The notes under the pieces: model-generated | The model's input: the letters and a program-made list of their open reading frames with translations, nothing else | The model's database searches: none | What the model was told of the DNA's origin: nothing | Made by a program: the position numbers and the translations under genes | IMG/VR virus record: IMGVR_UViG_3300032003_000001 | Location: 1-64,000 of that record | DNA: 64,000 nt | Source: a virus | Strand: one strand, 5' to 3' | Part shown: one piece after another, positions 1 to 64,000 of the stretch | Layout of the letters: every line of letters begins with the position of its first letter | How positions within the stretch are numbered: the first letter of the stretch is position 1

Positions 1-643
1 CGTCTTCAACTCCCCGACCCGCATCCGCGACCACGCGGGCGAGTTCGACGAGACGATCGTCCCCGGCGCGTTCAAGCGCAGCCTGGCCGAGCGCACCCCG
101 GTGCTCCAGTGGGACCACGGCCGCGACCCCTCCGTTGGCACGGCGCCGATCGGGGACGTCACCGACCTGCGTGAAGACGACCACGGCCTGCTGGTGCGCG
201 CCCGCCTGTACGACCACCCGAGCACGGAGCGGGTGCGAATGGCGATCAAGGGCAAGTCCGTCAAGGGCATGAGCTTCCGCTTCGGCGTCCCCGAGGGCGG
301 CGAGTCGTGGTCGAAGCGGGACGGCGTCGAGCAGCGGGAGATCCGCGACGCCGACGTCCACGAACTGGGCCCGGTCGTCTTCCCCGCCTACAAGAGCACC
401 ACGGTCAGCGTCCGGGACCTGCTGGCCACCCTCGACCCGGACGAGTACCGGGAACTGATCCGCGAGCTTGCCGCCGAACTCCGGCGCGCCCCGGATCTCA
501 CAGACCTCGTCGGGCAGTCCGGGCCGGAGCGCCCGGGCGGCGACGACCTCGGCTCGGAGCCCAGCAGCGGCCGAGTGCCGGACCCCCACCTCCGCCAGCG
601 CCTGGATGAAGGCGCACTCCGAGTCCGAGGGATTCTCAGGTGA
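1..643 (+). CDS. HK97-type prohead maturation protease (5' end outside window)
   Basis: Frame open from nt 2. GAFKRSL...LQWDHG...KGMSFRF...VHELGPVVFPAY pattern is typical of HK97 prohead proteases. GTGA stop/start overlap with the capsid gene. Confidence 0.8.
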   Translation, partial: VFNSPTRIRDHAGEFDETIVPGAFKRSLAERTPVLQWDHGRDPSVGTAPIGDVTDLREDDHGLLVRARLYDHPSTERVRMAIKGKSVKGMSFRFGVPEGGESWSKRDGVEQREIRDADVHELGPVVFPAYKSTTVSVRDLLATLDPDEYRELIRELAAELRRAPDLTDLVGQSGPERPGGDDLGSEPSSGRVPDPHLRQRLDEGALRVRGILR

Positions 644-2211
644 ATAACACCGCCCGGCCGACGCTGATCGGCTACCGCAAGAACGGCGCCCCCATCTGGC
701 TTATCCAGGGTGGCGCCATCGACATCATGCCGGAGCTGCGCGGCGCATCGGCCGACAGCAACGACGACGCCCTCTACGAGGCGCTGCGGGGTAAAACCCC
801 CGACGACCTCACCCACTTTGTCGAGGTTCTGGACGCGCACCTGCGCACCATCCACCAGGACGAGCACACCGGCGAACTGCGGGACAAGACGCCCGCCGAG
901 CAGACCGCCTTCGACTTCGGCCTGCGGCTGCGCGATCTCGCGATCAAGAAGGTCGACGAGCACCGGGCGGTGCAGGAGGTCTTCAAGCGGCGCCCCAAGT
1001 CCGTCGAGGCGGCGATGCTGAACCTGGGCACCCGCGACAAGGCGGACCCGTACGGCGACATCCGCCGGATGACGGTCTCCGAGGCCCGGGACCGGGCGCT
1101 GCGCATCCTCGATGACCGCAACTCGGCCGCGCACCTGAGTGGCGAGGAGAAGGACACCGTCGAGCGGCAGGTCCGTGTCTCGACCGACATCGCCCGCCGG
1201 ATCCTGGTCACCGAGCACGAGGCGTACCGGGACGCGTGGTTGAAGATGGTCACCCGCCCCAACGGCGCGATGTACCTCAACGAGGACGAGCGTCGCGCGA
1301 TGATGGCGTTCGACGAGTACCGGACCATGTCGGAGGGAACGACCACAGCGGGAGGATTCGGAATCCCCGTTTTCATCGATCCCTCGATCATCCTCACCGC
1401 GCAGGGGTCCGGGAATCCGTTCCTCCAGATCGCCCGGCAGGTCGACGTCAACACCAACGCCTGGAAGGGCGTGTCCTCGGCCGGCGTGAACTGGTCCTTC
1501 GATACCGAAGGCGTCGAGGTCTCCGACGACTCCCCGACGCTGGCCCAGCCGACGGTCACCGTCTACATGGCCCGCGGTCTGATCCCCTACACCATCGAGG
1601 TGGGCCAGGACTACCCGAGTTTCGCCGCCGAGATGAGCACCCTCCTCGCCGAGGGCTACGACGAGCTGCTCGTCGACAAGTTCACCCGCGGAACCGGCAC
1701 CGGCGAACCGCAGGGCATCCTCACCGTGCTGTCGGCCACGGCCGGCGCCCGGGTCGCGGTCCAGACCTCCGGCGTGAACTTCGGCGCCAACGACCCGTAC
1801 GCCGTCTGGAAGGCGCTCGGCCAGCGGTTCCGCCGCAAGGCGGCCTGGATGATGTCCGTGGACGTCAACAACAAGATCCGCCAGATCGGCACGGCGAACG
1901 TGTTCCACGCGTTCACCGAGTCGCTGCCCGCCGAATGGGCGGACATGCTGTTCGGCAAGACGGTGTACGAGTCGCCGTACATGCCGGACACCACCACGTC
2001 GACCGCGGCGAACTCGGGGCTGGCGATCGTCGGGGACTTCCAGCAGTACGTCATTGCTCGAAGGGGCGGCATGAGCGTCGAGCTTGTGCCCCATTTGACC
2101 AGTACGACTACAAATCTGCCGAATGGCACCCGGGCGTGGTTCGCGTACAGCCGCATCGGTGGCGGGGCAGCGAGTACGAGCGCGTTTAAGTTGCTGGTCA
2201 ACACGGCGTAG
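640..2211 (+). CDS. major capsid protein, HK97 fold, with long N-terminal scaffold/delta-like region
   Basis: 523 aa. Charged helical N-terminal ~190 aa, then a GFGIPVFIDPS...WKGVSSAGVNWSFD...YTIEVGQDY core. Position directly after the protease. Confidence 0.85.
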   Translation: MNNTARPTLIGYRKNGAPIWLIQGGAIDIMPELRGASADSNDDALYEALRGKTPDDLTHFVEVLDAHLRTIHQDEHTGELRDKTPAEQTAFDFGLRLRDLAIKKVDEHRAVQEVFKRRPKSVEAAMLNLGTRDKADPYGDIRRMTVSEARDRALRILDDRNSAAHLSGEEKDTVERQVRVSTDIARRILVTEHEAYRDAWLKMVTRPNGAMYLNEDERRAMMAFDEYRTMSEGTTTAGGFGIPVFIDPSIILTAQGSGNPFLQIARQVDVNTNAWKGVSSAGVNWSFDTEGVEVSDDSPTLAQPTVTVYMARGLIPYTIEVGQDYPSFAAEMSTLLAEGYDELLVDKFTRGTGTGEPQGILTVLSATAGARVAVQTSGVNFGANDPYAVWKALGQRFRRKAAWMMSVDVNNKIRQIGTANVFHAFTESLPAEWADMLFGKTVYESPYMPDTTTSTAANSGLAIVGDFQQYVIARRGGMSVELVPHLTSTTTNLPNGTRAWFAYSRIGGGAASTSAFKLLVNTA

Positions 2212-2263
2212 CCAGCGGATGCCCATGACGACCTCATCCGCCCCGCACCTGAGGGAGACCTCC

Positions 2264-2476
2264 GTGGCAGAAGTAATCAAACCGAAGACCGGCACCGAGA
2301 AGGCGGCTGAACCCAAGGCGCCCGAGCCGAAGAAGGCCGTGCTCGGCAAGGCGGCCGAGTCGGGCGACCCGACCATCCAGCGGCTCCTCGCCGAGCAGGA
2401 GATCCACCGCTCCAACGGCGACGACGAGCAGGTCGACAAGATCCGCGAGCAGCTCGCGGGCCTCGGCTTCGAGTAG
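2264..2476 (+). CDS. small Lys/Glu/Ala-rich protein, function unknown
   Basis: Frame of track ORF 2123..2476. GTG 2264 is 6 nt after GAGGGAG. ATG 2219/2225 are alternative starts. Confidence 0.45.
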   Translation: MAEVIKPKTGTEKAAEPKAPEPKKAVLGKAAESGDPTIQRLLAEQEIHRSNGDDEQVDKIREQLAGLGFE

Positions 2477-2491
2477 CCCCCCACCACCAGC

Positions 2492-2531
2492 GCGGAAGCC
2501 CCGGACCACCCCCACGGTCCGGGGCTTCCGC
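2492..2531 (+). terminator. 16-bp perfect GC-rich hairpin after the capsid module
   Basis: GCGGAAGCCCCGGACC (2492-2507) pairs with GGTCCGGGGCTTCCGC (2516-2531), 8-nt loop. No U-tract, as in many actinobacterial terminators. Confidence 0.55.
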
Positions 2532-2555
2532 GTCCCCAAGGAAGGCCAACCATCC

Positions 2556-2804
2556 ATGAACATCGTGTACGCCAAGGACAGCCTGCGGGTGCAGATGGGC
2601 GACGGCACGACGCGGCGGTACCCGCCCGGGTCACACTGGCCCGCCGACGACCCGTTCGTCCTGGCCAACCCCGGCCAGTTCTCCACCGACCCGCGCTACC
2701 ACCTCGCCTTCAGCGACCCGCGCCCCGAGTACTTCGGCGACGTGGCCGACGAAACGGCCACCGCGAACCCCGGCGAGCGCCGCAACACCCGCCGCACCGC
2801 CTGA
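2556..2804 (+). CDS. hypothetical protein
   Basis: 82-aa track ORF with an ATG start after AAGGAAGG. High third-position GC. Confidence 0.55.
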   Translation: MNIVYAKDSLRVQMGDGTTRRYPPGSHWPADDPFVLANPGQFSTDPRYHLAFSDPRPEYFGDVADETATANPGERRNTRRTA

Positions 2805-2808
2805 ACTC

Positions 2809-2844
2809 CTCCGGCCGGCCGCTGGGATGGTCGGCCGGCCGGAG
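2809..2844 (+). terminator. 13-bp perfect hairpin whose loop contains ATG 2827
   Basis: CTCCGGCCGGCCG (2809-2821) pairs with CGGCCGGCCGGAG (2832-2844). Confidence 0.45.
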
Positions 2845-4356
2845 GTCCACCATCCCGACCTGAAGGACCCACCGTTGACCGACGAACCCGCCGACGTGAC
2901 ACCGGACCCGTCCGAAGCTGTCGCCGTCGCCTACGTCCACTCCGACACCGTCCACTATTCGTGGCACCACTGCATGACCCAGCTGCTCGCCTACGACGCG
3001 GCCACCGAAGGGCGAATCTGGACCGGCGGGTACGTCGCCATCCGAGGCGGCACCGACGGCCTCGCCGAGGCCCGCAACACCGCAGTGCGGGAGTTCCTCG
3101 CCGACTCCACCGCCGGCTGGTTGTGGTGGGTGGACACCGACATGGGCTTCGCCCCGGACACCGTGGACCGGCTGATCGAGGCCGCGGACCCCGCCGAACG
3201 GCCCGTCGTCGGCGCATTGGCCTTCGCCAACCGCGAGGTCGAGAACGACGGCATGGGTGGACGGCGCTCCGTCGTCGCCCCCGTCGTCCTGGACTGGAAG
3301 ACCATCGACGGGGAGTCCGGATTCGACACCCGCTGGGACTACCCGCGCGACACCCTGACCCGGGTCCACGGGGTCGGCTCCGCGTGCGTACTCATCCACC
3401 GGTCCGTGTTCGAGCGGGTCGCCGCCCAGTTTGGGCCCAACTGGTACAGCCGCGCCCGCAACCCCTCCACCGGCGCGCTGATCAGCGAAGACCTGTCCTT
3501 CTGCGTCCGGGTCAACGCTCTGGATATCCCGCTGTACGTGCACACCGGCATCGGGACCACCCACGCGAAACTCGCCTGGCTCGGCGAAGAGGACTACTGG
3601 CGCCAACGCGCCATCAACGCCGAGCCGAGCGTCCAGGGCGGGTTCACGCCCGAGCAGGCTGTTGCTGCCGTTAGTGCCCCCGAGCGGACCTGGACCGTAC
3701 CGCGGTACGCGATCATCCCCACCCACAACCGGCCGGCCCGTCTGCTCGCGCTCGTCGCGTCGCTTCGTGGCCAGTGCGACCACGTCCTGGTCCTCGACAA
3801 CGCATCCGACCCGCCCGCGGACGCCGCCAAACTCACCGGCACGTTCGGCGGGCACGACGTACAGGTCTGGCGCGACAAGGAACAGCCGCCACACCTGAGC
3901 CGGTACTGGAACGTGCTGTTCGACCGGGCCGCCGAGCACGCAGAGTCCGAGGGCATCACCGCCTGGGACGTCGCGGTGCTGAACGACGACGCGACGGTGC
4001 CGGCCGGGTGGTACGACGCCTGCTCGAACGGGCTGCGCGACCACGGGACGGCGATCATCGCGCACACCACCCCGACCCGGCCGGCGCTGCTGACCGAGTT
4101 GGGCAACGACCCCCGCAACCGCATGACCCCGCACGCCTTCGTGATCCGCGGCGAAATCGGCATGCGCGCGGACGAGGCCATGAGGTGGTGGTACTTCGAC
4201 TCCGACCTCGACCAGCGGGCCCGGCTCGCCGGCGGGGTGCTGTCCGTGCGCGGCCCGCAGGTCGCGAACTCGCTGGCCAACACCACCACCAGGGGGGCGC
4301 TGGCCGAGCAGGCCGAGAAGGACCGCGCCGCCTTCGAAGCGAAGTGGTCGGCATGA
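2827..4356 (+). CDS. two-domain GT-A (family 2-like) glycosyltransferase
   Basis: 509 aa. WWVDTDMGF and IIPTHNRP...LNDDATV motifs (two DXD-type sites). TTG 2875 after GAAGGA is an alternative start. Confidence 0.7.
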   Translation: MVGRPEVHHPDLKDPPLTDEPADVTPDPSEAVAVAYVHSDTVHYSWHHCMTQLLAYDAATEGRIWTGGYVAIRGGTDGLAEARNTAVREFLADSTAGWLWWVDTDMGFAPDTVDRLIEAADPAERPVVGALAFANREVENDGMGGRRSVVAPVVLDWKTIDGESGFDTRWDYPRDTLTRVHGVGSACVLIHRSVFERVAAQFGPNWYSRARNPSTGALISEDLSFCVRVNALDIPLYVHTGIGTTHAKLAWLGEEDYWRQRAINAEPSVQGGFTPEQAVAAVSAPERTWTVPRYAIIPTHNRPARLLALVASLRGQCDHVLVLDNASDPPADAAKLTGTFGGHDVQVWRDKEQPPHLSRYWNVLFDRAAEHAESEGITAWDVAVLNDDATVPAGWYDACSNGLRDHGTAIIAHTTPTRPALLTELGNDPRNRMTPHAFVIRGEIGMRADEAMRWWYFDSDLDQRARLAGGVLSVRGPQVANSLANTTTRGALAEQAEKDRAAFEAKWSA

Positions 4357-4970
4357 TCGGATACGGGACCTGTGTCGGCTCCTGGGACAAGCTGCGACGC
4401 AACGTCGCGCCCCGCACTGCCGGCCGGCCGCTGTTCGCCCTGTCCGGGCAGACGCAGCTGACGGTGGCCTACAACACCGTCCTCGACGCCTACCGGGGCA
4501 GGGACCTCGACGCGGTGATCCTGCTGCACGACGACCTGGACATGGTCGACCCGCACGCGGAGGAGAAGTTCCTCAAGGCGCTCGCCGAGCCCGACATGGC
4601 GCTGGTCGGGGTGTGCGGCGGCAAGGGCGACGAGACGCTGGCCTGGTGGACGTCGGAGACCGTTGGTCACCAGATGACCGACTCCGGGATGCTCGACTTC
4701 GGCGAGCGCACCGGGGATGTGGCCTTCATCGAAGGCTCGATCATGGTCTTCAGCCCTTGGGCTGTGGAGAACCTGCGCTTCGACGAGCGGTACCCGGGAT
4801 TCCTCGGCTACGACGACGTCTGCCTCACCGCACGGGCCGCCGGCAAACGGGTCACCGTTGCCGACGTCGACACCCACCACCACTCCACGGTGGGCTTCAA
4901 GTCGCCGGCCATCGCCGCGGCGTGGGATGTCGCGGAGGAGATCTTCCAGGAGAAGTGGTGGGGCCGGTGA
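4353..4970 (+). CDS. glycosyltransferase-like protein
   Basis: 205 aa. ATGA overlap with the upstream stop. ILLHDDLDMV and FIEGSIMVFSPWAV resemble GT2-like family proteins. Confidence 0.55.
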   Translation: MIGYGTCVGSWDKLRRNVAPRTAGRPLFALSGQTQLTVAYNTVLDAYRGRDLDAVILLHDDLDMVDPHAEEKFLKALAEPDMALVGVCGGKGDETLAWWTSETVGHQMTDSGMLDFGERTGDVAFIEGSIMVFSPWAVENLRFDERYPGFLGYDDVCLTARAAGKRVTVADVDTHHHSTVGFKSPAIAAAWDVAEEIFQEKWWGR

Positions 4971-6154
4971 AGCGCACCTCCTGCTCCGCCTGCGGCCACC
5001 AGGATCTCGACGAGTTCCTCGATCTCGGCCTCAGCCCGATCGCCGACGCGTACACCACCACACCGGACGAGCCGGTCGACCGGTTCCCGCTCCAGGTTGC
5101 GGTGTGCGCGAAATGCCGGCTTGTGCAGCTGCTGGAAGTCGTCGACCACGACGTGCTCTTCGGCACCGGGTACTCGTTCTACAGCTCCGCGAGTGCGCCG
5201 CTGAGCGCCTACCACGCCTCGTACGCCCGTGACGTGCTGCGCCGCTACCCGGACCTCGCCCGCCGCGGTGTGGTCGAGGTGGGCTGCAACGACGGGGACC
5301 TGCTGCGCCACTTCGCCGTCTACCCGGCGCTCGGCGTGGACCCCGCCGCCGGCCCGGCCGCCGCGGCCGCCGACCGGGGGCTGGACGTGCTGGTGCGCCC
5401 GTTCGGGCTCGCCGCCGCGTGTGACATTCGTGACCGCCGCGGCCGGGCCGGGATCGTCGTCGCCAACCACGTCCTCGCACACGTCGCCGACGTCGCCGAT
5501 GTCCTCGCCGGCATCCGCGCCCTGCTCGCGCCGGATGGCGTGGCGATGGTCGAGGTCCAGTACCTGCCCGACCTGTTGGTCAACAACGCGTTCGACCTCG
5601 TGTACCACGAGCACCGCAACTTCTTCAGCCTCTCGTCACTGGAGCAGGCGGCGCAGCGGCACGGCCTGTTCGTCGCCGACGCGCAACTCACCGACCGGCA
5701 GGGCGGCTCCCTGCGGGTCACCCTGACCACCAACCCCATTCCCTCGGCACGGGTCGACGCGATCCGGGCGTCGGAACGCTGGCTGCAATCCTGGGGCGCC
5801 TACGAGGGGATGCAGGGACGGGTCGAGCGGATCCGCACCCGCCTCGTCGACCTCATCGCCGCCGAACGGGCGGCGGACCGTATCGTCGCCGGCTGCGGCG
5901 CACCCGCGAAGGCGACGACCCTGCTCAACTTCTGCGGCCTGACCCGCAACGAATTGCGGCTGGTCACCGACACCACCCCGGCCAAGCGGGGCCGCCACAT
6001 ACCCGGCACCGGCATACCGATCCTCGCCCCGGTTGAGGTGACCGGCGGGGTCGACACCTACGTGTGCCTGGCCTGGAACTACACCCGCACGATGATCCGC
6101 AACAACCCCCGGCCCCGGTGGATCGTCCCCATCCCCGCCCCCATGCTGTTGTGA
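4967..6154 (+). CDS. SAM-dependent sugar C-methyltransferase-like protein
   Basis: GTGA overlap. N-terminal CSACG...CAKCRLVQL zinc module, VVEVGCNDGDLL SAM motif and C-terminal C-methyltransferase-like region (TylCIII/NovU type, from memory). Confidence 0.7.
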   Translation: MKRTSCSACGHQDLDEFLDLGLSPIADAYTTTPDEPVDRFPLQVAVCAKCRLVQLLEVVDHDVLFGTGYSFYSSASAPLSAYHASYARDVLRRYPDLARRGVVEVGCNDGDLLRHFAVYPALGVDPAAGPAAAAADRGLDVLVRPFGLAAACDIRDRRGRAGIVVANHVLAHVADVADVLAGIRALLAPDGVAMVEVQYLPDLLVNNAFDLVYHEHRNFFSLSSLEQAAQRHGLFVADAQLTDRQGGSLRVTLTTNPIPSARVDAIRASERWLQSWGAYEGMQGRVERIRTRLVDLIAAERAADRIVAGCGAPAKATTLLNFCGLTRNELRLVTDTTPAKRGRHIPGTGIPILAPVEVTGGVDTYVCLAWNYTRTMIRNNPRPRWIVPIPAPMLL

Positions 6155-7032
6155 CGGCGCTGATCCTGGGAGTCAGCGGCCAGGACGGCTACTACCTGGC
6201 CACGCAGCTGCTCGAAGCCGGCATTGAGGTGCACGGGGTGGTCCGCCGCCGCACATCATGGCCGCTCGGCGTCCGGCTCCACGCCGCGGATCTCCTCGAC
6301 CAGGACTCGCTGCGGCAGGCCCTGCGCCGGTCCCGACCCGACGTGGTCTACAACCTCGCCGCGGTCACCGCGCCCGGCGGGGCGTGGGGAGCCCCGCCGC
6401 CCCCGCTGCTGGCCGAGGTGACCGGGCTCGGCGTGGTCCGGCTGATGGACGCCATGCTGAGGGTCTGCCCGGACGCCCGGCTCGTGCACGCCTCCTCCAG
6501 CGCGGTCTACGACCCGCACCGCTACGGCCTGTACGGCATCAGCAAGCGGTTCGCCCACGATGCGGTGGTCGGTTACCGGAATCGGCTGCGCTGCTCCAAC
6601 GCGGTGCTGTACTCGCACACCTCGCCCCGCCAGGACGGCAGGTTCCTCGCCCCGACGATCTGCGCCACCCTGGCCCGCATCCGTACCGGCTCCCAGGAGC
6701 GACTGCGGCTCACCGACGTCCTTGGCCGCCGCGACTGGGGCTACGCACCCGATTTCACCCGGGCGCTGACGCTGATCGGCACGGCGGACCGGCCCGGAGA
6801 CTGCGCGGTCGCCACCGGGCACCGCCACACGGTGCGGGACTTCGTGGACATCGCCCTCGATGCGGCCGGGCTGGACTGGTCCGTCGTCGACATCGACCAG
6901 GGCCCGGTCGCCCCCGCCGAGCACCCCGCCGACCTCATCGCGGTACGGGCGCTGGGCTGGAGACCCGAGATGGGCTTTGCGGCAATGGTCCGGCTCATGG
7001 TGGAGGCTGCGTGGACATCACCGTCGCCATAG
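6151..7032 (+). CDS. NAD-dependent NDP-sugar dehydratase/epimerase
   Basis: GTGA overlap. ILGVSGQDGYYLATQLLEAGIEVHGVVRR Rossmann motif and YGISKRF (YxxxK). Confidence 0.8.
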   Translation: MTALILGVSGQDGYYLATQLLEAGIEVHGVVRRRTSWPLGVRLHAADLLDQDSLRQALRRSRPDVVYNLAAVTAPGGAWGAPPPPLLAEVTGLGVVRLMDAMLRVCPDARLVHASSSAVYDPHRYGLYGISKRFAHDAVVGYRNRLRCSNAVLYSHTSPRQDGRFLAPTICATLARIRTGSQERLRLTDVLGRRDWGYAPDFTRALTLIGTADRPGDCAVATGHRHTVRDFVDIALDAAGLDWSVVDIDQGPVAPAEHPADLIAVRALGWRPEMGFAAMVRLMVEAAWTSPSP

Positions 7033-7574
7033 CCGTTCACCCACCCCGGCTCGGCGCCGGAGGTCCGTACGAGCGGGCCGCCGCGAGCGTGTGGGCACAG
7101 ACCCTGCAACCGTCCGGCGGCATCGCCGGCGTGCTCGACGAAGCAGGCGACGGGGCTGCGGTCACCCGCAACCGGGCGCTCGACCTGGTCACCACCAAGT
7201 GGGTCGCCTTCCTCGACTCCGACGACGAGTTATACCCGGACCACCTCAAGCTGTGCGCCCGCTACGCCCGCCTCAGCGGCGTTGACGTCGTCTACCCGGG
7301 CTGGGACGGGCCCGACCCGACGGGCATGTTCGGGCAGCCCTTCGATTCGGTGCTGCTCCAGCGAGCGAACTACATCCCCGTCACCGTCCTAGCCCGCACC
7401 GCCGCGGTCCGGGCGGCCGGGGGCTTCCAGGACCACCCCGACGACAACGGTGACCCGTGCGAGGACTGGGGACTCTGGCTGGCCATGTGCGAGCAGGGCG
7501 CCAGGTTCGGACACCTCCCCGTGAAGACGTGGCGCATGCACCCGGGTGGGACCCGGGGACGACCAGACAGGTGA
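7011..7574 (+). CDS. family 2 glycosyltransferase
   Basis: 187 aa. GTG start inside the end of the dehydratase gene. TRNRALDLVTTKWVAFLDSDDELYPDHL (DXD). Confidence 0.7.
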   Translation: MDITVAIAVHPPRLGAGGPYERAAASVWAQTLQPSGGIAGVLDEAGDGAAVTRNRALDLVTTKWVAFLDSDDELYPDHLKLCARYARLSGVDVVYPGWDGPDPTGMFGQPFDSVLLQRANYIPVTVLARTAAVRAAGGFQDHPDDNGDPCEDWGLWLAMCEQGARFGHLPVKTWRMHPGGTRGRPDR

Positions 7575-7587
7575 AGGAGCCCAGATC

Positions 7588-8304
7588 ATGCACGGTGGCA
7601 CCATCGGTCCGGCCGGTGACCTCGGGCTGGCCATCATCCGCAGGTCGGGCGCCCGGATCCCCGTGGTGGAGCCGACGGCCTGGCCCATGCGTCCGGTCAG
7701 CGTCACGGACGTGCTGGAGCACGGAACCCCGCAGAAGGGCCTGTCCCGGGAGGTCAACGACTGGCGGCTGCGAAACCTGCGGAACCTGTGGCGGGGCGTG
7801 CGGCGGGTCGGGCTCGCCCGGTCACTGCGGCTGCCGACCATGTACGGACAGCTGTGGCTGTCAGTGATCCGCGCCGACGGTCAGGTAGTGGACCTGGGTC
7901 TCGCCTCGCTGCGGGTGGTCACCACGGCCGGCGTGAACTTCCTGGTCGACGCGATGCAGGGCATCGTCGAGCCGGAGATCCTCAAATTCCACGGCATCGG
8001 CACCGGCAACACCGCCGAGGCCGCCGCCGACACCGCGCTGGTCACCGAGTCGACCACCGCGCTCAACCCGGACTCCACCCGTGCCACGGGCACGCTGACC
8101 GAAGGTGCCAGCGCGAACATCTACCGCACGGTCGGCACCCTCACCGCGGACGCCACCATCGCCGCCGTCGAGCACGGCATCTTCAGCCAGGCCGCCACGG
8201 GCGGCGGGACGCTGCTCGACCGGTCCGTGTTCTCCACGGTCACCCTGGCCTCGGGTGACTCCCTGCAATCCACCTACGACCTCACGTTCACGGCAGGGAG
8301 CTAA
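7588..8304 (+). CDS. hypothetical virion-module protein
   Basis: ATG 7588 is 7 nt after AAGGAG, in the frame of track ORF 7546..8304. No recognisable motif. Confidence 0.5.
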   Translation: MHGGTIGPAGDLGLAIIRRSGARIPVVEPTAWPMRPVSVTDVLEHGTPQKGLSREVNDWRLRNLRNLWRGVRRVGLARSLRLPTMYGQLWLSVIRADGQVVDLGLASLRVVTTAGVNFLVDAMQGIVEPEILKFHGIGTGNTAEAAADTALVTESTTALNPDSTRATGTLTEGASANIYRTVGTLTADATIAAVEHGIFSQAATGGGTLLDRSVFSTVTLASGDSLQSTYDLTFTAGS

Positions 8305-8309
8305 ACCCC

Positions 8310-8633
8310 ATGGTCAGCATCCAGCAGGCCGCCGGGCCGCCGCCGAACCCCTACGTCTGGGAGTCCCCGGACTACCACGGCAACGTCATCCGGATCACGA
8401 TCAACTTCGACTCCGGGACCGGCGCTCTGACCGGCGCGACGGCGTTCCGGGACACCAACTGCGTCTACCGGAAGATCTACTTCGGGGTCGGGGTCGACGG
8501 GAAACCCGATACCACCGGCCACGTTGTCAACGTCTCGGCCGGCACCGCGAACGTCCCCGCCGGCCAGCTGCACTCCGCCGGCCTGGACACCATCTCCGAC
8601 GTCCTTGCCGGTCAGATCACCGCCGGACCCTGA
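8310..8633 (+). CDS. hypothetical protein
   Basis: 107-aa track ORF, tightly packed in the late operon. Confidence 0.5.
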   Translation: MVSIQQAAGPPPNPYVWESPDYHGNVIRITINFDSGTGALTGATAFRDTNCVYRKIYFGVGVDGKPDTTGHVVNVSAGTANVPAGQLHSAGLDTISDVLAGQITAGP

Positions 8634-8649
8634 CATCCGGGGGTAGGTC

Positions 8650-9393
8650 ATGGCCCTGGCGATCGACGCCTCCACACCCGCGATCGCCACCCAGACCACC
8701 GGCACCGTCGCCACCGTCGCCACCGCATCATTCACCCCACCGTCGGGGTCGGTGCTGCTCATCGGCTGGGCCGCCAACAGCGCCACGGGTGCGGACCCGA
8801 CGACACCGACCATCACCGACAACCTCGGCGTGCACCTGACCTACTCGCTGGTCGCGCACTCGCACCGCGCCGACGGGCCCGCCGCCGACGGGCAGGCAGC
8901 CATGTGGACCGCGGTCGTCGCCTCGTCCGCTGCGATGACCGTGACCGTCACCAACGGCGCGGCCTCCGGATCGCGCGAGGCGGCGCTGCGGGTGTGGGTG
9001 CTGACCGGCGCGGACACCACCACCCCGGTCGGGGCGAGCGGCAAGTCCGGGTCCACTTCCGCCGGCAGCATCGCCCAGAACTACACCGCGCAGATCACCG
9101 GCGGGCAGGGCTTTCTCGCCGACGCGGACTGGGATCTCAAGGGGACCCAGACCGCCGGCACCGGCACCACCCGCGACGGCTCCGCGAACGTGTCCTCCGC
9201 GTTCACCTACGGCTTCTTTCGCCGCACTTCGGCTGACGACGTCAACACGGTCAGCAACACGATCAACGCGACGTTGGGCGGCACCAGCACCAACGTGCGC
9301 TGGGTGTACGCCGAACTCCGCCCCGCCACCGCCGCCACCGTGTCGGACGCCCCGATCCGCCGCCCGCTGATGGGCGCCCTGCTCCAGGTCTGA
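8650..9393 (+). CDS. hypothetical Thr/Ala/Gly-rich virion-module protein
   Basis: 247-aa track ORF in the late operon. Confidence 0.5.
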   Translation: MALAIDASTPAIATQTTGTVATVATASFTPPSGSVLLIGWAANSATGADPTTPTITDNLGVHLTYSLVAHSHRADGPAADGQAAMWTAVVASSAAMTVTVTNGAASGSREAALRVWVLTGADTTTPVGASGKSGSTSAGSIAQNYTAQITGGQGFLADADWDLKGTQTAGTGTTRDGSANVSSAFTYGFFRRTSADDVNTVSNTINATLGGTSTNVRWVYAELRPATAATVSDAPIRRPLMGALLQV

Positions 9394-9404
9394 GGAGGCT
9401 CCAC

Positions 9405-9887
9405 GTGGCAGCACAGCGCGGCGTGTACACGGTGAGTTTTAGCGAGCAGACCATCGCCGCCGCCTCCGGCGACTACGACCTGTTCGAACTGGTGCCGGCC
9501 GACGACCGGCCCATCGAGCTGGTCGCCCTGTTCCTCGGCAACAAATCCGAGGTCGGCGACGCCCAGGACGAAATGCTGTCCATCAACATCATCACCGACT
9601 ACACCAGCTCGTCGAACGGCACCTCGACGACACCACGGCCGCTGGACTCCCGCGACGGGGCGGCCGGGTTCACCGCCGAGGTTCTCGGCGCCACCGTGGC
9701 CACCACGGGCACGCCGATCACCACCCATGCAGACACCTTCAACGTCCGTGCCGGATGCCAGCTGATCTTTCCAGAGATCATGCGGACGAAGGCCGACCAG
9801 GGCGACACGGCGATCTACATCCGCCTCACCTCGGCCGTAGCCGACGATCTCACCCTGTCCGGAACCGCGTACGTCCGCGAGCTGTAG
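9405..9887 (+). CDS. hypothetical virion-module protein
   Basis: 160-aa track ORF, GTG start after GAGGAGG. Confidence 0.5.
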   Translation: MAAQRGVYTVSFSEQTIAAASGDYDLFELVPADDRPIELVALFLGNKSEVGDAQDEMLSINIITDYTSSSNGTSTTPRPLDSRDGAAGFTAEVLGATVATTGTPITTHADTFNVRAGCQLIFPEIMRTKADQGDTAIYIRLTSAVADDLTLSGTAYVREL

Positions 9888-9895
9888 GAGGCGCG

Positions 9896-10909
9896 GTGCC
9901 GCTGTTCGGGCCGGACACCACCTGGCAGCATGTCCGGCCCCGACAGCGCCCGGTGCCGTCGGTCACCGCGGGCGGAACGGTCTTCACGCAGGACCTCGCC
10001 GGCTCCATCACCCCGTCCGGCGTGCTGCAGCGCAGCACCGGTAAGGCGCTCACCGGCACGCTCACCCCGGGTGGCGTGCTGCTGCGCGCCGCGGGCAAGA
10101 TCCTCGCGGGTTCCGCCGCCCCGACGGGCGCGCTCATCAGGCAGACCGCGAAAACCTTCACCGGCACCCTGACTCCGAGCGGCACGCTGGCGACGATCCG
10201 GGCGATCCTGCGCACCTTCGCCGGGACCATCACACCGACCGGGACGCTGACCAGGCAGGACCAGAAGCCACTCGGCGGATCGGTCACCCCCGCCGGGGCC
10301 CTGGTCAAGCAGACCACCAAAACCTTCGCCGGCAGCCTCACGCCCACCGGGGCGCTCAGCGTCATCAAGGCGGTCCTGCGCACCTTCGCCGGGACCCTGA
10401 CCCCGGCGGGCGCCCTCGCCCGGCAGGACCAGAAGCCACTGGCCGGCACCCTCGCCCCCGCCGGCACCATCACGAGGCAGACCGCGAAGCGACTCGCCGG
10501 CACCGTGACCCCCACGGGTGCCCTCGCGGCGGCGAAGGCCGTCCCGCGCTCGTTCGCCGGCACACTCACCCCGTCGGGGTTGCTGGTCCGGCAGGCCGGG
10601 AAGGCGCTCGCCGGCAACCTCACCCCGGCCGCGGCGCTGACCCGCACCACGACCAAGACCGTCGCCGGAACCCTCACCGCCACAGGCGCGCTGCTCAAGC
10701 AGGCCGCGAAGCGGTTCGTCGGCACCGCGGCACCCGCCGGCGCGACGACCACCCAGACCATCGTCGGGGGCGCCTTCCACCGCGCCACCTCGACGGCCTC
10801 CATGACCGCCCGGCGCACCTCCACCCCGGCGGTAGCCGCCCGCCGAGCCTCCACGGCAGCCGTGACCGCCCGGCGCACCTCCGTGCCGACCGTCACCGGA
10901 GGTGAGTAG
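9896..10909 (+). CDS. tandem-repeat protein (14 x ~18-aa AGTLTPxGxLxRQxxKxx repeats)
   Basis: GTG 9896 in the frame of track ORF 9755..10909. The repeat array is read directly from the translation. The C-terminus has 3-4 TARRTSxPxV repeats. Confidence 0.65.
   Translation: MPLFGPDTTWQHVRPRQRPVPSVTAGGTVFTQDLAGSITPSGVLQRSTGKALTGTLTPGGVLLRAAGKILAGSAAPTGALIRQTAKTFTGTLTPSGTLATIRAILRTFAGTITPTGTLTRQDQKPLGGSVTPAGALVKQTTKTFAGSLTPTGALSVIKAVLRTFAGTLTPAGALARQDQKPLAGTLAPAGTITRQTAKRLAGTVTPTGALAAAKAVPRSFAGTLTPSGLLVRQAGKALAGNLTPAAALTRTTTKTVAGTLTATGALLKQAAKRFVGTAAPAGATTTQTIVGGAFHRATSTASMTARRTSTPAVAARRASTAAVTARRTSVPTVTGGE
9998..10771 (+). repeat. 54-60 nt tandem coding repeats, about 14 copies
   Basis: Repeat units AGSITPSGVLQRSTGKAL / TGTLTPGGVLLRAAGKIL / ... 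/ VGTAAPAGATTTQTIVGG. Confidence 0.8.
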
Positions 10910-11808
10910 TGGCCGCCGAGGTGTTCTTCACCAACGCGAGCGAACTGGCGACCCTGACCAACACCTTCGAGGTGTCCGGGGTCGCCACGGACCCGACCAC
11001 GGTGTCCCTGATCGTCACCGACCCGTCGGGCACCACGACGACCTACACCTACGCACTGGCCGAGATCACCAAGGACTCGACGGGCGTCTACCACAAGGAC
11101 ATCGCCTGCTCGACCGCCGGCACCTGGCAGTACGTGTGGATCGGCACCGGCACCGCCACCGACGTGGTCGCCGGGACCTGGGCCGTCGTCTCGACCGCGC
11201 TGCAGAACCTCTACTGCACCCCGGAGATGCTGAAGAACCGCAAAGGCATCACCGACAGCTTCGACGACTTCGAGATCCTCGGCGCCTGCCGGGCGGTCGC
11301 GAGGTGGATCGACGAGCAGTACTGCGAGCGGTTCTTCTACCGGATCACCGCGACGAAAACATTCGGCGCCGGCGACTGGTACTGCCTGAAGGTCCCCGAC
11401 CTGGTCAGCATCACCACCCTCAAGACCGACGAGGACGGCGACGGCGTCTACGAGACCACCTGGACCGCCGACGTCGACTACCAGCTCCTGCCGGTCAACG
11501 CCGCCACCGGGCTGGAACAGAAACCGTACAACGAGATCAGAGCCATCGGCTCCCGGCTGTTCCCGGTGATATACGGCCGGGGCGTGCGGACCAACCGGGT
11601 ACAGATCGCGGGAGTGTGGGGCTGGCCCGCTGTCCCCGCACCCGTCACCGAAGCAGCGAAGATCCTGTCCGGCGACTACCTGAAGCTGGGCGGCATGGCC
11701 TTCGGGGTGGCCGGCTATGGCGAGTACGGCGCGGTACGCGCCCGGATGAGCAACCCGGCCATGGAAATGCTCAACGCCTACCGGAAGAACCCGGTCCTGA
11801 TCGGCTGA
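10909..11808 (+). CDS. head-tail connector/adaptor protein (gp6-like C-terminal domain, extra N-terminal beta-rich domain)
   Basis: 299 aa. The C-terminal two-thirds (LYCTPEMLKNRKGI...FDDFEILGACRAVARWIDEQY...) resembles gp6-like connector proteins. Position supports the call. Confidence 0.6.
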   Translation: MAAEVFFTNASELATLTNTFEVSGVATDPTTVSLIVTDPSGTTTTYTYALAEITKDSTGVYHKDIACSTAGTWQYVWIGTGTATDVVAGTWAVVSTALQNLYCTPEMLKNRKGITDSFDDFEILGACRAVARWIDEQYCERFFYRITATKTFGAGDWYCLKVPDLVSITTLKTDEDGDGVYETTWTADVDYQLLPVNAATGLEQKPYNEIRAIGSRLFPVIYGRGVRTNRVQIAGVWGWPAVPAPVTEAAKILSGDYLKLGGMAFGVAGYGEYGAVRARMSNPAMEMLNAYRKNPVLIG

Positions 11809-11822
11809 AGCGGCGGTGAGCG

Positions 11823-12239
11823 TTGGCCACCATCAGCCAGATCCGCGACGCCATCGGCACCCGCCTGCTGACCCTCGACCAGATGCGGGTCCAGGACGAG
11901 TTCGGCGAGGACCCGCCCGTGTCGGCCAATGCCTGCGTTGCGGTGGTCCAGTACGCCGGAGCGACGTACGACTCCGTCTTCGGCGGTCAGGGGGACGCTC
12001 TGCTCTTCGGGGTCATCGTCCTGGTCAGCCGGGGGTCCGACCGCATCGCGATCGACACGCTCGACGCCCTCAGTGACCCCAGCCCCGGCTCGACCACCTC
12101 GGTCCGCAACGCGGTCAACGGCAGCCTCGGCGGGGTGGTGGCAGCGGCCACGGTCGCCACGGGCAGCGACTACAAGGACTACCCGATCGGCGAGCAGAGC
12201 TACGTCGGGGTCGAGTTCGTCGTGCAGGTGATGACCTGA
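11823..12239 (+). CDS. head-tail joining / tail-terminator-like protein
   Basis: 138 aa with a TTG start. The call rests on size and position between the connector and tail tube genes. Confidence 0.45.
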   Translation: MATISQIRDAIGTRLLTLDQMRVQDEFGEDPPVSANACVAVVQYAGATYDSVFGGQGDALLFGVIVLVSRGSDRIAIDTLDALSDPSPGSTTSVRNAVNGSLGGVVAAATVATGSDYKDYPIGEQSYVGVEFVVQVMT

Positions 12240-13264
12240 TGCGCTGGCTCGCCGCCGAACCTGGCCCGCAGTTTTCCGTGTTGGACGTGCACACCGGCTA
12301 CGTGGAGGCGCTGCGCGCGGCCGGCGAAACGGTGGTCACCTACCCGCTCGGCGCCGCCCTCACCTTCTACGACTCCGTGCTCCTGCAGTCCGGCAGCCAC
12401 ACCTTCCACAAGGCGCTGAGCGGACAGCAGGCCACCGAACTGGCCGCCGACCGGCTCGCCGGCGCGCTGTACAAGGTCCGGCCCGACGTGCTGCTACTCA
12501 CCAGCGGGTTCTTCATCGACACGGACCTGCTCGACGTCGCCCGCCGCGACGGCGTCCGCGTCGTGGCGATCCTGACCGAGCAGCCGTACGAGCACGCCCG
12601 CGAACTGGACCTGGCCCGCCACTGCGACCTGGTCCTGCTGACCGACCCGGTCAACATCGGAGACTTCCGGGGCGTCACCCGCGCCGCCCACGCCCCGCAC
12701 TGCTACCGGCCCGACGTGCACCACCCCGGCCCCGCCGACCCAGCCCTGGCCTGCGACCTCGCGTTCGTCGGCACCGGCTACGCCTCCCGGATCCGGTTCT
12801 TCGAGGCGATGGATCTGACCGGGCTGGACGTGCTCCTCGCCGGCAACTGGCAGCAGCTCGACGAGGACTCGCCGCTGCGCCGGTACGTGGCCACCGGCCC
12901 CGACGACTGCCTCGACAACACCCGGGCCGCCGACGTGTACCGCTCCTGCTCCGTCGGGATCAACCTGTACCGCCGCGAAGCCGAGTCACCCGACCGGATG
13001 CAGGGCTGGGCGGTCGGACCCCGCGAGGTCGAAATGGCCGCCATCGGCTGCTTCTACCTGCGCGACCCCCGCCCCGAGGGCGACCAGCTGCTCCCGATGC
13101 TGCCCACCTTCCACAGCCCGGAGCAGGCCGCCGACCAGATCCGCTGGTGGCTCCACCACCCCGACCAGCGCGCCGCGGCCGCGCTCAAAGCACGCGACGC
13201 CGTTCAGGACAGAACCTTCGACCGCGCCGCCGAGCGGCTGCTGCGGCTGCTGGATGAGGAGTAG
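12239..13264 (+). CDS. CgeB-like (GT1-fold) glycosyltransferase
   Basis: 341 aa. LAFVGTGYASRIRFFEAM...LLAGNWQ...GINLYR...REVEMAAIGCFYL resembles the CgeB/DUF3880 family. Confidence 0.6.
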   Translation: MRWLAAEPGPQFSVLDVHTGYVEALRAAGETVVTYPLGAALTFYDSVLLQSGSHTFHKALSGQQATELAADRLAGALYKVRPDVLLLTSGFFIDTDLLDVARRDGVRVVAILTEQPYEHARELDLARHCDLVLLTDPVNIGDFRGVTRAAHAPHCYRPDVHHPGPADPALACDLAFVGTGYASRIRFFEAMDLTGLDVLLAGNWQQLDEDSPLRRYVATGPDDCLDNTRAADVYRSCSVGINLYRREAESPDRMQGWAVGPREVEMAAIGCFYLRDPRPEGDQLLPMLPTFHSPEQAADQIRWWLHHPDQRAAAALKARDAVQDRTFDRAAERLLRLLDEE

Positions 13265-13267
13265 ATC

Positions 13268-13672
13268 GTGGGACGAATCGCCGGCAGGAATGCCGCCATC
13301 TACCTGGGCGCAACCACCTCGGCGGCCGCGAGCCCGCTGAGTTTCCAGAACAAGTGGTCGATCAAGTTCACGTCGGACAAGATCGACGTCACGTGTTTCG
13401 GCGACGCGAACAAGAACTACGTCGCCGGCCTCCCCGACGCCCAGGGCGACCTGTCCGGCTTCTTCGATGACGCGTCCGCCCAGACCTACCCCGCCGCGAC
13501 GGACGGCCTGAGCCGCAAGTTCTACCTGTACCCGTCGTCGAACACGCCGACCGTGTACTTCTTCGGCACCGTCCTCGCCGACCTGTCGATCGACGGGTCC
13601 GTCGCCGGCGCCGTCGAGGTGTCTGCGTCCTGGAGTGCGGCAACACAGATCCAGCGGGTACCGGCCACATGA
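13268..13672 (+). CDS. major tail (tube) protein
   Basis: 134 aa. GRNAAIYLG...DKIDVTCFGDANKNYVAGLPDAQGDLSGFFD resembles the TP901-1/phi13-type tail tube. Position is upstream of the chaperone and tape measure. Confidence 0.6.
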   Translation: MGRIAGRNAAIYLGATTSAAASPLSFQNKWSIKFTSDKIDVTCFGDANKNYVAGLPDAQGDLSGFFDDASAQTYPAATDGLSRKFYLYPSSNTPTVYFFGTVLADLSIDGSVAGAVEVSASWSAATQIQRVPAT

Positions 13673-14199
13673 TCCAGATCGGGTTCCGCGGCACCGAGGA
13701 ACTCGACGACCTGGCCCAGCGCCTCGCCGAGGCTCCGCGACGGCTCCGCGACGAACTCCGCAAAGGGCTCGCCGCGGCCGCCCGACCCGCGGTACAGGAT
13801 CTCCGGCGGGAGATCCGCGGCGTGTCGATGGCCCAGACGAAACGGTGGGTGCCAAGGTCCCGCCGCCTCGTCGGAAACAGCCTCGGCCGGGGCAGCAGCC
13901 CCCTGCGCTCGCCCATCGCCGCCGCCGTGCAGGTCAAGGCCGAAGTCAACGGCGACGGGGCCAGCGTGCAGATCCAGCTCGACGAAGCCCAGGTCCCGAC
14001 CCGCGGCCGCTGGCTAACCCCATACGTCGTCGGCCGCAAGAAGCGGCTGCGGCACCCGTTCATGGGCCGCTGGCGCTACGCCGTGCAGGCCACCGGCGAC
14101 CTCAACGTGTGGTGGCCGACCCTGCAGAAACACATGCGCCGCTTCGCCGCGGCGCGGGATGCCGCCGCCGCGAGCACCGAACGCAGTCTGGAGGGCTGA
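13669..14199 (+). CDS. HK97 gp10-like tail-completion protein
   Basis: 176 aa, ATGA overlap. RLRDELRKGLAAAARPAVQDLRREI... is gp10-family-like. Its order after the tail tube is unusual. Confidence 0.5.
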   Translation: MIQIGFRGTEELDDLAQRLAEAPRRLRDELRKGLAAAARPAVQDLRREIRGVSMAQTKRWVPRSRRLVGNSLGRGSSPLRSPIAAAVQVKAEVNGDGASVQIQLDEAQVPTRGRWLTPYVVGRKKRLRHPFMGRWRYAVQATGDLNVWWPTLQKHMRRFAAARDAAAASTERSLEG

Positions 14200-14200
14200 C

Positions 14201-14701
14201 GTGCCACGCATCCGCCTGTGCGACTCCGACCGGGAGCGCTACGGCGGGCCGGAATGGGTGGAGTTGCCCGCCCTCGACCTCATGGACGAGGACACCGGAC
14301 TCATCGAGGCCATCGAGGAGGCGTGGGACCTTTCCCCCACCGAACTGCTGCGCGGGGTCGCCCGTAACTCGACGAAGGCGCTCCGGGCGATCATCTGGGT
14401 CGCCCGGCGGAAGGCCGGTTGCAACGACCCCGTGGCCACCTTCAAACCGAAGGTCCAGAAATGGTCGGGGATCACCTACGAAGCGCTGCCCGCTGAGGAT
14501 GCCGCCCTGGCTGATGCCGACCCCCCAGCCAACCGGGCGGACCGCCGCGCCGCCAAGGCAGCTGGGAAAAAGAAGAGCACCGGAAGGTCAAAGCGCTCAT
14601 CGACGAGCACCACATCGACTTCCTCCGCGTCCTCCACTCCCAGCCCCACGACGTCCGACGCTGGTCCTACCGCCAGTTCCTCACCGCCGTCGCCTACCTA
14701 G
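14201..14701 (+). CDS. tail assembly chaperone (G-like, zero-frame product)
   Basis: GTG 14201 is 2 nt after the upstream stop and lies immediately upstream of the tape measure. The zero-frame tail after 14575 is S/T/P-rich with lower GC3. Confidence 0.6.
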   Translation: MPRIRLCDSDRERYGGPEWVELPALDLMDEDTGLIEAIEEAWDLSPTELLRGVARNSTKALRAIIWVARRKAGCNDPVATFKPKVQKWSGITYEALPAEDAALADADPPANRADRRAAKAAGKKKSTGRSKRSSTSTTSTSSASSTPSPTTSDAGPTASSSPPSPT

Positions 14702-14727
14702 AGGCCCGGGCTGACGAACGGGGGTAG
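14564..14727 (+). other. candidate -1 frameshift site (GGGAAAAAG) and GT-like extension ending 14727
   Basis: The -1 frame is open from 14515 to 14727. It reads EEHRKVKALIDEHHIDFLRVLHSQPHDVRRWSYRQFLTAVAYLEARADERG with about 88% GC3, against about 70% in the zero frame. Confidence 0.5.
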
Positions 14728-14729
14728 CC

Positions 14730-16928
14730 GTGGTCACGCTGCGCGTCGATGTCGAAGCCGCCCGCGCCCGCACCGAGTTCGCCAGCGCCAGCCGTGCCGT
14801 TCAGGGTTTCCGCGGGTCGCTGGCCGATGCCGAGCGGGAAGCGGACCGGCTCGGCGACGAACTCCGGGTTGCCGACGCCCGGCTCGCGCAGTCCGTACGA
14901 GAGTTCGAGGCAGCTGAGCGGGCCGCGGACGCCGCCGCGGACGAGGTGCGCCGGCTCACCGCCGACGTCGCCGCGGCCGGCGCCAACCCGCCACGCGCCC
15001 TGACCCAGGAGCTACGACGGGCCGAGGACGCCCTACGCGCCGCGGAACGGGAGGAAACCCGCCTCCGCGACCGGATGGAGGAAACCAACGAGGCCGCCCG
15101 CCGCACCCGCCGCTCCTTCGACGACGCCGGCGACGAGGTTGCCCGGATCACCCGGGAACTGGTCGCCGCGAACGTCGAGGCGGCCCGGCTCAGCCGGCAG
15201 TTGGAAGCGGCGCAGCGCCGGGCCAACAACCCGGGCCGCAGCGCCCAGCGGGGCCTGCTCGGCTTCCGGCAGCAGATCTCCCAACTGCTCGGCGGGCAGC
15301 AGAACGGCGCCCGGCAGGGTTTGGGGGACATGCTGCGTGACGCGTGGGCGGCCATGCCCGTCGAGGTGCGTGGCGCCATCGTCATCGCCGGCGTCACCAT
15401 GGCGGCCATCTTCGCCGAGGCGGTGGGGGCGGCCGTCGCCGGACTGCTCGTCACCGCGCTCGGCGTGGGGCTCGCCGGGGCGATCGCCGCTTTGGCGGCA
15501 TCGACGTCGAACGTCGTGCAGCAGGCGTTCAAGAACGTGTTCAAGCCGATCGGCGACGAGGCCGTGCGGCTCGCCCAGATCGCCGAGGGCCCCCTCGTCC
15601 ACGCCGCCCTGGAGTTCGGGGACGTCTGGACCGACGTCGGCGGCGACGTCCGCGAGATCTTCCAGACCATCTCCCCGGAAATCGCCAACCTCGCCGACGG
15701 GCTCGGCGGGTTCATCCGCAACGTCATGCCCGGCCTGAAAGCGGCAGCCCAGGCCGCGGTTCCGCTGCTGCAGGAACTGGCCCGCAGCCTGCCCTTCCTC
15801 GGCGAAACCGTGTCGATCTTCTTCACAGAACTCAGCCGCGGCGGCGACGGCCTGGTCAAGGGCCTGCGGCTGGTGGTCCAGGTCATCGGCGGCGCCATCA
15901 TCGTGCTCGGCCAGCTGTTCGGCTTCCTGGCCCGCCAGTTCGACCGCGTCACCAACGGGCTGGAGATCATCCTCGGGGTGCTGACCCGGATCCCGGTCCT
16001 CGGCCGGGCCTTCGACGGCGCGCTGGAGTTCATGCAGAACTTCAACAACATCTCCGACGGCACAGCCCGGTCGCTGGACAACACGGGCGCCTCAGCGGAC
16101 GCGACCGCGCTGGCGATGGGCCGCCAGACCCAGGCGACCTCCGCCGCCGCACGGGCCGCACACGACCTGTCGACGAAGATGGCCGAGATCATCGAGGGTG
16201 AGCTGGGAGCCAAGGACGCGGCGATCCAGTTCGAGGCTGCGCTCGACGCGGTCACCGAGTCGGCCAAGGAGAACGGCCGGAGCCTGGACATCAGCACCGG
16301 CAAAGGCCGGGCCAACGCCTCCACGATCCTCGACGGCGTCCGGGCCGCAGAGGCGAAGCGGCAGGCCGACATCGACCTCGCCGGCGGCGAGAACGCCAGC
16401 GCCGCCGCCGTGGCCCAGGCGAACGCGAAGTACGCGCAGCAGGTCGAGCAGATCAGGGCCGCCGCCTACGCCGCAGGGTTCGACAAGGCGCAGGTCGACG
16501 CGCTCATCGGCAGCCTGGGCCGGATCCCGGCCAACGTCCGCACGGTGGTCACGACCGAGTACCGCACGTCAGGCAACATCCCCCAGGACCAGCGCGTCGG
16601 CTCGGGCAACATCAAGGGCTACGCCGCCGGCGGCACCGTGGTACCCGGACTGGCGATGGTCGGCGAGCACGGACCGGAGCTGATCACGTTCCGCGGCGGC
16701 GAGCGGGTCCTGAACGCCGTCGAGACGGCCCGGCTCACCGGAACCCGGGCGGCCGGGTCGGACCGCGCATCGGCCCTGGCGGCGAAGGCATCCGCCGCGT
16801 CGCCGCCGGTCTACAACGTGTACGTCACCGCCCCGGTCGGCTCCACGCCGGCCGATGTCGGCGGCGCCGTCGTTGAATCGATCAAGGCGTACGAGAAGAC
16901 CAGCGGCAAGGGATGGCGAACGAACTGA
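14730..16928 (+). CDS. tape measure protein
   Basis: 732 aa. Coiled-coil N-terminus, hydrophobic Gly/Ala-rich centre, position after the chaperone. Confidence 0.85.
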   Translation: MVTLRVDVEAARARTEFASASRAVQGFRGSLADAEREADRLGDELRVADARLAQSVREFEAAERAADAAADEVRRLTADVAAAGANPPRALTQELRRAEDALRAAEREETRLRDRMEETNEAARRTRRSFDDAGDEVARITRELVAANVEAARLSRQLEAAQRRANNPGRSAQRGLLGFRQQISQLLGGQQNGARQGLGDMLRDAWAAMPVEVRGAIVIAGVTMAAIFAEAVGAAVAGLLVTALGVGLAGAIAALAASTSNVVQQAFKNVFKPIGDEAVRLAQIAEGPLVHAALEFGDVWTDVGGDVREIFQTISPEIANLADGLGGFIRNVMPGLKAAAQAAVPLLQELARSLPFLGETVSIFFTELSRGGDGLVKGLRLVVQVIGGAIIVLGQLFGFLARQFDRVTNGLEIILGVLTRIPVLGRAFDGALEFMQNFNNISDGTARSLDNTGASADATALAMGRQTQATSAAARAAHDLSTKMAEIIEGELGAKDAAIQFEAALDAVTESAKENGRSLDISTGKGRANASTILDGVRAAEAKRQADIDLAGGENASAAAVAQANAKYAQQVEQIRAAAYAAGFDKAQVDALIGSLGRIPANVRTVVTTEYRTSGNIPQDQRVGSGNIKGYAAGGTVVPGLAMVGEHGPELITFRGGERVLNAVETARLTGTRAAGSDRASALAAKASAASPPVYNVYVTAPVGSTPADVGGAVVESIKAYEKTSGKGWRTN

Positions 16929-16936
16929 GGTGACCT

Positions 16937-18199
16937 GTGGGCGTCACTGGATGGAACGGGGTCACCCTCACCGTCGAGGTTGCCCTGTCGGCCGCGACCA
17001 GCGTCTACGGGGTGTGGGACACGGCGATCTGGGACTCGTCGACCTGGGGCCCCGACGTGGTGTGGACCGATGTCACGGCCTACCTGCGGCGGGCCGCGAC
17101 GAACCGGGCATTCTCCCGCGGGGTGCTGACCTGGCAGGCCGGGTCGGCCACGGTCGTGCTCAACGACCGCGACGGCCGGTTCAACCCCGCCAACCTGTCG
17201 GGGCCGTACGTGTCTGCGGGGGTAACGCAGATCCGACCCATGCGCCCGATCCGGATCACCGCCTCGTACGCCTCAGTGTCCTACCCGGTGTACCGCGGCT
17301 ACGTCACCGACTGGGGCGAAGCGTGGTCCGGGGGCGCGGTCGGCAAGGGCGACGCCCTCACCACCCTGACCTGCGCCGACGAGTTCGTGATCCTCGCCGG
17401 CGTGGACGGGTTCGCGGTCACCCCGGTCGGGACGGGGGACATGACCGGCGCCCGGGTGCACCGGTGGCTGGACGCCGCCGGCCACACCGGCGACCGGGAC
17501 GTTGACCTCGGGGTCAACACGTTGCAGGCCACGGACCTGGCCGACGACACCCTGCAGGGCCTGGAAGCGACCATGGCCGCCGAGGGCGGGGCGCTGTATG
17601 TCGATGCGGCCGGCGCGGTCGTCTTCGACGGGCAGACCGCCCTGATCGACAACAGCCGGTCGGTGGTGAGTCAGGCCACCTTCGCCGACGACGGGACGGG
17701 CCTGCCGTACGTCAGCGCCGAGTTGTCGTACAACTCGGACCTGATCGTCAACTACGCGGCGTTCACCCGGACCGGCGGCACCGCCCAGACGGTCGCCGAC
17801 GCGACCAGCCGCGCCCTGTACGGCACCCGCCGCCGCACCGAAACCAGCCTGATCTGCGAGACGGACGCCCAGGCTCTGGCCCTGGCGCAGTGGCAGGTCC
17901 AGCAGTACAAGGACCCGGAGCAGCGGATCGCGAAGATCACTATCAAGCCCCGGAAGGCGCCCTCGACCCTGTACCCGCAGGTGCTCGGCCGGCTGGTCCG
18001 GGACCAGATCACCGTCAAGCGCAACCCACCCGGCTCGTTCGCGATCACCCAGGCATGCCACATCGCCGGGGTGTCCCACGACATCACCGCGGACGACTGG
18101 ACCACCACCTGGCAGCTGTGGTCGGCCACCCCGTACGTCGCGTTCGCCAGCTCCCGCTGGGACACCGGCCTTTGGGATAGCGCGGTCTGGTTCTTTTAG
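16937..18199 (+). CDS. distal tail (Dit-like) minor tail protein
   Basis: 420 aa directly after the tape measure. N-terminal region is typical of siphovirus 'phage tail family' proteins. Confidence 0.65.
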   Translation: MGVTGWNGVTLTVEVALSAATSVYGVWDTAIWDSSTWGPDVVWTDVTAYLRRAATNRAFSRGVLTWQAGSATVVLNDRDGRFNPANLSGPYVSAGVTQIRPMRPIRITASYASVSYPVYRGYVTDWGEAWSGGAVGKGDALTTLTCADEFVILAGVDGFAVTPVGTGDMTGARVHRWLDAAGHTGDRDVDLGVNTLQATDLADDTLQGLEATMAAEGGALYVDAAGAVVFDGQTALIDNSRSVVSQATFADDGTGLPYVSAELSYNSDLIVNYAAFTRTGGTAQTVADATSRALYGTRRRTETSLICETDAQALALAQWQVQQYKDPEQRIAKITIKPRKAPSTLYPQVLGRLVRDQITVKRNPPGSFAITQACHIAGVSHDITADDWTTTWQLWSATPYVAFASSRWDTGLWDSAVWFF

Positions 18200-18208
18200 G
18201 GGGTCCGG

Positions 18209-18565
18209 GTGCTCGACGATGACGTGACGGTGGTCGACTGCGCCAGGTCCAGCGGTGTCCTGCTGCCCGAGGTCACCCTGTTCGTCCACCCGATCGACAC
18301 CCTCCGGCACCCGACCTCGCCACCTGGCTGGCGGTGGGCGGTGCACGCCGGCGGCGGCCCACCCGGCGACCTGCGTCGGTGCACGAACGCCGGCTGGTGC
18401 CCGGACGAGAAGGCCGCGCTCGGCGAGGGTGAGCAGAACGCCGCCACTGCGGTCCAGGCCGTCCGCGTCTTCGGCGTTCCCGCCGCACTGCGTGTCCTAC
18501 GACTCCAGTCCGACCCGATCCCCGCTGGCGAAGACCGGGTGCGGCTACTGCGGAACGAGGTGTGA
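18209..18565 (+). CDS. hypothetical protein
   Basis: 118-aa track ORF with a GTG start. Confidence 0.4.
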   Translation: MLDDDVTVVDCARSSGVLLPEVTLFVHPIDTLRHPTSPPGWRWAVHAGGGPPGDLRRCTNAGWCPDEKAALGEGEQNAATAVQAVRVFGVPAALRVLRLQSDPIPAGEDRVRLLRNEV

Positions 18566-18568
18566 CGG

Positions 18569-19210
18569 GTGCCCTATACGACTCTGGTTGCGGGTACCAC
18601 GATCACCGCTAGCTGGGCAAACGCCAATGTCCGCGATCAGGTAGTCACGCCGTTCGCATCCTCGGGCGCCCGTTCCTCGGCAATCAGCTCTCCGGTCGCC
18701 GGGATGCTCTCGTACATCACCGGAACCAAGCAGCTGGAGCCCTACGACGGATCGGCGTGGGTATCGGTACCCGGCACGATGCTCGCCTACGGCAACCGGC
18801 AGACCGACAAGACCTACTCCGGCACCGAGGTCGGCGTGCTGCGCCTGGACTCGATCTCGTGTCGGTCCGGGTACCGCTACCTGATCCAGACGGGCCCGCT
18901 CAGGGTCCAGGTCACCAGCGGCGAAACCGGCAAGGTCAACCTCAGGTACTCGACCAGCGGCACCGCAGGCACAAGCGACACCGTCCTGACCGGCCAGGAC
19001 GCGAACGCGAACAGCGCCTTCACCCCCGCCAATTCGCACTCCATGAACACCACGATCGCACCGGGCACCGTGACCCTGTCCGTGCTGATGTGCCTGACGC
19101 GTTCCGGCGGCTCCAACAACGTCACCATGACGGGCGCGGCGACCCAGCCCATCGAGATGTGGGTGACCATGGGCGGCCCGGACCCGACCGACACCGGAAC
19201 AGACATCTAG
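18569..19210 (+). CDS. minor tail protein / receptor-binding candidate
   Basis: 213 aa. The N-terminal TTITASWANANVRDQVVTPFASSGARSSAISSPVAGM motif is common in actinophage minor tail (fibre) proteins. Confidence 0.55.
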   Translation: MPYTTLVAGTTITASWANANVRDQVVTPFASSGARSSAISSPVAGMLSYITGTKQLEPYDGSAWVSVPGTMLAYGNRQTDKTYSGTEVGVLRLDSISCRSGYRYLIQTGPLRVQVTSGETGKVNLRYSTSGTAGTSDTVLTGQDANANSAFTPANSHSMNTTIAPGTVTLSVLMCLTRSGGSNNVTMTGAATQPIEMWVTMGGPDPTDTGTDI

Positions 19211-19240
19211 CCCGCCGAACGGTGGTCAGGGGGTGCCCGC

Positions 19241-20761
19241 GTGGCGCTGGCGGTGGACTACGCATCCGGCCCCATCGCCCCGACAGCACTGCTCGCGGCC
19301 GGTGTCACCGACGTGTGCCGCTACCTGGCCCCGCTCGGGCGGGGCGACTGGAAACGGATCAAGGTGGGGGAGTACCGGGATCTGCTGGCCGCCGGGCTGC
19401 GGGTGACCCTGGTCTGGGAGTCGTACGCCACGGACTGGCTCGGCGGCGGCGCAGCGGGTCGGGAACACGGCGTTGAGGCGGGACGGCAGGCCACGGATCT
19501 GGGCTACCCGGCCGGTGCCACCGTCTTCGGCTCCTGTGACTTCGACCTTGCCGCTACGGAATGGCCGGCCTGCCGGGACTACGTGGCCGCGTTCGCCGCC
19601 GCCCTACATGCTGGCGGGTACCGGCCCGGTGTGTACGGGCCGTGGGATGCGCTGCAACGCTGCGCCGACGCCGGCCTGGTCGCCGTGTTCTGGCAGGCCG
19701 GCATGTCCCGGGCCTGGTCGCAGGGCCGCAACGCCCGCGACCACCCGCGCGCCCACCTGATCCAGCGCGCCCCGGCCCGGATCGGCGGCACGCCGGTGGA
19801 CCGGTCCGACATCGTCGTCCCCGCCTGGGGGCAGGCATCAACCTCGGGGGCAGTCATGACCTACGCGCCAGCCGACCTGCTCGCAGTGCGCCAGTACGTG
19901 ATGGGTCACACCGGCCTGGACGCAAGCAGCGTAGGCATCGCCGGTGACCCCGCCCACGCGAGCAGCGGGGGCTACCACGAAGGCAACGACGATCTCGCAA
20001 ACGCCGGCCGGTTGGACTCGGACTACTCGAAACGCGAGTCCCCCCGCGACCGGCCGGGCAGCAACGCGGCGAGCGCCGAGGACATCGGCGACTTCAACCG
20101 CGACGGCAAGACGCTGCGGCAGCTGAGCCTGTTCGTCGTCGCGAAATGCCAAGCCGGGGACCCGCGCTGCAACGACATCCGGGAGATCATCTACACCCCG
20201 GACGGGTCGGCGGTGCGCCGCTTCGACCGGCTCGGCATCCGCTCGACCGGCGACAGCTCACACCTCTACCACACCCATCTCTCGTTCTTCCGGGACAGCG
20301 AGGGCCGCCGCGCGGGCGACGGCAACTTCCTCGGCCTGCTCCGGGAATTCTTCGAAGGAGTCACCATGGGCAGCGAATGGCATGTTGGGGAGCCGAACGG
20401 TGCGGCCCTGACCCAGGGCGCCCCCGGGTACGCCGGGCAGCAACGCGACACCGCGCTCGCGTTCACGTGGCAGCAGGCCACCACCGCCGCAGCCATGGCG
20501 GCGGCGAACGGCGCCAAACTCGACCAGCTGCTCACCGCGGCCACCGCGGAGACCGCCCGGGACGCGGCACTCAAAACCGTGGTCGACGCCCTCGCCGCAG
20601 CCATCACCGCCGGAGGTGGGAGCGTGGACGTGGCCGCCATCCTCGCCGGCGTGGCCGACGCCGTCCACGACGCGGTCGAGCCCCTGGAAACCGAGATCGC
20701 CGACCTGCGGCACCGCCTCGCCGCCGCCGAACGCGCCGCCGCCGACTCCCTCGACTCCTGA
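19241..20761 (+). CDS. endolysin (DUF1906/Rv2525c-like glycoside-hydrolase domain plus a second His/Asp-rich domain)
   Basis: 506 aa. The N-terminal VDYASGPI...RYL...LVWESY...CDFD pattern, then SGGYHEGNDD...SSHLYHTHLSFFRD, then a helical C-terminus. Confidence 0.75.
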   Translation: MALAVDYASGPIAPTALLAAGVTDVCRYLAPLGRGDWKRIKVGEYRDLLAAGLRVTLVWESYATDWLGGGAAGREHGVEAGRQATDLGYPAGATVFGSCDFDLAATEWPACRDYVAAFAAALHAGGYRPGVYGPWDALQRCADAGLVAVFWQAGMSRAWSQGRNARDHPRAHLIQRAPARIGGTPVDRSDIVVPAWGQASTSGAVMTYAPADLLAVRQYVMGHTGLDASSVGIAGDPAHASSGGYHEGNDDLANAGRLDSDYSKRESPRDRPGSNAASAEDIGDFNRDGKTLRQLSLFVVAKCQAGDPRCNDIREIIYTPDGSAVRRFDRLGIRSTGDSSHLYHTHLSFFRDSEGRRAGDGNFLGLLREFFEGVTMGSEWHVGEPNGAALTQGAPGYAGQQRDTALAFTWQQATTAAAMAAANGAKLDQLLTAATAETARDAALKTVVDALAAAITAGGGSVDVAAILAGVADAVHDAVEPLETEIADLRHRLAAAERAAADSLDS

Positions 20762-20863
20762 CCCCCCGCAGCACGCACAACACCCCGGCCACCTAGACCC
20801 CGTGGCTGGGCATCACAAACCCGCTTCACGGTGGGGACCGGGCGGAGATGGGAGCGGCGGTGC

Positions 20864-21150
20864 GTGAAGGCAGAGCGATTCATCGGACTGATCACAGTGT
20901 TGGTCCGCGACGTCGTGCCGACACTGACCGGGTCGTTCGGAGTGGGGTGGATGCTGTACCACGATTCGGTCGACCCAACGGCGATGCTGGTCTGCGCGGC
21001 ACTGCTGGGCATTCCCGGGGCGTTTGGGGCCCGGCGGCTGGCGCAGTCGGGTGGGGAGTCTGGTACGCCCGAATCTGGGTCGGACTCAGCACCTGCCTCG
21101 TCATCGCTGCCGTCGCCATCACCGCCTTCGTCGAGCTGAGCCGGCGATGA
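20864..21150 (+). CDS. holin-like membrane protein with a reading-frame break near 21015-21062
   Basis: Frame A (20864..) encodes 2 TM segments. The high-GC3 end is in the -1 frame (..IWVGLSTCLVIAAVAITAFVELSRR, stop 21150), which makes an ATGA overlap with the next gene. Confidence 0.4.
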
Positions 21151-21410
21151 CCGTACCGATGACGCGGCGGCGACTGGGCGGGTTGGCGGCCATCGGACTC
21201 TCGCTGATCATGCTCGGTGGCGGCGGATACGCCTACACCAACTGGTCGATCAGCCAGCAGGACAAGGCCGAACGGGCCAACGACCAGCGCTGGTGCAAGC
21301 TGCTGACCACCCTGGACGAGGCGTACCGGGCCACCCCGCCGCAGTCCCCGACCGGGCAGCGGCTGGCGGCGGACATCCACAACCTGCGGGCTGAACTCGG
21401 CTGCGGCTGA
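21147..21410 (+). CDS. membrane-anchored protein (lysis cassette)
   Basis: 87 aa. N-terminal TM segment LGGLAAIGLSLIMLGGGGYAY. ATGA overlap. Confidence 0.55.
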   Translation: MTVPMTRRRLGGLAAIGLSLIMLGGGGYAYTNWSISQQDKAERANDQRWCKLLTTLDEAYRATPPQSPTGQRLAADIHNLRAELGCG

Positions 21411-21847
21411 TGCGCGGGGTCAGCATCCTCGACCACGTCCGGGCCCTGCTGGCTGAGAAGGATCTTCGAGATGAGCAGCGCTACGCCGCCCAGACCAAAG
21501 CCGTCGAGACCGCCATGTCGGCGCAGCAGACCGCGATGCGCGCGGCACTGGACGCGGCCGACAAATTCAACGCCATGATCCTCTCGGCGCAGAAGGAAGC
21601 CGTCACCAAAGCCGAGGTCGCCGCCGACAAACGGTTCGACCTGCTCAACGAGCTGCGCATGGGCGTGGCCACCCACGAGCAGATGGAAGCGCTGGAGAAG
21701 GACGTCACCAGGCTGCGCGAGGAGGTCACCGGCCTGCGCCAGCGCGCGGTCGGGGTCAGCGCGAGCTGGGCGATGATGCTCGGCCTCGGCGGCCTGGTCA
21801 TCACCATCGTCGGGGTGGCGGTTGCCATCTTCGTCGCATCCCGCTGA
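21410..21847 (+). CDS. coiled-coil protein with C-terminal TM anchor (lysis cassette)
   Basis: 145 aa. Long helical region, then WAMMLGLGGLVITIVGVAVAIFVA. Confidence 0.55.
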   Translation: MRGVSILDHVRALLAEKDLRDEQRYAAQTKAVETAMSAQQTAMRAALDAADKFNAMILSAQKEAVTKAEVAADKRFDLLNELRMGVATHEQMEALEKDVTRLREEVTGLRQRAVGVSASWAMMLGLGGLVITIVGVAVAIFVASR

Positions 21848-21860
21848 GGAGGACCCCCTC

Positions 21861-22019
21861 GTGAAGGTCATCATAGCCCTGCTCTACATCGCCGCCGTGA
21901 TCCTGCTGCTCCTCGCCGGGTTCGGGGTACCGGCGAGGGTCAGCCTGGCCCTGCTCGGCGCGGCGTGCGCCCTGCTGGCGTTCTCGCTGCCGGCCATCCA
22001 GACCGGGTTCAGCGGCTGA
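21861..22019 (+). CDS. small two-TM holin-like protein
   Basis: GTG 21861 after GAGGAGGA. 52 aa, almost entirely hydrophobic. Confidence 0.5.
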   Translation: MKVIIALLYIAAVILLLLAGFGVPARVSLALLGAACALLAFSLPAIQTGFSG

Positions 22020-22022
22020 CCC

Positions 22023-22523
22023 ATGTCCCTCCTCCGCCAGGGCGACGTCGGGTTCTCCACCATCGGCGGACACACCGGCTGGGCTGTCAACGTCGGACAG
22101 GCCATCCTGCGGGACTCCTGCCGGTTCACCCACGCCTACCTTGTGCTCGACGGCGACCGGTGCATCGAGGCCATGCCGGCCGGCGCCAGGATCGTCCCGA
22201 TGGGCGAGCGCCGCGGCCCGGGCTACGCCTACGCCCGGCTGGACCTCTCCGACGCCCAGCGGGCCCTGGCCGGCAAGGTCGCCGCCGAGTTGGACGGCAC
22301 GCCGTACTCCTTCGCCGACTACCTCGCGCTCGCGGCCGTCCAGGTGCACATCTCGACGCCACGGCTGCGCCGGTACGTGACGTCGTCGGAGCGGATGATC
22401 TGCTCACAGCTCGTCGATCACATCCTCTGCCTGGTCGGGTACCACGTCTTCGATGACGGTCGGCTACCGCAGGACGTCACCCCGGGAGACCTGTTCTACG
22501 CGACGGACCCCCGGGTCGAGTAA
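22023..22523 (+). CDS. permuted papain-like (YiiX/C92-type) hydrolase
   Basis: 166 aa. FTHAYLVLDGDRCIEAMPAGARIV and RMICSQLVDHI match the His-then-Cys order of permuted NlpC/P60-like enzymes. Confidence 0.5.
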   Translation: MSLLRQGDVGFSTIGGHTGWAVNVGQAILRDSCRFTHAYLVLDGDRCIEAMPAGARIVPMGERRGPGYAYARLDLSDAQRALAGKVAAELDGTPYSFADYLALAAVQVHISTPRLRRYVTSSERMICSQLVDHILCLVGYHVFDDGRLPQDVTPGDLFYATDPRVE

Positions 22524-22534
22524 GGGAGTTGACC

Positions 22535-22735
22535 ATGCTCGACAGGCTCAAGAAGTGGCGGCACTACCGCAAGTTCACCGCCGCCCTGGCCGCAGCCGGC
22601 GCGGCCGCGCTGTACGGCTGGTGGCCCGACCACCACCTCGACGCGGACGAGGTGACCTACATCGTCACCGCCGCGATCGGGGCGATCGGGGTCGTGGTCC
22701 TTCCGAACAAGCCACAGCGGCCACCGGCCGCCTAG
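22535..22735 (+). CDS. small membrane protein
   Basis: 66 aa. Two hydrophobic stretches. TTG 22529 is an alternative start. Confidence 0.45.
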   Translation: MLDRLKKWRHYRKFTAALAAAGAAALYGWWPDHHLDADEVTYIVTAAIGAIGVVVLPNKPQRPPAA

Positions 22736-22764
22736 CAATCTGCCCGCTCACCTCCCCGCACAGT

Positions 22765-22801
22765 GGCCCGCTCGCGCCTTCCTCCGGGGCGCGGGCGGGC
22801 C
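22765..22801. terminator. bidirectional hairpin between convergent genes
   Basis: GGCCCGCTCGCGCC (22765-22778) pairs with GGCGCGGGCGGGCC (22788-22801). Confidence 0.5.
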
Positions 22802-22828
22802 GCTTCTCTGCGCGTGCTTCTGCGTGCG

Positions 22829-23347
22829 TCAGGCGACCGCGTGCGCGCCGTGTTGGGTCACGGGCACGCCGGCCGGCACGATCAGACGTAGGGCCTCTGC
22901 GTGCAGCCGGCGCACCACCGACTCGGGCACCTGCCGCCCGCCAGCGGCCACCCGTGCGGCGATCCGCTCCAGGCACGTCTCCACCGGCACGTCGCGGAAG
23001 TCCCACACGGCCGGCCGGGCGCCGACCTGCTCGGCCAGCCCGACCCAGCCGGCCAGCACGCCGGGGCGGATGTTGGTGTCGTCGATGGCAACGTCGGCGC
23101 CGTCGACGAGCAGGGCGGCGACCGCCGCGCGTTGGGCGATCGTGACCCGGTTCTCCGTGTCGCGGTCGCCGTCCGCACCCAGGTAGACAGTGTCCGCGCT
23201 GTGCAGCATGGCCCGCAGGTCGTCGCGGTTGACCCGGACCCGGGGGCGGGCGTGGGGGCCGCGGGGGCCGGTGAGCTGCCACTGCCGGGCGGCGGTGCTC
23301 TTGCCGCAGCCGGGAGCGCCGAGGGTCAGGAGCAGGATGGGGCTCAC
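22829..23347 (-). CDS. polynucleotide 5'-kinase-like P-loop kinase (T4 Pnk kinase-domain type, no phosphatase domain)
   Basis: 172 aa from GTG 23347. GAPGCGKST, VNRDDLRAM and IDDTN..RPG...FDV-like layout parallels the T4 Pnk N-terminal domain. Confidence 0.65.
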   Translation of the reverse strand: MSPILLLTLGAPGCGKSTAARQWQLTGPRGPHARPRVRVNRDDLRAMLHSADTVYLGADGDRDTENRVTIAQRAAVAALLVDGADVAIDDTNIRPGVLAGWVGLAEQVGARPAVWDFRDVPVETCLERIAARVAAGGRQVPESVVRRLHAEALRLIVPAGVPVTQHGAHAVA

Positions 23348-23568
23348 GGCAGGCGCCACAGCCGGCGGTGCTCCTGCCGTTCCCAGCGGGGCAGCTCGGC
23401 GTCTACGTAGGCGTGCCACGCGCGCATCTTCGAGAGACCTCCGACGCGAAGTCCGTGCTGCGGTCCGGGGACGTTGCGGTAGGCGCCATTGCGGGGGACC
23501 ACAATGCCGTACCGGTTCAGGTGGCGTTCCCACCGCAACCACACCCGCCGCGCTTTCGACCGGTTCAT
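23344..23568 (-). CDS. basic Trp/Arg-rich hypothetical protein
   Basis: 74-aa track ORF. GTGA overlap with the kinase start. Confidence 0.5.
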   Translation of the reverse strand: MNRSKARRVWLRWERHLNRYGIVVPRNGAYRNVPGPQHGLRVGGLSKMRAWHAYVDAELPRWERQEHRRLWRLP

Positions 23569-23572
23569 CTGG

Positions 23573-24109
23573 CTACTCCTGTCCGGTGAGACGGTGGGCC
23601 TGCGGGCCCTGGCCGGCGATGCCGGCGGCGACGAGGCGGCGGATCATCTCGGCGCGGGACACGCCCTCGGCCTGGGCGCGGCGGTCGACCTCGGCCTGGA
23701 CGTCGGGTGCCAGGCGCATGGGGAACGGGTCGTCGAACTGCTTCGGTCGGCCGATCACGGCCGGGCCGGATTCCTCCTCCAGCTGGCCGAACCACTTCGT
23801 GATCAGGTCGTCGCTGTTGTTGCGGATCAGCCACTCCCGTGCCCGCTCCTCGGTGATGCCCTCGTAGGTGTCCTGGCTGCCCTGCCGGTTCGAGTACCGG
23901 TTGAGGATCCACCGGCCCTTGGCGGTGCGGTACAGGCTCTCGTGGTCCCACTGGCTGCCGGTGTGGACCGAGATGTGGTTGTGGCCGTTCCAGTCGGTGT
24001 CTTCGTTGACGTGCTCGGCCTTGGCGTCGTCGAACCAGCCGTCGAGGGTGGGGGCCTCGCGGTACGGGTCGTCGCGGTCGCCGTAGTTGTAGACGTTGAT
24101 GCGGGCCAT
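23573..24109 (-). CDS. protein with C-terminal ribbon-helix-helix (CopG/Arc-like) domain
   Basis: ATG 24109 is 6 nt after GGAGGA. 178 aa. C-terminal ...VDRRAQAEGVSRAEMIRRLVAAG. Confidence 0.55.
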   Translation of the reverse strand: MARINVYNYGDRDDPYREAPTLDGWFDDAKAEHVNEDTDWNGHNHISVHTGSQWDHESLYRTAKGRWILNRYSNRQGSQDTYEGITEERAREWLIRNNSDDLITKWFGQLEEESGPAVIGRPKQFDDPFPMRLAPDVQAEVDRRAQAEGVSRAEMIRRLVAAGIAGQGPQAHRLTGQE

Positions 24110-24130
24110 GGTGTCCTCCGAGCAGTCTGC

Positions 24131-24167
24131 GTTTCCGATACCGGTAAGTCTAAGCGACATCGGAAAC
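24131..24167 (-). promoter_or_regulatory. 9-bp inverted repeat overlapping the candidate promoter of the RHH operon
   Basis: GTTTCCGAT (24131-24139) and ATCGGAAAC (24159-24167). The minus strand reads TTGCAA-N17-TAGACT across it. Confidence 0.5.
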
Positions 24168-24270
24168 GATTGCAATACCTAAAACGTTGACCATGGCGCG
24201 AACGCGGTCCGGCCCCGGTCTCCTCAGGGAGATCCGGGGCCGGCTTTGTGCTGTCCAGGGAGGACGGGAT

Positions 24271-24456
24271 TCAGGCGTTCAGCTCTGCGGCGTCGCCGGC
24301 CCAGGCCCACGCGGCGATCGGCAGGTCCCAGATGCTGCGCGGTCCGGGCCGGGTGATCAGCCGCTCGCGGGCGGCGGCGAGGTCGGCCTGGCGCTCGGCG
24401 ATCTCCTGGTCGGTGACCTCGTACTGGTTGCCGCAGGGGTCGGTCTCGATGATCAC
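24271..24456 (-). CDS. hypothetical protein
   Basis: 61-aa track ORF. GTG start with GGAG 8 nt upstream. Confidence 0.5.
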   Translation of the reverse strand: MIIETDPCGNQYEVTDQEIAERQADLAAARERLITRPGPRSIWDLPIAAWAWAGDAAELNA

Positions 24457-24544
24457 GGCTCACTCCTATCAAGATCCGAAAGGGGGTTTGTTCAGTGATC
24501 TTCCTTACTTGGTGGGGGCCCCGGAGGGCCCCCGTGCCCTCCGC

Positions 24545-24706
24545 CTACTTCGCTACCGTCCAGCCCGCCGCCAGCCGCTCGTCCACCCGGCTGGCCGGGA
24601 CCTTGGCGGTCCGCCCGGTGGTGGGGCTGGTCATCGCGATCGTGGTGTGGATGCGCTCGACGTTGTTCAGGAGTTCGATCGTCTCGGTGTAGGTCCGCTC
24701 GTCCAT
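24545..24706 (-). CDS. hypothetical 53-aa protein (below the ORF-track cutoff)
   Basis: Hand-translated: MDERTYTETIELLNNVERIHTTIAMTSPTTGRTAKVPASRVDERLAAGWTVAK. GGGAGGA SD and high GC3. Confidence 0.5.
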   Translation of the reverse strand: MDERTYTETIELLNNVERIHTTIAMTSPTTGRTAKVPASRVDERLAAGWTVAK

Positions 24707-24748
24707 CTCTCTGTCCTCCCTGGTGTGTTTCCCTTGTGCCTTTAACTA

Positions 24749-24764
24749 TACGGCACATGCCGTA
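24749..24764. promoter_or_regulatory. operator-like palindrome copy 1 (TACGGCAcaTGCCGTA)
   Basis: Lies in the 18-nt spacer of the minus-strand TTGCCA...TATAGT promoter (24745-24774). Confidence 0.6.
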
Positions 24765-24792
24765 ATGTTGGCAAGGGAGGACCGAGGAAACT

Positions 24793-25197
24793 TTACGGCA
24801 ATTCTTTGCCCAGGTCATCGCGGTGCACGATGATCTCCTGGCCCGGATCGGTCGGGTCCGGGACGCGGATCACGTCCGCCTCGTCGACGAGCTGCCCGCC
24901 GTCGAGCAACTCACGGATTCGCCGCGCGGCCAGGGCATCGGGCCCACCGGCCTGCACCTCGGCGTGGGCCTCCATGTCGCCGTCCATGGCGGCGGTGATC
25001 CCGGCGCGGATGCTGGCCTCTGCCTCGCCCGGGTAGTAGCCGCGGGACGCCCAGGCGGCGGCCTCGACCGCGGTCAGCTCGATCCCCTGCTCGCGCAGCG
25101 CCCAGGCCAGGCGCATCCAGTCGCCGGCGAGCGCGTAGGTGTTGAGCTGGGTGGCCCGCTCGCGGAAGGCGTTGATCCACGCGATCTTCTCGCTCAT
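24793..25197 (-). CDS. hypothetical protein (candidate switch component)
   Basis: 134 aa from ATG 25197, the tail of track ORF 24793..25974. The start is 7 nt from a TATGGT -10, so the transcript is near leaderless. Confidence 0.55.
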   Translation of the reverse strand: MSEKIAWINAFRERATQLNTYALAGDWMRLAWALREQGIELTAVEAAAWASRGYYPGEAEASIRAGITAAMDGDMEAHAEVQAGGPDALAARRIRELLDGGQLVDEADVIRVPDPTDPGQEIIVHRDDLGKELP

Positions 25198-25208
25198 GCC
25201 CTCAACCA

Positions 25209-25224
25209 TACGGCACGTGCCGTA
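25209..25224. promoter_or_regulatory. operator-like palindrome copy 2 (TACGGCACGTGCCGTA, perfect)
   Basis: Lies in the spacer of the minus-strand TTGTAT-N16-TATGGT promoter. Confidence 0.6.
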
Positions 25225-25254
25225 AAATACAAGGCGGCACCCCCCTTGACCTTT

Positions 25255-25270
25255 TACGGCACATGCCGTA
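25255..25270. promoter_or_regulatory. operator-like palindrome copy 3 (TACGGCAcaTGCCGTA)
   Basis: Lies in the spacer of the plus-strand TTGACC (25246-25251)-N17-TAACGT (25269-25274) promoter. Confidence 0.6.
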
Positions 25271-25314
25271 ACGTTGTGGATGTCAGGGAGAGCGGACACA
25301 CCAGGGAGCCAGCG

Positions 25315-25596
25315 ATGACCACCACCTACCAGCCCGGCGACGAGATCAAGGTCGGCGAGGTCACCATCACCCTTGCCCGCCGCGGATCGTTCCGCAACGC
25401 CGCCGCCCAGCGCTGGAGCTGGTACATCGCCGGCACCGACTACTACAGCGAGTGCGGCACGCCCACCGCGGACGAGGCTGTCGACGACGCCTACCGCACC
25501 CTCAACGGCCCCCGCTGCTCCTGCGGCGAGCCGGCCACCATGACCGCCGCCACCAAGCCCAGCTGCCCCCGCTGCTACGACCGCCACGCCGACTGA
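25315..25596 (+). CDS. Cys-rich small protein
   Basis: 93 aa from ATG 25315. C-terminal CSCG...CPRC zinc-ribbon-like motif. Confidence 0.5.
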   Translation: MTTTYQPGDEIKVGEVTITLARRGSFRNAAAQRWSWYIAGTDYYSECGTPTADEAVDDAYRTLNGPRCSCGEPATMTAATKPSCPRCYDRHAD

Positions 25597-25610
25597 GGAG
25601 CCCGCCGACA

Positions 25611-26276
25611 ATGACCGAACCGACCAAGCTGTACAGCGCCGAGGCCGCCGCCCACGTGGGGGTGGCTCGGTCCACCTGGGCCGACTACTACAGCGACGGC
25701 CGCACACCCGGCGCCGTGGAGATCGGCCCGTCCCAGCGCGAGGGCCACCCCCGCCGCGCCGACGGCGTGGACATGGACCGCGGCGCCGCCCGCCCCTACT
25801 GGTACCCGGCCACCCTCGACGCGTGGGAGCGCCCCGGCCGCGGCGCCGGCGGCGGCCGTAAGCCGGCGGTCGTGGTCCCGCCGACCATCCGGGAGGTCCT
25901 GGCCACCATCCGCGCCTGCACCGCCCACGACCCGCAGGCGCCGGTACGCCCCATCCCCGGAGAGCACCCGGCAACCACCCCGATCGTCCGCGCCGAACTC
26001 GCCGCAGACGTCGCGCCGTTCGCCGACCTGCAAGCCGCCCTGGACGAGTACTTCGGCCCGGAACTGGACGAGGCGCTGTCCGGACCGGAGGCCGACACCG
26101 CCGAGGCCGAGATGCGGCGGATCATCGCCGAACACGTCACCGGCGCCCAGGCCCGACTGGCCGCACCACCGCCCAAGCTGTCCTGGTCGTCGCGGGACTC
26201 GCTGTCCCGGGTCGCCCGCACCGCGATCATCCGGGCCGGCGATCTCCGCTTCACGGAGGCCCTCGGCGAAAGGTAA
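25611..26276 (+). CDS. DNA-binding protein with N-terminal MerR/excisionase-like HTH
   Basis: 221 aa from ATG 25611. LYSAEAAAHVGVARSTWADYY. Confidence 0.55.
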   Translation: MTEPTKLYSAEAAAHVGVARSTWADYYSDGRTPGAVEIGPSQREGHPRRADGVDMDRGAARPYWYPATLDAWERPGRGAGGGRKPAVVVPPTIREVLATIRACTAHDPQAPVRPIPGEHPATTPIVRAELAADVAPFADLQAALDEYFGPELDEALSGPEADTAEAEMRRIIAEHVTGAQARLAAPPPKLSWSSRDSLSRVARTAIIRAGDLRFTEALGER

Positions 26277-26329
26277 GGAAGATCCACGAACAAACCCCCT
26301 ACCGGGCTCGGTGCACCCCGCGCCGGGTC

Positions 26330-26725
26330 CTACCGGTTACAGGGATGATGGCTGTCCCCACCACCGACCAAGATCCGGGTCAAGAGCGCGGCGAGAAGGA
26401 GCAGGGCGACCGCCCCACCGAGGATGACGGCCACGTGCCCGGCCGCCCAGATGAACAGCTCCACAACCCCCCAGGCCACCGCGCCGGCAGCTCCGAGTCC
26501 AGCCCCGACGGAGGCCCCGACAACGGCCGCGCGTCGTGTGGTGGTCTGTCGTGGTCCTGTCGTGGTTGGTTGCGCCGGGCGACGAACCACGACATCCCGC
26601 AGGACCACCCGGACCACGTCGCCGCGGCGTTCGGCGGACACCAGCTGGCCCCGCTCCTCGGCGAGCCGTAGAGCTGTGCGGGTGGCCTCAGTGACCGGCC
26701 AGACGCGGACGACGAGTTCGTTCAC
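26330..26725 (-). CDS. membrane protein (Spd-like position)
   Basis: 131 aa. C-terminal half has 2-3 TM segments. GTGA overlap with the upstream gene. Confidence 0.5.
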   Translation of the reverse strand: MNELVVRVWPVTEATRTALRLAEERGQLVSAERRGDVVRVVLRDVVVRRPAQPTTTGPRQTTTRRAAVVGASVGAGLGAAGAVAWGVVELFIWAAGHVAVILGGAVALLLLAALLTRILVGGGDSHHPCNR

Positions 26726-26958
26726 CGCGACCGCCCGATCCAGTACAGGACGGTGAGCAGCGCGACCACGCCGAGGATCGGGGCCAGGGCGGCACCGACG
26801 AGGGCACCCAGCTCGCGCCAGAACGTGCGGCGGGCTCCGTGGTGGGCCTTGCGCAGGCCCACCCAGTCGGAGCGGGCCCGGACGGTGCGCTGGTAGCTGG
26901 CGCCGAGGCTGCCGATGAGGACGCCGCCGATCAGGACTCCGATCATGAAGGTGTTCAC
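26722..26958 (-). CDS. small two-TM membrane protein
   Basis: 78 aa from GTG 26958. GTGA overlaps on both sides. Confidence 0.5.
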   Translation of the reverse strand: MNTFMIGVLIGGVLIGSLGASYQRTVRARSDWVGLRKAHHGARRTFWRELGALVGAALAPILGVVALLTVLYWIGRSR

Positions 26959-27221
26959 CGGGTGCCTGCCCGCTGCAACTCGCGAACCTTGTCGTAGGCG
27001 CGACGACCCAGCCGGATCCGGGTGCCCCGCCCGCGGCAGCGGGGGCAAAGCGCGACGCCGCGGAAGCGCACCAGCAGCCAGACGATCACGGCCGGTCCGC
27101 GCCGACGGCGGACCATCGCCCCCCGGCAGGACCGGCACCGCACGAGCGGCCGGCCCGCGCAGAGGGCGGCATACCAGCCTCCGGCGAGCACCGCGAGGAG
27201 GACAAGGGCAGCGACGCGCAT
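26955..27221 (-). CDS. membrane-anchored CxxC...CxxC zinc-ribbon protein
   Basis: 88 aa from ATG 27221 (GTG 27224 is an alternative). N-terminal TM segment, RCRSCRG and CPRCRGRG. Confidence 0.5.
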   Translation of the reverse strand: MRVAALVLLAVLAGGWYAALCAGRPLVRCRSCRGAMVRRRRGPAVIVWLLVRFRGVALCPRCRGRGTRIRLGRRAYDKVRELQRAGTR

Positions 27222-27243
27222 CACTGGGACACCGCCATGATCT

Positions 27244-27396
27244 GTTGCGGCACAGCCGCAACATGTCGCGCGGCGGCTACATGATCCGCAACAGCTGTGA
27301 CCTGCACAAACAGGCCGCTGTTGCGTGTAGCGGCACCGCGCCGCAGAAGCCCGAACCCAGAAGACGGGCGCCGCGACGGGCAGGTCGAGCCGCAAC
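27244..27396. repeat. five copies of GCCGCAAC / GTTGCGGC 8-mers directly 3' of the translocase gene (clt-like)
   Basis: Copies at 27244-51 (inverted), 27255-62, 27285-92 (TCCGCAAC), 27320-27 (inverted, GTTGCGTG) and 27389-96. Confidence 0.6.
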
Positions 27397-27398
27397 CG

Positions 27399-29513
27399 CT
27401 ACACACCGGACACCTCCTGCCGGCGGCGCTGCGCCGCGTCCACGTCTTTCGCCTTCGCGCCCTTCACGACCCGGCTCCCGTCCTCCCTGTCCCGCCCGTC
27501 GACCGACGGCACGGACAACGCGCGCAGCTTCGCCGAGACCGAATCCGGGGTGGCGTCCGCGTAGTGCTCCGGCATCCGCTCTGCGAGCCGGCCAGCGAGC
27601 TGCGACCAGGACAGCCACGCCTCGCCGCCCCGGTACACGCCCCGGGCGTCGACAAGCACGTCGCGGATCTGCCGCGCCACCGCCTCGCCGGCCGCCTCGC
27701 CGGTGAGCAGGCCGAGCCGCTCCCGGTGCGCCCGGGCGGCGGTAAGGATGACCTCGACGTCCTCCCGGTCGGCCAGGTGGAAACGCGTCAGTGGGGTGTC
27801 GTCGGTGGCCCCGTAGAGGTAGCCGACGCCGCGGTACTCCAGGCCGGTCGGTAGGGCGGACGCGTCGTAGCCTTCCTGGTAGGCGTCCCCGCCGAGGACC
27901 GCGATGGACACGTCGCGGTTGCCGCACCTCAGCGCGATCCGCACGGTGTGGTTGTCGCGGTAGCGGTTGAACAGGCGGCCCACGTCGCCGGCGCCGACGC
28001 CGGACGGCTTCTGTGAGCAACTGACCAGGATCACCCCAGCTGACGGGCCGACCGCCATGATGAAGCTGAGCAGGCCGGCGAGTTCCTTGTTGACGTCCTG
28101 GTCGTCGGTCTCGAAGTAGACCTGGAACTCCTCGATCACCAGCAGCCATACCCGCAGGTCCGGGTACCGGGGATCCCGGGAGAGTTCCTCGGTGAGCTTG
28201 CCCTCCGGGCACATGTCGACCGGCAGCGACGACAGCAGCTCGTTCACCCGCACGATGTGCGCCTTCACGTGCTTGAGCAGGTCCAGGAGGTTCTCGATCG
28301 GGTCGCCGTCCCGGTTCGGTGTCGTTCCGTAGATCATCCGATCGGCGACCAGGGCGAACTGCCGCCAGTCCGGGCTGTTCTTGCCGTCCACTACGAAGAT
28401 GCGCACGTAGGGATCCAGCGCCGCGTACAGCGCCATCAGCCGCGCAGTGAACGTCTTGCCCTTACGCGGCTGGGCGCCGACCAGGATCGACACCCACAGC
28501 AGGAACAGCTCGACCCGGCGAGCCCGCTCGTCGAGGCCCATGAAGAACGGCTGCCAGATGTTGCGCTGCTTCCCGTCGAGCAGCGGGGTCCGCCCGGCCG
28601 GCACGGCGAGCGGGTCCTCGTCGGCGACCCACAGCACGTGCCGCCGGTGCGAGGACCGGTCCTTGAGGAGGAAGACCTGGTAGATGCTGACGTCCAGACC
28701 GGAGGCGATCTTCCCCTTGGCTTTGACCGCGTCGTCGAAGGTGGTGCCGAACGGCAAGTCGACCACCACGCGGGAACCGTCACCGTCGCGGCTCATCACC
28801 GATCCGAACTCGACCTTCTGCCCCGGCTTGTCCGGGTGCCCCAGCCCGGCGGCGTAGTAGGCGCGCAGCACGATGTCGGAGTTCAGCCTCCGGAACCGCG
28901 GCGTGACCACCGCCGGGTTGATGATGCGCCGATCCGCCGGCCGCCCCATGCGCGCGAGCACGGGCATCGCCGCCGCGCCGAGCAGCCACTGCGCCCAGCC
29001 CGGCGCAGCCAAGTACGCGCAGCTGCCGGCGGCGGAGACCGGGAGGATGCCACCGCACACCACGATCCCGCGCCACAGCCGCGCCGCGCGCAGCCGCGCC
29101 TCGACCCGCAGCGCCGTGTCGACATCCCCGCCGCTGACCGCCAGCTGGAACCCGGCGGACAACTCGGGATGGAACCACCAGCCGGCGGTCCGGGCGACCA
29201 GCCGCCACGCCCCCCGCGGCGCGTAGACCGCGGCCAGCGGCAGGTACCGCACCGGTGTGCGCACGCCGTGGTACGCCGCCCGGTGCCCGAGCAGGCGGCC
29301 ATGCCTACGTAGCGACCTGCGGATGTTCTCCGTACCGCGCCATGCCGACGGGACGACCGGCAGCAGGTCGAGGCCCTTGGGTGCAACATCGACAAGCTTC
29401 GGGCCGTGCTCGACCGGCGGGTCGTCCAGCTCCACCTCGAAGCTGGTGTCGAACTGCTCCTTCGGCGGCTTCTCCGGGTCGAACGGCCCGAGGATCTCCG
29501 GCTCCGTGGTCAA
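27399..29513 (-). CDS. FtsK/SpoIIIE-family DNA translocase, TraB-like
   Basis: 704 aa, TTG start after GAGGAG. N-terminal TM region, Walker A GAQPRKGKT, Walker B VWLLVIEEF. Confidence 0.85.
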   Translation of the reverse strand: MTTEPEILGPFDPEKPPKEQFDTSFEVELDDPPVEHGPKLVDVAPKGLDLLPVVPSAWRGTENIRRSLRRHGRLLGHRAAYHGVRTPVRYLPLAAVYAPRGAWRLVARTAGWWFHPELSAGFQLAVSGGDVDTALRVEARLRAARLWRGIVVCGGILPVSAAGSCAYLAAPGWAQWLLGAAAMPVLARMGRPADRRIINPAVVTPRFRRLNSDIVLRAYYAAGLGHPDKPGQKVEFGSVMSRDGDGSRVVVDLPFGTTFDDAVKAKGKIASGLDVSIYQVFLLKDRSSHRRHVLWVADEDPLAVPAGRTPLLDGKQRNIWQPFFMGLDERARRVELFLLWVSILVGAQPRKGKTFTARLMALYAALDPYVRIFVVDGKNSPDWRQFALVADRMIYGTTPNRDGDPIENLLDLLKHVKAHIVRVNELLSSLPVDMCPEGKLTEELSRDPRYPDLRVWLLVIEEFQVYFETDDQDVNKELAGLLSFIMAVGPSAGVILVSCSQKPSGVGAGDVGRLFNRYRDNHTVRIALRCGNRDVSIAVLGGDAYQEGYDASALPTGLEYRGVGYLYGATDDTPLTRFHLADREDVEVILTAARAHRERLGLLTGEAAGEAVARQIRDVLVDARGVYRGGEAWLSWSQLAGRLAERMPEHYADATPDSVSAKLRALSVPSVDGRDREDGSRVVKGAKAKDVDAAQRRRQEVSGV

Positions 29514-29538
29514 CTAGCGTCTCCTCGATCAGGGGGGA

Positions 29539-29586
29539 GCGGGGTGCGGTCAGGGACCCCTACCAAAGGACAGGACCGCACCCCGC
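29539..29586 (-). promoter_or_regulatory. 13-bp perfect inverted repeat just upstream of the translocase gene
   Basis: GCGGGGTGCGGTC (29539-29551) and GACCGCACCCCGC (29574-29586), 22-nt loop. Confidence 0.45.
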
Positions 29587-29592
29587 GGTCTC

Positions 29593-29727
29593 CTACTGCG
29601 ACCGCTCGACGCGGTCAGCCAATCGATCGGTCCGCGCTGCAACGTCCTTCAGCCCGGCCTCCCGGTACGTCTCGGCGTCCTTGCGCAGACGCTCGGCCCG
29701 CTGTGCCGCGGTCTCGGTGTCCGCCAT
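29593..29727 (-). CDS. 44-aa helical protein (below the track cutoff)
   Basis: Hand-translated MADTETAAQRAERLRKDAETYREAGLKDVAARTDRLADRVERSQ. TGATG overlap and high GC3. Confidence 0.4.
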   Translation of the reverse strand: MADTETAAQRAERLRKDAETYREAGLKDVAARTDRLADRVERSQ

Positions 29728-29903
29728 CACTGCCTCGCCAGCCGGGCGCGGTTGTCCGCCGCCGCGGCCTCCAGCTCTTCGCGGTGCCGGGCGGGCAATG
29801 CGCGCAACGCGTCCTGGCCGGCCTGGGTCTTGCGTGCGTCCCGCAACATCGCCGCCGCGGCGGCGTTCAGGACGTCCCTGCTGGTCTGCTCGTCGTTAGC
29901 CAT
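29727..29903 (-). CDS. 58-aa helical protein (below the track cutoff)
   Basis: Hand-translated MANDEQTSRDVLNAAAAAMLRDARKTQAGQDALRALPARHREELEAAAADNRARLARQ. GGGGAG SD. Confidence 0.45.
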   Translation of the reverse strand: MANDEQTSRDVLNAAAAAMLRDARKTQAGQDALRALPARHREELEAAAADNRARLARQ

Positions 29904-29918
29904 CTCTCGATCTCCCCT

Positions 29919-30719
29919 TTACTCCGTGCGGACCGTCGTGGTCCGCCTCGATGTCGCCTTCGCTGCGGCAACCGCTGGCTTGGGCGCGGCGAGCGCATCC
30001 CGGATCGGCTTGGTCAACCGCTCGTAGGTGCGCTGCTTCGACTCCGGCAGCTGGAGTTCCGTCACGATCCGCGCCGCTGTCGCTCCTTCGGCGGCGAGGA
30101 GAACAGCGCGCGCCTGGAGCAGCACCTCGGCCGCTTCCTCCTGGGCCGCTTCCTCTTCCTCGACCCGGGCCTGTTCCGACAGCTCTTTGATCTTGTCGCG
30201 GCGGCGGTCGAGATGACGGCGCACCACGATCAGCACGTGCAACGCGACTGCTGACAGCGCCGGCCACACCGCGGCCCCGGCAACCGCGCTGACCTGCTGA
30301 TATCCCCAGGTGAACCGCTCATGCGACACGGTAGCGACACGATCCAGCACCCAGAAGGCGGAGATCGCGTTACCGCCGACGCTCAGCAGCACCGTCAACC
30401 CGAACGCCAGCCAGCAGTACGACCGGACCCGCCAGGGTGCGTCATGGGTCAGGAACGTGGCGAGCAGGCCCACGATGGAGAACACGTCCAGGCCGATCGG
30501 GGCCACCCCGCACAGCCACGGCGACCACGCCATGATCCGTTCACCGAAGGTGAACAGGCCGTGGTACGACATCGCGAATGCGATCACCAACACGCCCAGG
30601 AACGCCGCCACGATCGCCGGCCAGAGAGCAGCCAGGTCACCGGCGAGCAGGGGGGCGTACCACGTGTGGCGCGCCTCTGGCTCGCTGTGTGCTTCCTGAT
30701 CTGCGACAGCCTGCGTCAT
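29919..30719 (-). CDS. DUF2637-like polytopic membrane protein with charged coiled-coil tail
   Basis: 266 aa. About 4 TM helices, then EQARVEEEEAAQEEAAE. This architecture accompanies TraB in actinomycete conjugative elements. Confidence 0.6.
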   Translation of the reverse strand: MTQAVADQEAHSEPEARHTWYAPLLAGDLAALWPAIVAAFLGVLVIAFAMSYHGLFTFGERIMAWSPWLCGVAPIGLDVFSIVGLLATFLTHDAPWRVRSYCWLAFGLTVLLSVGGNAISAFWVLDRVATVSHERFTWGYQQVSAVAGAAVWPALSAVALHVLIVVRRHLDRRRDKIKELSEQARVEEEEAAQEEAAEVLLQARAVLLAAEGATAARIVTELQLPESKQRTYERLTKPIRDALAAPKPAVAAAKATSRRTTTVRTE

Positions 30720-30832
30720 CGCTGACCGGCCCTCCTCATCTCGTAATTACTCTGCCAATATGGCAAGGTAATGCAGGACAGGGCACCGCGACAAGATGCT
30801 GTGCCGAAATGGCAGAGAAAGGCCCTAGGATC

Positions 30833-31072
30833 ATGGCGATGCCGAGACCCAGGTGGGAGCCCAAGACCGACGAGCAGCGCGACGCGATCGCTGCCGTCGT
30901 CCAAGCGACAGCGGCCGCCACCGCCGCCGACGAGGCGCTGCGCGACGCGGTACTCGCCGCCGACCGGCTCCAGGTCCCGCGCTCCCACCTCGCCGAGGTG
31001 ACCGAGATCCCGCCGCGGACCTTCTACCGCCGCCTCGCCCAGTGGAGCGAGCCGACCGGCGCCGGAGAGTAG
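30833..31072 (+). CDS. small HTH DNA-binding protein
   Basis: Tail of track ORF 30578..31072. ATG 30809/30833/30839 are possible starts. VPRSHLAEVTEIPPRTFYRRL. Confidence 0.45.
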   Translation: MAMPRPRWEPKTDEQRDAIAAVVQATAAATAADEALRDAVLAADRLQVPRSHLAEVTEIPPRTFYRRLAQWSEPTGAGE

Positions 31073-31077
31073 GCGGG

Positions 31078-31305
31078 TCACCGCGCCGCCACACACCGCA
31101 GCAGCAGAAAATCCGCCTCACCCAGCACCCCCACGTCCACCGGCACACCCAGCGCTACGAGCACCCCCGTGAGGTGCTCGTAGGCGCAGGACATGGACCC
31201 CTGATCCGTGGACACGTCGGCGCCGGCGTGACGCAGGCGGAGCAGAACCTCGGCGAGGACCAGCGCCGGGTCGACCTCGACACGCACCAGTTCACCGCTG
31301 CGCAT
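31078..31305 (-). CDS. hypothetical 75-aa protein
   Basis: Last 75 codons of track ORF 31078..31761, from ATG 31305. 14-nt overlap with the upstream gene. Confidence 0.4.
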   Translation of the reverse strand: MRSGELVRVEVDPALVLAEVLLRLRHAGADVSTDQGSMSCAYEHLTGVLVALGVPVDVGVLGEADFLLLRCVAAR

Positions 31306-31534
31306 CGTGGACCCCCCGCCGCGGCCGGTTCGGCTCCAGCCCGGCGACGATGAGGAGCATCCGGGCGATCGCCGCCTCGTCGAGGATCCGGTCCCGCTGG
31401 TCGCGGGCGTTGTGCCAGAAGCCGCAGGGCCAACGCCCGCAACCCTGCTGGCAGCGTCTGATCCCGACGACGATCCACCAGCGGCTGGGCTGGTGCCTAC
31501 GCATGACGGCCCGGGCGGTCTCGGTGGGGTCCAT
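31292..31534 (-). CDS. Cys/Trp-rich small protein
   Basis: 80-aa track ORF with high GC3. Divergent from the XRE-TPR gene. Confidence 0.5.
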   Translation of the reverse strand: MDPTETARAVMRRHQPSRWWIVVGIRRCQQGCGRWPCGFWHNARDQRDRILDEAAIARMLLIVAGLEPNRPRRGVHDAQR

Positions 31535-31548
31535 GACGCGACGCTACG

Positions 31549-31576
31549 TATCCGTATCGCAATCAGTGATACGGAT
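31549..31576. promoter_or_regulatory. inverted repeat in the divergent intergenic region
   Basis: TATCCGTATC (31549-31558) and GATACGGAT (31568-31576). Confidence 0.45.
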
Positions 31577-31592
31577 GTGTAACGTTGGGTTC

Positions 31593-32777
31593 GTGACCTC
31601 ATCGATCGGCGAACGAATCCGCGCCCAACGCCTCGCCCGCGGCCTGTCCGCCCGCCAGGCCGCCGACTACGCCGGCATCTCGATCGCCAGCTGGAGCCGC
31701 ATCGAGAACGGCAAGCAGTCCGCCGACAACCGGTTCGTGATCGCCCGCATCGCCGGAGCACTGCGCTGCTCCGTCGCTGAACTGACCGGCCGGACCGCCG
31801 TGCCCGCCGACCGCGAGCAGGCCGAGACCGGCGGCACCGCCTACGAGCTGATGCGCGCCGTCGTCGAGGCGGACCTCACCTACACCCCCGACGGCGAACC
31901 CGGGCCGCTCGACGAGCTGGAACGCGAGTTCCACCTGATCCGTGACCTGCGGGACCGCTGCGACGATTACGCCGCCGCCCGCCGGCTGCCCGCGCTGATC
32001 CGCTCCCTGCACGCCTCCGCGTTCGGCCCGGCCAAGGCCGGCGCGCTGCGGCTGCTCGTCCGCACCCACGAGACCGCGTCGTTCGGCATCCGCTACCTGG
32101 GTGAGGCGACCGGATCGGTACTCGTCGGGGAGCGCGCCCAGCAGGCCGCCGAGCTGCTCGGCGACCCGGTGATGCTCGGCCTGGCCGCGTACTCCCGGGC
32201 GCACGCCGCCACCGGGTGCGGGCTGTACCGGCGCGCCCAACTCGTGGCCGACTCGGCGGCCGCCGAACTGGCCGCGCACGTCGACCTGCCCGACGCGCTG
32301 GAGGTCCGCGGCCAACTCCTGCTCACCGCCGCGTTCGGCGCCTACGCCCAGGGCGACGAGACGGGGGCCGCCGAGCGGATCGCGGAGGCCGAGGCCATCG
32401 CCGCCGCGACCGGGCAGACCACCACCCTCGGGCTCAACTTCGGCCCGACGAACATCCGGTTCTGGCGGGTGTCGATGGAGGCCGACGGCGGCGACCCCGG
32501 CAAGGCCGTGGCCATGGCCAACGAGACCCAGGCCGAACAGGTGGCCTCGGTCAGCCGCCGGGCCACCTTCTACCTCGACGTCGCACGGGCGCTCGCCGCG
32601 ACCGGCCGTGACCCTGAAGCCGTGCGCATGCTCGCGGCCGCTGAACGGCTCGCCCCGGCACGGACCCGGGCCAACCCGCTCGCCGCGGAGACGGTGCGGT
32701 CCCTGCTCGACCGGGCCCGCCGCCGGTCCACCGGCGAGCTGTACGGGCTGGCGGAGCGGATATCCGGACACCGGTAG
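31593..32777 (+). CDS. XRE-family HTH regulator with large helical-repeat (TPR-like) C-terminal domain
   Basis: 394 aa from GTG 31593 (ATG 31575 is an alternative). IGERIRAQRLARGLSARQAADYAGISIASWSRIENGK, followed by about 320 aa of Ala/Leu-rich helices. Confidence 0.7.
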   Translation: MTSSIGERIRAQRLARGLSARQAADYAGISIASWSRIENGKQSADNRFVIARIAGALRCSVAELTGRTAVPADREQAETGGTAYELMRAVVEADLTYTPDGEPGPLDELEREFHLIRDLRDRCDDYAAARRLPALIRSLHASAFGPAKAGALRLLVRTHETASFGIRYLGEATGSVLVGERAQQAAELLGDPVMLGLAAYSRAHAATGCGLYRRAQLVADSAAAELAAHVDLPDALEVRGQLLLTAAFGAYAQGDETGAAERIAEAEAIAAATGQTTTLGLNFGPTNIRFWRVSMEADGGDPGKAVAMANETQAEQVASVSRRATFYLDVARALAATGRDPEAVRMLAAAERLAPARTRANPLAAETVRSLLDRARRRSTGELYGLAERISGHR

Positions 32778-32825
32778 CCGATCAGCTGAGTGACCGGCTT
32801 GCCCCCTGGCGACACACTGTGTCGC

Positions 32826-33176
32826 GTGACCGTGTCCTCTACGTTCCGACGTGCGTCGATGCCTGCCGTTCTCGCCCTGGTGCTGCTCGCCGGCTGCGGC
32901 GACGACGAGCCGTCCGCCCCGAAAGGTGGCGACGGCGGCAAGCTGTCCGACGCCGCACTGAAGGACGCCTGCCACAACGCGGTCAAGGACCGCTTGAAGT
33001 CCCCGGGCACCGCCCAGTTCGGCGGGGAGTTCCTGCGCGAGGCCACCACCCCGGAGCTGGTCGGCTGGGTCGACGCGCAGAACGGCTTCGGCGCCCTGGT
33101 GCGCTCGGACTGGGTGTGCGCCGGGACGAAGACCGACGTGGGGTGGAGCGTGCAGGTGACGGTGACGCAGAAGTGA
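32826..33176 (+). CDS. lipoprotein
   Basis: Signal peptide with lipobox LLAGC. GTG 32826 or ATG 32859 as start. Confidence 0.6.
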   Translation: MTVSSTFRRASMPAVLALVLLAGCGDDEPSAPKGGDGGKLSDAALKDACHNAVKDRLKSPGTAQFGGEFLREATTPELVGWVDAQNGFGALVRSDWVCAGTKTDVGWSVQVTVTQK

Positions 33177-33532
33177 GCGATTACACGCTGGGCCAGTTGA
33201 TGCCGCAGCCTCGCCGGCGGCGGCCGAACGTCCTGCTCGCCGCGGCCCTCGGCGTGGTCGCGCTGATCGTCATCGGGGTCGGCACCATCGTCGCCGTGCA
33301 CTTCGTCGACGAGCGCACGAAGCCACCCGCCCAGGTCATCGACGGCATCCCCGCCCCCGACCCGCGCTGCGTCCACGACGTCACGGACCTCAGCCACCCA
33401 TGGATCTCCGATGGATGGTGGGCCGGTTACGTAGATGGCCAGGCGCGGCAGATGACCAGCAAGGAGGCCATGGCGTTGTCGCTGGGCGGGCACAAGGTCA
33501 ACGGCGTGTGGCTCTGCCCACCGCGGCGTTAG
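33173..33532 (+). CDS. membrane-anchored (N-terminal TM) protein
   Basis: 119 aa. GTGA overlap. RRRRPNVLLAAALGVVALIVIGVGTIVAV. Confidence 0.5.
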   Translation: MSDYTLGQLMPQPRRRRPNVLLAAALGVVALIVIGVGTIVAVHFVDERTKPPAQVIDGIPAPDPRCVHDVTDLSHPWISDGWWAGYVDGQARQMTSKEAMALSLGGHKVNGVWLCPPRR

Positions 33533-33744
33533 CGGACGTCCGCGTCCCAACCGCCCTCGACCTGGGTCCAGGCCGTAGTGACGGTGCGACCGGCCCGCCG
33601 TAGCCGTTCCTCGGCCGCCGCGCACTCGGTGCCGCGCTTAGCCTCGATCGACTCGGAGAAGAACGTCGTGCGGCCGGTGTCCCGGTCCTCGACGACCTCC
33701 AGCAACCAGGAGTCGTCGTACTCGTACCGCAGTTCAGCTCGCAT
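33529..33744 (-). CDS. hypothetical protein
   Basis: 71-aa track ORF. Confidence 0.45.
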   Translation of the reverse strand: MRAELRYEYDDSWLLEVVEDRDTGRTTFFSESIEAKRGTECAAAEERLRRAGRTVTTAWTQVEGGWDADVR

Positions 33745-33754
33745 GCCCGCCAGC

Positions 33755-33940
33755 CTATGGCGTGGTCAGGAAGCCCATCTGCGTCGTGGCGTGCCCGCAC
33801 GGCTGCAGTTCGAGCCAGGCCGGCCCGCGGTGCACCCGGTGTTGGATGGCGCCGGTGACCTCGGCGCGGCAGTGCGGGCACCTCCGCGGGGAGGACAACT
33901 CCACCGGTGGCGACGTCGGGGCGGGATCGGGTCCGGTCAT
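33755..33940 (-). CDS. small zinc-ribbon-like protein
   Basis: 61 aa from ATG 33940 after AGGAGGG. CPHC...CGH. Confidence 0.4.
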   Translation of the reverse strand: MTGPDPAPTSPPVELSSPRRCPHCRAEVTGAIQHRVHRGPAWLELQPCGHATTQMGFLTTP

Positions 33941-34112
33941 GCGGAGGCCCTCCTGGACACGAAGAAGGGACCGGGCCGGAGTTGCTCCCTGGCGGGGGGC
34001 TCCGGCCCGGGGGGCTGAAGCCCTGGCCGCCAAGCCGGGGGAAACGCCCCACTGGCAACATAGTCGGCTAAGCTGACTAAGACAACACTGTCTTGCTGCA
34101 CACAGTGAGGGC

Positions 34113-34373
34113 GTGATGATATTGGCGGGCCGCCAAGCTGGGAGTTTCGCCGTGCCCGCCGAGTACATCCGTGTCTATGAGTCCGTCGTCGCCCGGATCC
34201 GTTCCGGCGAATGGCCGCCGGGCCACCCGCTGCCGTCGATCTCCAAGCTCGCCGAGGAACTGGACACGAGCCAGACCACGGTCAAGTCCGCGTTGATGCT
34301 GCTTGGTCGGGATGGGTGGACAAGGGGACAACAGGGCAAGGCCACGTACGTGGCGGCTGATCCACCGCTCTGA
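34113..34373 (+). CDS. GntR-type winged-helix regulator (DNA-binding domain only)
   Basis: 86 aa. YESVVARIRSGEWPPGHPLPSISKLAEELDTSQTTVKSALMLLGRDGW. Confidence 0.6.
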   Translation: MMILAGRQAGSFAVPAEYIRVYESVVARIRSGEWPPGHPLPSISKLAEELDTSQTTVKSALMLLGRDGWTRGQQGKATYVAADPPL

Positions 34374-34499
34374 TCATGATGAGTTGGGCGTGAGTTTGGA
34401 TCATGAGAGTCCGTGGTAATCCCTAAGAACCCCCGAGACGGTTCGGGCAGGCCAACGCCATGATCAGCGGGGCCGCGGCAGGTCGGGGAGACGCCTGAA

Positions 34500-34549
34500 C
34501 TTCCTTGACACGGAAGAGGTCACTGGTTCAAACCCAGTATCGCCCACCA
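34500..34549 (+). other. 3' portion of tRNA-Val(GAC), from anticodon stem to CCA, not a complete gene
   Basis: CTTCC-TTGACAC-GGAAG, AGGTC, ACTGG-TTCAAAC-CCAGT, ATCGCCC-A-CCA. No matching acceptor 5' strand or D arm upstream. Confidence 0.75.
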
Positions 34550-34555
34550 GGAAAA

Positions 34556-34608
34556 ACACCGCCGATTCGCGATCTCCACGCAGAGATCATGAGTCGGCGG
34601 TGTGTTTT
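34556..34608 (+). terminator. compound hairpin followed by a T-run
   Basis: ACACCGCCGA (34556-65) pairs with TCGGCGGTGT (34594-603), then GTTTTCG. Inner hairpin GATCTC/GAGATC. Confidence 0.55.
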
Positions 34609-34632
34609 CGTAGTCGATCAATTGTCGGTGTG

Positions 34633-35853
34633 TCACCCTGACTTGCGCCGCTGCCGGGCGTTGCGCGCCCGGTCGAACCGGCTGTCGTTCGAGTGGGTGT
34701 AGCGCATCGCCGAACGCACGTCGGCATGCCCCATCAGCGCCATGCGGTCGTGCAGCTCCAACCTGTCGGCCGGGTCCTCCGGCACGTCGTTGGCCAACGT
34801 GGTCCCGTAGGTGTGCCGGGTGTCGTGCGGCGTCGGCAACGGCTCGTCGATCAGCGGCGTCCACAACGGCTGGCCGTCCGCACCCCTGGCCGGCCTGCCC
34901 CGCTCGTCGAGCACCGGCACCCGCAGGGCACGGTTCCACACCCGCCGCAACCACGTCGGGTAGCGCATCGGCCCGCCCTCGCTCGCCGTGAACACCAGCC
35001 CGTCAGGGGCAGTCGCTAGCATGACAGGGCGCAGCCGGCCGAGCAGCTCCGGACTCACCGACGCGTTACGGAACCCGGCGGCCTGGCGGGTCCGGGCACC
35101 CTTCGGGTAGTCCCGGACGGTCCCGTCGCGTTCCATGACCGGGCCCAACCGGATCAGGCTGGCCCGCAAGTCCACCGCCGGGCGGGAGACCCCGGCGATC
35201 TCCTCCCACCGCGCACCCGTCTCGAACAGGGTCTCGACGAACAACCGCGCGTCGCGGCGGCCGGGAAACAGTGTGTCGAGCCGGACGAGGATCGCCTCCT
35301 CCTCGTCGGGGTCGATGATGCGTGCCTCGTGCGCCGGCGGCATCGGCGCCTTCACCCGCCGGGCCGGGTTCGAACGGATCATCCCGGCGTCGACCGCCAG
35401 TTCCATGGCCGCCTTCATCACGTTCAGGGCGGCGATGATGACCCAGCCCCCGCGCCGGCAGCCTTCACACTTCTTGGACCGGCAGTCGTCGGCGTGGGCG
35501 GTCTCCAGGTCGATGACCCATTTCTGCACGTCCGGCTTCAGGATCCGGCCGACCGGGGTGTCGCCCCAGCGGGGCCGGACGTGGCACCGGAAGATCGAGG
35601 CGTCCCGGGCGCGGGCCGCCTTCGAGATCCGGCGCGTCCCGCAGTACTTGTCCCACACCTCGCCGACCGGGGTCTTCGACAGCCGCGGGTCGATCAGTTC
35701 GCCGCGGCGGATGTCCGCCTCCATGTCCACGGCCCACTCGGTCACGACCATCTTGAGCTTGTGGGTCTCGGTGCGGCGGCTGCCCGGGTCCCCGGGGGTC
35801 AGGTAGACGGTTGCGGCCCACAGGCCGGACGGCAGTTGCCGGACCCACGCCAT
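34633..35853 (-). CDS. int: tyrosine integrase
   Basis: 406 aa. C-terminal HDTRHTYGT...LMGHADVRSAMRYTH catalytic pattern. Adjacent to the tRNA-derived att core. Confidence 0.9.
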   Translation of the reverse strand: MAWVRQLPSGLWAATVYLTPGDPGSRRTETHKLKMVVTEWAVDMEADIRRGELIDPRLSKTPVGEVWDKYCGTRRISKAARARDASIFRCHVRPRWGDTPVGRILKPDVQKWVIDLETAHADDCRSKKCEGCRRGGWVIIAALNVMKAAMELAVDAGMIRSNPARRVKAPMPPAHEARIIDPDEEEAILVRLDTLFPGRRDARLFVETLFETGARWEEIAGVSRPAVDLRASLIRLGPVMERDGTVRDYPKGARTRQAAGFRNASVSPELLGRLRPVMLATAPDGLVFTASEGGPMRYPTWLRRVWNRALRVPVLDERGRPARGADGQPLWTPLIDEPLPTPHDTRHTYGTTLANDVPEDPADRLELHDRMALMGHADVRSAMRYTHSNDSRFDRARNARQRRKSG

Positions 35854-36299
35854 CAGGACCCCCGGCGCCCGTTGATCGCGGTGAGCGAGGCACCGCGCTG
35901 ACCGGCTTCAGCGACCATGCCCCCAGTGTGCGCCCTGGCCAGCCCGGTCTCGATGATGCCGGCGACCTCTTCGATGATGTGTCGGGTCTCCCCGGAGACC
36001 CGCTCCGCGGTGGCCTTGGCCAACGGGCGGCGCAACCGCTCGACCAGAGCGTCGGCGAGCCGCTCCGGGAGGTTGTCCGCCCGCTGGGCGATCTCGGTGC
36101 GGACGATGTCGCGCACGAGCACGGCCCCGACGCCGAGGACCACGCACGCGGAGACGGCAGCGACCGCGATCATGGTGACCTGGTCCCCGACCTCCAGTCC
36201 CCGCGGCCCGTCCTCGGCGGACAGGACGAGTGCGGTGACGTAGACGACGGTGACGATGGCGGCCACGCCGGCGGTGGCGCGGGTGACGACGGTGTACAT
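35853..36299 (-). CDS. two-TM membrane protein co-oriented with int
   Basis: 148 aa from ATG 36299, the tail of track ORF 35853..36503. Confidence 0.5.
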   Translation of the reverse strand: MYTVVTRATAGVAAIVTVVYVTALVLSAEDGPRGLEVGDQVTMIAVAAVSACVVLGVGAVLVRDIVRTEIAQRADNLPERLADALVERLRRPLAKATAERVSGETRHIIEEVAGIIETGLARAHTGGMVAEAGQRGASLTAINGRRGS

Positions 36300-36517
36300 C
36301 TCAGGTTCCCCCCTGCTAGTCGCTGGGGCTCCGGCGTCCACTCCGCCACGCGGACGCCGGGCCATCGGCGCAAACCCCGGGGTCTGGGGGGTCCTGCGAA
36401 ATATCAGGCCATCGTGCCGCCACGCTGCGGTGAGGGGCAATGGGCGGTGAGTGAATACGGTTGATCTGGCACAGCAAGCCGTCCACATGACGGGATTACC
36501 CATGACCGATCATCCGA

Positions 36518-37057
36518 TCACCCGGCGCGGCGCCGGGTCGACGGTCGGGCTTCGGCGGCGGCCAGCCCGGCGCGCAGCCCCGCCGACACGTCGGCCACCA
36601 CTCGGCGAACGTAGGAACGTTGCTCGTCCGACAGGCGTGGATCCTCGTACAGCTCGATGAGCGTGCGGATCTCGCCGGGCACGACCCGTAGATCCAACTC
36701 GCCCGTCAGGTCCAGTTCACCCGTCGTGTCGAGGGCGGCGGCGATGAACAGCTTCACCGGGCTGACCTGGAGCGCTGGTGCGATCCGTTTGAGACTGTCG
36801 CGACTCGGTTGCGCCTTGCCCTGACGCCAGTTGCTGAACTGGGTCTGACTAACGCCGCTGATCCTGCTCAACTCGGCGAAGTCGGGAATGCCGGCCTCGG
36901 TCATCAGTGCGCGCAGGTAGGTCGCGAACTCAGCGTATGGCCAGCTCGGGGGCACGCCTAAGACCGTAGTTGTCCGGGCTGGTCCGGTCACTCCGGCGAG
37001 AGTAAGTGCTCTTGCTGGTGGGGGTAGATCCTCAATCGTCGAGAGTTGATCTCTCAC
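36518..37057 (-). CDS. CI-like XRE-family repressor
   Basis: 179 aa from GTG 37057 after GGGGAGG. FAELSRISGVSQTQFSNWRQGKAQPSRDSLKRIAPAL. Divergent from a Cro-like gene. Confidence 0.7.
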   Translation of the reverse strand: MRDQLSTIEDLPPPARALTLAGVTGPARTTTVLGVPPSWPYAEFATYLRALMTEAGIPDFAELSRISGVSQTQFSNWRQGKAQPSRDSLKRIAPALQVSPVKLFIAAALDTTGELDLTGELDLRVVPGEIRTLIELYEDPRLSDEQRSYVRRVVADVSAGLRAGLAAAEARPSTRRRAG

Positions 37058-37157
37058 GGTGCCTCCCCGCTTTCCTGGGCCTAAGAGTACGTCTTTCGCT
37101 GATCTTCGCAAGGGTCAGCCGAAAGTTGGACTTGCTCGCGCCTGAGTAAGTGCTACG

Positions 37158-37418
37158 GTGGCTTTCGTGAGCCAAAGCGAGACAGGAAAGCGCATCTGGT
37201 GGCCCGGCTTCGACCGGCTCACCGCACTGCGTGGGTGGAAGACCGACGCGGAACGGGCCCGGCAACTCGGCATCAGCCACGCCACCCTTACGAATCTCCG
37301 CGCCGGCAAGGTCCTCGCAGGCGCCAAGGTCGTCGACCGGGTCCTCAAGGAGTTCGGCGGCGAGTACTACGACCTGCTGTTCGACGACGCGGGCACCGAC
37401 GAGCCGGCGGCGGCGTGA
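37158..37418 (+). CDS. Cro-like HTH protein
   Basis: 86 aa. DAERARQLGISHATLTNLRAGK. Confidence 0.55.
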   Translation: MAFVSQSETGKRIWWPGFDRLTALRGWKTDAERARQLGISHATLTNLRAGKVLAGAKVVDRVLKEFGGEYYDLLFDDAGTDEPAAA

Positions 37419-37419
37419 A

Positions 37420-37638
37420 GTGGCCGAGAAGAAGAGCGAGAAGAAGAAGGAGATGACCGTCGCGGCGTTCGCCGAACGCCTCGACACCCCCTTGTCGACG
37501 GCCTACCGGATCGTCGCGAGCGGTGCGATCCGCAGCATCAACATCAGCACCGGGAAGAAGAAGCGCCGGTACCGGATCTCCGAGGACGCGTACCAGGAGT
37601 ACCTGAAGGCTCGCGAGACCTCTCGGAGGTCAGCATGA
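37420..37638 (+). CDS. excisionase-family HTH protein
   Basis: MTVAAFAERLDTPLSTAYRIVASGAIRSINISTGKKKRRYRISEDAYQEYL. GTG 37420 or ATG 37453 as start. Confidence 0.55.
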   Translation: MAEKKSEKKKEMTVAAFAERLDTPLSTAYRIVASGAIRSINISTGKKKRRYRISEDAYQEYLKARETSRRSA

Positions 37639-37829
37639 CCACTACTCCTACAGCAGACGTCTCCTGGTCCTACCGGGAGACCGAAGAGCGTAAGCGGGAG
37701 GCGGCGGAACGGCTCGCGGAGCGCGCCGAGCTGGCGACGTGGGAGCAGCTCGACGCCTCGTACGACGCCCGTGAGGCCGGCCGGTTCGAGCGGCACCTGG
37801 ATGCGATGTTCTCCGGCGGTGCGCGATGA
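37635..37829 (+). CDS. hypothetical protein
   Basis: 64-aa track ORF. ATGA overlap. Confidence 0.45.
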   Translation: MTTTPTADVSWSYRETEERKREAAERLAERAELATWEQLDASYDAREAGRFERHLDAMFSGGAR

Positions 37830-38257
37830 GCCGCCTCTACCTCGACGACTGGGGCGACGAAGTCCTGGCCCTGCCCCGCAAGTACGCACCAGCCAGCGCC
37901 GCACTCGGCCGTGCCCACAAACCCGGCGACGGGTCGGCAAGTTGGGTGACCACGGTCGGCGCGGTAACCGTCGGGCACCGAACCAAAGCGGCAGCGACGA
38001 AGGACCTACGGGAGCGTGCAGCAGCGGTGAACCTGCTCGCGCCGACGGCCGCCGAGATCGCCTCCGCTCGCCGGGCGCTGGACGAGGCAGCTACGGACGA
38101 CCACACCGCCTACGTCCACGCGCTCGGCTGGATCGAGGGGTCCCTCAATCATGCGGCCGAAGCTGAGGCGGAAGGCGACGACCTCACTCGTGATCGGTCC
38201 ATCCGTTCTGCCCGCGCCATGGTTGTGGCTCTGGGTGAGTGGCGGGGTGCGCAGTGA
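37826..38257 (+). CDS. hypothetical protein
   Basis: 143-aa track ORF. ATGA overlap. Confidence 0.5.
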
Positions 38258-39123
38258 GCGCGGACCTGACCCTGTTCGGCTCGACCGGCGACAGCAGCCC
38301 GTTCGACTCGATCCGCCGCACGACGGAGCGGGGTGTGGAGTACTGGTCAGCCCGCGAGCTCCAGCCGCATCTCGGCTATGAGCAGTGGCGACGGTTCGAA
38401 GAGGCCATCGATCGAGCGATCGCAGCGTGCCGCAACGCGGGCACCGATCCAGAGCAGGCTTTTCGCCGGAGGCGGCAAGAAGGTACTGGCGGTGCACCCC
38501 GCGTTGACTACTGGCTGACCCGGTACGCGGCCTACCTCGTGACCATGAACGGGGATCCCAGGAAACCGGAGATCGCTGAGGCGCAGACCTACTTCGCAGT
38601 CCGGACGCGAGAAGCCGAAATCGGCCGGGCCTTGCCAGCGGTCCGGCAGGCAATGCCCACGCACCCGCAGGCACTGCGCGGTTGGGCTGAAGCGCTTGAG
38701 CGCGCCGAACTGGCCGAGACGAAGGTGGCCGAGCTGGAGCCGAAGGCCGCCCAAGCCGATCACTTCCGTGAGGCGGACGGGCTGTTCGCAATCGCCCAGT
38801 TCGCGAACGACCTCGCACTGCACGCCCGCGAGAAGTACGACGTGAAGCTGCTCCACGAGGGCATTCGCGATTTCCTCGGCGAGATCGGCATGGTGATCCG
38901 CTCGAAGTCAATCAGGCGGAACGAGCCGACGGCCGCCGCCCTGAAGAGCGGCTGGATGCGGGCGAAACACGACACGATCGAGCGCTCCACCGGCCCGCAG
39001 GCGAAGGTCTCGGCCCGGCTAACCCCGAAGGGCTGGAGCCACGCCTGGGACAAGGCCCTCGCGAGACTCGCCGCCCACGGCTCACTCGACAAGCCCAAAA
39101 GCGTGGAAAGGCAATCGGCATGA
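38254..39123 (+). CDS. antirepressor-like protein (DinD-like N-terminus, KilAC-like C-terminus)
   Basis: GTGA overlap. [19 protein letters not shown]...[35 protein letters not shown] parallels E. coli DinD. Confidence 0.6.
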
Positions 39124-39189
39124 GCAACGTCATCCCGCTAAGGGTTTCCGAAGCGACCGGCCCGCGCGAATTCCGCGACTCCGAAACGG

Positions 39190-39507
39190 GTGCGCACGTC
39201 GAGTTCTCGACGCCGTTGCACGGTGTGCCGAGGCGACATCGCCGCCGGCCAGTCCATCACCTTCTTCCGCGGCTGGGCGCATGCAAAGTGCGTCACCGAT
39301 GCGCTGCTGAACAGCGAGGCCGGCAACGCCTGGCTGGTCCTCGGCGCGCAGCTGGCCCGCCGCCCTTCCTACTTCTCGGCGACCGAGACCCGGGCCATCG
39401 TTGAGAAGCTGCTCCGGCTCGCCGGTGACCTGCCCGTAGAGGCGTGGATCCCGGGCGAGACGCCGCACGAGGAGATCGCGCGTCGCGCCCACCAGTCCTG
39501 GGCCTGA
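39190..39507 (+). CDS. CxxC...HxxC protein with an uncertain 5' end
   Basis: Track ORF. High GC3 from about 39215. The upstream frame-0 ATG 39120 (ATGA overlap) suggests a frame discontinuity. Confidence 0.4.
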   Translation: MRTSSSRRRCTVCRGDIAAGQSITFFRGWAHAKCVTDALLNSEAGNAWLVLGAQLARRPSYFSATETRAIVEKLLRLAGDLPVEAWIPGETPHEEIARRAHQSWA

Positions 39508-39552
39508 CCCCACTCCGAACACGAACCCCATCCATCAAGGGAGACGCGCGTC

Positions 39553-40071
39553 ATGGGCGAGGACTTCAGCATCCGGCGGGAGATCCGCGACATCATCGAC
39601 ACCACCGACCTGACCAGTCCGCACGACATCGCGGCGAAGGTCGCGGAGAACGTGCCGGCGAAGCTGCTGCGTGTCGCGTTGACGCAGTCGCTTTCGGAGC
39701 TGGTCCGGGTCGAGCTGGGCATCCTCCGTGCCCGGATGTACAACCAGCCCGCCGAGGTGGCCGACCAGGGGCCGAGGTCGAGCCGGTCGGCGAAGGTGAT
39801 CGCGATCCGGCAGGCGTCCGCCGGCTGGCGTGAGGCGCTGCGGGAGCGGGTCCACGTCGGTAACGGCAACTGGCTCCTGCTGTCGGAGTGCTCCGCGGAG
39901 CACCTGCGGTTCGCGGCCGAGGAGCGCAGGATCATCGCCGCCCGCACGCTGGCCTCCGCCGACCGGTACGAGCAGCTCGGCGCGGCGTGCGAGAAGTACA
40001 AGGTCGGCTGCGTTGCCGACCTGCCCGAGGCCGCCCTCGCAGCGCTGCTCGGTGCTGAGGACGCGGCATGA
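39553..40071 (+). CDS. hypothetical protein
   Basis: 172-aa track ORF. Confidence 0.5.
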   Translation: MGEDFSIRREIRDIIDTTDLTSPHDIAAKVAENVPAKLLRVALTQSLSELVRVELGILRARMYNQPAEVADQGPRSSRSAKVIAIRQASAGWREALRERVHVGNGNWLLLSECSAEHLRFAAEERRIIAARTLASADRYEQLGAACEKYKVGCVADLPEAALAALLGAEDAA

Positions 40072-41459
40072 CCATCACAGACTCCCGCCCGACCGGAAGC
40101 GACGCGACACCCAACACCCTCCCGTCGGGCGGGGAACGACTTGCTGGCGGCCAGGTGATTCCCGATACCCAGATTCCGCGCGCCGCCGGCACCGAACTCA
40201 CGACCGGCGACACCCAGCCTCGCCTCGCGGTCGGTGCAAGCTCCCGCTCAGCCAAAGTTGACGCGGCGCCCATCCTTCGTGCGCTGAGCGGGGAACAACC
40301 TGTTGATCGCCAACGTAACGGCGGAGCCCCAAGTACGACCGCGATCAGCAATCAACCAGCCGGCGGCCGTATCAGTCGCGATATCCAAGCGGACCCCGCC
40401 GCCGGCTCAAGCTCCCGCTCGGCCCGGAGGGTTGCGACGCCCATTGATCCCCCGCCGGGCGGGGAACAACCCACCGACTGCCATGTCCACGGCGCCGCCC
40501 ATGTCCACGACGCGGTCGGTGTCGAGGCTGGGCGGGATCCAGCAGCCACAGGCGTTCCGGAGCCCAATGCCGTAACGCTGCTGGACCCCGCCCTCGCCCT
40601 CGCCGCCGATGTCCTGGACGACATCGAACGGGTCCGGATCGCCAACGCCAACCGGCTGTTGATCCTGACCCGCTCAGTGGAGGACTCCGACGGAGAGGTG
40701 CGCGGGTTCGGGTTGGACGAGTCCCACCCGGACGTCGCCCGCCTGGCGGCGATGGTGGAACTGCTGGCCAAGGCGGAGCACGACGCGGAGCTGAACCTGG
40801 GGCGGATGATGCGCCGGCACCCGCTGCACACCTGGATCAAGGCTCAGCGGGGGATCGGCGACAAGCAGGGCGCCCGGCTGCTCGCCGCCATCGGCGACCC
40901 GTACATCAACAGCTCGACCGGTATGCCCCGCACCGTTTCGGCGCTCTGGGCGTACTGCGGGCTCCACGTTCTCCCGGCCGGCCAAGCCGCTTGCGACACC
41001 CATATTGTGACTGCCGGCCGGAGCCAGCTTCCCGTCGACCGAGAAGGTTGCGACACCCGGAACTCCTACGTCGGCGGGGTGGGGGGTGACCCCGGCCAAC
41101 CCCCCGATGACACCCACCGACCGGTCGCCGGGGTCGCCCCCAAACGAGCCCGCGGACAGCGGGCGAACTGGTCCACAAGGGCCAAGACCAAAGCCTATTT
41201 GGTCGCAACTAGCTGCATGAAGCAGCTTGTCGCGCCCTGCGCCCGCGACGGGGACGGCCCCGCCGCTCATGTCGATGCCTGCTCCTGCTCCGCGTACCGG
41301 GTGGTCTACGACGCGCGCCGCGCTCACACGAAGGTCACCCACCCGGACTGGTCGGACGGCCACAGCCACAACGACGCGCTACGGATCGCGGCGAAGGCGG
41401 TCCTGCGGGACCTGTGGCGGGCCGCCCGCGAGTTCCACAACGGCCCGGACGAGGGCTGA
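40068..41459 (+). CDS. orphan IS110-family transposase C-terminal (Transposase_20-like) domain protein with repeat-rich N-terminus and insertion
   Basis: 463 aa. IKAQRGIGDKQGARLLAAIGDP...LWAYCGLHV...PKRARGQRANWSTRAKTKAYL. No DEDD N-terminal domain is recognisable. Confidence 0.55.
   Translation: MTITDSRPTGSDATPNTLPSGGERLAGGQVIPDTQIPRAAGTELTTGDTQPRLAVGASSRSAKVDAAPILRALSGEQPVDRQRNGGAPSTTAISNQPAGGRISRDIQADPAAGSSSRSARRVATPIDPPPGGEQPTDCHVHGAAHVHDAVGVEAGRDPAATGVPEPNAVTLLDPALALAADVLDDIERVRIANANRLLILTRSVEDSDGEVRGFGLDESHPDVARLAAMVELLAKAEHDAELNLGRMMRRHPLHTWIKAQRGIGDKQGARLLAAIGDPYINSSTGMPRTVSALWAYCGLHVLPAGQAACDTHIVTAGRSQLPVDREGCDTRNSYVGGVGGDPGQPPDDTHRPVAGVAPKRARGQRANWSTRAKTKAYLVATSCMKQLVAPCARDGDGPAAHVDACSCSAYRVVYDARRAHTKVTHPDWSDGHSHNDALRIAAKAVLRDLWRAAREFHNGPDEG
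40104..41116 (+). repeat. dispersed GCGAC(A/G)CCC(A/G) repeats and about 70-nt imperfect direct repeats inside the CDS
   Basis: 10-mers at 40104, 40207, 40434, 40993 and 41050 (plus ATGACACCCA at 41107). GGCGGGGAAC(A/G)AC at 40128, 40287 (as AGCGGGGAACAAC) and 40458. CAAGCTCCCGCTC at 40237 and 40408. Confidence 0.75.
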
Positions 41460-41586
41460 CCCATGTTCTCCCGACCGGTCAGCGAACCGATCCCTTTCCT
41501 CCGTGCCTCCAAAAGGGACTGGTTCTCCGTGATCGCTTCCGGCGCGCTTCCGGCCGAGCGTGTGCCGACCGGTCGGGGTCCTACGT

Positions 41587-41672
41587 CCCGCCCACCCGCA
41601 GACCCCGGCTTTAGCGGACGGACGGGGGAGCGGACCGGTGTTTTGCCGCACCGGGATCCCCGGGTGGGCGGG
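41587..41672 (+). ncRNA. candidate structured RNA: 12-bp closing stem enclosing two hairpins
   Basis: CCCGCCCACCCG (41587-98) pairs with CGGGTGGGCGGG (41661-72). Inner stems are CCCCG/CGGGG and CCGGTG/CACCGG. Lies in a 245-nt non-coding gap. Confidence 0.3.
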
Positions 41673-41704
41673 CCACAAACCAACTACGGCACCAAGGAGA
41701 TGAC

Positions 41705-41896
41705 GTGAGCAAGTTCGAGGTTGGCGACAAGGTCCGGATGGTCGACATCATCCCGACCCCGGTCGTCGAGGTTCTGGAACTCGGCACCTGTGACGACGAG
41801 GACTGCTGCTTCGGCGGCGAGACCTTCCGGTTCGCCGACCCGGGCGGCCAGGGCGACGACTGGATGCATTCCGAGGAGTTCGAACTCGCCGAGTAG
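41705..41896 (+). CDS. hypothetical acidic small protein
   Basis: 63-aa track ORF. GTG start after AAGGAGA. Confidence 0.5.
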   Translation: MSKFEVGDKVRMVDIIPTPVVEVLELGTCDDEDCCFGGETFRFADPGGQGDDWMHSEEFELAE

Positions 41897-42039
41897 ACGC
41901 CGGTCCGGCGGTGTGCCTTACGCCTCGCCGCCGCCGGACCGGACACCCCCAAACCGCACCGAGAAATGCGAAGCGCCCATCATCCCCGACCGGCTCAGGC
42001 AGTGATGTGGGCGCCCCGACTAAGGACAAGGAGATCACA

Positions 42040-42888
<849 letters not shown>

Positions 42889-42972
42889 TCAAGCCCGGCA
42901 CCACACAACGAAGCGGTCCCGCTTACCCGTGTCCAACAGCGGCGGGACCGCCCCGAGAAAGGGGATTATCCC

Positions 42973-43209
42973 ATGGCCACAGGGCCAGAGCATTACCGCG
43001 AGGCTGAGCGGCTGCTCGCCTTGCTACCGGACATGGACCTCGGCAGCCGCGCTGAAGCCGGCACCATTGCCGAAGCGCAGGTCCACGCCACCCTCGCCCT
43101 CGCTGCGGGCTTTGCCGGCGTAACGCTGGCGGATGACGACAGCCCGACGGCACGGGCTCTGATCGAGTCGTGGCAGTCAGTGATCTCCGGGGAGGTGTCT
43201 TCCCAGTGA
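42973..43209 (+). CDS. hypothetical protein
   Basis: 78-aa track ORF. Confidence 0.45.
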   Translation: MATGPEHYREAERLLALLPDMDLGSRAEAGTIAEAQVHATLALAAGFAGVTLADDDSPTARALIESWQSVISGEVSSQ

Positions 43210-43580
43210 GCACCGAGAAGACCACCACTGTCATCAGCCGCGCCGAGCTGCTCGCCACCGCCTTGGCCGGCCTGCCCGCGGCCGCCATCACCATCAAGGC
43301 CCGGGTAGCCGACGAGGCCGAGGCCCTGTCCTGGGTGGAGGCGCTCGGGCTCACCGACGTCGCCCTCCGCGGACAGCCGCACCCGCTGCAGGCGTCCGTC
43401 CCGGACTTCTGGATCGCCACCATCGATGCGCGGTCGCCCGGCGCCCGGGTCGAGATTGTCTGGGACGAACCGCACACCCCCGCGCGTGAGGCCGAGTGGA
43501 TCGCGGCGGACGGTCCGAGGCATCACCCGCGCGTTCCCGGGCCGGCCGACGAGCCCGCAGGCGGTGGGTCCGATGTCTGA
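43206..43580 (+). CDS. hypothetical protein
   Basis: GTGA overlap, in the frame of track ORF 43170..43580. Confidence 0.45.
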   Translation: MSTEKTTTVISRAELLATALAGLPAAAITIKARVADEAEALSWVEALGLTDVALRGQPHPLQASVPDFWIATIDARSPGARVEIVWDEPHTPAREAEWIAADGPRHHPRVPGPADEPAGGGSDV

Positions 43581-43953
43581 GCGTCTGTCCTACGACCGGG
43601 CCCTAGAGCTGCTCCGCGAGGTGGTCGCGGAGTTCGGCGAGGACTACAAATACCCGCACTACCCGGCGGAAAGGCTGCCCGACGGGCGAAAGCTGCGGTG
43701 CTTCTACGTCCGCGACGACCAGCCGTCGTGCATCGTCGCGCACGTCCTGCACCGCGCCGGAATACCAGTGCAGGACCTGGTGAAGGTCGAGGGCCTCGGG
43801 CCGGCGGACACAGAGGGAACGACGCTGTTCGGCCAGTGGGCCGACCTCTTGGCGCGGCAGCTGCTCCGCGAGGTCCAGGTCCAGCAGGACGAGGGCGAGA
43901 CGTGGGGCAACGCCCTGCAGATAGTGCTGGACGCCGGCGGCCCCGATGAGTGA
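43573..43953 (+). CDS. hypothetical protein
   Basis: ATG 43573 in the frame of track ORF 43426..43953. 8-nt overlap. Confidence 0.45.
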   Translation: MSERLSYDRALELLREVVAEFGEDYKYPHYPAERLPDGRKLRCFYVRDDQPSCIVAHVLHRAGIPVQDLVKVEGLGPADTEGTTLFGQWADLLARQLLREVQVQQDEGETWGNALQIVLDAGGPDE

Positions 43954-44197
43954 CCTGCGCCCCGCCCTCGTGGAACTGCTGGAAGCGATGCGGGTGGGTC
44001 ACGTCTACGGCCGTGAGCAGTCGAAGTTCCGCCGAGGCCCGGCCGGCGACATCAAGGTCACCCCGCAAGTGGACGAGCTGTTCTGGCTGCGGCTGGCCTG
44101 CAAAGCGGTGGTGAGCAGCGCCGGCACCTACCTGGTGATTCCGACGGCGCTCGGGATCACGACGAGTGACGAGTACCGGAACGGAGCGGGCAGATGA
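43946..44197 (+). CDS. hypothetical protein
   Basis: 83-aa track ORF. Confidence 0.45.
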   Translation: MSDLRPALVELLEAMRVGHVYGREQSKFRRGPAGDIKVTPQVDELFWLRLACKAVVSSAGTYLVIPTALGITTSDEYRNGAGR

Positions 44198-44427
44198 CAC
44201 AGCCACCGCACGTCGTGGCGCTACTCGACCAGGCAGCGGCCGCCTTCGGCGCCGAACTGGTCCGTCTCACCGCGGCTGTTGCCGCCGGCATTGCGGAGAG
44301 TGGGCGTGAGCAGACGATCAACGACTTCACCGCCTTGTTCAACCGCAGTAACGACTTCAACCGCGTGATCCTCGCCGCGTTGCTTGCTCAGGCATTGGCC
44401 GATCGAGCGATTGGGGCGGGCAGATGA
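44194..44427 (+). CDS. hypothetical protein
   Basis: 77-aa track ORF. ATGA overlap. Confidence 0.45.
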   Translation: MTQPPHVVALLDQAAAAFGAELVRLTAAVAAGIAESGREQTINDFTALFNRSNDFNRVILAALLAQALADRAIGAGR

Positions 44428-44960
44428 GCGCCCAGGTTCAGGCCGTGTCCGCCTTGTGTCTGCTGGCCACGCTGGGTGGCGGAGTGCTGATGTGGGCGTG
44501 GTGGCCCACGCCGCGCCGGGTGCAGGAAGCCGAGGACGAGGCGAGGGCAAAGCGCACCAAGGCGATAGCCGCCGCCGCTGTCACCCTGCGCGAGGAGCGG
44601 GCCGCGCTCGCCGACACGTCGGTACCGGCGAACTACGCATCGGGGGAGTACCCGCTGGTGCCGCCGCCGAAGCACGCCGCGGTGGAGGTGTCCGCCGACG
44701 AGCCGGAGTACGTGGCCGAGCCCGTCGTGGAGCCGGCCGAGCCGGAGCCGGCACCCTCGGTGCCGTGGTGGGCGCAGCAGCCCACCGTTTACGACGAGGC
44801 CACCCCACTTTTCGCGGCCGGCACCTTCCCGGCACTTGAACGCCTGGAGTCGCACACGGACATCTGGGCGCGAGACGGGCTTCTGGAGCGGATCCGCCGC
44901 GACGAGTACGAGCAGGCCTGGCGCAATGACGACGCGCAGGCGGGGGTGGATGCAGCGTGA
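44424..44960 (+). CDS. membrane-anchored hypothetical protein
   Basis: 178 aa. N-terminal TM segment VSALCLLATLGGGVLMWAWW. ATGA overlap. Confidence 0.5.
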   Translation: MSAQVQAVSALCLLATLGGGVLMWAWWPTPRRVQEAEDEARAKRTKAIAAAAVTLREERAALADTSVPANYASGEYPLVPPPKHAAVEVSADEPEYVAEPVVEPAEPEPAPSVPWWAQQPTVYDEATPLFAAGTFPALERLESHTDIWARDGLLERIRRDEYEQAWRNDDAQAGVDAA

Positions 44961-45217
44961 GCGCCTATGACAACGATCCACGGGTCCGGCGATGGAGGGC
45001 CGACGTCCGGACTTTCGAGGGGCCGGACGGTACCCGCTACACGGTGAATCCGGACTTCCACGGCGATCGCCCTGATCTATGGGTGCTCGGACCCGCGACG
45101 TGCCCCGTCGAGGTTCAGCGGGACCACGCGGCGTACCTGGCGTGGGATGCAACGTTGCCGCGGTTCGACTCGCTGGATACGGCGATCGCCTCGGTGATCG
45201 GGGGGCCGCAGTTGTGA
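44957..45217 (+). CDS. hypothetical protein
   Basis: 86-aa track ORF. GTGA overlap. Confidence 0.45.
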   Translation: MSAYDNDPRVRRWRADVRTFEGPDGTRYTVNPDFHGDRPDLWVLGPATCPVEVQRDHAAYLAWDATLPRFDSLDTAIASVIGGPQL

Positions 45218-45417
45218 TCGAGAACCCCACGTACCAGTCCCCGTACTACGGCCTGGACAAAAAAGGCAACTACCGGACCTGGCCCTCATTCGCCGGACCG
45301 GAGCCCGAGGAGCAGATCCCTGGGTGGGCTGAACCGGTTACAGCCGAACCCCTTCCGGTGCTGGTTGAGCCCGGAGTCCGGCACGACCCGATGGAGGCAG
45401 GTGAGCCCGGTGAGTGA
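45214..45417 (+). CDS. hypothetical protein
   Basis: GTGA overlap, in the frame of track ORF 45079..45417. Confidence 0.4.
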   Translation: MIENPTYQSPYYGLDKKGNYRTWPSFAGPEPEEQIPGWAEPVTAEPLPVLVEPGVRHDPMEAGEPGE

Positions 45418-45661
45418 GTTGTTCCGGTACGAGTACCGAATCCTGGTCGCCGGCGAGTACCAGTGCTTCCTGCGTCTGCGCGACGTCGAAGAGGCCGCAG
45501 AGACGCTCGCTGCTGCCGGGGTGCAGACCCGGATCGAGATCCGCACCATCGAACCGCACCTGACCGACTGGGAGCCGCCGAACTTCAGGGACACCGTCGC
45601 CGGCCGTCTCGGCTATGAGCCGTTCCCCGGGTATGGGAAGGCGGGTGAGTCCGGTGAGTGA
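45410..45661 (+). CDS. hypothetical protein
   Basis: GTG inside a GGTGAGTGA junction. Begins VSELF. Confidence 0.45.
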   Translation: MSELFRYEYRILVAGEYQCFLRLRDVEEAAETLAAAGVQTRIEIRTIEPHLTDWEPPNFRDTVAGRLGYEPFPGYGKAGESGE

Positions 45662-46025
45662 GCTGGACCTGGACGCCATCAAGGCGGCCACAAGAGAGCT
45701 GGTCCTCATGGATGGCGAGGACCCGGCGTACACGCTGAAGCTCGGCGTTGTCGCATCATGCGTGCCGTTTCTGATCGCGGAGATCGAGCGGCTCCAACGC
45801 CTCGCCGGTGCCGATCCTTCCCCGTCGTCGTACGCGTACGAGAACGCCATGACCGCGCTTGCCGACGAGCGGGCGAAGGTCGGCGCACTGGTCGCCCTGC
45901 TCGCTGAGGTTCTGAGTAACTTCTATGAGTCGCGTGGAGACCTGACCGCAGTTCGTTCGGGCTGGGTCATGGCGGAGACGTTGCAGCGGTGGCGGTCTCA
46001 CCTGCGAGGTGAGAGCAGTGGATGA
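45654..46025 (+). CDS. hypothetical protein
   Basis: GTG inside a second GGTGAGTGA junction. Begins VSELD. Confidence 0.45.
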   Translation: MSELDLDAIKAATRELVLMDGEDPAYTLKLGVVASCVPFLIAEIERLQRLAGADPSPSSYAYENAMTALADERAKVGALVALLAEVLSNFYESRGDLTAVRSGWVMAETLQRWRSHLRGESSG

Positions 46026-46350
46026 GCAGTTGGCCGCGCTGGTGGCGCTGGTCGAGGCGGCACTGACCGAGTTGGGTGACACCCCGGACGAGGTCGCGCG
46101 GACCCTGCGCGGGGCCGGCATCCGGGGTCACAAGAGCGAGTGCGGGCTGTGCCCGGTGGCGCTGTGGCTGGCCCGCAAGGTTCCTGAGCTGCGCGGCCCG
46201 GGGGGCATGTTCCGGTGGGACGTCAACGCGGTCGGCATCGCCGACGCGCGCGGGGACTGGGTTGTGTGGATGCCGGAGCCGGTGTGCCAGTTCATCAGTC
46301 GGTTCGATTACGGAAATGCCTACGAGGATCTTGTGGTGGTGCCGTCATGA
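46009..46350 (+). CDS. hypothetical protein
   Basis: 113-aa track ORF. GTG 46018 is an alternative start. Confidence 0.45.
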   Translation: MRAVDEQLAALVALVEAALTELGDTPDEVARTLRGAGIRGHKSECGLCPVALWLARKVPELRGPGGMFRWDVNAVGIADARGDWVVWMPEPVCQFISRFDYGNAYEDLVVVPS

Positions 46351-46703
46351 GCGACTTCATCGGACCCCTGATCCTGATGGCCGGCGCCGTGGTGCTGCTG
46401 GTCTGGATCGCGGGCGAGTTGCTGCCCGCGTCGGGGCGGCTGTTCCGGACCCTGCGGGGCCGGGGCGAGGTCGACGTGCTCGACGTGGAACTCCGGGACC
46501 GCATCGACGGCGCCGAAGGCTCCCGCGCCAGGCAGTTCATCGACGGCATGTGGCAGTTGGTCGAGCCCCCCACGCCGCTCTACGACCAGGCCACCGAACC
46601 GGACTGGCCGGTCAACCTCCCGCTACGTCACCACCCGGATGGTGCGGTCGATGTGGACGGGCTTGTGGATGAGATCTACGCACATTTGGAGCAGCAGCGA
46701 TGA
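46347..46703 (+). CDS. membrane-anchored hypothetical protein
   Basis: ATGA overlap. N-terminal TM segment FIGPLILMAGAVVLLVWIAG. Confidence 0.45.
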   Translation: MSDFIGPLILMAGAVVLLVWIAGELLPASGRLFRTLRGRGEVDVLDVELRDRIDGAEGSRARQFIDGMWQLVEPPTPLYDQATEPDWPVNLPLRHHPDGAVDVDGLVDEIYAHLEQQR

Positions 46704-47065
46704 GTTCCGATTTGTTGCGCCGTGCAGCAGCCAAGCTGCGCGAGCACGTCCAAGACCTTCCCGCGCTCTGGCGCGGCAACGAATGGTTCCCGGTCTTCAC
46801 CGACAGCCTGACCGGGGTCCGTACCTGCTCGAAGGGCCACGCGGCCGACACCCAGTCGGACGCCTGTGACTGGTGTGACGACTTCGAGACGTACTCCGAG
46901 CCGAGCGCGGCCTACATCGCGCTGATGCAGCCGACGGTGGCGTTGGCATTGGCCGACGTCTTCGAAGCCCTGGCCGGCGCCATCACCACCGCGGGCGCGT
47001 GCCGGGACCAACGACTGGAAGCCGTGGCTTGTGCGGTGCTCCGCCTGGAGCGCGACCATGGCTGA
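46700..47065 (+). CDS. hypothetical protein
   Basis: 121-aa track ORF. ATGA overlap. Confidence 0.45.
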   Translation: MSSDLLRRAAAKLREHVQDLPALWRGNEWFPVFTDSLTGVRTCSKGHAADTQSDACDWCDDFETYSEPSAAYIALMQPTVALALADVFEALAGAITTAGACRDQRLEAVACAVLRLERDHG

Positions 47066-47558
47066 GCTGGCATTGAAGAGTGGCCACGTCGTTCTTCTCG
47101 ACGACGACGATCTTCCAACCGTCCTTGCGGCCGGATCCTGGTGGCTCAAGCGCGACGGCCGGACCCTCTACGCCAAGCGCACCGTCATCGTTCCAGGACC
47201 TCGCCGCCGCGACCGCGAAATTATGCTGCATTCTTTCCTGACGAATTGGCCCCTGGTCGACCACATCAACGGGAACGGTCTGGACAACCGTCGCGTCAAT
47301 CTTCGACGAGCCACTCGTCAACAGAACTCCGCGAACCGACATGCGGTCCTGAGCGCGTCGGGATTCAAGGGCGTCACGTTCCATCGCGAGACCAAACGCT
47401 GGCAGGCGGCCATCTGCCAGGCGGGGAAGTCGTACCATCTCGGCCTGCACGACACGGCCGAACAGGCCGCCCGGGCCTATGACGCCGCCGCAATCAAGCT
47501 CTTCGGTGAGTTCGCTCGGCCCAACTTTCCGGTGCTCCGTGAGGACGGTGAGTCCTGA
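47058..47558 (+). CDS. HNH endonuclease with AP2 DNA-binding domain (homing-endonuclease type)
   Basis: 166 aa. LVDHINGNGLDNRRVNLR (HNH_3-like), then GFKGVTFHRETKRWQAAI...LGLHDTAEQAARAYD (AP2). Confidence 0.8.
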   Translation: MAELALKSGHVVLLDDDDLPTVLAAGSWWLKRDGRTLYAKRTVIVPGPRRRDREIMLHSFLTNWPLVDHINGNGLDNRRVNLRRATRQQNSANRHAVLSASGFKGVTFHRETKRWQAAICQAGKSYHLGLHDTAEQAARAYDAAAIKLFGEFARPNFPVLREDGES

Positions 47559-47791
47559 TGGCCGCGCCGCCGGAGCAGCCCGAGGGCTTCCCTTACCGGT
47601 ACCACTTCGCCTACTACACCGGCGTGGCCGGCGGCTTCGGCTTCGGCAACCAGTCGGTGTCGCTGGCGCACCGCATCCGTTCCGAGGCGGACCTCCGACT
47701 CGTGGCCGATCTGATCCGTGAGGCCAACCCCGCCAACACGACGGTGGTCATCCTGTCCTGGCAGCGGTTCGAGGACGGTGAGTCCCGGTGA
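47558..47791 (+). CDS. hypothetical protein
   Basis: 77-aa track ORF. Confidence 0.45.
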   Translation: MAAPPEQPEGFPYRYHFAYYTGVAGGFGFGNQSVSLAHRIRSEADLRLVADLIREANPANTTVVILSWQRFEDGESR

Positions 47792-48306
47792 GCGCCCCTT
47801 ACCGCGAGCCGACGTACGTGTCGGACCTGCCCGAGGTCGACCGCAGCTATCCGGTGATCGTGGTGGAGACGCGCCGGTACGTGCTGTGGATCGAGGCTGA
47901 GACTCCGGCCGAGGCGGTCGAGCAGTTCGGCTGCGACCCGCACGACCCAGGTCGGGGGAGTCTGTACTGGTTCGACTACTCGGCCGAGGCGCCGGACCGG
48001 TGGGACTGGGCCGACATCGAGCGGTCCAACTCGGACGGGGACTGGTCCGGTACGGCGGCTGATGCGCATGTCCAGGCGTGGCGGAACCACCACGCCTACC
48101 TGCGGCAGAAGGCCGCGAAGGACGCGTGCGCAGCTGCCGGCCATCCGGTGCCCGAGGGGGCAACCGGCCCGTGGGCGTGGGCGGACTACTGCGGCACCTG
48201 CGGGTACATCGACCCGAGCGAGCGCACGACGCCCGACCACGCCGCCGCGGGCGGGGAGCCGAAGGCGACTACTCAAGAAGAATCTGATCTTGGCGGTGGG
48301 TCATGA
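47788..48306 (+). CDS. hypothetical protein
   Basis: 172-aa track ORF. GTGA overlap. Confidence 0.5.
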   Translation: MSAPYREPTYVSDLPEVDRSYPVIVVETRRYVLWIEAETPAEAVEQFGCDPHDPGRGSLYWFDYSAEAPDRWDWADIERSNSDGDWSGTAADAHVQAWRNHHAYLRQKAAKDACAAAGHPVPEGATGPWAWADYCGTCGYIDPSERTTPDHAAAGGEPKATTQEESDLGGGS

Positions 48307-48569
48307 CCGACCTGAAGCCCACCGAGCACCGCATCGAACTGGCCCGGGCTATCAAGGCCGGTGAGGTCATCGACCATGGCCATGTCAGGGGCATGGTGAC
48401 CTGGCAGAAGGGTCCTGCTAGTGAGGTTGTGGTTACGGGGAGGGTGGCTGAGTTCCGTCGGGCGGGCCTGTTGGAGGGTCCGGGCGCTCAGCCGGTCCGC
48501 CCGCCATATCCGGCGCGACTGAACGCTGCCGGCGAGTTGTGGCTGGCTGAGCACGGGGGTGCGTCGTGA
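48303..48569 (+). CDS. hypothetical protein
   Basis: 88-aa track ORF. ATGA overlap. Confidence 0.45.
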   Translation: MTDLKPTEHRIELARAIKAGEVIDHGHVRGMVTWQKGPASEVVVTGRVAEFRRAGLLEGPGAQPVRPPYPARLNAAGELWLAEHGGAS

Positions 48570-48982
48570 CGGGTTTCGCTGCGGCTTTTGTCGCCCTTTA
48601 CGCCGGTCACATGGTCGGGGACCACGTGGTCCAGACGGACCGGCAGGCGGCGAACAAGGCGGCCAAGGGCTGGACGGGTGGGCTGGCGATGGCCGGGCAT
48701 CTGGCCGGTTACGGCACGGCCCAGGCGGTGGCGTTCGCGCTGCTGGTGGTATCGGGCGTTCCGCTGGGCGTCGGTGCGGTTCTGGCCGGCCTGGTGTTCT
48801 CGGTCGCGACGCATGCGTTCATCGACCGCCGTTGGCCGGTGTTGTGTCTGTTGCGTGTGGTCGGCGCGCCGGGGTTCGCTGCGCTGCGGTCGGGTGGGCT
48901 GAACGGGGCTTATCTGGCTGATCAGGCGCTGCATGTCGGGTGTTTGTTCGTGGCGGCGCTGATCATCGGGGGGTTGTCGTGA
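48566..48982 (+). CDS. DUF3307-like polytopic membrane protein
   Basis: 138 aa. HMVGDHVVQTDRQAANKA...ATHAFIDRR pattern with several TM segments. Confidence 0.55.
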   Translation: MTGFAAAFVALYAGHMVGDHVVQTDRQAANKAAKGWTGGLAMAGHLAGYGTAQAVAFALLVVSGVPLGVGAVLAGLVFSVATHAFIDRRWPVLCLLRVVGAPGFAALRSGGLNGAYLADQALHVGCLFVAALIIGGLS

Positions 48983-50529
48983 CTCTGACGATTACGGACC
49001 TGTTCTGCGGCGCCGGCGGTTCCAGTTCGGGCGCCGAGTTGGTAGCTGGGGTGCAGGTGCGGATGGCGGCGAACCATTGGAAGCTCGCGGTGGATACGCA
49101 CAACGGGAACTTCCCGCACGCGGATCACGACGTGGCGGACATTTCGCAGGCGGACCCGCGCCGGTACCCACGCACGGACATCCTGTGGGCGAGCCCGGAG
49201 TGCACCAACCACAGCCAGGCCCGGGGTCGTAGGCGCGAGGATCAGCAGCCGGACCTGTTCGGCGAGGTGTTGCCGGACGAGGCCGCGGTCCGTTCGCGGT
49301 CGACGATGTTCGACGTCCTCCGTTTCGCCGAGATCCACCGGTACCGGGCGATCGTGGTGGAGAACGTGGTCGACGTCCGGGACTGGGTGCTGTGGCCGGC
49401 GTGGGCGCTGGGCCTGGCGAACCTCGGCTACCAGTTCGAGGTCGTGTACCTGAACAGCATGTTCGCCCGGGCGGCGGGCGCTCCGGCGCCGCAGAGCCGT
49501 GACCGGTTGTATGTGGTGGCGTGGCGGGCGAAGGACCGCCAGCCGGACCTCGCCCGGTGGACCCGCCCCGTGGCGGCGTGTAGCAGGTGTGGGGCGACCG
49601 GGCGGGCGACCCAGGCGTGGAAGCGCCCTGACCGGCCGCGCGGCCGGTACCGGGCGCAGTACGTGTGGCGTTGCTCGCGGGCGGCCTGCCACGCGGAGGT
49701 GCACCCGGGTGTGCTTCCGGCTGCGGTGGCGATCGACTGGGTGTTGCCGAGCGAGCGGATCGGAGGCCGGGCCCGGCCGCTGGCGGACAAGACGATCGCC
49801 CGGATCGAGGCGGGGCTCCGGCGGCACGCGTCCCGGCCGCTGCTGACCCCGGCCGGTGGCACCTGGAACGACGTCGCCGAGACGGTTGACCAGCCGTTCC
49901 GGACCCGTACGACGCGGGACACGGAGGCCCTGGTGGTTCCGGTCGAGGGCCGGGACGGGATCGCCGCCCGGTCGTCTGCCGACCCGCTGCGCACGCAGAC
50001 GGCCCGGCTTCAGGACGCGCTCGTGGTGCCGATGCGGGCCAACAACACCGCCAAGCGGGCCGGTGAGGCGCCGCTGGACACGGTGGCGGCGGCCGGCAAT
50101 CACCACGCGTTGGTGATGCGGAACATGACGGCGCGCGGCGACCAGGGGCAGATGAGCACGCCGGTCGGGGAGCCGTTCCGGACGATGCTGTCCGAGGGTC
50201 CGATGCAGTCGCTGGTCCGCTGGGACCACCTGCTGGTGCCGTACTACCGGACCGGGGTGGCCCGGCCGGTGACGGAGCCGACGGGTACGCAGACGACGAT
50301 CCAGTCGGAGGGGCTGCTCGGCCCGGCCGTGGCGGTGGAGGACTGCACGTTCCGGATGCTGGAGCCGCACGAGATCCAGGCGGCCATGGCGTTCGGCGCG
50401 GAGTACGTCGTGCTGGGCAACAAGCGGGAGCGGGTGCGGCAGCTCGGTAACGCGGTGACGCCGCCGGCCGCCCGGGACCTGATCGCCGCTGTGGTCGAGG
50501 CGCTCACCGGAGAGGCGGTGGCCTCGTGA
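48979..50529 (+). CDS. DNA (cytosine-5)-methyltransferase
   Basis: 516 aa. DLFCGAGG (motif I), SPECTNHS (IV), VVENV (VI), QLGNAVTPPAA (X). Long variable region. Confidence 0.9.
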   Translation: MTLTITDLFCGAGGSSSGAELVAGVQVRMAANHWKLAVDTHNGNFPHADHDVADISQADPRRYPRTDILWASPECTNHSQARGRRREDQQPDLFGEVLPDEAAVRSRSTMFDVLRFAEIHRYRAIVVENVVDVRDWVLWPAWALGLANLGYQFEVVYLNSMFARAAGAPAPQSRDRLYVVAWRAKDRQPDLARWTRPVAACSRCGATGRATQAWKRPDRPRGRYRAQYVWRCSRAACHAEVHPGVLPAAVAIDWVLPSERIGGRARPLADKTIARIEAGLRRHASRPLLTPAGGTWNDVAETVDQPFRTRTTRDTEALVVPVEGRDGIAARSSADPLRTQTARLQDALVVPMRANNTAKRAGEAPLDTVAAAGNHHALVMRNMTARGDQGQMSTPVGEPFRTMLSEGPMQSLVRWDHLLVPYYRTGVARPVTEPTGTQTTIQSEGLLGPAVAVEDCTFRMLEPHEIQAAMAFGAEYVVLGNKRERVRQLGNAVTPPAARDLIAAVVEALTGEAVAS

Positions 50530-51011
50530 AGCGCGGCGGCAACCTCAAGCGCACCGAGCTGAAACGCAAGACCCCGCTGCGGGCGAAGGCGAAGCTGTCC
50601 ACGAAGGTCGGGATCGCGCGCCGTAAGGCGCAGAGCGCGAAGCGCGACTCCCAAACTGGTCCTTCGAAGTTGGTCGTGGCCCTGGTCTTCGATCGTGACG
50701 GTGGCTGCTGCATCCGCTGCGGCACGCCGGCCCGCGGCGAGCGCGGCGTGGACTACTCGATCCACCATCGCGCCGGCCGGCAGATGGGCGGGACCAAGCG
50801 CGCGAGCGTGAACCTGCCGTCGAATCTCGTCACTACCTGCGGCAACGGGACTCAAGGGTGCCACGGCTGGATCGGCGCGAACGTCGCTGAGGCGCACCGC
50901 AAGGGCCTGCTGGTCCTGTCCTCGCTCGATCCGAAGACGGTCGTGCTCACCACCTGGTGGGGCGATGTCCTGCTGGATGACGAGGGCCGGTGGACGGAGG
51001 TCCCGTCATGA
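50526..51011 (+). CDS. HNH endonuclease
   Basis: 161 aa. CCIRCG...IHHRAGR...NLVTTCGNGTQGCHGWI. Confidence 0.7.
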   Translation: MKRGGNLKRTELKRKTPLRAKAKLSTKVGIARRKAQSAKRDSQTGPSKLVVALVFDRDGGCCIRCGTPARGERGVDYSIHHRAGRQMGGTKRASVNLPSNLVTTCGNGTQGCHGWIGANVAEAHRKGLLVLSSLDPKTVVLTTWWGDVLLDDEGRWTEVPS

Positions 51012-51439
51012 CGGACTTCGTGATCTTGTTGACCGCCTCGCGCTCGTGGGACAGGCCGGACGTGGTGGACGAGACGCTGCGGATCCTGGCGAACTCGGCG
51101 TGGGAGTCGGGCTACAGCTACGTGGTGGTGCGGCATGGCGCCTGCCCGCAGGGTGGTGACGCACACGCCGACGCCTGGGTTCGTCGCCAGCGGCACGAGG
51201 GTCTGGGTGTGCAGGCGGACCGGTGGCCGGCGGACTGGGCGGGGCTGGGTAAGCGGGCCGGCTATGTCCGGAACGTGGCGATGGTTCAGGCCGAGCCGAC
51301 CGCGGACGTGTGCGTCGCGTTCATCCGTGACCTGTCGAAGGGCGCGAGCAACTGCGCTGATCTGGCCGAGCGTGCCGGTATCCCGGTGCAGGTCATCGAC
51401 TACGACGACATCTCGGACGCTGCGGAGGTGTCCTCATGA
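51008..51439 (+). CDS. SLOG-fold DUF2493 (YspA-like) protein
   Basis: 143 aa. HGACPQGGDAHADAW...PADWAGLGKRAGYVRN...AFI..LSKGASNCADLAERAGIPV. Confidence 0.65.
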   Translation: MTDFVILLTASRSWDRPDVVDETLRILANSAWESGYSYVVVRHGACPQGGDAHADAWVRRQRHEGLGVQADRWPADWAGLGKRAGYVRNVAMVQAEPTADVCVAFIRDLSKGASNCADLAERAGIPVQVIDYDDISDAAEVSS

Positions 51440-51852
51440 CACTGATCAAGAAACTCGCCGATCAGGTACCAGGCCCATGGGACCTCGTGGTCGGTATCCC
51501 CCGGGGTGGCCTGATCGCCGCGGTGGCCCTGGCCTACGAGTTGAACGCACCACGCGTAGGTGCGTTCACGGCCGCCTACCGCCGCCGGCGGGCGTTGCCT
51601 CCGGTCGTGGGCCGGGAGTTGTGCGTGCCACTGGTCCGGGCCGCTGAACGGGTGCTGCTGGTCGAGGACGCCACGGCCACCGGGACGCTGATGGAACACG
51701 CGCGGGCGTGGATCGAGGACCGTGACGCCATCGTGGTCACCGCCTCCCTCTGGGTGCTGTCCTCAAGCCGATACCGGCCGGACTTCTGGGTGTCCGAGGT
51801 GGATGTCCTGCCGTCCGGTCGGGACTTGCTCGCCGCTGAGGTGTCCTCATGA
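51436..51852 (+). CDS. type I phosphoribosyltransferase
   Basis: 138 aa. VVGIPRGGLIAAVALAYEL and the PRPP motif VLLVEDATATGTL. Confidence 0.7.
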   Translation: MTLIKKLADQVPGPWDLVVGIPRGGLIAAVALAYELNAPRVGAFTAAYRRRRALPPVVGRELCVPLVRAAERVLLVEDATATGTLMEHARAWIEDRDAIVVTASLWVLSSSRYRPDFWVSEVDVLPSGRDLLAAEVSS

Positions 51853-52208
51853 CCGCCTACACCATCACCCCGGTAGCCCTGGAAGGGCTCGACGAGAAGC
51901 GGGCCGCGGTGGTCCACGGCCCGTCGTTGCGGGACTCGCTGACCCGGCAGGAGTTGGCCCGCCGTCTCGTCGCCCAGGCGGAGGAGCTGTTGCGGCTCCG
52001 TCGGCAGCTGGTGGTGGCGCAGGCCGCAGCCAGGCACATGGAGCGGCTACGCCTGCGGATGGATAACGAGGCAGCCCTACGGGTCCGGACGCAACGCCGG
52101 TTGGACCGCACGGCGGCTGCTCTGGCCGCTATCGCCGAGGCCCGACCTGAGGTTGCGGGTCTGGTTGATCGGGCTCGGGAAGAGATCTGGAGGGACGGGG
52201 ATGTCTGA
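51849..52208 (+). CDS. coiled-coil hypothetical protein
   Basis: 119-aa track ORF. ATGA overlap. Confidence 0.45.
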   Translation: MTAYTITPVALEGLDEKRAAVVHGPSLRDSLTRQELARRLVAQAEELLRLRRQLVVAQAAARHMERLRLRMDNEAALRVRTQRRLDRTAAALAAIAEARPEVAGLVDRAREEIWRDGDV

Positions 52209-53052
52209 GACCAGCATCGAGTGGACGCATCGCGCTGGGACGATCGGCGAGACGTGGAATCCGACGACCGGCTGTGACCGCATCTCGGCGGGCTGTGACA
52301 ACTGCTACGCGTTGAGCATGGCCCGCCGGCTCAAGGCGATGGGCTCGGCGAAGTACCAGACCGACGGGGATCCGCGTACGTCTGGGCCGGGGTTCGGGTT
52401 GGCCGTGCACGCGGACGCGTTGACGATTCCGCTGCGGTGGCGCAAGCCGCGGACCGTGTTCGTGAACAGCATGTCCGACCTGTTCCACGCCCGGGTGCCG
52501 CGCGAGTTCGTGGCCGACGTCTGGTCCGTCATGGCCGCGACCCCGCAGCACACGTACCAGATCCTCAGCAAGCGGCCGGAGCGGATGGCCCGGATCGTGT
52601 CGGCGGCCGACTTCCAGCGCAGGACGGAGCCGTGGCACGCCGTTGGCGATGACGTGGTGCCCATCCCCGTCTGGCCGCTGCCGGGCGTGTGGCTCGGCAC
52701 GAGCATCGAGTCGGAGGAGCACGTCGGGCGGGCCGACCACCTGCGGCGTACCCCGGCCGCCGTCCGGTTCATCTCCGCCGAGCCTTTGATCGGTGCGCTG
52801 TACGGGCTGGACCTGACCGGGATCGACTGGCTGATCATCGGCGGGGAATCCGGGCCGGGCTCGCGCCCGATGGATCTCGGCTGGGTACGGGACCTGATCG
52901 CGCTGGCCCGCCAGTCCGGTACCGCCGTGTTCGTGAAGCAGCTCGGCGCGGTCCTGTCCGGTGGCGGCAAGGGCACGGACTGGTCGAGGTGGCCGGGAGA
53001 CCTGCGGATCCGCGAGTACCCCGAGCCTTCCCGGGAGGTCTCAGGTGTCTAG
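52201..53052 (+). CDS. phage Gp37/Gp68 family (DUF5131) protein
   Basis: 283 aa. IEWTH...TWNPTTGCDRISAGCDNCYA...VFVNSMSDLFH...WLGTSIE...FISAEPL...IIGGESG. Confidence 0.7.
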   Translation: MSETSIEWTHRAGTIGETWNPTTGCDRISAGCDNCYALSMARRLKAMGSAKYQTDGDPRTSGPGFGLAVHADALTIPLRWRKPRTVFVNSMSDLFHARVPREFVADVWSVMAATPQHTYQILSKRPERMARIVSAADFQRRTEPWHAVGDDVVPIPVWPLPGVWLGTSIESEEHVGRADHLRRTPAAVRFISAEPLIGALYGLDLTGIDWLIIGGESGPGSRPMDLGWVRDLIALARQSGTAVFVKQLGAVLSGGGKGTDWSRWPGDLRIREYPEPSREVSGV

Positions 53053-53290
53053 GGACTGGCGTGCCTGGGCTGTGTGTAGGGGCACAGATCCGGAGGCCGC
53101 GTTCGTTGCGCCGACCACGCCCGAGTCGGCCGAGTTCGTGCAGAAGTGCTGCGCAAACTGCCCGGTGCTGGGGGAGTGCCTGACGTTGGCGTTGCGGGCT
53201 GAGCGGAACCTGTCCTCGGGGTCGGGTCGTTGGGGGGTGTTCGGCGGTGCTGGCGGAGCAGGTGGAGCACGGTACCCGTGCGGGGTATGA
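53045..53290 (+). CDS. WhiB-family protein (3' end uncertain)
   Basis: WAVCRG...KCCANCPVLGECL...RWGVFGG four-Cys pattern. GC3 collapses after about 53247. Confidence 0.7.
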   Translation: MSRDWRAWAVCRGTDPEAAFVAPTTPESAEFVQKCCANCPVLGECLTLALRAERNLSSGSGRWGVFGGAGGAGGARYPCGV

Positions 53291-53387
53291 GCAGCATCTG
53301 CGTCGGCGGTCGAGGGCTTGTGATCCGTGTCGTGCGGCGAAGGCTGCCTATGACGCGGGGCGGCGCTCCCGGGCGGGTGCGGCATGA
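53247..53387 (+). CDS. 46-aa ORF (or +1-frame continuation of WhiB) with an HGTxAGY...CxxC motif
   Basis: Hand-translated VLAEQVEHGTRAGYEQHLRRRSRACDPCRAAKAAYDAGRRSRAGAA. ATGA overlap with the next gene. Confidence 0.35.
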   Translation: MLAEQVEHGTRAGYEQHLRRRSRACDPCRAAKAAYDAGRRSRAGAA

Positions 53388-53785
53388 CGGATACGGGCTG
53401 GATGTTCCGGGCCTCGTGGCCGATCCTGCGGCCCGAACTGCCGATGGGGATGCTCCGTGCCGAGGCGTGCCGGGAGATCGACGAGATGGCCCACGAGGCG
53501 AACTGCCGCATCGTCGGCGAGGTGTCCTGGTCGGTTGTGGACGGCCGGCTCTACGCGCACGCTCCGGCGGCGAAGCTGGCCGCGGAGCGCGGCTCGGTGA
53601 TGGCGAAGGCCCCGTTGATCGGGCGGATGGCCCGGTCGGGGATGACGGACCGGCGGATTGCTGACTCGCTGGGTTGTTCGGAGTCGGCGGTGGCGAAGGT
53701 GCGTCAGCGGTCCGGTGTGGCTCCGGGTGTGGGGAATCCGGTGTTGTCCGGGCAACAGCAGCAACGGAAGGGCAAGGCTGCGTGA
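53384..53785 (+). CDS. protein with C-terminal sigma-70 region-4/LuxR-like HTH
   Basis: 133 aa. GMTDRRIADSLGCSESAVAKVRQR. Confidence 0.5.
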   Translation: MTDTGWMFRASWPILRPELPMGMLRAEACREIDEMAHEANCRIVGEVSWSVVDGRLYAHAPAAKLAAERGSVMAKAPLIGRMARSGMTDRRIADSLGCSESAVAKVRQRSGVAPGVGNPVLSGQQQQRKGKAA

Positions 53786-54606
53786 GCGTTCAGGCCATCG
53801 CCTGGGTCCTGCGGGACGCGGTCGGCGTGAAGCCACATCTGGTGGCCACGCTGATCGGCTTGGCGAACCACGCCGACGATGCGGGGAAGGGCGCCTACCC
53901 GTCGCAGGCGAAGCTCGCCGGTTACACCCGCAAGACAACGCGGGGCATTCGGAACGACCTTGCGCAGCTTGAGGCGGACGGGCTGATCGAGCGGGGGGAT
54001 CAGCGGCTGGCACAACATGTCCCCGCCGACGTGCGACCGGTTGTGTGGAATCTGCGCATCGACCGGAACTGTGCTTCCGCTCGTGACGGCGGGGGTGTTG
54101 ACGGCGGTCAATCTGAGGGGAAACCGCAGGCCGCGGCCACCGGGGAAGCGCCGAAAGACGGCGACGCCCGGAACCCTGGTCCCGGGCGGAAGCGTAGTTC
54201 CGGCCGGAAGTCCAGCGCACGCACGAGCGGAAGTGGGGTTCCAGAGGGAGCGGAAGCAGGCTTCCGCCAAACCGTCCATGAACCAAGAACTAAACCGTCA
54301 TCATCACCGCGCGAACGTGCGGTGCGGTACGTCGCCGAGACGCTCGGATGCGATGACGACGATGCGAATTGGATTGTCGATCAAGTCCAACAGCGTCACC
54401 GGCCACAGCGGATGCCCGGCTACCTCCGGCGCATGGCAGCCTCCGGCGACCTCGCCGCGCTGCTGGCCGAACGACACCCACCGCCGAGACCTGAGCCAGA
54501 GCCGGCCTGCGGCCAGTGCGGACCCAACCGCCAGGTCGAGAACGCCGACGGCCGGCTTGCCCGCTGTCCCCGATGCCACCCGCTACGTGAGGAGCGCGCC
54601 GCGTGA
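53782..54606 (+). CDS. winged-helix replication-initiator-like protein
   Basis: 274 aa, GTGA overlap. N-terminal AIAWVLRDA...LIGLANHADDAGKGAYPSQAKLAGYTRKTTRGIRNDLAQLEADGLI. Internal iteron cluster. Confidence 0.5.
   Translation: MSVQAIAWVLRDAVGVKPHLVATLIGLANHADDAGKGAYPSQAKLAGYTRKTTRGIRNDLAQLEADGLIERGDQRLAQHVPADVRPVVWNLRIDRNCASARDGGGVDGGQSEGKPQAAATGEAPKDGDARNPGPGRKRSSGRKSSARTSGSGVPEGAEAGFRQTVHEPRTKPSSSPRERAVRYVAETLGCDDDDANWIVDQVQQRHRPQRMPGYLRRMAASGDLAALLAERHPPPRPEPEPACGQCGPNRQVENADGRLARCPRCHPLREERAA
54186..54267 (+). repeat. iteron-like (G/C)CGGAAG repeats (candidate origin)
   Basis: Copies at 54186, 54204, 54227 and 54250 (18-23 nt spacing), with inverted CTTCCGC at 54261 and 54074. They lie in different codon phases. 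Confidence 0.55.
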
Positions 54607-55247
54607 GCGAAACCCACGCGCTGTACCGGTTCTTCAACCACGATGGCCAGCTGCTCTACGTCGGCATCACCCTCAACCTTGGCTCGCGGCTGACGAAACA
54701 CCGCGACGACAAGCCATGGTGGGCCGAGGTCGCCCGGGTCATGGTGGCGCAGTTCGACAGCCGCGAGGAGGTCCTAGCTGCCGAGAAGGTCGCGATTCGG
54801 ACCGAACAGCCGAAGTACAACATCCAGTACAACGAGGCCGTGATTGAGCGTCGCCAGCAGCTCGCGCCGGTCGGACTGGGGGTGTTGAGGCCAGGCGACA
54901 TTGTGGCCGCGTGTCTGGTAACGGGGGAGTGCCCCCTCGGCGAGATCACTGATGTCGACGAACGTGGATTCCGGCTGACCCACGACTGGTCGGCCAAGGC
55001 GCCCGCCGTCGCCATCGTCCTGTGGCCGCAGGTAGAGCGCATCCTCGTGGCCGGACCACCGGGAGGGTGGGACGACGAGACGCCTGTCCAGATCGACAAG
55101 TGGCCGCTTTACAAGCTCCGCGACTACTGGAGAGCCCATCGGATGCCCCGGTTCGCCTGCGCCAAGTGCGGTGGTGAGTTCTACGTCGAACGCTGGAACG
55201 ACGGCGGGCTATGCGGCAAGTGCTGGAACGAGGAGGCGCCGTTCTGA
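54603..55247 (+). CDS. GIY-YIG nuclease-domain protein with C-terminal Cys4 motif
   Basis: 214 aa. LYRFFNHDGQLLYVGIT...RLTKHR...AEKVAIRTEQPKYN. CAKCGG...CGKC. Confidence 0.65.
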   Translation: MSETHALYRFFNHDGQLLYVGITLNLGSRLTKHRDDKPWWAEVARVMVAQFDSREEVLAAEKVAIRTEQPKYNIQYNEAVIERRQQLAPVGLGVLRPGDIVAACLVTGECPLGEITDVDERGFRLTHDWSAKAPAVAIVLWPQVERILVAGPPGGWDDETPVQIDKWPLYKLRDYWRAHRMPRFACAKCGGEFYVERWNDGGLCGKCWNEEAPF

Positions 55248-55465
55248 TGACACTCAGTCACCGTGGCGCTGACGTCGCCGCGCTCGCCGCGAGGCTCGCC
55301 GCAAAGGCGGCCGACGCAGCGAACCCACCTGCTCGCCGTCGCCGAAACGGGCACATCGCCGACTGCCCGAACCCGGCTCGTCCGGTCGACAAGTGCCGAG
55401 TCTGCCGCTCCGAGGTGGTCGGTGCCCGAGTCGAGGGGGACGGCGATGAGCCTGACGATCGATGA
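55247..55465 (+). CDS. hypothetical protein
   Basis: 72 aa from ATG 55247 (TGATG junction), in the frame of track ORF 55211..55465. Confidence 0.4.
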   Translation: MTLSHRGADVAALAARLAAKAADAANPPARRRRNGHIADCPNPARPVDKCRVCRSEVVGARVEGDGDEPDDR

Positions 55466-55739
55466 CCCACCCGAAATCGCCGGCTGCTTCCGATGCTCAC
55501 GCCCACTGGCCTGGCTGTACTCGGCCCGCACCGGCCAATGGGTCGCCTTCGCCACCACACCCGACGACATCCGGCTCCTACGGGTCCACGAATGCCCGAG
55601 ATACCCCGGCGACCGGCCACCACCAGCGTGGCGGGACATCGTCGAGCAGCCACCGGAAGTGATCCATGCCGGTGCCGCTCTTGTCAGGGAAGCCATAGAT
55701 CGAACTACGAAAGATCACCAAGGAGGAGACCAGCAGTGA
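55446..55739 (+). CDS. hypothetical protein
   Basis: 97 aa from ATG 55446, in the frame of track ORF 55263..55739. Confidence 0.4.
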   Translation: MSLTIDDPPEIAGCFRCSRPLAWLYSARTGQWVAFATTPDDIRLLRVHECPRYPGDRPPPAWRDIVEQPPEVIHAGAALVREAIDRTTKDHQGGDQQ

Positions 55740-56365
55740 GCACCATCGTGTTCATCGACACGGAGACCACTTCGCTCCGACCCGACCGGCGCGCCTGGGA
55801 CGTGGCCCTGATCATCCGTGAGCCGGGCGAGGAGGACCGCGAGTACCAGTGGTTCATCGAGGCGCAGGACCTGGACCTCGGCAACGCCGACCCGTTCGCC
55901 CTGCGCATCGGCCACTTCTACAAGCGGCACCCGGCGGCCGTGACCACGGACTTCTTCGTACCGAACGTCGAGTCGGAGCAGTTCGTGATGCGGCACGTCG
56001 AGCATCTGACCCGCGGCGCCCACCTCGTCGGGGCGGTACCCAACTTCGACGCCGACGTGCTCGGCGCCCGGATGCGGGACAACGGGCTGCTGCCGTCCTG
56101 GCACTACCACCTTCAGGACGTCGAGACGCTGATCGTCGGCTACATCCGCGGTCTGATCGTCGCCACGGCGGAGCAGCTCGACGCGGCCGACAAGCCGACC
56201 GACGCGCTCTGGCAGCTACCGACGGCGCTGCCATGGAACTCCGAGGACCTGTCCCGGGCGGTCGGGGTCGAGCCGCCGGCCGGAGAGGACCGCCACACCG
56301 CTCTCGGGGATGCCCGGTGGGCCCGCGACATGTACGACGCGGTGATGGGCAAGGTCGGCGGGTGA
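55736..56365 (+). CDS. DEDDh 3'-5' exonuclease (DnaQ-like)
   Basis: 209 aa, GTGA overlap. FIDTETTSL, GAVPNFDADVL, HTALGDARWARDMYD. Confidence 0.7.
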   Translation: MSTIVFIDTETTSLRPDRRAWDVALIIREPGEEDREYQWFIEAQDLDLGNADPFALRIGHFYKRHPAAVTTDFFVPNVESEQFVMRHVEHLTRGAHLVGAVPNFDADVLGARMRDNGLLPSWHYHLQDVETLIVGYIRGLIVATAEQLDAADKPTDALWQLPTALPWNSEDLSRAVGVEPPAGEDRHTALGDARWARDMYDAVMGKVGG

Positions 56366-56541
56366 GCGCCCGGGCGAAGACCTGGGTCCTGATCGCCGCC
56401 GCGGTCGTCGTGCTGGTGCTGTGCTGCGGCCTCGCCGCCTGCCTACCGGCCAGCCCCGGCTACCACGTGGTCCACAGCGACACGTCGAAGTCGAAGAAGA
56501 GCAAACCGAAGACCGTCAAGGTCAAATCACGGAAGAGGTAG
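56362..56541 (+). CDS. 59-aa membrane/lipoprotein-like protein with Lys-rich tail
   Basis: GTGA overlap. WVLIAAAVVVLVLCCGLAAC, then SKSKKSKPKTVKVKSRKR. Confidence 0.45.
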   Translation: MSARAKTWVLIAAAVVVLVLCCGLAACLPASPGYHVVHSDTSKSKKSKPKTVKVKSRKR

Positions 56542-56546
56542 GGCGA

Positions 56547-57146
56547 ATGGGACTGGACTTCACGAAAGAGGCCAACGGCGACGAGGTCGCACCGCTCGGC
56601 TCGGTCGGGGTGCTGGAGGTCGAACTGGAATGGGAGCAGCCGCAGACCGGCGGCGGGTTCATGGGCAAGCTGAAGGGCCTGCGCGACGCGACCGACGTGG
56701 ACGTGGCCGGGATCCTGTTCGAGGGTGACGAGCCGGTGGACTACGTCGACCCCAAGCAGCACCCGAGCGCGTTGGGTGGGGCGGTCGTACACCACGGCGA
56801 CGTCAAGCGCGGTGCCGGCGAGGGCGGCGGGGAACGGATCACCATGCGGCTCGCCGACATCCGGGAGACCGACTCCGACATCACCGCGATCGCGCTCACC
56901 GCGTCGTGCCCGAGGGGTGACTTCTCTAAGGTGGCCGGCGCGGTCTGCCGGATCTTCGACGCCTCCAACGGGACCCGCCAGCACCTGGGCAACGTCCGCT
57001 TCGCCGTCACCGGCGGGCACACCGGTGCGCTGCTGGGCGTGGTCCGCAAGACCCCGGACGGGTGGCTGTTCGCGAAGACCAAGGCGTACGGCGCGGCGGG
57101 GAACTGGCGGCAACTCGCGGGCCTGGCCCGCGGCCGAGTCGCGTAG
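56547..57146 (+). CDS. TerD-domain stress-response-like protein
   Basis: 199 aa from ATG 56547. VLEVELEWE...VDVAGILFEG...ITMRLADI...ITAIALTASC...VCRIFDAS pattern. Confidence 0.65.
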   Translation: MGLDFTKEANGDEVAPLGSVGVLEVELEWEQPQTGGGFMGKLKGLRDATDVDVAGILFEGDEPVDYVDPKQHPSALGGAVVHHGDVKRGAGEGGGERITMRLADIRETDSDITAIALTASCPRGDFSKVAGAVCRIFDASNGTRQHLGNVRFAVTGGHTGALLGVVRKTPDGWLFAKTKAYGAAGNWRQLAGLARGRVA

Positions 57147-57215
57147 ATCACTGGACGGGCCGGGCGTCCCGTATCCGCCCGGCCCGCTTGATCAAGACTA
57201 GAGGAGGAGAACCTT

Positions 57216-58100
57216 ATGAGCGATTTGGACGGCGGCTCCGCCGCCCCGGCTACGCCGGACGTCCCGACGGGCGGGCAGATGAGAGCCCCCGGATCGGTCC
57301 AGCCACCTCGTCCGTCGGTCGCGCCTCCGTCACCGCCATCCACGGGTGATGTGCGTGTGGACCGGGCCGTTGTCGATGGCTGGCCGGCCGGCATGGTAGC
57401 GATCGATCTGGAGCGTGCCGTTGCCCGGCGACAGCCCGTGACGTTGTGCGGCGTGGTGTACGCGCCGGCCGACGGGCCTAACCACTCCGGCGTAGCCGGG
57501 GAGCCGGAGGCGACAACGACTAGATCTTGGGTTGAGCCTCCGACGGGCGGCATGCTCGTGTTCCACGACAAGCACGGAAGGCCGATCTTTGCTCGACCCA
57601 CTCAGGGTGATTCTCCGCCTTCGCCCACCCAGACCCCTTCACCTGACCCTGTTGGCGCGGCAGCGGCGATCCTGGTGGGCGGAACGGTGGTCTCCGACGA
57701 AGCCGTGGAGGCTGCCGCGCGTGCCGATCACGCGTTCGGCCGTCTCGGCGACGACCCCGACTGGGGTGGCCTGACCGACGCGGACCGGGACAGCTACCGG
57801 CAGGCCGCGCGCTCGTACCTGACCGCTGCTGCTCCTCTGATAGCCGCACAAGCCCTGCGCCGGGCAGCCGCCGAGATCCGCAGCCACATCTCCGCCCCGC
57901 GTGCCCGCGTCGCTACCGACGTGCCGCTCGACGTGGCGGCCGGGATCGTCGAGCGGCGCGCCGACGAGCTGGAGCGGGGGACCGACCGACCGCCGCCCGA
58001 TCGAGGCAAGGTCACCGCCGACGACCGCGCCATCGTCAGCCGCGCCACCGGCGGCCGCATCCGCTCCGTGGAGCGGATGCCTGAGTACGAGGAGGACTGA
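57216..58100 (+). CDS. hypothetical Pro/Ala-rich protein
   Basis: 294-aa track ORF. ATG after GGAGGAGA. Confidence 0.5.
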   Translation: MSDLDGGSAAPATPDVPTGGQMRAPGSVQPPRPSVAPPSPPSTGDVRVDRAVVDGWPAGMVAIDLERAVARRQPVTLCGVVYAPADGPNHSGVAGEPEATTTRSWVEPPTGGMLVFHDKHGRPIFARPTQGDSPPSPTQTPSPDPVGAAAAILVGGTVVSDEAVEAAARADHAFGRLGDDPDWGGLTDADRDSYRQAARSYLTAAAPLIAAQALRRAAAEIRSHISAPRARVATDVPLDVAAGIVERRADELERGTDRPPPDRGKVTADDRAIVSRATGGRIRSVERMPEYEED

Positions 58101-58483
58101 TGTCTGACGACCGCCCAACCCCGGAGGAGTTCGCCGCCTTCGATGCCGCCCTGGCAACCCTGCGGAGTAGTGGGAGCAGCGATTTGTCACCGATCGCCCA
58201 ACATGCCAAGGCGATCTACGACGCCCAGACCGAACGGCTGGCCACGTTCCAGGCGGCCGTCGAGGACGCGTCCACCCGTCGCGCAGGCGCTCTCGCTGCG
58301 CTCTACGACTCGGGCCTGTCCTACAAGGAAGTCGGCGCACTGGTCGGCCTGAGTTCCGCGCGGGTGGGGCAGATCATCACCGCGCTAAACCGGTGCCGCC
58401 CGGCCACCCCGGCGTCAGCCGGAGAGCCGAAGGCGCCGCAAAAGACTCTTGCAAAAGACTTCGACGGAGGTAGCGGTGAGTGA
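58100..58483 (+). CDS. protein with sigma-70 region-4-like HTH
   Basis: 127 aa. SGLSYKEVGALVGLSSARVGQIITALN. Confidence 0.5.
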   Translation: MSDDRPTPEEFAAFDAALATLRSSGSSDLSPIAQHAKAIYDAQTERLATFQAAVEDASTRRAGALAALYDSGLSYKEVGALVGLSSARVGQIITALNRCRPATPASAGEPKAPQKTLAKDFDGGSGE

Positions 58484-58853
58484 GGCCCGTGCTGACGCTG
58501 CGGCCCCCGACCCGCCGATGCCGCCCCGGGACTGGCTCGGCGAGCACACCGCTCCGTCGAAAGGCTCAGCTGGGCGTGGCTGGCAGACCGGCTGGCGGGC
58601 GGGCTACCTGGCCGGGCTTCAAGCGGCGGCGGCGGGGGAGCCGGCCTTCGACAAGGTCCGCTCGCCGGCCGCGGTGGCGAAGCTGTACGTCCTCGCCGTC
58701 GCGGAGGAGATGGCTGTGGCTGTCGCGGCGGCCAAGGCGAAGTACGTGGCCGACCTGTCCGGTGATGCGCCGTTCTCGTTGCTGATTGCGAGTGAAAAGT
58801 ATCTACGTGCCACTGGGCGGGGTGCCGTAGACCCGCAACCAAAGGAGGACTGA
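58476..58853 (+). CDS. hypothetical protein
   Basis: GTG in a GGTGAGTGA junction, in the frame of track ORF 58449..58853. Confidence 0.45.
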   Translation: MSEARADAAAPDPPMPPRDWLGEHTAPSKGSAGRGWQTGWRAGYLAGLQAAAAGEPAFDKVRSPAAVAKLYVLAVAEEMAVAVAAAKAKYVADLSGDAPFSLLIASEKYLRATGRGAVDPQPKED

Positions 58854-58856
58854 CCG

Positions 58857-59318
58857 ATGCCCCTGACCTACCGCAAGCGGCCGATCGTCATCGAGGCGAT
58901 GCAGTGGACCGGCGACAACATCGCCGACCTGTGGGACTGGGCGGGCGCCGCCAACGTGTACGGGCCGACCGAGGCGAACCCGCTGCGGCTGTACGTCGCG
59001 GCGAACGAAGCGTGGCTCGACCTTGAGACCGGTGAATGGATCATCCGGGACAGCCGCGGGTTCTACCCATGCAAGGCCGAGGTGTTCGAGGCGACCTACG
59101 AGCCGGTGGACATAGAGCGGTACTGCGTGATCTCCGGCCGTCCGGTCCACATGGTCCCCGGCGACCGATGCCTGGACCACGGCGCCGCGCCGACCATGTG
59201 CCCGACCGACCTGCGGCCGGCGCAGTGCCAGCACCCACGGCTGTCCCCGAACCACCCGCAGCCGCACTGCTCGGAGTGCGGTGTCGATGTGGCCGTAGAC
59301 CCCGAGGAGAAGCCGTGA
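58857..59318 (+). CDS. hypothetical protein
   Basis: 153-aa track ORF. Confidence 0.5.
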   Translation: MPLTYRKRPIVIEAMQWTGDNIADLWDWAGAANVYGPTEANPLRLYVAANEAWLDLETGEWIIRDSRGFYPCKAEVFEATYEPVDIERYCVISGRPVHMVPGDRCLDHGAAPTMCPTDLRPAQCQHPRLSPNHPQPHCSECGVDVAVDPEEKP

Positions 59319-59413
59319 GTTGCGCCTGTAGCTGTCATCGCTGCTGCGTCCCTCTCGATGAGTCTTGTCCGGACTGTGCCGACGACCACGTCGAGGAGAA
59401 GCTGAATGGCTGA
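59315..59413 (+). CDS. 32-aa Cys-rich mini-protein
   Basis: GTGA overlap. VSCACSCHRCCVPLDESCPDCADDHVEEKLNG. Confidence 0.3.
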   Translation: MSCACSCHRCCVPLDESCPDCADDHVEEKLNG

Positions 59414-59664
59414 CTGGATCAGCGACGTGCTGCGCGATATCTGCCGTGGTGTCGGGGACGGGTTCGACCTGATCGTTGGCTACTGGCCGGGACCGCTCCG
59501 CCGTAGGCGGGGAGCGTAGCGACAATCCAAAATCAGCTACAGAAGGTAGCGACGACGATGTTACTTGCTGGTAGGTGTGGCGTGGTGCCACCGTCCGGGG
59601 ACCGGGTTGAGGCATCGGGACGTACCGATCGCGGGAGTTTGACCATATATGCAGGGGAGTAGCG

Positions 59665-60024
59665 GTGAGTAATCTGGCGGCGTGGCTCAACGCCCAGATC
59701 GACCATGATGACCTGACCCGCCGTGAGGCTCTGGACCATCTGCTCGACGGTGGTCGGTCCGGGTTCGACTGGTCCAGTCTTCCGGACCCTGTCCGGGTCT
59801 TCGTGATGACGTGGACGCCGGGTAGGGCGGAGCTGGAGGTGGCCGCCTACCGGCGCATCCTTCGGGACTACGAGACGGCCCTGACGTCGGCTGAGGTTGC
59901 CGAGGGCACGCCGCTGGCTGGCGCCACGCGGCTGTCCCTTCGGCTGCGTCGTGAAGCCGTGCTGGCGATCGCCTCGATTTACTCGGACAGGCCCGGGTTC
60001 GATCCGGCATGGACGGTGGAGTGA
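59665..60024 (+). CDS. DUF6221-like hypothetical protein
   Basis: 119-aa track ORF. Preceded by a 145-nt lower-GC non-coding gap with promoter-like TTGACC. Confidence 0.5.
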   Translation: MSNLAAWLNAQIDHDDLTRREALDHLLDGGRSGFDWSSLPDPVRVFVMTWTPGRAELEVAAYRRILRDYETALTSAEVAEGTPLAGATRLSLRLRREAVLAIASIYSDRPGFDPAWTVE

Positions 60025-61064
60025 TGACCAGACCGCCTGCACCGGCTGGGGTCAGTGCCCGGGTTATCGCTAGGACGCGGGTGTTGCGGAGGGAGCGTGG
60101 TTGGTCGGGTCGGGTGTTGGCGGAGCGGCTGACTGCGGCCGGGTGTCCCACGTCCCAGAACATGATCGAGAGTCAGGAGGGTCGGGGTTCCCGGTTGTCG
60201 GCGGAGCAGGTGGTTGCTGCGGCCGCGGTGTTCGGGCTGTCCCTGGACGAGTTGTTCGGTAACGGGTGCGGGCGTTGCCAGGGGGCGCCGCCGGTGGGGT
60301 TCGTGTGTGGGGCGTGCGGCTTGGAGGCCCCGCCGGCCGAGCCCGAGCCGGTGTGGCCGTTCAGCGAGGCTGATTGTCCGGTTTGCGAGCCGCCGCCCGA
60401 GCCGAGCCCCGAGTTCTGGGACGCCATGCAGACGATGATCGTGCACCAGGGCGGCACCGATGCGGAGTGGGAGTCCTACCGCCGCACCTTCCCGGAGCGG
60501 GTCGAGCCGCCGTTGCGGGAGCCGTACGACAGTGACGATCCGTGTCCGACGTGTGGCGCGCCGATCGTCAGCATGTTGATGGGCGACGCGGTCTTCCTGC
60601 CGTGCCGGCACGCGTTCGTAGTGGACGACGAGTTCGACGGGGTGGCGTACAACTGGAGGCGGGGGCTGCTGCGCTTGCTCCGGCGTCGCTGCCGGGACTG
60701 CGGAGCGCTGCGGGGTAAGCCGCATGAGGACGGCTGCGACGGGGCCCGCTGCCTGGCCTACGGCACGCAGCGGGCACAGTGTGGTGACGGCGCCCGGCTC
60801 GTGGTCGTCGGCTTCTACCCGTCGGGGTCGCCGATCGTGTGGCACGAGTTCGACGGTCACGACTGTGGCAAGGATGTCTGGTCCGGCCGCTGGCCAGGTG
60901 TGGCGGATGCTGAGCGGCTGGGCTGGTATGCCTATTTCGTGCCCAACGGTGACCCGTCGTGGGTGCCCTGCGGCCCGGATCATCCCGGTGCCCGCCCTGA
61001 CCTGAACAGGCTTCAGGTCGAGGGCCGGTGGAACCCCCGGCTGCTCCGGTGGGAGGCCCGGTGA
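60024..61064 (+). CDS. XRE-type HTH protein with large Cys-rich C-terminal region
   Basis: 346 aa. RRERGWSGRVLAERLTAAGCPTSQNMIESQEGR HTH. Multiple CxxC pairs downstream. Confidence 0.55.
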   Translation: MTRPPAPAGVSARVIARTRVLRRERGWSGRVLAERLTAAGCPTSQNMIESQEGRGSRLSAEQVVAAAAVFGLSLDELFGNGCGRCQGAPPVGFVCGACGLEAPPAEPEPVWPFSEADCPVCEPPPEPSPEFWDAMQTMIVHQGGTDAEWESYRRTFPERVEPPLREPYDSDDPCPTCGAPIVSMLMGDAVFLPCRHAFVVDDEFDGVAYNWRRGLLRLLRRRCRDCGALRGKPHEDGCDGARCLAYGTQRAQCGDGARLVVVGFYPSGSPIVWHEFDGHDCGKDVWSGRWPGVADAERLGWYAYFVPNGDPSWVPCGPDHPGARPDLNRLQVEGRWNPRLLRWEAR

Positions 61065-61183
61065 GCTTCCGTCGTCGTCTCGAAGACGGCTACCAGTGCC
61101 TCGTACTGGTCCTCATGCTCGGTGTCGCTGGGCTGCTGGGTGCTGTGGCTGGCGCCCTCGTCACCTGGAGCGTGATCGGGTGA
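61061..61183 (+). CDS. 40-aa single-TM protein (below the track cutoff)
   Basis: GTGA overlaps at both ends. VSFRRRLEDGYQCLVLVLMLGVAGLLGAVAGALVTWSVIG. Confidence 0.35.
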   Translation: MSFRRRLEDGYQCLVLVLMLGVAGLLGAVAGALVTWSVIG

Positions 61184-61377
61184 GTGACAGCCGTGCAGAA
61201 CGCTGGAAGCCCGAAGGGGCGACCTACCTATGGGTAACGTTCGGCGATGAGTATCCGGCCGACCGCCCGCTCTCCTGCGAGTTGTGCGGTGCGGTGGTGG
61301 TCGATTCCGAGCTTCACACACGCTGGCACGCGTCGTTGGAGTCCGTGGTGAAGCTGTTGCAGGAGCGCCCCGAATGA
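61180..61377 (+). CDS. hypothetical protein
   Basis: 65 aa from GTG 61180, in the frame of track ORF 61096..61377. Confidence 0.4.
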   Translation: MSDSRAERWKPEGATYLWVTFGDEYPADRPLSCELCGAVVVDSELHTRWHASLESVVKLLQERPE

Positions 61378-62156
61378 TCTGCGTGGTCTGCCAGGACCCC
61401 GACCGGGTGGTGGAGCCTGGCTGGCTGGTCTGCTACCGCGACTGGTCCCGCATGGCGGTGGCCCTGCGTGACATCCCGGGTCTGGTGGCTGAGGTGTACT
61501 CCCTGGGCCCGGTCCAGCGCGACCACCGCCGGGAGTTGTGGGACGTGGCGACGGGTGCGCGGTGGCCGCACTGGGACCCGGTGGCGAACATGTTCAGCGC
61601 CGGCCCGATCAACGGCGCCAAGGGCGCACCGAGGGTGTCGGGGAGCCGAGCGGCGCCGGTCCCGATCCGCCTCGACCCCACGGACCTCACCGCGGCCGCC
61701 CGTGCCGGCTCGACGGGCGTGCACCTCCGCAGCCCGTGGCCGGCTGACCAGATCGGCCACCTGTCCGTCGCCACCGAGCTGGATTTCTGGGCGAGCGACT
61801 GGGCGTCGGAGCGCCACGAGTCGCGGCCATCCCCCCAGGTGCCGTTCCTGTGCTCCTGGCTGTCCGACCGGCTCGACTGGGCCGGCTGCCACTATGCCGC
61901 CCTGGACGAGTTCGCCCTCAAGCTGAGCGGGCTCTACGGGGCTCTGACGTCCGCCGTTGGTGGGTGGGCGGTGAAGCCGGAAACCCTCATCACGCCTTGC
62001 CGGTCCTGCGGCATGCTGGCGCTGTACCGGGAGATCGGACCGACCCCGGAGTATGACCGGGTGGCCTGTGGAGCCTGCCCGTCGCTGCTGACCGAGGTGG
62101 AGTACGCGGAGTACGTCCGGGGTCTGGTTGAGGAAGCGAAGGAGAACGCGGCGTGA
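61374..62156 (+). CDS. hypothetical protein with N- and C-terminal CxxC pairs
   Basis: 260 aa, ATGA overlap. MICVVCQD...CRSCG...CGACP. Confidence 0.5.
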   Translation: MICVVCQDPDRVVEPGWLVCYRDWSRMAVALRDIPGLVAEVYSLGPVQRDHRRELWDVATGARWPHWDPVANMFSAGPINGAKGAPRVSGSRAAPVPIRLDPTDLTAAARAGSTGVHLRSPWPADQIGHLSVATELDFWASDWASERHESRPSPQVPFLCSWLSDRLDWAGCHYAALDEFALKLSGLYGALTSAVGGWAVKPETLITPCRSCGMLALYREIGPTPEYDRVACGACPSLLTEVEYAEYVRGLVEEAKENAA

Positions 62157-62458
62157 TGGCCTTCCTGAAGCCGGACGACTCGATGCCGGAGCCGGCCTCG
62201 ACGGTTCAACTCGACGGTCACGATGAGCGTTGGCCGGCCGACTGGGAGATCCGTGGCCTCGCCTACGGCCTGTGCGACTGGATGATCACGGTCCATGGCG
62301 GCCCGCCGGCGGGACATGGCCGCGAGGTTGCAGTACGGCTGTCCACGCCTCTCGGCCCGTTCGAAGGCCGTGCCATTCTGGCGTCCTCAATGGTCAGGTC
62401 GGACGGGTCGATCGAGACGACGCTCATTGCCGCCGGCCCGCTCGCGTTCTCCACCTGA
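62153..62458 (+). CDS. hypothetical protein
   Basis: 101-aa track ORF. GTGA overlap. Confidence 0.45.
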   Translation: MMAFLKPDDSMPEPASTVQLDGHDERWPADWEIRGLAYGLCDWMITVHGGPPAGHGREVAVRLSTPLGPFEGRAILASSMVRSDGSIETTLIAAGPLAFST

Positions 62459-62652
62459 TGGGCGTCTACGAGGTCCACGTAGGCGTGGCGCTGAGACGCC
62501 CGCCCCGTATGGACGAGATCCGCAAGTACCTGATCGCCGCCGACCGTCCTCTTGCCGCTGAGCTTCTGGCGTGCCAGTGGGCCGCGGCGGGCGACGGGGT
62601 GGTGATGCCGGTGTCAAGCCGGCTGGTGACGTATGGCGAGGGGCAGAGTTGA
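62458..62652 (+). CDS. hypothetical protein
   Basis: 64 aa from ATG 62458 (TGATG junction), in the frame of track ORF 62230..62652. Confidence 0.4.
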   Translation: MGVYEVHVGVALRRPPRMDEIRKYLIAADRPLAAELLACQWAAAGDGVVMPVSSRLVTYGEGQS

Positions 62653-63440
62653 AGTTCGGTTTACCTTCGGATCCTGGCGGTGTACCGTCCCGTTCCGTGG
62701 CTCCATCCCTGACGAAACTCCACCAGATCAACGCGCTCGTGACCGGCGCCAAGCCGCGCGCCCAGCGCACCCTGACCGACGCCCACCAGATCCTCCAGAA
62801 GGCTCCGGTGCTGTCGGGCATTTCCCGCACGTATCTGCCCCGCGACGACGAGGGTGAGCGGCTGCCCCCGGAGTCGACCCGTGTTCAGGTGGTGGCCGCG
62901 AAGACGATCGCCGACATGGCGTCCGAGTTGGGCCGGCTCTTCGACCTGCAGTTGACCCAGGACTTCGGCAACACCCAGGCGCGCGCGGACGTGGTCGTCG
63001 ACGGGCAGACCGTCCTGTCGGACGTGCCGGTGACGTACCTGCTGTGGCTGGACAAGCACCTGACCGACCTGCGGACGTTCGTGGACAAGCTCCCGACCCT
63101 GGACCCGTCCGAGACGTGGACATGGGACGAGGCGCGCGCCTGCTGGGCGTCGGCTCCGGTCGAGACGGTCCGCAGCAAGAAGGTGCCGCGCAACCACGTG
63201 CTCGCCGAGGCCACCGAGAAGCACCCCGCCCAGGTGCAGGTCTTCAACGAGGACGTCCCGGTCGGCAATTGGACCACCGTCAAGCTGTCCGGCGCCCTCC
63301 CGCCGGCGCAGATCCGCGAGTACCGCAACCGAGTCGCCAAGCTCCAGGATGCGGTGAAGGTTGCCCGGGAACAGGCGAACAGCGTGGAGGTCGCGGACCG
63401 CCCGGCCGGCGCGGCGATACTCGGCTACCTGTTCGGGTAG
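62649..63440 (+). CDS. conserved-looking hypothetical protein
   Basis: 263 aa from TTG 62649 (TTGA overlap), in the frame of track ORF 62571..63440. Confidence 0.5.
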   Translation: MKFGLPSDPGGVPSRSVAPSLTKLHQINALVTGAKPRAQRTLTDAHQILQKAPVLSGISRTYLPRDDEGERLPPESTRVQVVAAKTIADMASELGRLFDLQLTQDFGNTQARADVVVDGQTVLSDVPVTYLLWLDKHLTDLRTFVDKLPTLDPSETWTWDEARACWASAPVETVRSKKVPRNHVLAEATEKHPAQVQVFNEDVPVGNWTTVKLSGALPPAQIREYRNRVAKLQDAVKVAREQANSVEVADRPAGAAILGYLFG

Positions 63441-63450
63441 CCCCAAGACT

Positions 63451-63470
63451 CCCCTCCTGGAGCGGAGGGG
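63451..63470 (+). terminator. 7-bp hairpin after the last early gene
   Basis: CCCCTCC (63451-57) pairs with GGAGGGG (63464-70). Confidence 0.35.
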
Positions 63471-63514
63471 CGCGCGCAAGCGCAGAGGCTGAGGCTCACA
63501 TCTCAGGCTGATCG

Positions 63515-63596
63515 AGGATGGCACCAAGTGCAGGTTCGACTCCTGCCCCGGGCTCCACTTGCCCGGGTGGCGCAATCGGCAGACGCATGTCCACCT
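63515..63596 (+). ncRNA. circularly permuted tRNA-like module A
   Basis: T arm at 63530-46 (loop TTCGACT), CCCGGGC-T-CCA at 63547-57, linker CTT, GCCCGGG at 63561-67, TG, then a D-arm-like GCGC AATCGGCA. Closing helix 63515-24 / 63589-96. Confidence 0.45.
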
Positions 63597-63664
63597 ACAT
63601 AACCGCTGAGGCTCTCGCTCCAGGCTCAGCACCCCGCCGATCACCAGATCGAATGGTCACGACA

Positions 63665-63747
63665 ACCGTTAGCGAGATTGCCGGTTCAAATCCGGCCGGC
63701 CGCTCCAATCATGCGGCCGTGGCTCAATGGCAGAGCGCGCAAACCGT
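63665..63747 (+). ncRNA. circularly permuted tRNA-like module B
   Basis: T arm at 63680-96 (loop TTCAAAT), CGGCCGC-T-CCA at 63697-707, linker ATCAT, GCGGCCG at 63713-19, TG, D arm GCTC-AATGGCA-GAGC. Closing helix 63665-74 / 63738-47 (8/10 bp). Confidence 0.5.
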
Positions 63748-63820
63748 CAGTCTGATGCGTGGCCTTAAACGCCGCTGGTGTGCGAATGGGCGGTTCACGC
63801 CTCGAAAACGTGTGATCACA

Positions 63821-63853
63821 GGGACCCCGGAGATGGGCATGCTCCGGGGTCCC
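63821..63853 (+). terminator. 12-bp perfect hairpin closing the RNA cluster
   Basis: GGGACCCCGGAG (63821-32) pairs with CTCCGGGGTCCC (63842-53). Confidence 0.5.
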
Positions 63854-63891
63854 GCCATATTCCGCTGGTTAGGGGACCCCGGGAAGTGACC

Positions 63892-64000
63892 ATGATCGAG
63901 CTACGGCTGTACTGGAAGAGCCCGGACGGTGAGGTTGACCTCGGCTCCGGCTTCCACGAGATGCTCCCGCCTGTCGGCTCACTGCTGGCCTTCGTCACCG
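63892..64000 (+). CDS. hypothetical protein (3' end outside window)
   Basis: ATG 63892 is 5 nt after GGGAAG. MIELRLYWKSPDGEVDLGSGFHEM... stays open to the window edge. Confidence 0.4.
   Translation, partial: MIELRLYWKSPDGEVDLGSGFHEMLPPVGSLLAFVT

Follow-up and report, generated by a model that had tools for sequence, protein, structure and literature searches.

Genome context and integration site

Whether a temperate phage can carry the dsDNA-transfer module of actinomycete conjugative plasmids and AICEs, and what such a module would move, is the question raised by a self-contained cassette (~26.96–31.09 kb) located between the lysis genes and the immunity/integration region of a phage genome. 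The window analyzed here is 64 kb of a circularly assembled tailed-phage genome of 71.2 kb (71,212 bp). Matches to PHROGs and Pfam identified terminase, portal, protease, HK97-type capsid, tape measure, tail, endolysin, and integrase. TerL, portal, and protease are encoded on 7.2 kb outside the window, a stretch that joins the window's two ends in the same circular contig; with TerL and portal placed there, the claim of the first-pass annotation that virion, lysis, and lysogeny genes are complete was substantiated. We conclude with high confidence that this is a complete temperate siphovirus-type phage of the class Caudoviricetes. The sequence is a metagenome assembly without a cultured host; the host is probably an actinomycete with mycelial growth, of the Micromonosporaceae kind.

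The tRNA-derived site of this genome is attP rather than attL or attR. Its core (34499..34549, + strand) reproduces exactly the last 50 nt of an actinobacterial tRNA-Val(GAC), and comparison with genomic tRNA-Val genes revealed that the 5′ half of the apparent tRNA is unrelated sequence. ARAGORN calls an odd 80-nt tRNA at this position, which scores 24.7 bits against the Rfam tRNA model, below the 29-bit threshold. No second copy of the core was present in the window. A tyrosine integrase of 406 aa (34633..35853, − strand; Pfam Phage_integrase) adjoins attP. The three AICE hallmarks, Int, a tRNA att site, and Tra, are thus all present. In contrast, tblastn searches of the window with Prim-Pol and DUF3631 markers found no AICE-type Rep (RepSA was outside the search). 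Because this replication module is missing, we regard the element as a phage with an AICE transfer module and not as an AICE.

A metagenome assembly also leaves room for an inert passenger or an artefact, namely a decaying captured AICE fragment, an AICE beside a prophage, or a chimeric contig, as tRNA genes are targets of AICEs as well as of prophages, and the two can occur in tandem (PMC3218068). Several features of the genome argue otherwise: phage genes occur on both flanks of the cassette, the 71.2-kb genome is circular with a single int and attP, and neither an AICE-type Rep nor a second integrase lies nearby.

Organization of the cassette

The cassette comprises, in order, a divergent HTH gene with a palindrome, a 266-aa membrane protein, two tiny helical proteins, the translocase, a repeat array, and a zinc-ribbon protein, beyond which lie two more translationally coupled small membrane proteins. 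Every ORF is intact. All genes previously assigned to a single minus-strand operon were found on that strand, opposite to the late genes and with a divergent regulator of their own, but the operon is not continuous, as a 177-bp spacer (27222–27398) interrupts it.

The 266-aa protein (29919..30719, − strand) has the RBS GAGGAGG ahead of its ATG at 30719. Hydropathy and an AF2 model (pLDDT 75) predict an integral membrane protein with four TM helices, the fourth of which continues into a long coiled coil with a small HTH at its C-terminal end. Of the earlier description as a DUF2637-like four-TM coiled-coil protein, the TM helices and the coiled coil stood, but the protein itself does not match Pfam DUF2637 (PF10935) even at an E-value of 10. 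Evidence for a distant relationship came from other family members: 2 of its 45 homologues (P0162 and P0164) pass the DUF2637 model with 31.3 and 26.6 bits (threshold, 22.8), its counterpart in a near-identical phage, L015, scores 39 bits, and hhalign pairs it with the DUF2637 protein of pPaSha2 (83% probability, E = 9e-6). DUF2637+HTH proteins are encoded upstream of the translocase in L015, L016, L022, and AICEs. The 266-aa protein, a likely distant DUF2637 relative, may partner the translocase, either as a channel or in DNA handling. BLASTP showed no similarity of it to pSVH1 SpdB2 (E = 0.29), and SpdB2 has no DUF2637 match.

The two small helical proteins of the first-pass annotation are a soluble 58-aa protein (29727..29903, − strand; GC3 0.92), for which no family match was found, and a 45-aa protein (29593..29730, − strand) with a 62% identical counterpart in L015. 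Both are ORFs without a hydrophobic segment, and the stop codon of the 45-aa gene abuts the leader hairpin of traB.

Downstream of the translocase, the predicted chain of three small membrane proteins, one of them a zinc ribbon, was borne out by GTGA start/stop overlaps at 26955–26958 and 26722–26725, by TM predictions, and by two CxxC pairs. The latter belong to an 88-aa protein (26955..27221, − strand) whose N terminus is predicted to form a TM helix and which weakly matches DnaJ_CXXCXGXG and Zn_ribbon. It has tblastn relatives in many AICE and phage loci and counterparts in L015 and L004, making the zinc-ribbon gene, by comparison of these loci, a conserved putative partner just after the clt-like spacer. 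The 78-aa protein that follows (26722..26958, − strand; two TM helices), whose start overlaps the preceding stop, is 94–95% identical in L015 and L024 and 61% identical in L004. The last protein, of 131 aa (26330..26725, − strand), is GTGA-coupled and has a soluble N-terminal half and about two C-terminal TM helices by hydropathy. Substitutions relative to two relatives concentrate on codon position 3 of its frame (19/26 and 16/27), indicating that this minus-strand ORF is real. The public gene call at 26348–26671 (+ strand) was rejected in its favor.

Small membrane proteins and translationally coupled genes adjoining traB are a Spd-like arrangement, but the resemblance is one of organization only. 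Similarity of the small cassette proteins to characterized Spd proteins was not detectable, and we use the label “Spd” for them as an analogy.

The translocase is a TraB-type protein

The central gene (27399..29513, − strand; TTG start) encodes a 704-aa dsDNA translocase of the TraB type with an FtsK/SpoIIIE fold. Its translation contains the Walker A motif VGAQPRKGKT and the Walker B motif LLVIEEF. Hydropathy and an AF2 model predict an N-terminal membrane part (helices in residues 61–190, hydrophobic segments at ~150–190), and the model places a C-terminal winged helix at ~619–702 (pLDDT 83–92).

Compared with the experimentally characterized TraB of pSVH1, the protein shares 29% identity over 355 aa (E = 3e-32), with only the motor aligning. 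By tblastn, 44 actinomycete plasmids are matched, including pSVH1, and the 12.2-kb Streptomyces viridosporus plasmid NC_008792, which we take to be pSG5, is also found. More than 1333 homologues were collected. The top Foldseek matches are the FtsK motor structures 6T8B, 2IUT, and 2IUS (E = 1e-13 to 1e-11), followed by TcpA and EccC; no terminase fold occurs among the matches listed at E ≤ 0.001. The protein matches phrog_1358 at 2e-14. It has no match in Pfam or NCBIfam, the FtsK_SpoIIIE model included, a model that pSVH1 TraB itself reaches at 5e-12. The earlier assignment as an FtsK/SpoIIIE translocase with a membrane domain and Walker motifs is therefore confirmed by TraB homology and fold, not by Pfam. 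Clustering with phage packaging or exclusion ATPases, which had been named as an outcome that would refute it, was not encountered, given the FtsK motor fold and a PADLOC search that returned only a weak match to mad8. The dN/dS of 0.18 against an 86% identical relative is that of a gene under purifying selection.

A clt-like repeat array follows the translocase gene

A spacer of 177 bp (27222..27398), identified by repeat search and comparison, contains five cTGTTGCGGc copies in both orientations (27389–27396, 27318–27325, 27285–27294, 27255–27264, and 27242–27251), and the array lies directly after the translocase stop codon. The core word TGTTGCGG occurs 10 times in the window (2.5 expected), three times within 51 nt of the spacer. 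Within the window alone this is only modestly unusual, since the top 7-mer count of the spacer was equaled or exceeded in 21 of 630 control windows; what argues for a clt is the pattern across loci. Arrays of at least five copies lie just 3′ of the translocase gene in 94 of 107 related loci, from AICEs and phages alike (control mean, 2.4). The closest relative, with the 86% identical translocase, keeps the same word, and others have the same architecture with another word (GTAGCGGC in L004, CGTTCCG in L015, and GGTAGCGG in AICEs). These variants track clades of the translocase C-terminal domain. A repeat word that changes with the C-terminal winged helix is what would be expected of a clt/TRS site, and the comparison supports this identification in the absence of binding data. 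Reading of the repeats and DNA binding by the winged helix remain inferred from the clades and the structural model. The candidate clt proposed earlier is thus borne out by conserved position and covariation.

The clt repeat word of pSVH1 is GACCCGGA, which differs from the TGTTGCGG of the phage. The phage repeats also occur in both orientations, unlike described clt repeats, which are direct (PMC4447253).

Candidate control elements

Divergent from the cassette lies a gene for a 79-aa protein (30833..31072, + strand) with weak Xre-like-HTH and HTH_23 matches. The gene is part of the segment that is exchanged in L015, where the replacing allele brings a small divergent regulator of its own, and L004 has a divergent HTH_17 gene at the equivalent place. 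We consider the 79-aa protein a candidate kor/TraR-type regulator of the cassette. The 113-bp divergent intergenic region contains an inverted repeat, CTCTGCCA(N)...TGCCATATTGGCAGAG (30747..30820), a candidate operator/promoter whose function is inferred.

The leader of the translocase gene (29514..29592, − strand) can form a 13-bp perfect stem (29539–29551/29574–29586), followed by CUCCCCCC, which is able to pair with the GGAGGAG RBS just ahead of the TTG start. This hairpin is kept in four diverged cassettes with three compensatory pairs, a limited support given only four sequences, and the leader DNA is 77–80% identical where flanks are unconserved. The hairpin may act as an attenuator, or as a brake on the translation of a toxic gene.

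The GntR-type regulator noted earlier is an 86-aa protein (34113..34373, + strand) consisting of the winged helix only, and it has a Pfam GntR match (1.5e-15), as the tRNA-targeting integrase adjoining the tRNA-Val-derived attP has one to its own family. Its relatives adjoin the translocase in phage and AICE loci alike, and we propose it as a candidate TraR/KorA-like regulator, a role that is inferred. The cassette has a divergent regulator, a TTG start on its translocase gene, and a leader hairpin with an anti-Shine-Dalgarno stretch, and a GntR protein is encoded nearby; judging from these features, its expression is probably kept very low, in the manner of the kil-kor control of traB.

Relatives in AICEs and phages

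Relatives of the translocase in isolate genomes, 54–62% identical (loci L033–L112), are mostly classic AICEs with Prim-Pol/DUF3631 replication genes, NUDIX, xis, and int. The closest come from Prim-Pol/RepAM AICEs of Micromonosporaceae, Kribbella, Nonomuraea, and Actinomadura rather than from Streptomyces elements of the pSAM2 type; the Dactylosporangium roseum element L006 (CP073721) is one such AICE, with a translocase of the same family. Phage and AICEs have in common a membrane-protein gene that precedes the translocase gene, a repeat array directly downstream of the translocase stop codon, a nearby gene for a small zinc-ribbon or zinc-binding protein, a short GntR regulator, and a tRNA-targeting tyrosine integrase. 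They differ in that the AICEs have Prim-Pol, DUF3631, or YfjI replication genes, NUDIX, and xis and no virion genes, whereas the phage has the full packaging, head, tail, and lysis set and none of the AICE replication genes. We conclude with high confidence that the cassette and the module for conjugative dsDNA transfer in Prim-Pol/RepAM-type AICEs are homologous. The proposal of a TraB + Spd system like that of pSAM2 is thus upheld for TraB but not for Spd, where SpdB2 similarity is lacking, or for the pSAM2-type affiliation. A more distant case is a circular 18.4-kb plasmid of Streptomyces sp. NBC_00562 (NZ_CP107792) with GntR, NUDIX, a DUF2637 domain-containing protein, a Zn-binding protein, FtsK, Prim-Pol, and int, which we read as an excised AICE; its translocase is only ~30% identical to that of the phage.

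A survey for the block in related phages, suggested by the first-pass annotation, found the cassette on at least about 20 viral contigs in several deep lineages and in none of the isolated phages searched. In five further lineages the module adjoins tape-measure, tail, virion, or terminase genes, and in others lysis genes; the same synteny recurs in isolate genomes as well as in independent contigs of other samples. In a quickly computed NJ tree with a distant outgroup as its root, the phage-borne translocase genes form several deep clades, branching deeper than a large AICE clade. Repeated synteny and deep phage clades, together with intact ORFs and the low dN/dS, render an inert passenger or assembly artefact hardly credible. 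Since the phage-borne genes branch more deeply, Prim-Pol-type AICEs could be descendants of such phages after loss of the virion genes, or descent could have run the other way.

In the near-identical phage L015, exactly this cassette is replaced by a diverged allele that has a regulator, a DUF2637+HTH protein, a translocase, a repeat word, and a zinc-ribbon protein of its own. Mosaic boundaries indicate that the exchanged unit runs to ~31085, including the divergent 79-aa HTH gene, and that the 78-aa gene lies outside it. On sequence grounds, this swap supports the unity of the module.

Lysogeny-expressed accessory genes of temperate actinophages usually lie between the lysis and integration genes. 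The position of the cassette at just this place and its allele swap between near-identical phages would also suit a lysogenic-conversion or competition module that excludes incoming AICEs, plasmids, or phages, or mobilizes the host chromosome or islands with clt-like sequences, leaving the phage genome itself unmoved. Chromosomal sequences resembling clt are known targets of TraB proteins (PMC3429521), and the weak PADLOC match to mad8 (E = 3e-5) points the same way, but that match is restricted to the P-loop region and no other defense-system model matched. The cognate repeats, moreover, are kept in cis directly after the gene, with a word that changes together with the DNA-recognition domain; a substrate of self-transfer needs such repeats, whereas an exclusion device does not. 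We consider a competition module unlikely, without dismissing it.

Comparison with known transfer and phage systems

An AICE/plasmid-type TraB module in a complete temperate phage, the core of the original proposal, is supported by the pSVH1 homology, the FtsK fold, and the AICE relatives. As in the TraB-clt systems of pSVH1, pSG5, and pIJ101, an FtsK-like translocase combines a membrane part at the N terminus with a motor and, at the C terminus, a putative DNA-recognition domain. The short (~8-bp) repeats close to the gene's 3′ end, the translationally coupled small membrane-protein genes, and the nearby GntR-type regulator are likewise shared with Streptomyces plasmids. Unlike in those plasmids, the DUF2637-like and zinc-ribbon partners are unrelated to SpdB2, SpdB3, and Spd79, and the carrier is a 71-kb tailed phage.

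Phage-plasmids and ICE/prophage hybrids of other phyla combine virion genes with plasmid or conjugative functions in one element. The known cases involve plasmid replication/partition or relaxase/T4SS ssDNA conjugation, unlike this phage with its single-protein dsDNA TraB mechanism specific to mycelial actinomycetes. The best full-length plasmid match of the translocase (32% over 88%) is pPaSha2 of Pseudonocardia alni (CP052773), a distant relative deposited as a 41.9-kb circular “plasmid.” It has a DUF2637 gene directly upstream of its FtsK-like gene, and its annotations include holin, Bet recombinase, and integrase.

Among temperate Streptomyces phages, phiC31 and VWB carry SpdB2 homologues, which have been suggested to aid the spread of phage DNA in the mycelium (Thoma et al. 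2015, PMC4447253). Residence of a conjugation-type gene in a temperate actinophage is common to these phages and ours, but theirs is a lone SpdB2-like gene without TraB or clt, as far as PMC4447253 states, whereas this phage has a translocase, a recognition site, and several partners without an SpdB2 homologue.

Phage-encoded P-loop FtsK-like ATPases occur also in the Streptomyces phages Gilgamesh, Geonosis, Jaresh, and AndoPrime (phrog_1358). They are remote: tblastn found no match between the translocase and these actinophage genes at 1e-5, and BFVD fold matches have 12–16% identity. Most are in large lytic phages; their authors treat them only as possible replication or development factors, and a clt, a DUF2637 partner, or a relationship to AICEs has not been reported.

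The presence of FtsK-like genes in lytic Streptomyces phages suggests a lytic helper that pushes replicating phage DNA across septal cross-walls, letting a single infection reach adjacent compartments before lysis, without stable conjugative transfer, and the structural evidence fits such a helper as it fits conjugative transfer. The two readings differ only in timing and outcome. However, the cassette runs opposite to the late genes under its own divergent regulator, it resides in temperate genomes adjoining immunity and integration genes, and its relatives are AICE genes and not the FtsK-like genes of lytic phages. A lytic helper is, in our judgment, quite unlikely.

Proposed function

On balance we favor, with restrained confidence, lysis-independent transfer of the phage genome as dsDNA as the function of the cassette. 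This function is inferred by analogy: homology, fold, domain architecture, co-varying conserved repeats, purifying selection, and occurrence in several phage lineages were observed, but DNA binding, pumping, intercellular transfer, and timing follow the pSVH1 TraB/clt model (PMC4447253, PMC3429521). Int would excise the prophage at the tRNA-Val att site, or a circle would form after infection; either way, the phage genome would be circular dsDNA with the clt in cis. TraB hexamers, seated in the membrane through their N-terminal helices, would bind the repeats with the C-terminal winged helix and pump the entire genome in double-stranded form across septal cross-walls or hyphal contacts, with the DUF2637-like protein, the zinc-ribbon protein, and the small membrane proteins as possible channel and spread partners. 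Int would then insert the arriving genome at tRNA-Val, whether in a new compartment or in a recipient.

Several points weigh against transfer. There is no experiment of any kind for this family, the cassette occupies the usual site of lysogeny-expressed accessory or defense genes, where allele swapping is typical, the small proteins lack Spd similarity, and the translocase misses Pfam FtsK_SpoIIIE. AICEs need a replication step and are otherwise lost from the donor; here the AICE-type Rep is missing, and borrowing the phage replication genes could trigger lytic growth.

Since the phage carries an intact TraB-type pump, recognition repeats, and membrane partners, it may spread without killing its host. 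If transfer is true, the phage would have a second transmission route that needs neither lysis nor an adsorption receptor. More tentatively, and we hold this to be doubtful at present, diversified temperate phages of mycelial actinomycetes would be dual-mode elements, traveling as virions outside and as TraB/clt-conjugating excised circles within the mycelium. If descent between AICEs and such phages is true, in either direction, two classes of elements would be linked by descent.

The translocase is related to TraB proteins

The translocase (27399..29513, minus strand; 704 amino acids) retrieved nothing usable in searches of Pfam, NCBIfam, or PDB sequences, and its sole direct family match was phrog_1358, annotated as "FtsK/SpoIIIE-like". 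It was therefore identified by pairwise homology, profile homology, and fold. When compared with plasmids by tblastn, the protein matched 44 actinomycete records, mostly small Streptomyces plasmids, pSVH1 among them. Aligned pairwise with TraB of pSVH1, it shows 29% identity over 355 amino acids (E 3e-32), and the alignment spans the entire motor. The AlphaFold model (pLDDT 72.6) comprises long N-terminal helices, a small α/β domain, a RecA-like core, and a C-terminal winged helix. In a Foldseek comparison of this model with the PDB, FtsK motor domains lead (6T8B, 2IUT, and 2IUS), followed by the conjugation coupling protein TcpA and then by EccC and EssC. No terminase is found among the PDB matches listed at E ≤ 0.001. 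The first-pass annotation would have been refuted by a clustering with packaging or exclusion ATPases, and no such grouping was seen. The gene has a dN/dS of 0.18 relative to its 86%-identical relative.

A known defense system was rejected as a reading of the cassette, as PADLOC returned only a weak mad8 match at the P-loop level.

Genes accompanying the translocase

All seven open reading frames proposed for the cassette region are present as described. The plus-strand gene that the public annotation places at 26348-26671 (26345-26671 in the ORF list, 108 amino acids) was ruled out by the codon-position pattern of substitutions, which confirmed the minus-strand frame assigned originally: compared with two relatives of ~92% DNA identity, 19 of 26 and 16 of 27 substitutions fall in the third position of that frame. 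Judged from this pattern, the real gene is the one for the predicted 131-amino acid membrane protein, 26330-26725 (minus strand). A GC3 frame plot alone is misleading at this position.

The 266-amino acid protein (29919..30719, minus strand) has 45 homologues with strongly conserved motifs, all from metagenome-type sources. Its model contains four transmembrane helices, a long coiled coil, and a small helix-turn-helix (HTH), and a Foldseek search with this four-helix membrane protein yielded nothing significant. In other phage loci, as in AICEs, the translocase gene is preceded by a gene for a protein combining DUF2637 with an HTH, and a distant relationship of the 266-amino acid protein to DUF2637 is supported by sequence comparison. 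Relatives of the zinc-ribbon protein (26955..27221, minus strand) stand after the putative clt in many AICE and phage loci. The partners had been called Spd-like. The small proteins do exist, but neither the 266-amino acid protein, nor the zinc-ribbon protein, nor any other partner resembles SpdB2, and the name Spd is therefore an analogy only.

A candidate clt follows the translocase gene

Directly after the translocase stop codon, a 177-bp spacer (27222-27398) carries five copies of cTGTTGCGGc in both orientations. The word TGTTGCGG occurs 10 times in the window compared with 2.5 expected, a count reached in none of 100 shuffles, and three of the copies lie within 51 nucleotides inside the spacer. 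The decisive evidence for a putative clt is comparative. A relative of 68% identity carries GTAGCGGC seven times at corresponding offsets; the word is GGTAGCGG in an AICE and GGTAGCAG in another prophage. In the 240 nucleotides at and following the stop codon, the most frequent 7-mer has a median copy number of seven over 107 loci; in 94 of these loci it reaches at least five, compared with a mean of 2.4 in control windows. The variant words GGTCGCGG, TGCCGCG, GTTCCGCG, and GGTAACG track distinct clades of the C-terminal winged helix, and the closest relative retains TGTTGCGG. The same pattern has been described for TraB and its 8-bp clt repeats (PMC4447253; PMC3429521). The candidate clt inferred initially is thus borne out by the five-repeat array, by comparable arrays in other loci, and by the way the word follows the winged-helix clade.

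Contexts of the translocase family

The translocase has at least 1333 homologues, mostly of ~55-60% identity and ~700 amino acids. Among 80 loci from isolate genomes or metagenome-assembled genomes, most have Prim-Pol and/or DUF3631 (RepAM-type) genes together with an integrase within 10 kb; in one example, the order is NUDIX, membrane protein, translocase, two small genes, Prim-Pol, DUF3631, xis, and int. Loci of this kind are classic AICEs by the definition of Ghinet et al. (PMC3218068). The same gene set, together with DUF2637 and zinc-binding proteins, occurs in a circular Streptomyces "plasmid" of 18.4 kb.

A different setting was found in 26 IMG/VR viral contigs of 12-111 kb, which encode translocase relatives of 31-68% identity (46-68% in 24 of the 26). 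No AICE replication markers were found in these contigs, and in many of them lysis or tail genes lie near the translocase. In five further lineages, tape-measure, tail, virion, or large-terminase genes occur within 10 kb of a relative, and prophage-type loci are present in a few isolate genomes, those of Micromonospora peucetia (CP109071, around 2.49-2.51 Mb), Micromonospora carbonacea (DSM 43168), Phytohabitans maris, and Micromonospora sp. NPDC023956. A quick neighbor-joining tree of 105 translocases with a distant root placed the phage-borne genes in several deep clades outside one large AICE clade. The branching pattern hints at a deep common history of this AICE transfer module and the phage module, as opposed to a capture in recent times.

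Megablast with the block and the left arm of the genome found no match in 50,697 phage records, nor did tblastn of the translocase and of a canonical DUF2637-HTH partner against the same set. With a distant translocase relative as query, only remote FtsK-like genes were found among phage records.

Several further observations concern this family. Phage-borne translocases diverge more from each other in the tree than AICE-borne ones do. The viral contig L028 has a second, shorter FtsK/SpoIIIE-like gene (12252-13532, 426 amino acids, phrog_1358 at 1e-33) directly after its TraB-like gene, behind which no repeat array could be detected. The 41.9-kb circular replicon pPaSha2 of Pseudonocardia alni (CP052773), deposited as a plasmid, is annotated with a holin, a Bet recombinase, and an integrase and has a DUF2637-FtsK pair of genes. 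This replicon could be a phage-plasmid, or a prophage of a similar type that has excised.

The cassette lies in a circular phage genome

The window has a G+C content of 70%. Its left 21 kb encodes on the plus strand, by PHROGs, a head-maturation protease, an HK97-type capsid protein, a block of glycosyltransferase and epimerase genes, a head-tail adaptor, and tape-measure and tail proteins, and an endolysin (Pfam Rv2525c_GlyHyd-like) follows at 19241-20761 (plus strand). The right 28 kb carries plus-strand genes for ANT/Bro, a DNA methyltransferase, DUF5131, GIY-YIG, TerD, and DUF7873; small plus-strand genes like these are typical of phage early regions. The translocase gene is present on the ENA metagenome contig ERZ27256858 k141_3433476 (71,353 bp). 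The flank of the capsid gene on this contig shows that 7,212 bp outside the window, encoding TerL, portal, and S78 protease, connect the right end of the window (61852-64000) to its left end (1-12211). The contig coordinates allow only an arrangement that runs across the ends of the contig, with an offset equal to the assembler k-mer of 141, and we therefore conclude that the assembly is circular, with a genome length of 71,212 bp.

ARAGORN reported an odd 80-nucleotide tRNA-Val at 34470-34549, adjoining the tyrosine integrase gene. Its Rfam tRNA score of 24.7 bits is under the 29-bit threshold, and compared with genuine genes, the exact match is limited to the last 50 nucleotides, the 5' half being unrelated sequence. 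We looked in the window for a second copy of this segment that would delimit an integrated element and found none. As phage genes lie on both sides and the assembly is circular, the segment is attP rather than attL or attR, and the sequence therefore represents the phage genome in its free or excised state, as opposed to a prophage next to an island. The alternative that an AICE lies beside a prophage, or that the assembly is chimeric, is rejected, since there is a single int/att and no Rep gene, and since the synteny is kept in independent contigs and isolate genomes. The att site does not name the host because the 32-nucleotide tRNA-Val 3' end is common to many actinobacterial genera; the nearest relatives of the cassette genes are mainly from Micromonosporaceae and allied mycelial genera.

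Other features concern this genome and other actinobacterial sequences. A long, near-perfect hairpin at 34552-34607 separates attP from the stop codon of the integrase gene and probably acts as a terminator in both directions; the miRNA-like match that Rfam reports for it on each strand is spurious. In L178, L190, L143, and L160 (Dactylosporangium, Phytohabitans, Asanoa, and Planosporangium), the tRNA-Val 3' end is present as partial copies (~39-46 nucleotides) that lack the 5' half and look like att remnants of other elements at the same integration site, and several Micromonospora contigs have two copies of the 3' end 0.5-3 kb apart. Between the capsid and head-tail connector genes, a plus-strand block at 2827-7574 encodes a glycosyltransferase, a methyltransferase, a nucleotide-sugar epimerase, and a second glycosyltransferase, and may serve to glycosylate the virion. 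The short divergent intergenic region between genes 24793-25209 (minus strand) and 25315-25596 (plus strand) contains, at 25209-25271, three to four GTGCCGTAA-type words that could be the operator of this unrelated accessory gene pair.

Exchange and proposed control of the cassette

At the integrase, GntR, regulator, and endolysin genes and at the last two small membrane genes, the DNA of the viral contig L015 (IMGVR_UViG_3300026088_000018) is 92-98% identical to that of the window. Positions 26961-31085 correspond in L015 to a diverged allele (7883-12479) whose translocase is 52% identical to that of the window. This allele has a canonical DUF2637-HTH protein, a small divergent regulator and a zinc-ribbon protein of its own, and the repeat word CGTTCCG. 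The cassette thus behaves as a single unit of exchange, within which conservation is lowest in the recognition domain, in the clt, and in the zinc-ribbon gene. The replacement seen in L015 is a naturally occurring module swap and delineates the functional unit.

The divergent promoter region of the cassette contains a palindrome, and a conserved stem-loop lies between the 45-amino acid open reading frame and the TTG start of the translocase. In this leader (29514-29592, minus strand), a 13-bp perfect stem is followed by CUCCCCCC, which is able to pair with the GGAGGAG ribosome-binding site of the translocase gene, and then by the TTG start. Three compensatory pairs across four diverged cassettes were identified in the stem-loop. 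Deregulated traB is reported to be toxic (PMC4447253); by analogy, the palindrome and the leader hairpin would fit tight control of a gene that is harmful when deregulated. A sigma-70 promoter scan of the block returned nothing, which is expected for a high-GC actinomycete and is uninformative. Approximately 175 nucleotides around the leader retain 77-80% identity between cassettes whose flanks have diverged beyond recognition.

Discussion

TraB-mediated transfer of double-stranded DNA is a distinctive conjugation mechanism of mycelial actinomycetes and has so far been ascribed to plasmids and AICEs. The overall proposal of the first-pass annotation, a putative TraB-type transfer module in a phage, stands on the pSVH1 homology, the fold, the AICE relatives, and the clt arrays, and this identity is well supported at the sequence level. 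Lysis-independent transfer or spread of the phage genome as double-stranded DNA is the best explanation for the cassette, given that the cognate recognition site has been retained in cis on the phage genome; this function is inferred from sequence alone. It cannot be excluded that the cassette serves exclusion or competition, or that it spreads lytic infection through the mycelium.

A 2008 review of AICEs regarded conjugation modules as not phage-related. Thoma et al. (PMC4447253) pointed out that phiC31 and VWB encode homologues of SpdB2 and proposed that these might help phage DNA to spread. FtsK-like genes have been annotated, without analysis, in some Streptomyces phages, but they are only remotely related to the translocase of the window. 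In the literature searched, which was mostly open-access, no account of a phage-borne TraB/clt cassette was found. Tools that find AICEs and prophages with the Pfam FtsK_SpoIIIE model would overlook this translocase family.

Related prophages in isolate genomes provide testable material. The candidate clt is defined at 177 bp, and natural specificity variants are available (TGTTGCGG, GTAGCGGC, and CGTTCCG). The cassette of translocase, recognition site, and partners is maintained under selection in several phage lineages. If the transfer reading is true, some temperate phages may have a second transmission route, independent of receptor and lysis, which would bear on the spread of lysogeny in a multicellular host, on phage host range, on gene flow among antibiotic producers, and on the evolutionary link between AICEs and prophages.

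What the first reader, a model, noticed from the sequence alone, without database searches (positions are those of the whole stretch)
63451..63853. Two tandem circularly permuted tRNA-like modules (T arm, acceptor 3' strand, CCA, short loop, acceptor 5' strand, D arm) with no anticodon loop
No frame looks coding between the stop at 63440 and the next start at 63892. Two blocks in this gap carry clear tRNA parts in the wrong order.

Module A (63515-63596) begins with the variable-like CAAGT, then a T arm GCAGG-TTCGACT-CCTGC (63530-46) and CCCGGGC-T-CCA (63547-57). After the linker CTT comes the perfectly complementary GCCCGGG (63561-67), then TG and a D-arm-like GCGC-AATCGGCA with the conserved GG.

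Module B (63665-63747) begins with AGATT, then GCCGG-TTCAAAT-CCGGC (63680-96) and CGGCCGC-T-CCA (63697-707). After the linker ATCAT comes GCGGCCG (63713-19), then TG and a perfect D arm GCTC-AATGGCA-GAGC.

In both modules the bases just 5' of the variable region pair with those just 3' of the D arm. In B, 63665-74 pairs with 63738-47 at 8/10 bp. In A, 63515-24 pairs with 63589-96 over 8 bp with two bulges. This gives an anticodon-stem-like helix without a loop.

That connectivity is known from permuted two-piece tmRNA genes and permuted algal tRNA genes. From memory, it also matches the tRNA-like domain of bacterial and phage Y RNAs (YrlA). I could not fold any canonical cloverleaf here. RNase P-type cleavage before 63561 or 63713 would release CCA-ended, nicked tRNA mimics. 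Possible roles are decoys for tRNA-targeting defences or enzymes, or partners of an Rsr/Ro-like protein encoded outside the window.
Basis: partly seen in the sequence, partly recalled or inferred. Interest (0 to 1): 0.75.

Follow-up and report, generated by a model that had tools for sequence, protein, structure and literature searches.

The report
tRNA-mimic RNA pair beside DUF7873 gene
The gap holds two real, conserved non-coding RNAs built like tRNAs with their ends moved to the anticodon side (the Y-RNA-like "YrlA" design). They always sit just after a gene of unknown function (DUF7873) in hundreds of bacteria and phages, which points to an undescribed protein-RNA partnership.

Summary
Window 63488-63630 and 63634-63793 (+) encode two adjacent structured RNAs. 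Each has a T arm, a perfect 7-bp acceptor stem closed by a U-CCA-linker loop, a D arm and an anticodon-stem-like helix. That helix runs into a long closing stem instead of an anticodon loop. ARAGORN and the Rfam tRNA and tmRNA models find nothing there. The only Rfam hit is YrlA, below threshold, at about the score of a genuine Ro-linked phage YrlA.

The main finding is the context. The upstream gene (62697-63440) is Pfam DUF7873. In 144 of 158 independent DUF7873 loci, one or two such modules lie about 100 and 240 nt downstream on the same strand. These loci span Actinomycetota, Chloroflexota and phages. Modules also follow homologues of 28-30% identity in Vibrio and Klebsiella phages. All helices covary.

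The complete 71.2-kb phage genome has no Ro/TROVE gene, and the Ro-binding motif is absent. The likely partner is DUF7873, whose confident AlphaFold model matches no known fold. I found no paper, Rfam family or annotation describing this cassette. Verdict: a new variant of a known kind.

The parts
62697..63440 (+). DUF7873 gene (247 aa from the ATG that other assemblies call; a GTG at 62571 would give 289 aa). This is the conserved upstream partner of the RNAs.
   Evidence: Pfam PF25283, E 5e-102. P0001 is 100% identical. Homologues precede the same RNA modules in 144 of 158 loci.
63451..63483 (+). Two small hairpins between the stop codon and RNA 1: CCCCUCC/GGAGGGG at 63451-70 and GCGC-GCAA-GCGC at 63472-83.
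   Evidence: Sequence and single-sequence fold. The GCGC hairpin is conserved in relatives.
63488..63630 (+).
   Evidence: Helices mapped from alignment A2. 92% of cells paired, against 34-45% when the partners are slid.
63488..63497 (+). RNA 1 outer closing helix, 5' strand (pairs with 63621-63630). A second short helix is 63508-11 with 63607-10.
   Evidence: The conserved 3' motif CUCUCGCUCCAG lies between them.
63530..63546 (+). RNA 1 T arm (GCAGG-UUCGACU-CCUGC).
   Evidence: 100% paired in 36 sequences with compensatory changes.
63547..63567 (+). RNA 1 acceptor stem (63547-53 with 63561-67) closed by the loop U63554-CCA(63555-57)-CUU. The predicted RNase P site lies between 63560 and 63561.
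   Evidence: 7 of 7 pairs. 100% paired in 36 sequences; 12-15 sequences carry double changes at four of the pairs. The cleavage site is inferred from the M. smegmatis YrlA precedent.
63570..63586 (+). RNA 1 D arm (GCGC-AAUCGGCA-GACGC) with the conserved GG.
63634..63793 (+). Closing helices: P1 63634-38/63789-93, P2 63642-47/63775-80, P3 63655-61/63758-64. Conserved loops: AUCGAA 63648-53 and UUAAACG 63765-71.
   Evidence: 39 pairs, 92.3% paired against 37-46% when slid, covariation 0.60 against 0.10-0.15. Motif statistics.
63680..63696 (+). RNA 2 T arm (GCCGG-UUCAAAU-CCGGC).
   Evidence: 100% paired in 36 sequences.
63697..63719 (+). RNA 2 acceptor stem (63697-703 with 63713-19) closed by U63704-CCA(63705-07)-AUCAU. 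The predicted RNase P site lies between 63712 and 63713.
   Evidence: 100% paired, every pair covaries. The 89%-identical relative L139 has two compensatory base-pair swaps in this stem, keeps UCCA and changes the linker.
63722..63736 (+). RNA 2 D arm (GCUC-AAUGGCA-GAGC).
63821..63853 (+). 12-bp G+C-rich hairpin (GGGACCCCGGAG/CUCCGGGGUCCC) that probably ends the transcription unit. It has no U tract.
   Evidence: Sequence and fold. Conserved in L139 although the downstream genes differ. The consensus terminator scan does not call it.

Best explanation
The interval encodes two adjacent stable non-coding RNAs of the YrlA (bacterial Y-RNA-like) design. Each has a tRNA-like head: T arm, D arm with the elbow-forming GG/TΨC residues, and a 7-bp acceptor stem. 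The RNA's own 5' and 3' ends lie where the anticodon loop would be, and they pair into a long stem with conserved internal loops.

Together with the upstream DUF7873 gene, the two RNAs form a self-contained cassette that moves between chromosomes and phages.

Inferred mechanism:
1. The cassette is transcribed from or with DUF7873 and ends at the 63821-63853 hairpin.
2. RNase P cuts 5' of G63561 and G63713.
3. The other fragment is trimmed to, or already ends in, N73-CCA (63557 and 63707). This gives nicked, CCA-ended tRNA mimics held together by the acceptor and closing helices.
4. The conserved closing-stem loops, rather than the head, bind the DUF7873 protein. The head engages tRNA-recognising host factors.

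Shown here: the structure, its covariation, the linkage to DUF7873 and the absence of Ro. Inferred: processing, protein binding and cellular role.
For: Structure and covariation:
- RNA 2: 39 pairs, 92.3% paired against 37-46% when slid; 0 of 500 shuffles reach the observed values.
- RNA 1: 29 pairs, 92.0% paired against 34-45% when slid.
- Inner anticodon-stem-like helix: 5.3 and 5.1 uninterrupted bp, against 3.6 and 3.2 with permuted partners; 0 of 200 permutations reach this.

Linkage to DUF7873:
- 144 of 158 loci carry at least one module within 700 nt downstream on the same strand, and 95 carry two. Median offsets are +105 and +243 nt. Background is 0.0096 per 700 nt.
- The covariance model rescues more loci.
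- The linkage also holds at 28-35% protein identity: L001, L056, Vibrio phage K479 and Klebsiella phage FBKp24.
- In bacterial chromosomes the neighbours of the cassette are unrelated between genera.

YrlA relationship:
- Full-length Rfam YrlA hits on both modules.
- A Ro-linked Bxz1 YrlA gets a similar Rfam score, is found by my head model, and shares the GCUUAAACGCCGNUGG motif with RNA 2.

RNase P/CCA plausibility:
- 7-bp acceptor stem, G1-C72 in 201 of 242 modules, U at -1 in both window modules.
- C74 is nearly universal, and full NCCA is encoded in 17-42% of modules.
- Experimental precedent in M. smegmatis YrlA.

The stem is the conserved part: in Streptomyces flaveus the head of RNA 1 is replaced by a plain hairpin while the stem motifs are kept.
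Against: - There are no expression, end-mapping or binding data for any member.
- Both modules fall below Rfam's YrlA gathering score (34.9 and 20.8 bits against 69).
- There is no Ro gene and no GNCGAAN0-1G motif.
- DUF7873 is near-neutral (pI 5.9-8.7) and has no recognisable RNA-binding fold.
- Herpetosiphon DUF7873 loci have no modules downstream, so the protein can exist without adjacent RNAs.
- Similarity to YrlA could reflect independent derivation from tRNA.
Confidence: 0.65

Rival explanations
1. These are classical Ro/Rsr-bound Y RNAs (YrlA and YrlB). They work with a host-encoded Rsr supplied in trans, and DUF7873 is only a frequent neighbour.
For: They have the same architecture and come as a tandem pair, as in M. 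smegmatis. They share a UUAAACG motif with Bxz1 YrlA. One viral contig (L276, the same contig as L311) carries a Ro60 gene 1.85 kb upstream of DUF7873 on the same strand.
Against: Ro is absent from the whole phage genome and from 10 kb either side in three bacterial loci. A tblastn search with Bxz1 Ro over 308 loci (3.0 Mb) finds Ro in only one of the 160 DUF7873 loci fetched with alignment A1. The Rsr-contact motif is not enriched: 13% against a 9% background. Ro-encoding phages lack DUF7873.
Confidence: 0.15
2. The tRNA-like structures are cis-acting 3'-UTR elements of the DUF7873 mRNA. They would act as RNase P punctuation or exonuclease blocks that set mRNA stability, and would not be trans-acting RNAs.
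For: They always lie downstream on the same strand at a fixed distance. No promoter-like site is detected between the gene and the RNAs. tRNA-like 3' processing signals are known elsewhere from general knowledge, for example MALAT1 mascRNA.
Against: Two different, elaborately conserved 145-160-nt RNAs with sequence-conserved internal loops are far more than a processing signal needs. The D arm and elbow residues are conserved, which cleavage alone would not explain.
Confidence: 0.1
3. The phage copy is an anti-defence decoy or a toxin-antitoxin-like pair. The CCA-ended tRNA mimics would soak up or neutralise enzymes that attack the acceptor end or elbow of tRNAs, with DUF7873 as helper or effector.
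For: In phages the cassette lies inside or beside tRNA and tmRNA arrays: GodonK (L243), L122, L227, Guey18 and Vibrio K479. NCCA is encoded more often in viral copies than in chromosomal ones for module 2, 42% against 17%.
Against: There is no anticodon loop, so the RNAs cannot decoy anticodon nucleases. No PADLOC defence model hits the protein. The cassette is common in ordinary chromosomal contexts. This reading could also be a special case of the best explanation.
Confidence: 0.08
4. These are decayed or recombined tandem tRNA genes, a two-piece tmRNA, or an attP remnant.
For: Junctions of tandem tRNAs resemble the pattern and give weak model hits in tRNA arrays.
Against: The acceptor strands are mutually complementary, unlike true tandem-tRNA junctions, which pair at 0-5 of 7 positions. 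The modules are conserved, with covariation, across hundreds of loci. ARAGORN, including its permuted tmRNA mode, and the Rfam tRNA and tmRNA models are negative. G3:U70 is rare and there is no tag reading frame. The integrase is 28 kb away.
Confidence: 0.02

Closest known systems
YrlA (Y RNA-like; Rfam RF02553), especially the Mycobacterium smegmatis and mycobacteriophage type (Chen et al. 2014, PMC4201824)
   Same: The element order is the same: closing stem, variable region, T arm, closed acceptor stem, D arm, closing stem. [quoted passage not shown] Rfam YrlA aligns end to end to both modules. The Bxz1 YrlA shares the UUAAACGCCGNUGG motif and is found by my head model.
   Different: There is no Ro60/TROVE gene within 4 kb or anywhere in the phage genome. 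There is no GNCGAAN0-1G motif. The modules score below the gathering threshold. They are linked instead to DUF7873. Full CCA is encoded. The closing-stem motifs differ.
Permuted (two-piece) tmRNA genes of alpha-proteobacteria and cyanobacteria
   Same: The 3' acceptor strand with CCA precedes the 5' acceptor strand in the gene, and processing would give a two-piece RNA with a tRNA-like domain (general knowledge).
   Different: There is no tag reading frame, no pseudoknots and no G3:U70 alanine identity. ARAGORN does not call it, and no SmpB-like partner is present.
Circularly permuted tRNA genes of Cyanidioschyzon merolae and other algae
   Same: The 3' half lies upstream of the 5' half, with a short linker at the acceptor ends (general knowledge).
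   Different: Those genes mature into normal decoding tRNAs with an anticodon loop through a circular intermediate. Here the anticodon side is an open, long conserved stem, and the organisms are bacteria and phages.
Ro60-Y RNA ribonucleoproteins in general
   Same: The modular logic is the same: a conserved stem serves as the protein-binding module and a variable effector head sits on top. In Streptomyces flaveus the head of RNA 1 is swapped for a hairpin while the stem is kept.
   Different: The candidate protein is a 245-aa protein whose confident model has no structural match to Ro60 or anything else in the PDB.

Membership tests
YrlA / bacterial Y RNA (Rfam RF02553; Chen et al. 2014) | tRNA-like domain with T arm, closed acceptor-like stem and D arm, with the RNA ends on the anticodon side | tested here: met
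YrlA / bacterial Y RNA (Rfam RF02553; Chen et al. 2014) | Reaches Rfam's gathering score (69 bits) | tested here: not met
   34.9 and 20.8 bits. The test has low power for this clade, because the Ro-linked YrlA of phage Bxz1 also reaches only 32.5 bits.
YrlA / bacterial Y RNA (Rfam RF02553; Chen et al. 2014) | Encoded within about 4 kb of a Ro60/TROVE gene on the same strand | tested here: not met
   No TROVE domain in any ORF of 400 aa or more in the complete 71.2-kb genome. Only one related locus of 160 has Ro.
YrlA / bacterial Y RNA (Rfam RF02553; Chen et al. 2014) | GNCGAAN0-1G motif near the 5' end (putative Rsr contact) | tested here: not met
   Absent from 63441-63860. Present in 13% of relatives against a 9% background.
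YrlA / bacterial Y RNA (Rfam RF02553; Chen et al. 2014) | Bound by Rsr in vivo | not testable with these tools
   Needs immunoprecipitation.
M. smegmatis-type YrlA subtype | 7-bp acceptor stem that allows RNase P cleavage and a CCA tail | tested here: inconclusive
   The sequence prerequisites are met: 7 bp, G1-C72, U at -1 and N73-CCA encoded. Cleavage itself was not tested.
Canonical tRNA | Contiguous cloverleaf with an anticodon loop, detected by ARAGORN or Rfam RF00005 | tested here: not met
Two-piece tmRNA | Tag reading frame, pseudoknots, G3:U70, detected by ARAGORN or Rfam RF00023 | tested here: not met
   In relatives, G3:U70 occurs in 1 of 107 RNA 1 copies and 8 of 135 RNA 2 copies. 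The window stems are fully Watson-Crick.
DUF7873-linked tandem tRNA-like RNAs (class defined here) | Two modules about 100 and 240 nt downstream of a DUF7873 gene on the same strand, with the class-specific D arms and closing-stem motifs | tested here: met
   The T arms of the window modules start 90 and 240 nt after the stop codon. The head model gives 71.0 and 67.9 bits. The motifs CUCUCGCUCCAG (RNA 1) and AUCGAA/UUAAACG (RNA 2) are present.

The most novel reading that the evidence does not exclude
DUF7873 plus its two tRNA-mimic RNAs is a previously unrecognised, Ro-independent Y-RNA-like ribonucleoprotein. It is ancient enough to be shared by Actinomycetota, Chloroflexota and phages of Gordonia, Arthrobacter, Rhizobium, Vibrio and Klebsiella. 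In phages it travels with tRNA gene arrays. It would act on or compete with the cell's tRNA-handling machinery (RNase P, CCA-adding enzyme, modification enzymes, tRNA-targeting toxins).
Probability: 0.5. Interest if true: 0.85.

Novelty: new variant of a known kind. Interest (0 to 1): 0.72.

Why it matters
Bacterial Y RNAs have been defined by their neighbour Ro60, and they were searched for only next to Ro60 genes. This result shows the same tRNA-mimic design tied to a different protein of unknown fold.

The family is large. More than 3,000 clusters at 90% identity reach E of 1e-10 or better. There are also 275 viral contigs and 75 GenBank phages.

This gives DUF7873 its first functional lead. 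It explains an unannotated gap of about 450-480 nt between DUF7873 and the next gene in the genomes examined, and it flags mis-called small ORFs in phage annotations. It also offers a tractable system (SEA-PHAGES Gordonia phages, Streptomyces) for asking what tRNA mimicry by Y-like RNAs is for, a question left open since 2014.

Tried and rejected
- **DNA similarity to GenBank phages.** blastn of the 700-nt region found no match.
- **Exact-protein look-up with the 289-aa GTG start.** This failed. The 247-aa form worked.
- **A loose IUPAC pattern over viral contigs.** It was swamped by tandem-tRNA junctions, so I filtered by acceptor complementarity. A tighter pattern gave one true relative among 15 hits.
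- **Exact module B search in viral contigs.** Nothing found.
- **Fixed-register test of the anticodon-stem-like helix.** It gave no clean register, because the variable region and D-loop lengths differ. I replaced it with a best-helix test against permuted partners.
- **A relaxed regular expression.** It raised the background 14-fold without finding more modules. The covariance model did better.
- **Structure and sequence searches for DUF7873.** PDB profile, Foldseek PDB and BFVD, NCBIfam, PHROGs and PADLOC gave no informative match. The weak Cas7 hits (E about 8e-3, TM about 0.1) were rejected as noise.
- **Consensus promoter and terminator scans.** Nothing found in this 70% G+C DNA.
- **Ro-based locus search.** It returned only four loci, so the reverse association (how often Ro loci carry DUF7873) is barely sampled.
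- **Readings rejected.** tRNA, tmRNA, permuted algal-type tRNA, attP and decayed tandem tRNAs were each considered and rejected (see rivals).
Full report

Yes. Reading 63300-64000 shows every element at the stated coordinates.

- Module A: T arm 63530-46, acceptor 3' strand 63547-53, U63554, CCA 63555-57, linker CUU, acceptor 5' strand 63561-67, UG, D arm 63570-86.
- Module B: T arm 63680-96, acceptor 3' strand 63697-703, U, CCA 63705-07, linker AUCAU, acceptor 5' strand 63713-19, UG, D arm 63722-36.
- Both acceptor stems pair at 7 of 7 positions.

ARAGORN finds only a tRNA-Val at 34470-34549. Rfam at gathering thresholds finds nothing in the window.

The mechanical ORF 63518-63889 has GC3 of 0.60, whereas real genes here have 0.8-0.95. 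Gene callers left the interval empty on two public contigs of identical sequence.

**2. What is the window?**

It is a 70% G+C temperate actinophage-like genome. It carries a capsid gene, a lysin, an integrase, a C5 methylase and DUF5131.

The protein upstream of the finding is found exactly on an ENA contig of 71,353 bp and a Logan contig of 63,036 bp. The window plus 7,212 nt closes a circle of 71,212 bp with zero mismatches. The missing piece holds four small ORFs, the large terminase, the portal, a 465-aa protein and the protease.

No ORF of 400 aa or more anywhere in the genome has a TROVE domain.

**3. The decisive context**

The upstream gene (62697-63440) is Pfam DUF7873, E 5e-102.

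An 89%-identical homologue sits in a different genetic background (L139/L140) and is followed by both modules. Module B there has two compensatory base-pair swaps in the acceptor stem (GCGGCCG/CGGCCGC becomes GCCGCGG/CCGCGGC). UCCA is kept and the linker differs.

Independent pattern hits in viral contigs (L129, L056) also turned out to lie just downstream of DUF7873 homologues of 54% and 33% identity.

I then fetched 80 genomic loci and 80 viral loci by the protein alone. The genomic loci come from Streptomyces, Micromonospora, Nonomuraea, Nocardia, Actinomadura, Kitasatospora, Ktedonobacteria and Herpetosiphon. A strict pattern gave these results:

- At least one permuted module lies within 700 nt downstream on the same strand in 144 of 158 usable loci. 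Two modules are present in 95.
- The median offsets are +105 and +243 nt.
- The background is 0.0096 per 700 nt elsewhere in the same 3.1 Mb.

A covariance model of the head (R1) rescued several of the empty loci. In the window it hits only the two modules, at 71.0 and 67.9 bits.

The linkage also holds in GenBank phages whose homologues are only 28-47% identical: Gordonia phage Guey18, Vibrio phage K479 and Klebsiella jumbo phage FBKp24.

In bacterial chromosomes the cassette is DUF7873 plus a gene-free gap of about 480 nt. It is flanked by unrelated genes in different genera, and no TROVE gene lies within 10 kb.

**4. Anatomy from comparison**

The two modules are different RNAs. Each has its own conserved D arm and flanks.

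RNA 1 (63488-63630):
- Its 5' flank resembles AAGCUGARNCUGA.
- Its 3' flank resembles CUCAGAUUCUCGCUCCAGNCUCAGCAU.
- Together they form a closing stem with a conserved internal loop.

RNA 2 (63634-63793):
- Three closing helices: P1 63634-38/63789-93, P2 63642-47/63775-80, P3 63655-61/63758-64.
- These are separated by conserved unpaired AUCGA and UUAAACG motifs, followed by the head.

Pair counts on sequence-based alignments:

| RNA | Pairs | Cells paired | Paired when slid | Covariation | Covariation when slid | Shuffles reaching observed |
|---|---|---|---|---|---|---|
| RNA 2 | 39 | 92.3% | 37-46% | 0.60 | 0.10-0.15 | 0 of 500 |
| RNA 1 | 29 | 92.0% | 34-45% | 0.38 | 0.06-0.11 | 0 of 500 |

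T arms and acceptor stems are 100% paired, with many double changes.

The anticodon-stem-like helix next to the head averages 5.3 and 5.1 uninterrupted bp. With permuted partners it averages 3.6 and 3.2 bp, and 0 of 200 permutations reach the observed value.

**5. Processing signals**

- The base after the discriminator is C in 49 of 61 and 71 of 71 genomic copies, and in 37 of 46 and 62 of 64 viral copies (RNA 1 and RNA 2 respectively).
- The full NCCA is encoded in 17-42% of modules, depending on class, against about 2% expected by chance.
- The discriminator is A in RNA 1 and U or G in RNA 2.
- Pair 1:72 is G-C in 201 of 242 modules.
- The -1 base is U in both window modules.

Chen et al. 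2014 showed that M. smegmatis YrlA is the one YrlA with a 7-bp acceptor stem. It is cut at the tRNA 5'-end position by RNase P RNA in vitro and in vivo. Its 5' fragment carries CCA, with C encoded and CA added. YrlA and YrlB there are tandem and derive from one precursor.

The window RNAs meet all these sequence prerequisites. Cleavage before G63561 and G63713, and CCA 3' ends at 63557 and 63707, are therefore plausible but inferred.

**6. Relation to YrlA**

The only Rfam family hitting both modules is YrlA, end to end: 34.9 bits (E 8e-6) and 20.8 bits, against a gathering score of 69.

As a calibration I examined mycobacteriophage Bxz1, whose gp220 is an annotated Ro-like protein. Its YrlA lies 190 nt upstream of Ro. 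It scores only 32.5 bits with Rfam and 33.2 bits with my head model. It also contains GCUUAAACGCCGGUGG. The motif UUAAAYG is present in 69% of RNA 2 copies, against a 1.3% background. A 41%-identical Ro locus (L310) has a model hit 68 nt after Ro.

The heads are therefore the same kind of object, and RNA 2 may be homologous to actinobacterial YrlA.

The Ro-defining features fail, however:
- There is no Ro gene.
- The GNCGAAN0-1G motif is absent from the window interval and is not enriched in relatives: 13% against 9%.
- Ro-encoding phages lack DUF7873.
- Of the 160 DUF7873 loci fetched with alignment A1, only L276 has a Ro60 gene (vWA_Ro60 E 1.8e-12), 1.85 kb upstream.

**7. The protein**

AlphaFold2 with a 40-sequence alignment spanning both clades gives mean pLDDT 91.8 and pTM 0.77. 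Foldseek finds nothing at E of 1e-3 or better in the PDB or BFVD; the best TM-scores among the top-ranked hits are about 0.1-0.2. A PDB sequence profile, NCBIfam, PHROGs and PADLOC are uninformative.

Invariant polar residues (D83, N92, H176, Q179, D186, K221, R224, N228) could mark a binding or catalytic site. I cannot tell which.

No paper in the library mentions DUF7873, and searches on permuted tRNAs and Y RNAs in phages found nothing describing this cassette.

**8. Interpretation**

The best reading is a conserved cassette of one protein and two YrlA-type tRNA-mimic RNAs.

The modular logic of Y RNAs applies here, with a conserved stem as the protein-binding module and a replaceable head. 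In Streptomyces flaveus the head of RNA 1 is replaced by a simple hairpin while the stem motifs persist.

In phages the cassette sits within tRNA and tmRNA arrays, which fits shared processing or a role in tRNA biology. I put 0.65 on this overall picture. The rivals are Ro-in-trans (0.15), a cis-acting 3'-UTR element (0.10), an anti-defence decoy or toxin-antitoxin pair (0.08), and decayed tRNA, tmRNA or attP (0.02).

**9. Novelty and verdict**

The RNA design is known (YrlA, with M. smegmatis as the precedent). Three things are new: the systematic linkage to DUF7873, the independence from Ro, and the breadth of the family. This is a new variant of a known kind, with a fair chance of being a new ribonucleoprotein class. 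Interest: 0.72.

Noticed in passing
window 34470-34549 (+), beside the integrase 34633-35853 (-): ARAGORN calls an 80-nt tRNA-Val(GAC) with the anticodon at position 38, but Rfam's tRNA model does not reach its gathering score anywhere in the window. It may be an atypical tRNA or an attP-associated tRNA fragment next to the integrase.
   Followed up: no
window 2827-7032 and 12239-13264 (+): Among the virion genes lie two glycosyltransferases, a C-methyltransferase with a zinc-binding domain and a GDP-mannose 4,6-dehydratase-like epimerase. This looks like a sugar-modification set, possibly for virion glycosylation.
   Followed up: no
L304 (Gordonia phage Guey18, MW601220) 3232-3701: The annotated small 'hypothetical protein' genes 127 and 128 lie on the RNA region after the DUF7873 gene (gene 126). 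Head-model hits at 3499-3572 and 3649-3750 overlap gene 128, so these ORFs are probably mis-calls.
   Followed up: partly
L306 (Klebsiella phage vB_KpM_FBKp24, NC_061421) 3513-3656: The annotated 'tRNA-Sup-TTA' (3518-3597) shares its T arm and 3' acceptor strand with a permuted module. The 5' acceptor strand lying downstream pairs at 7 of 7 positions, while the one used for the annotated tRNA pairs at 5 of 7. The suppressor tRNA call may be an artefact, or the RNA may fold both ways.
   Followed up: partly
L169 (Streptomyces flaveus JCM 3035) 5770-5875: The tRNA-like head of RNA 1 is replaced by a plain hairpin (GCGCGGUCCC-GGAUCA-GGGACCGCG), while the conserved closing-stem motifs remain. Several other Streptomyces loci also show only the second module.
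   Followed up: partly
L276 (the same contig as L311; IMGVR_UViG_3300037466_001967) 1463-3151 and 5001-6096: This is the one viral contig that carries a Ro60 orthologue (vWA_Ro60 and a weak TROVE hit) 1.85 kb upstream of DUF7873 and its two modules on the same strand. It is the only physical link seen between the two systems.
   Followed up: partly
L156 (Ktedonobacterales MAG) 6207-7006; L219, L203 and L205 (Herpetosiphon) 5730-5880: The Ktedonobacterales locus has four head-model hits downstream of DUF7873 instead of two. The three Herpetosiphon loci have none. In L219, the one read, only a hairpin separates DUF7873 from the next gene.
   Followed up: partly
L307 (mycobacteriophage Bxz1, AY129337) 19761-20245: The 484-nt gap upstream of the Ro-like gene gp220 holds the YrlA head at 19980-20056. 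A second region (about 20110-20200) carries GGCCGAAGG, a match to GNCGAAN0-1G. Both scores are far below Rfam's YrlA gathering threshold, so that threshold misses actinophage YrlAs.
   Followed up: partly
window 40068-41459 (+) and 56421-57146 (+): A transposase-like gene (phrog_4285, E 1e-72) lies inside the phage early region, and a TerD-domain protein lies further on.
   Followed up: no
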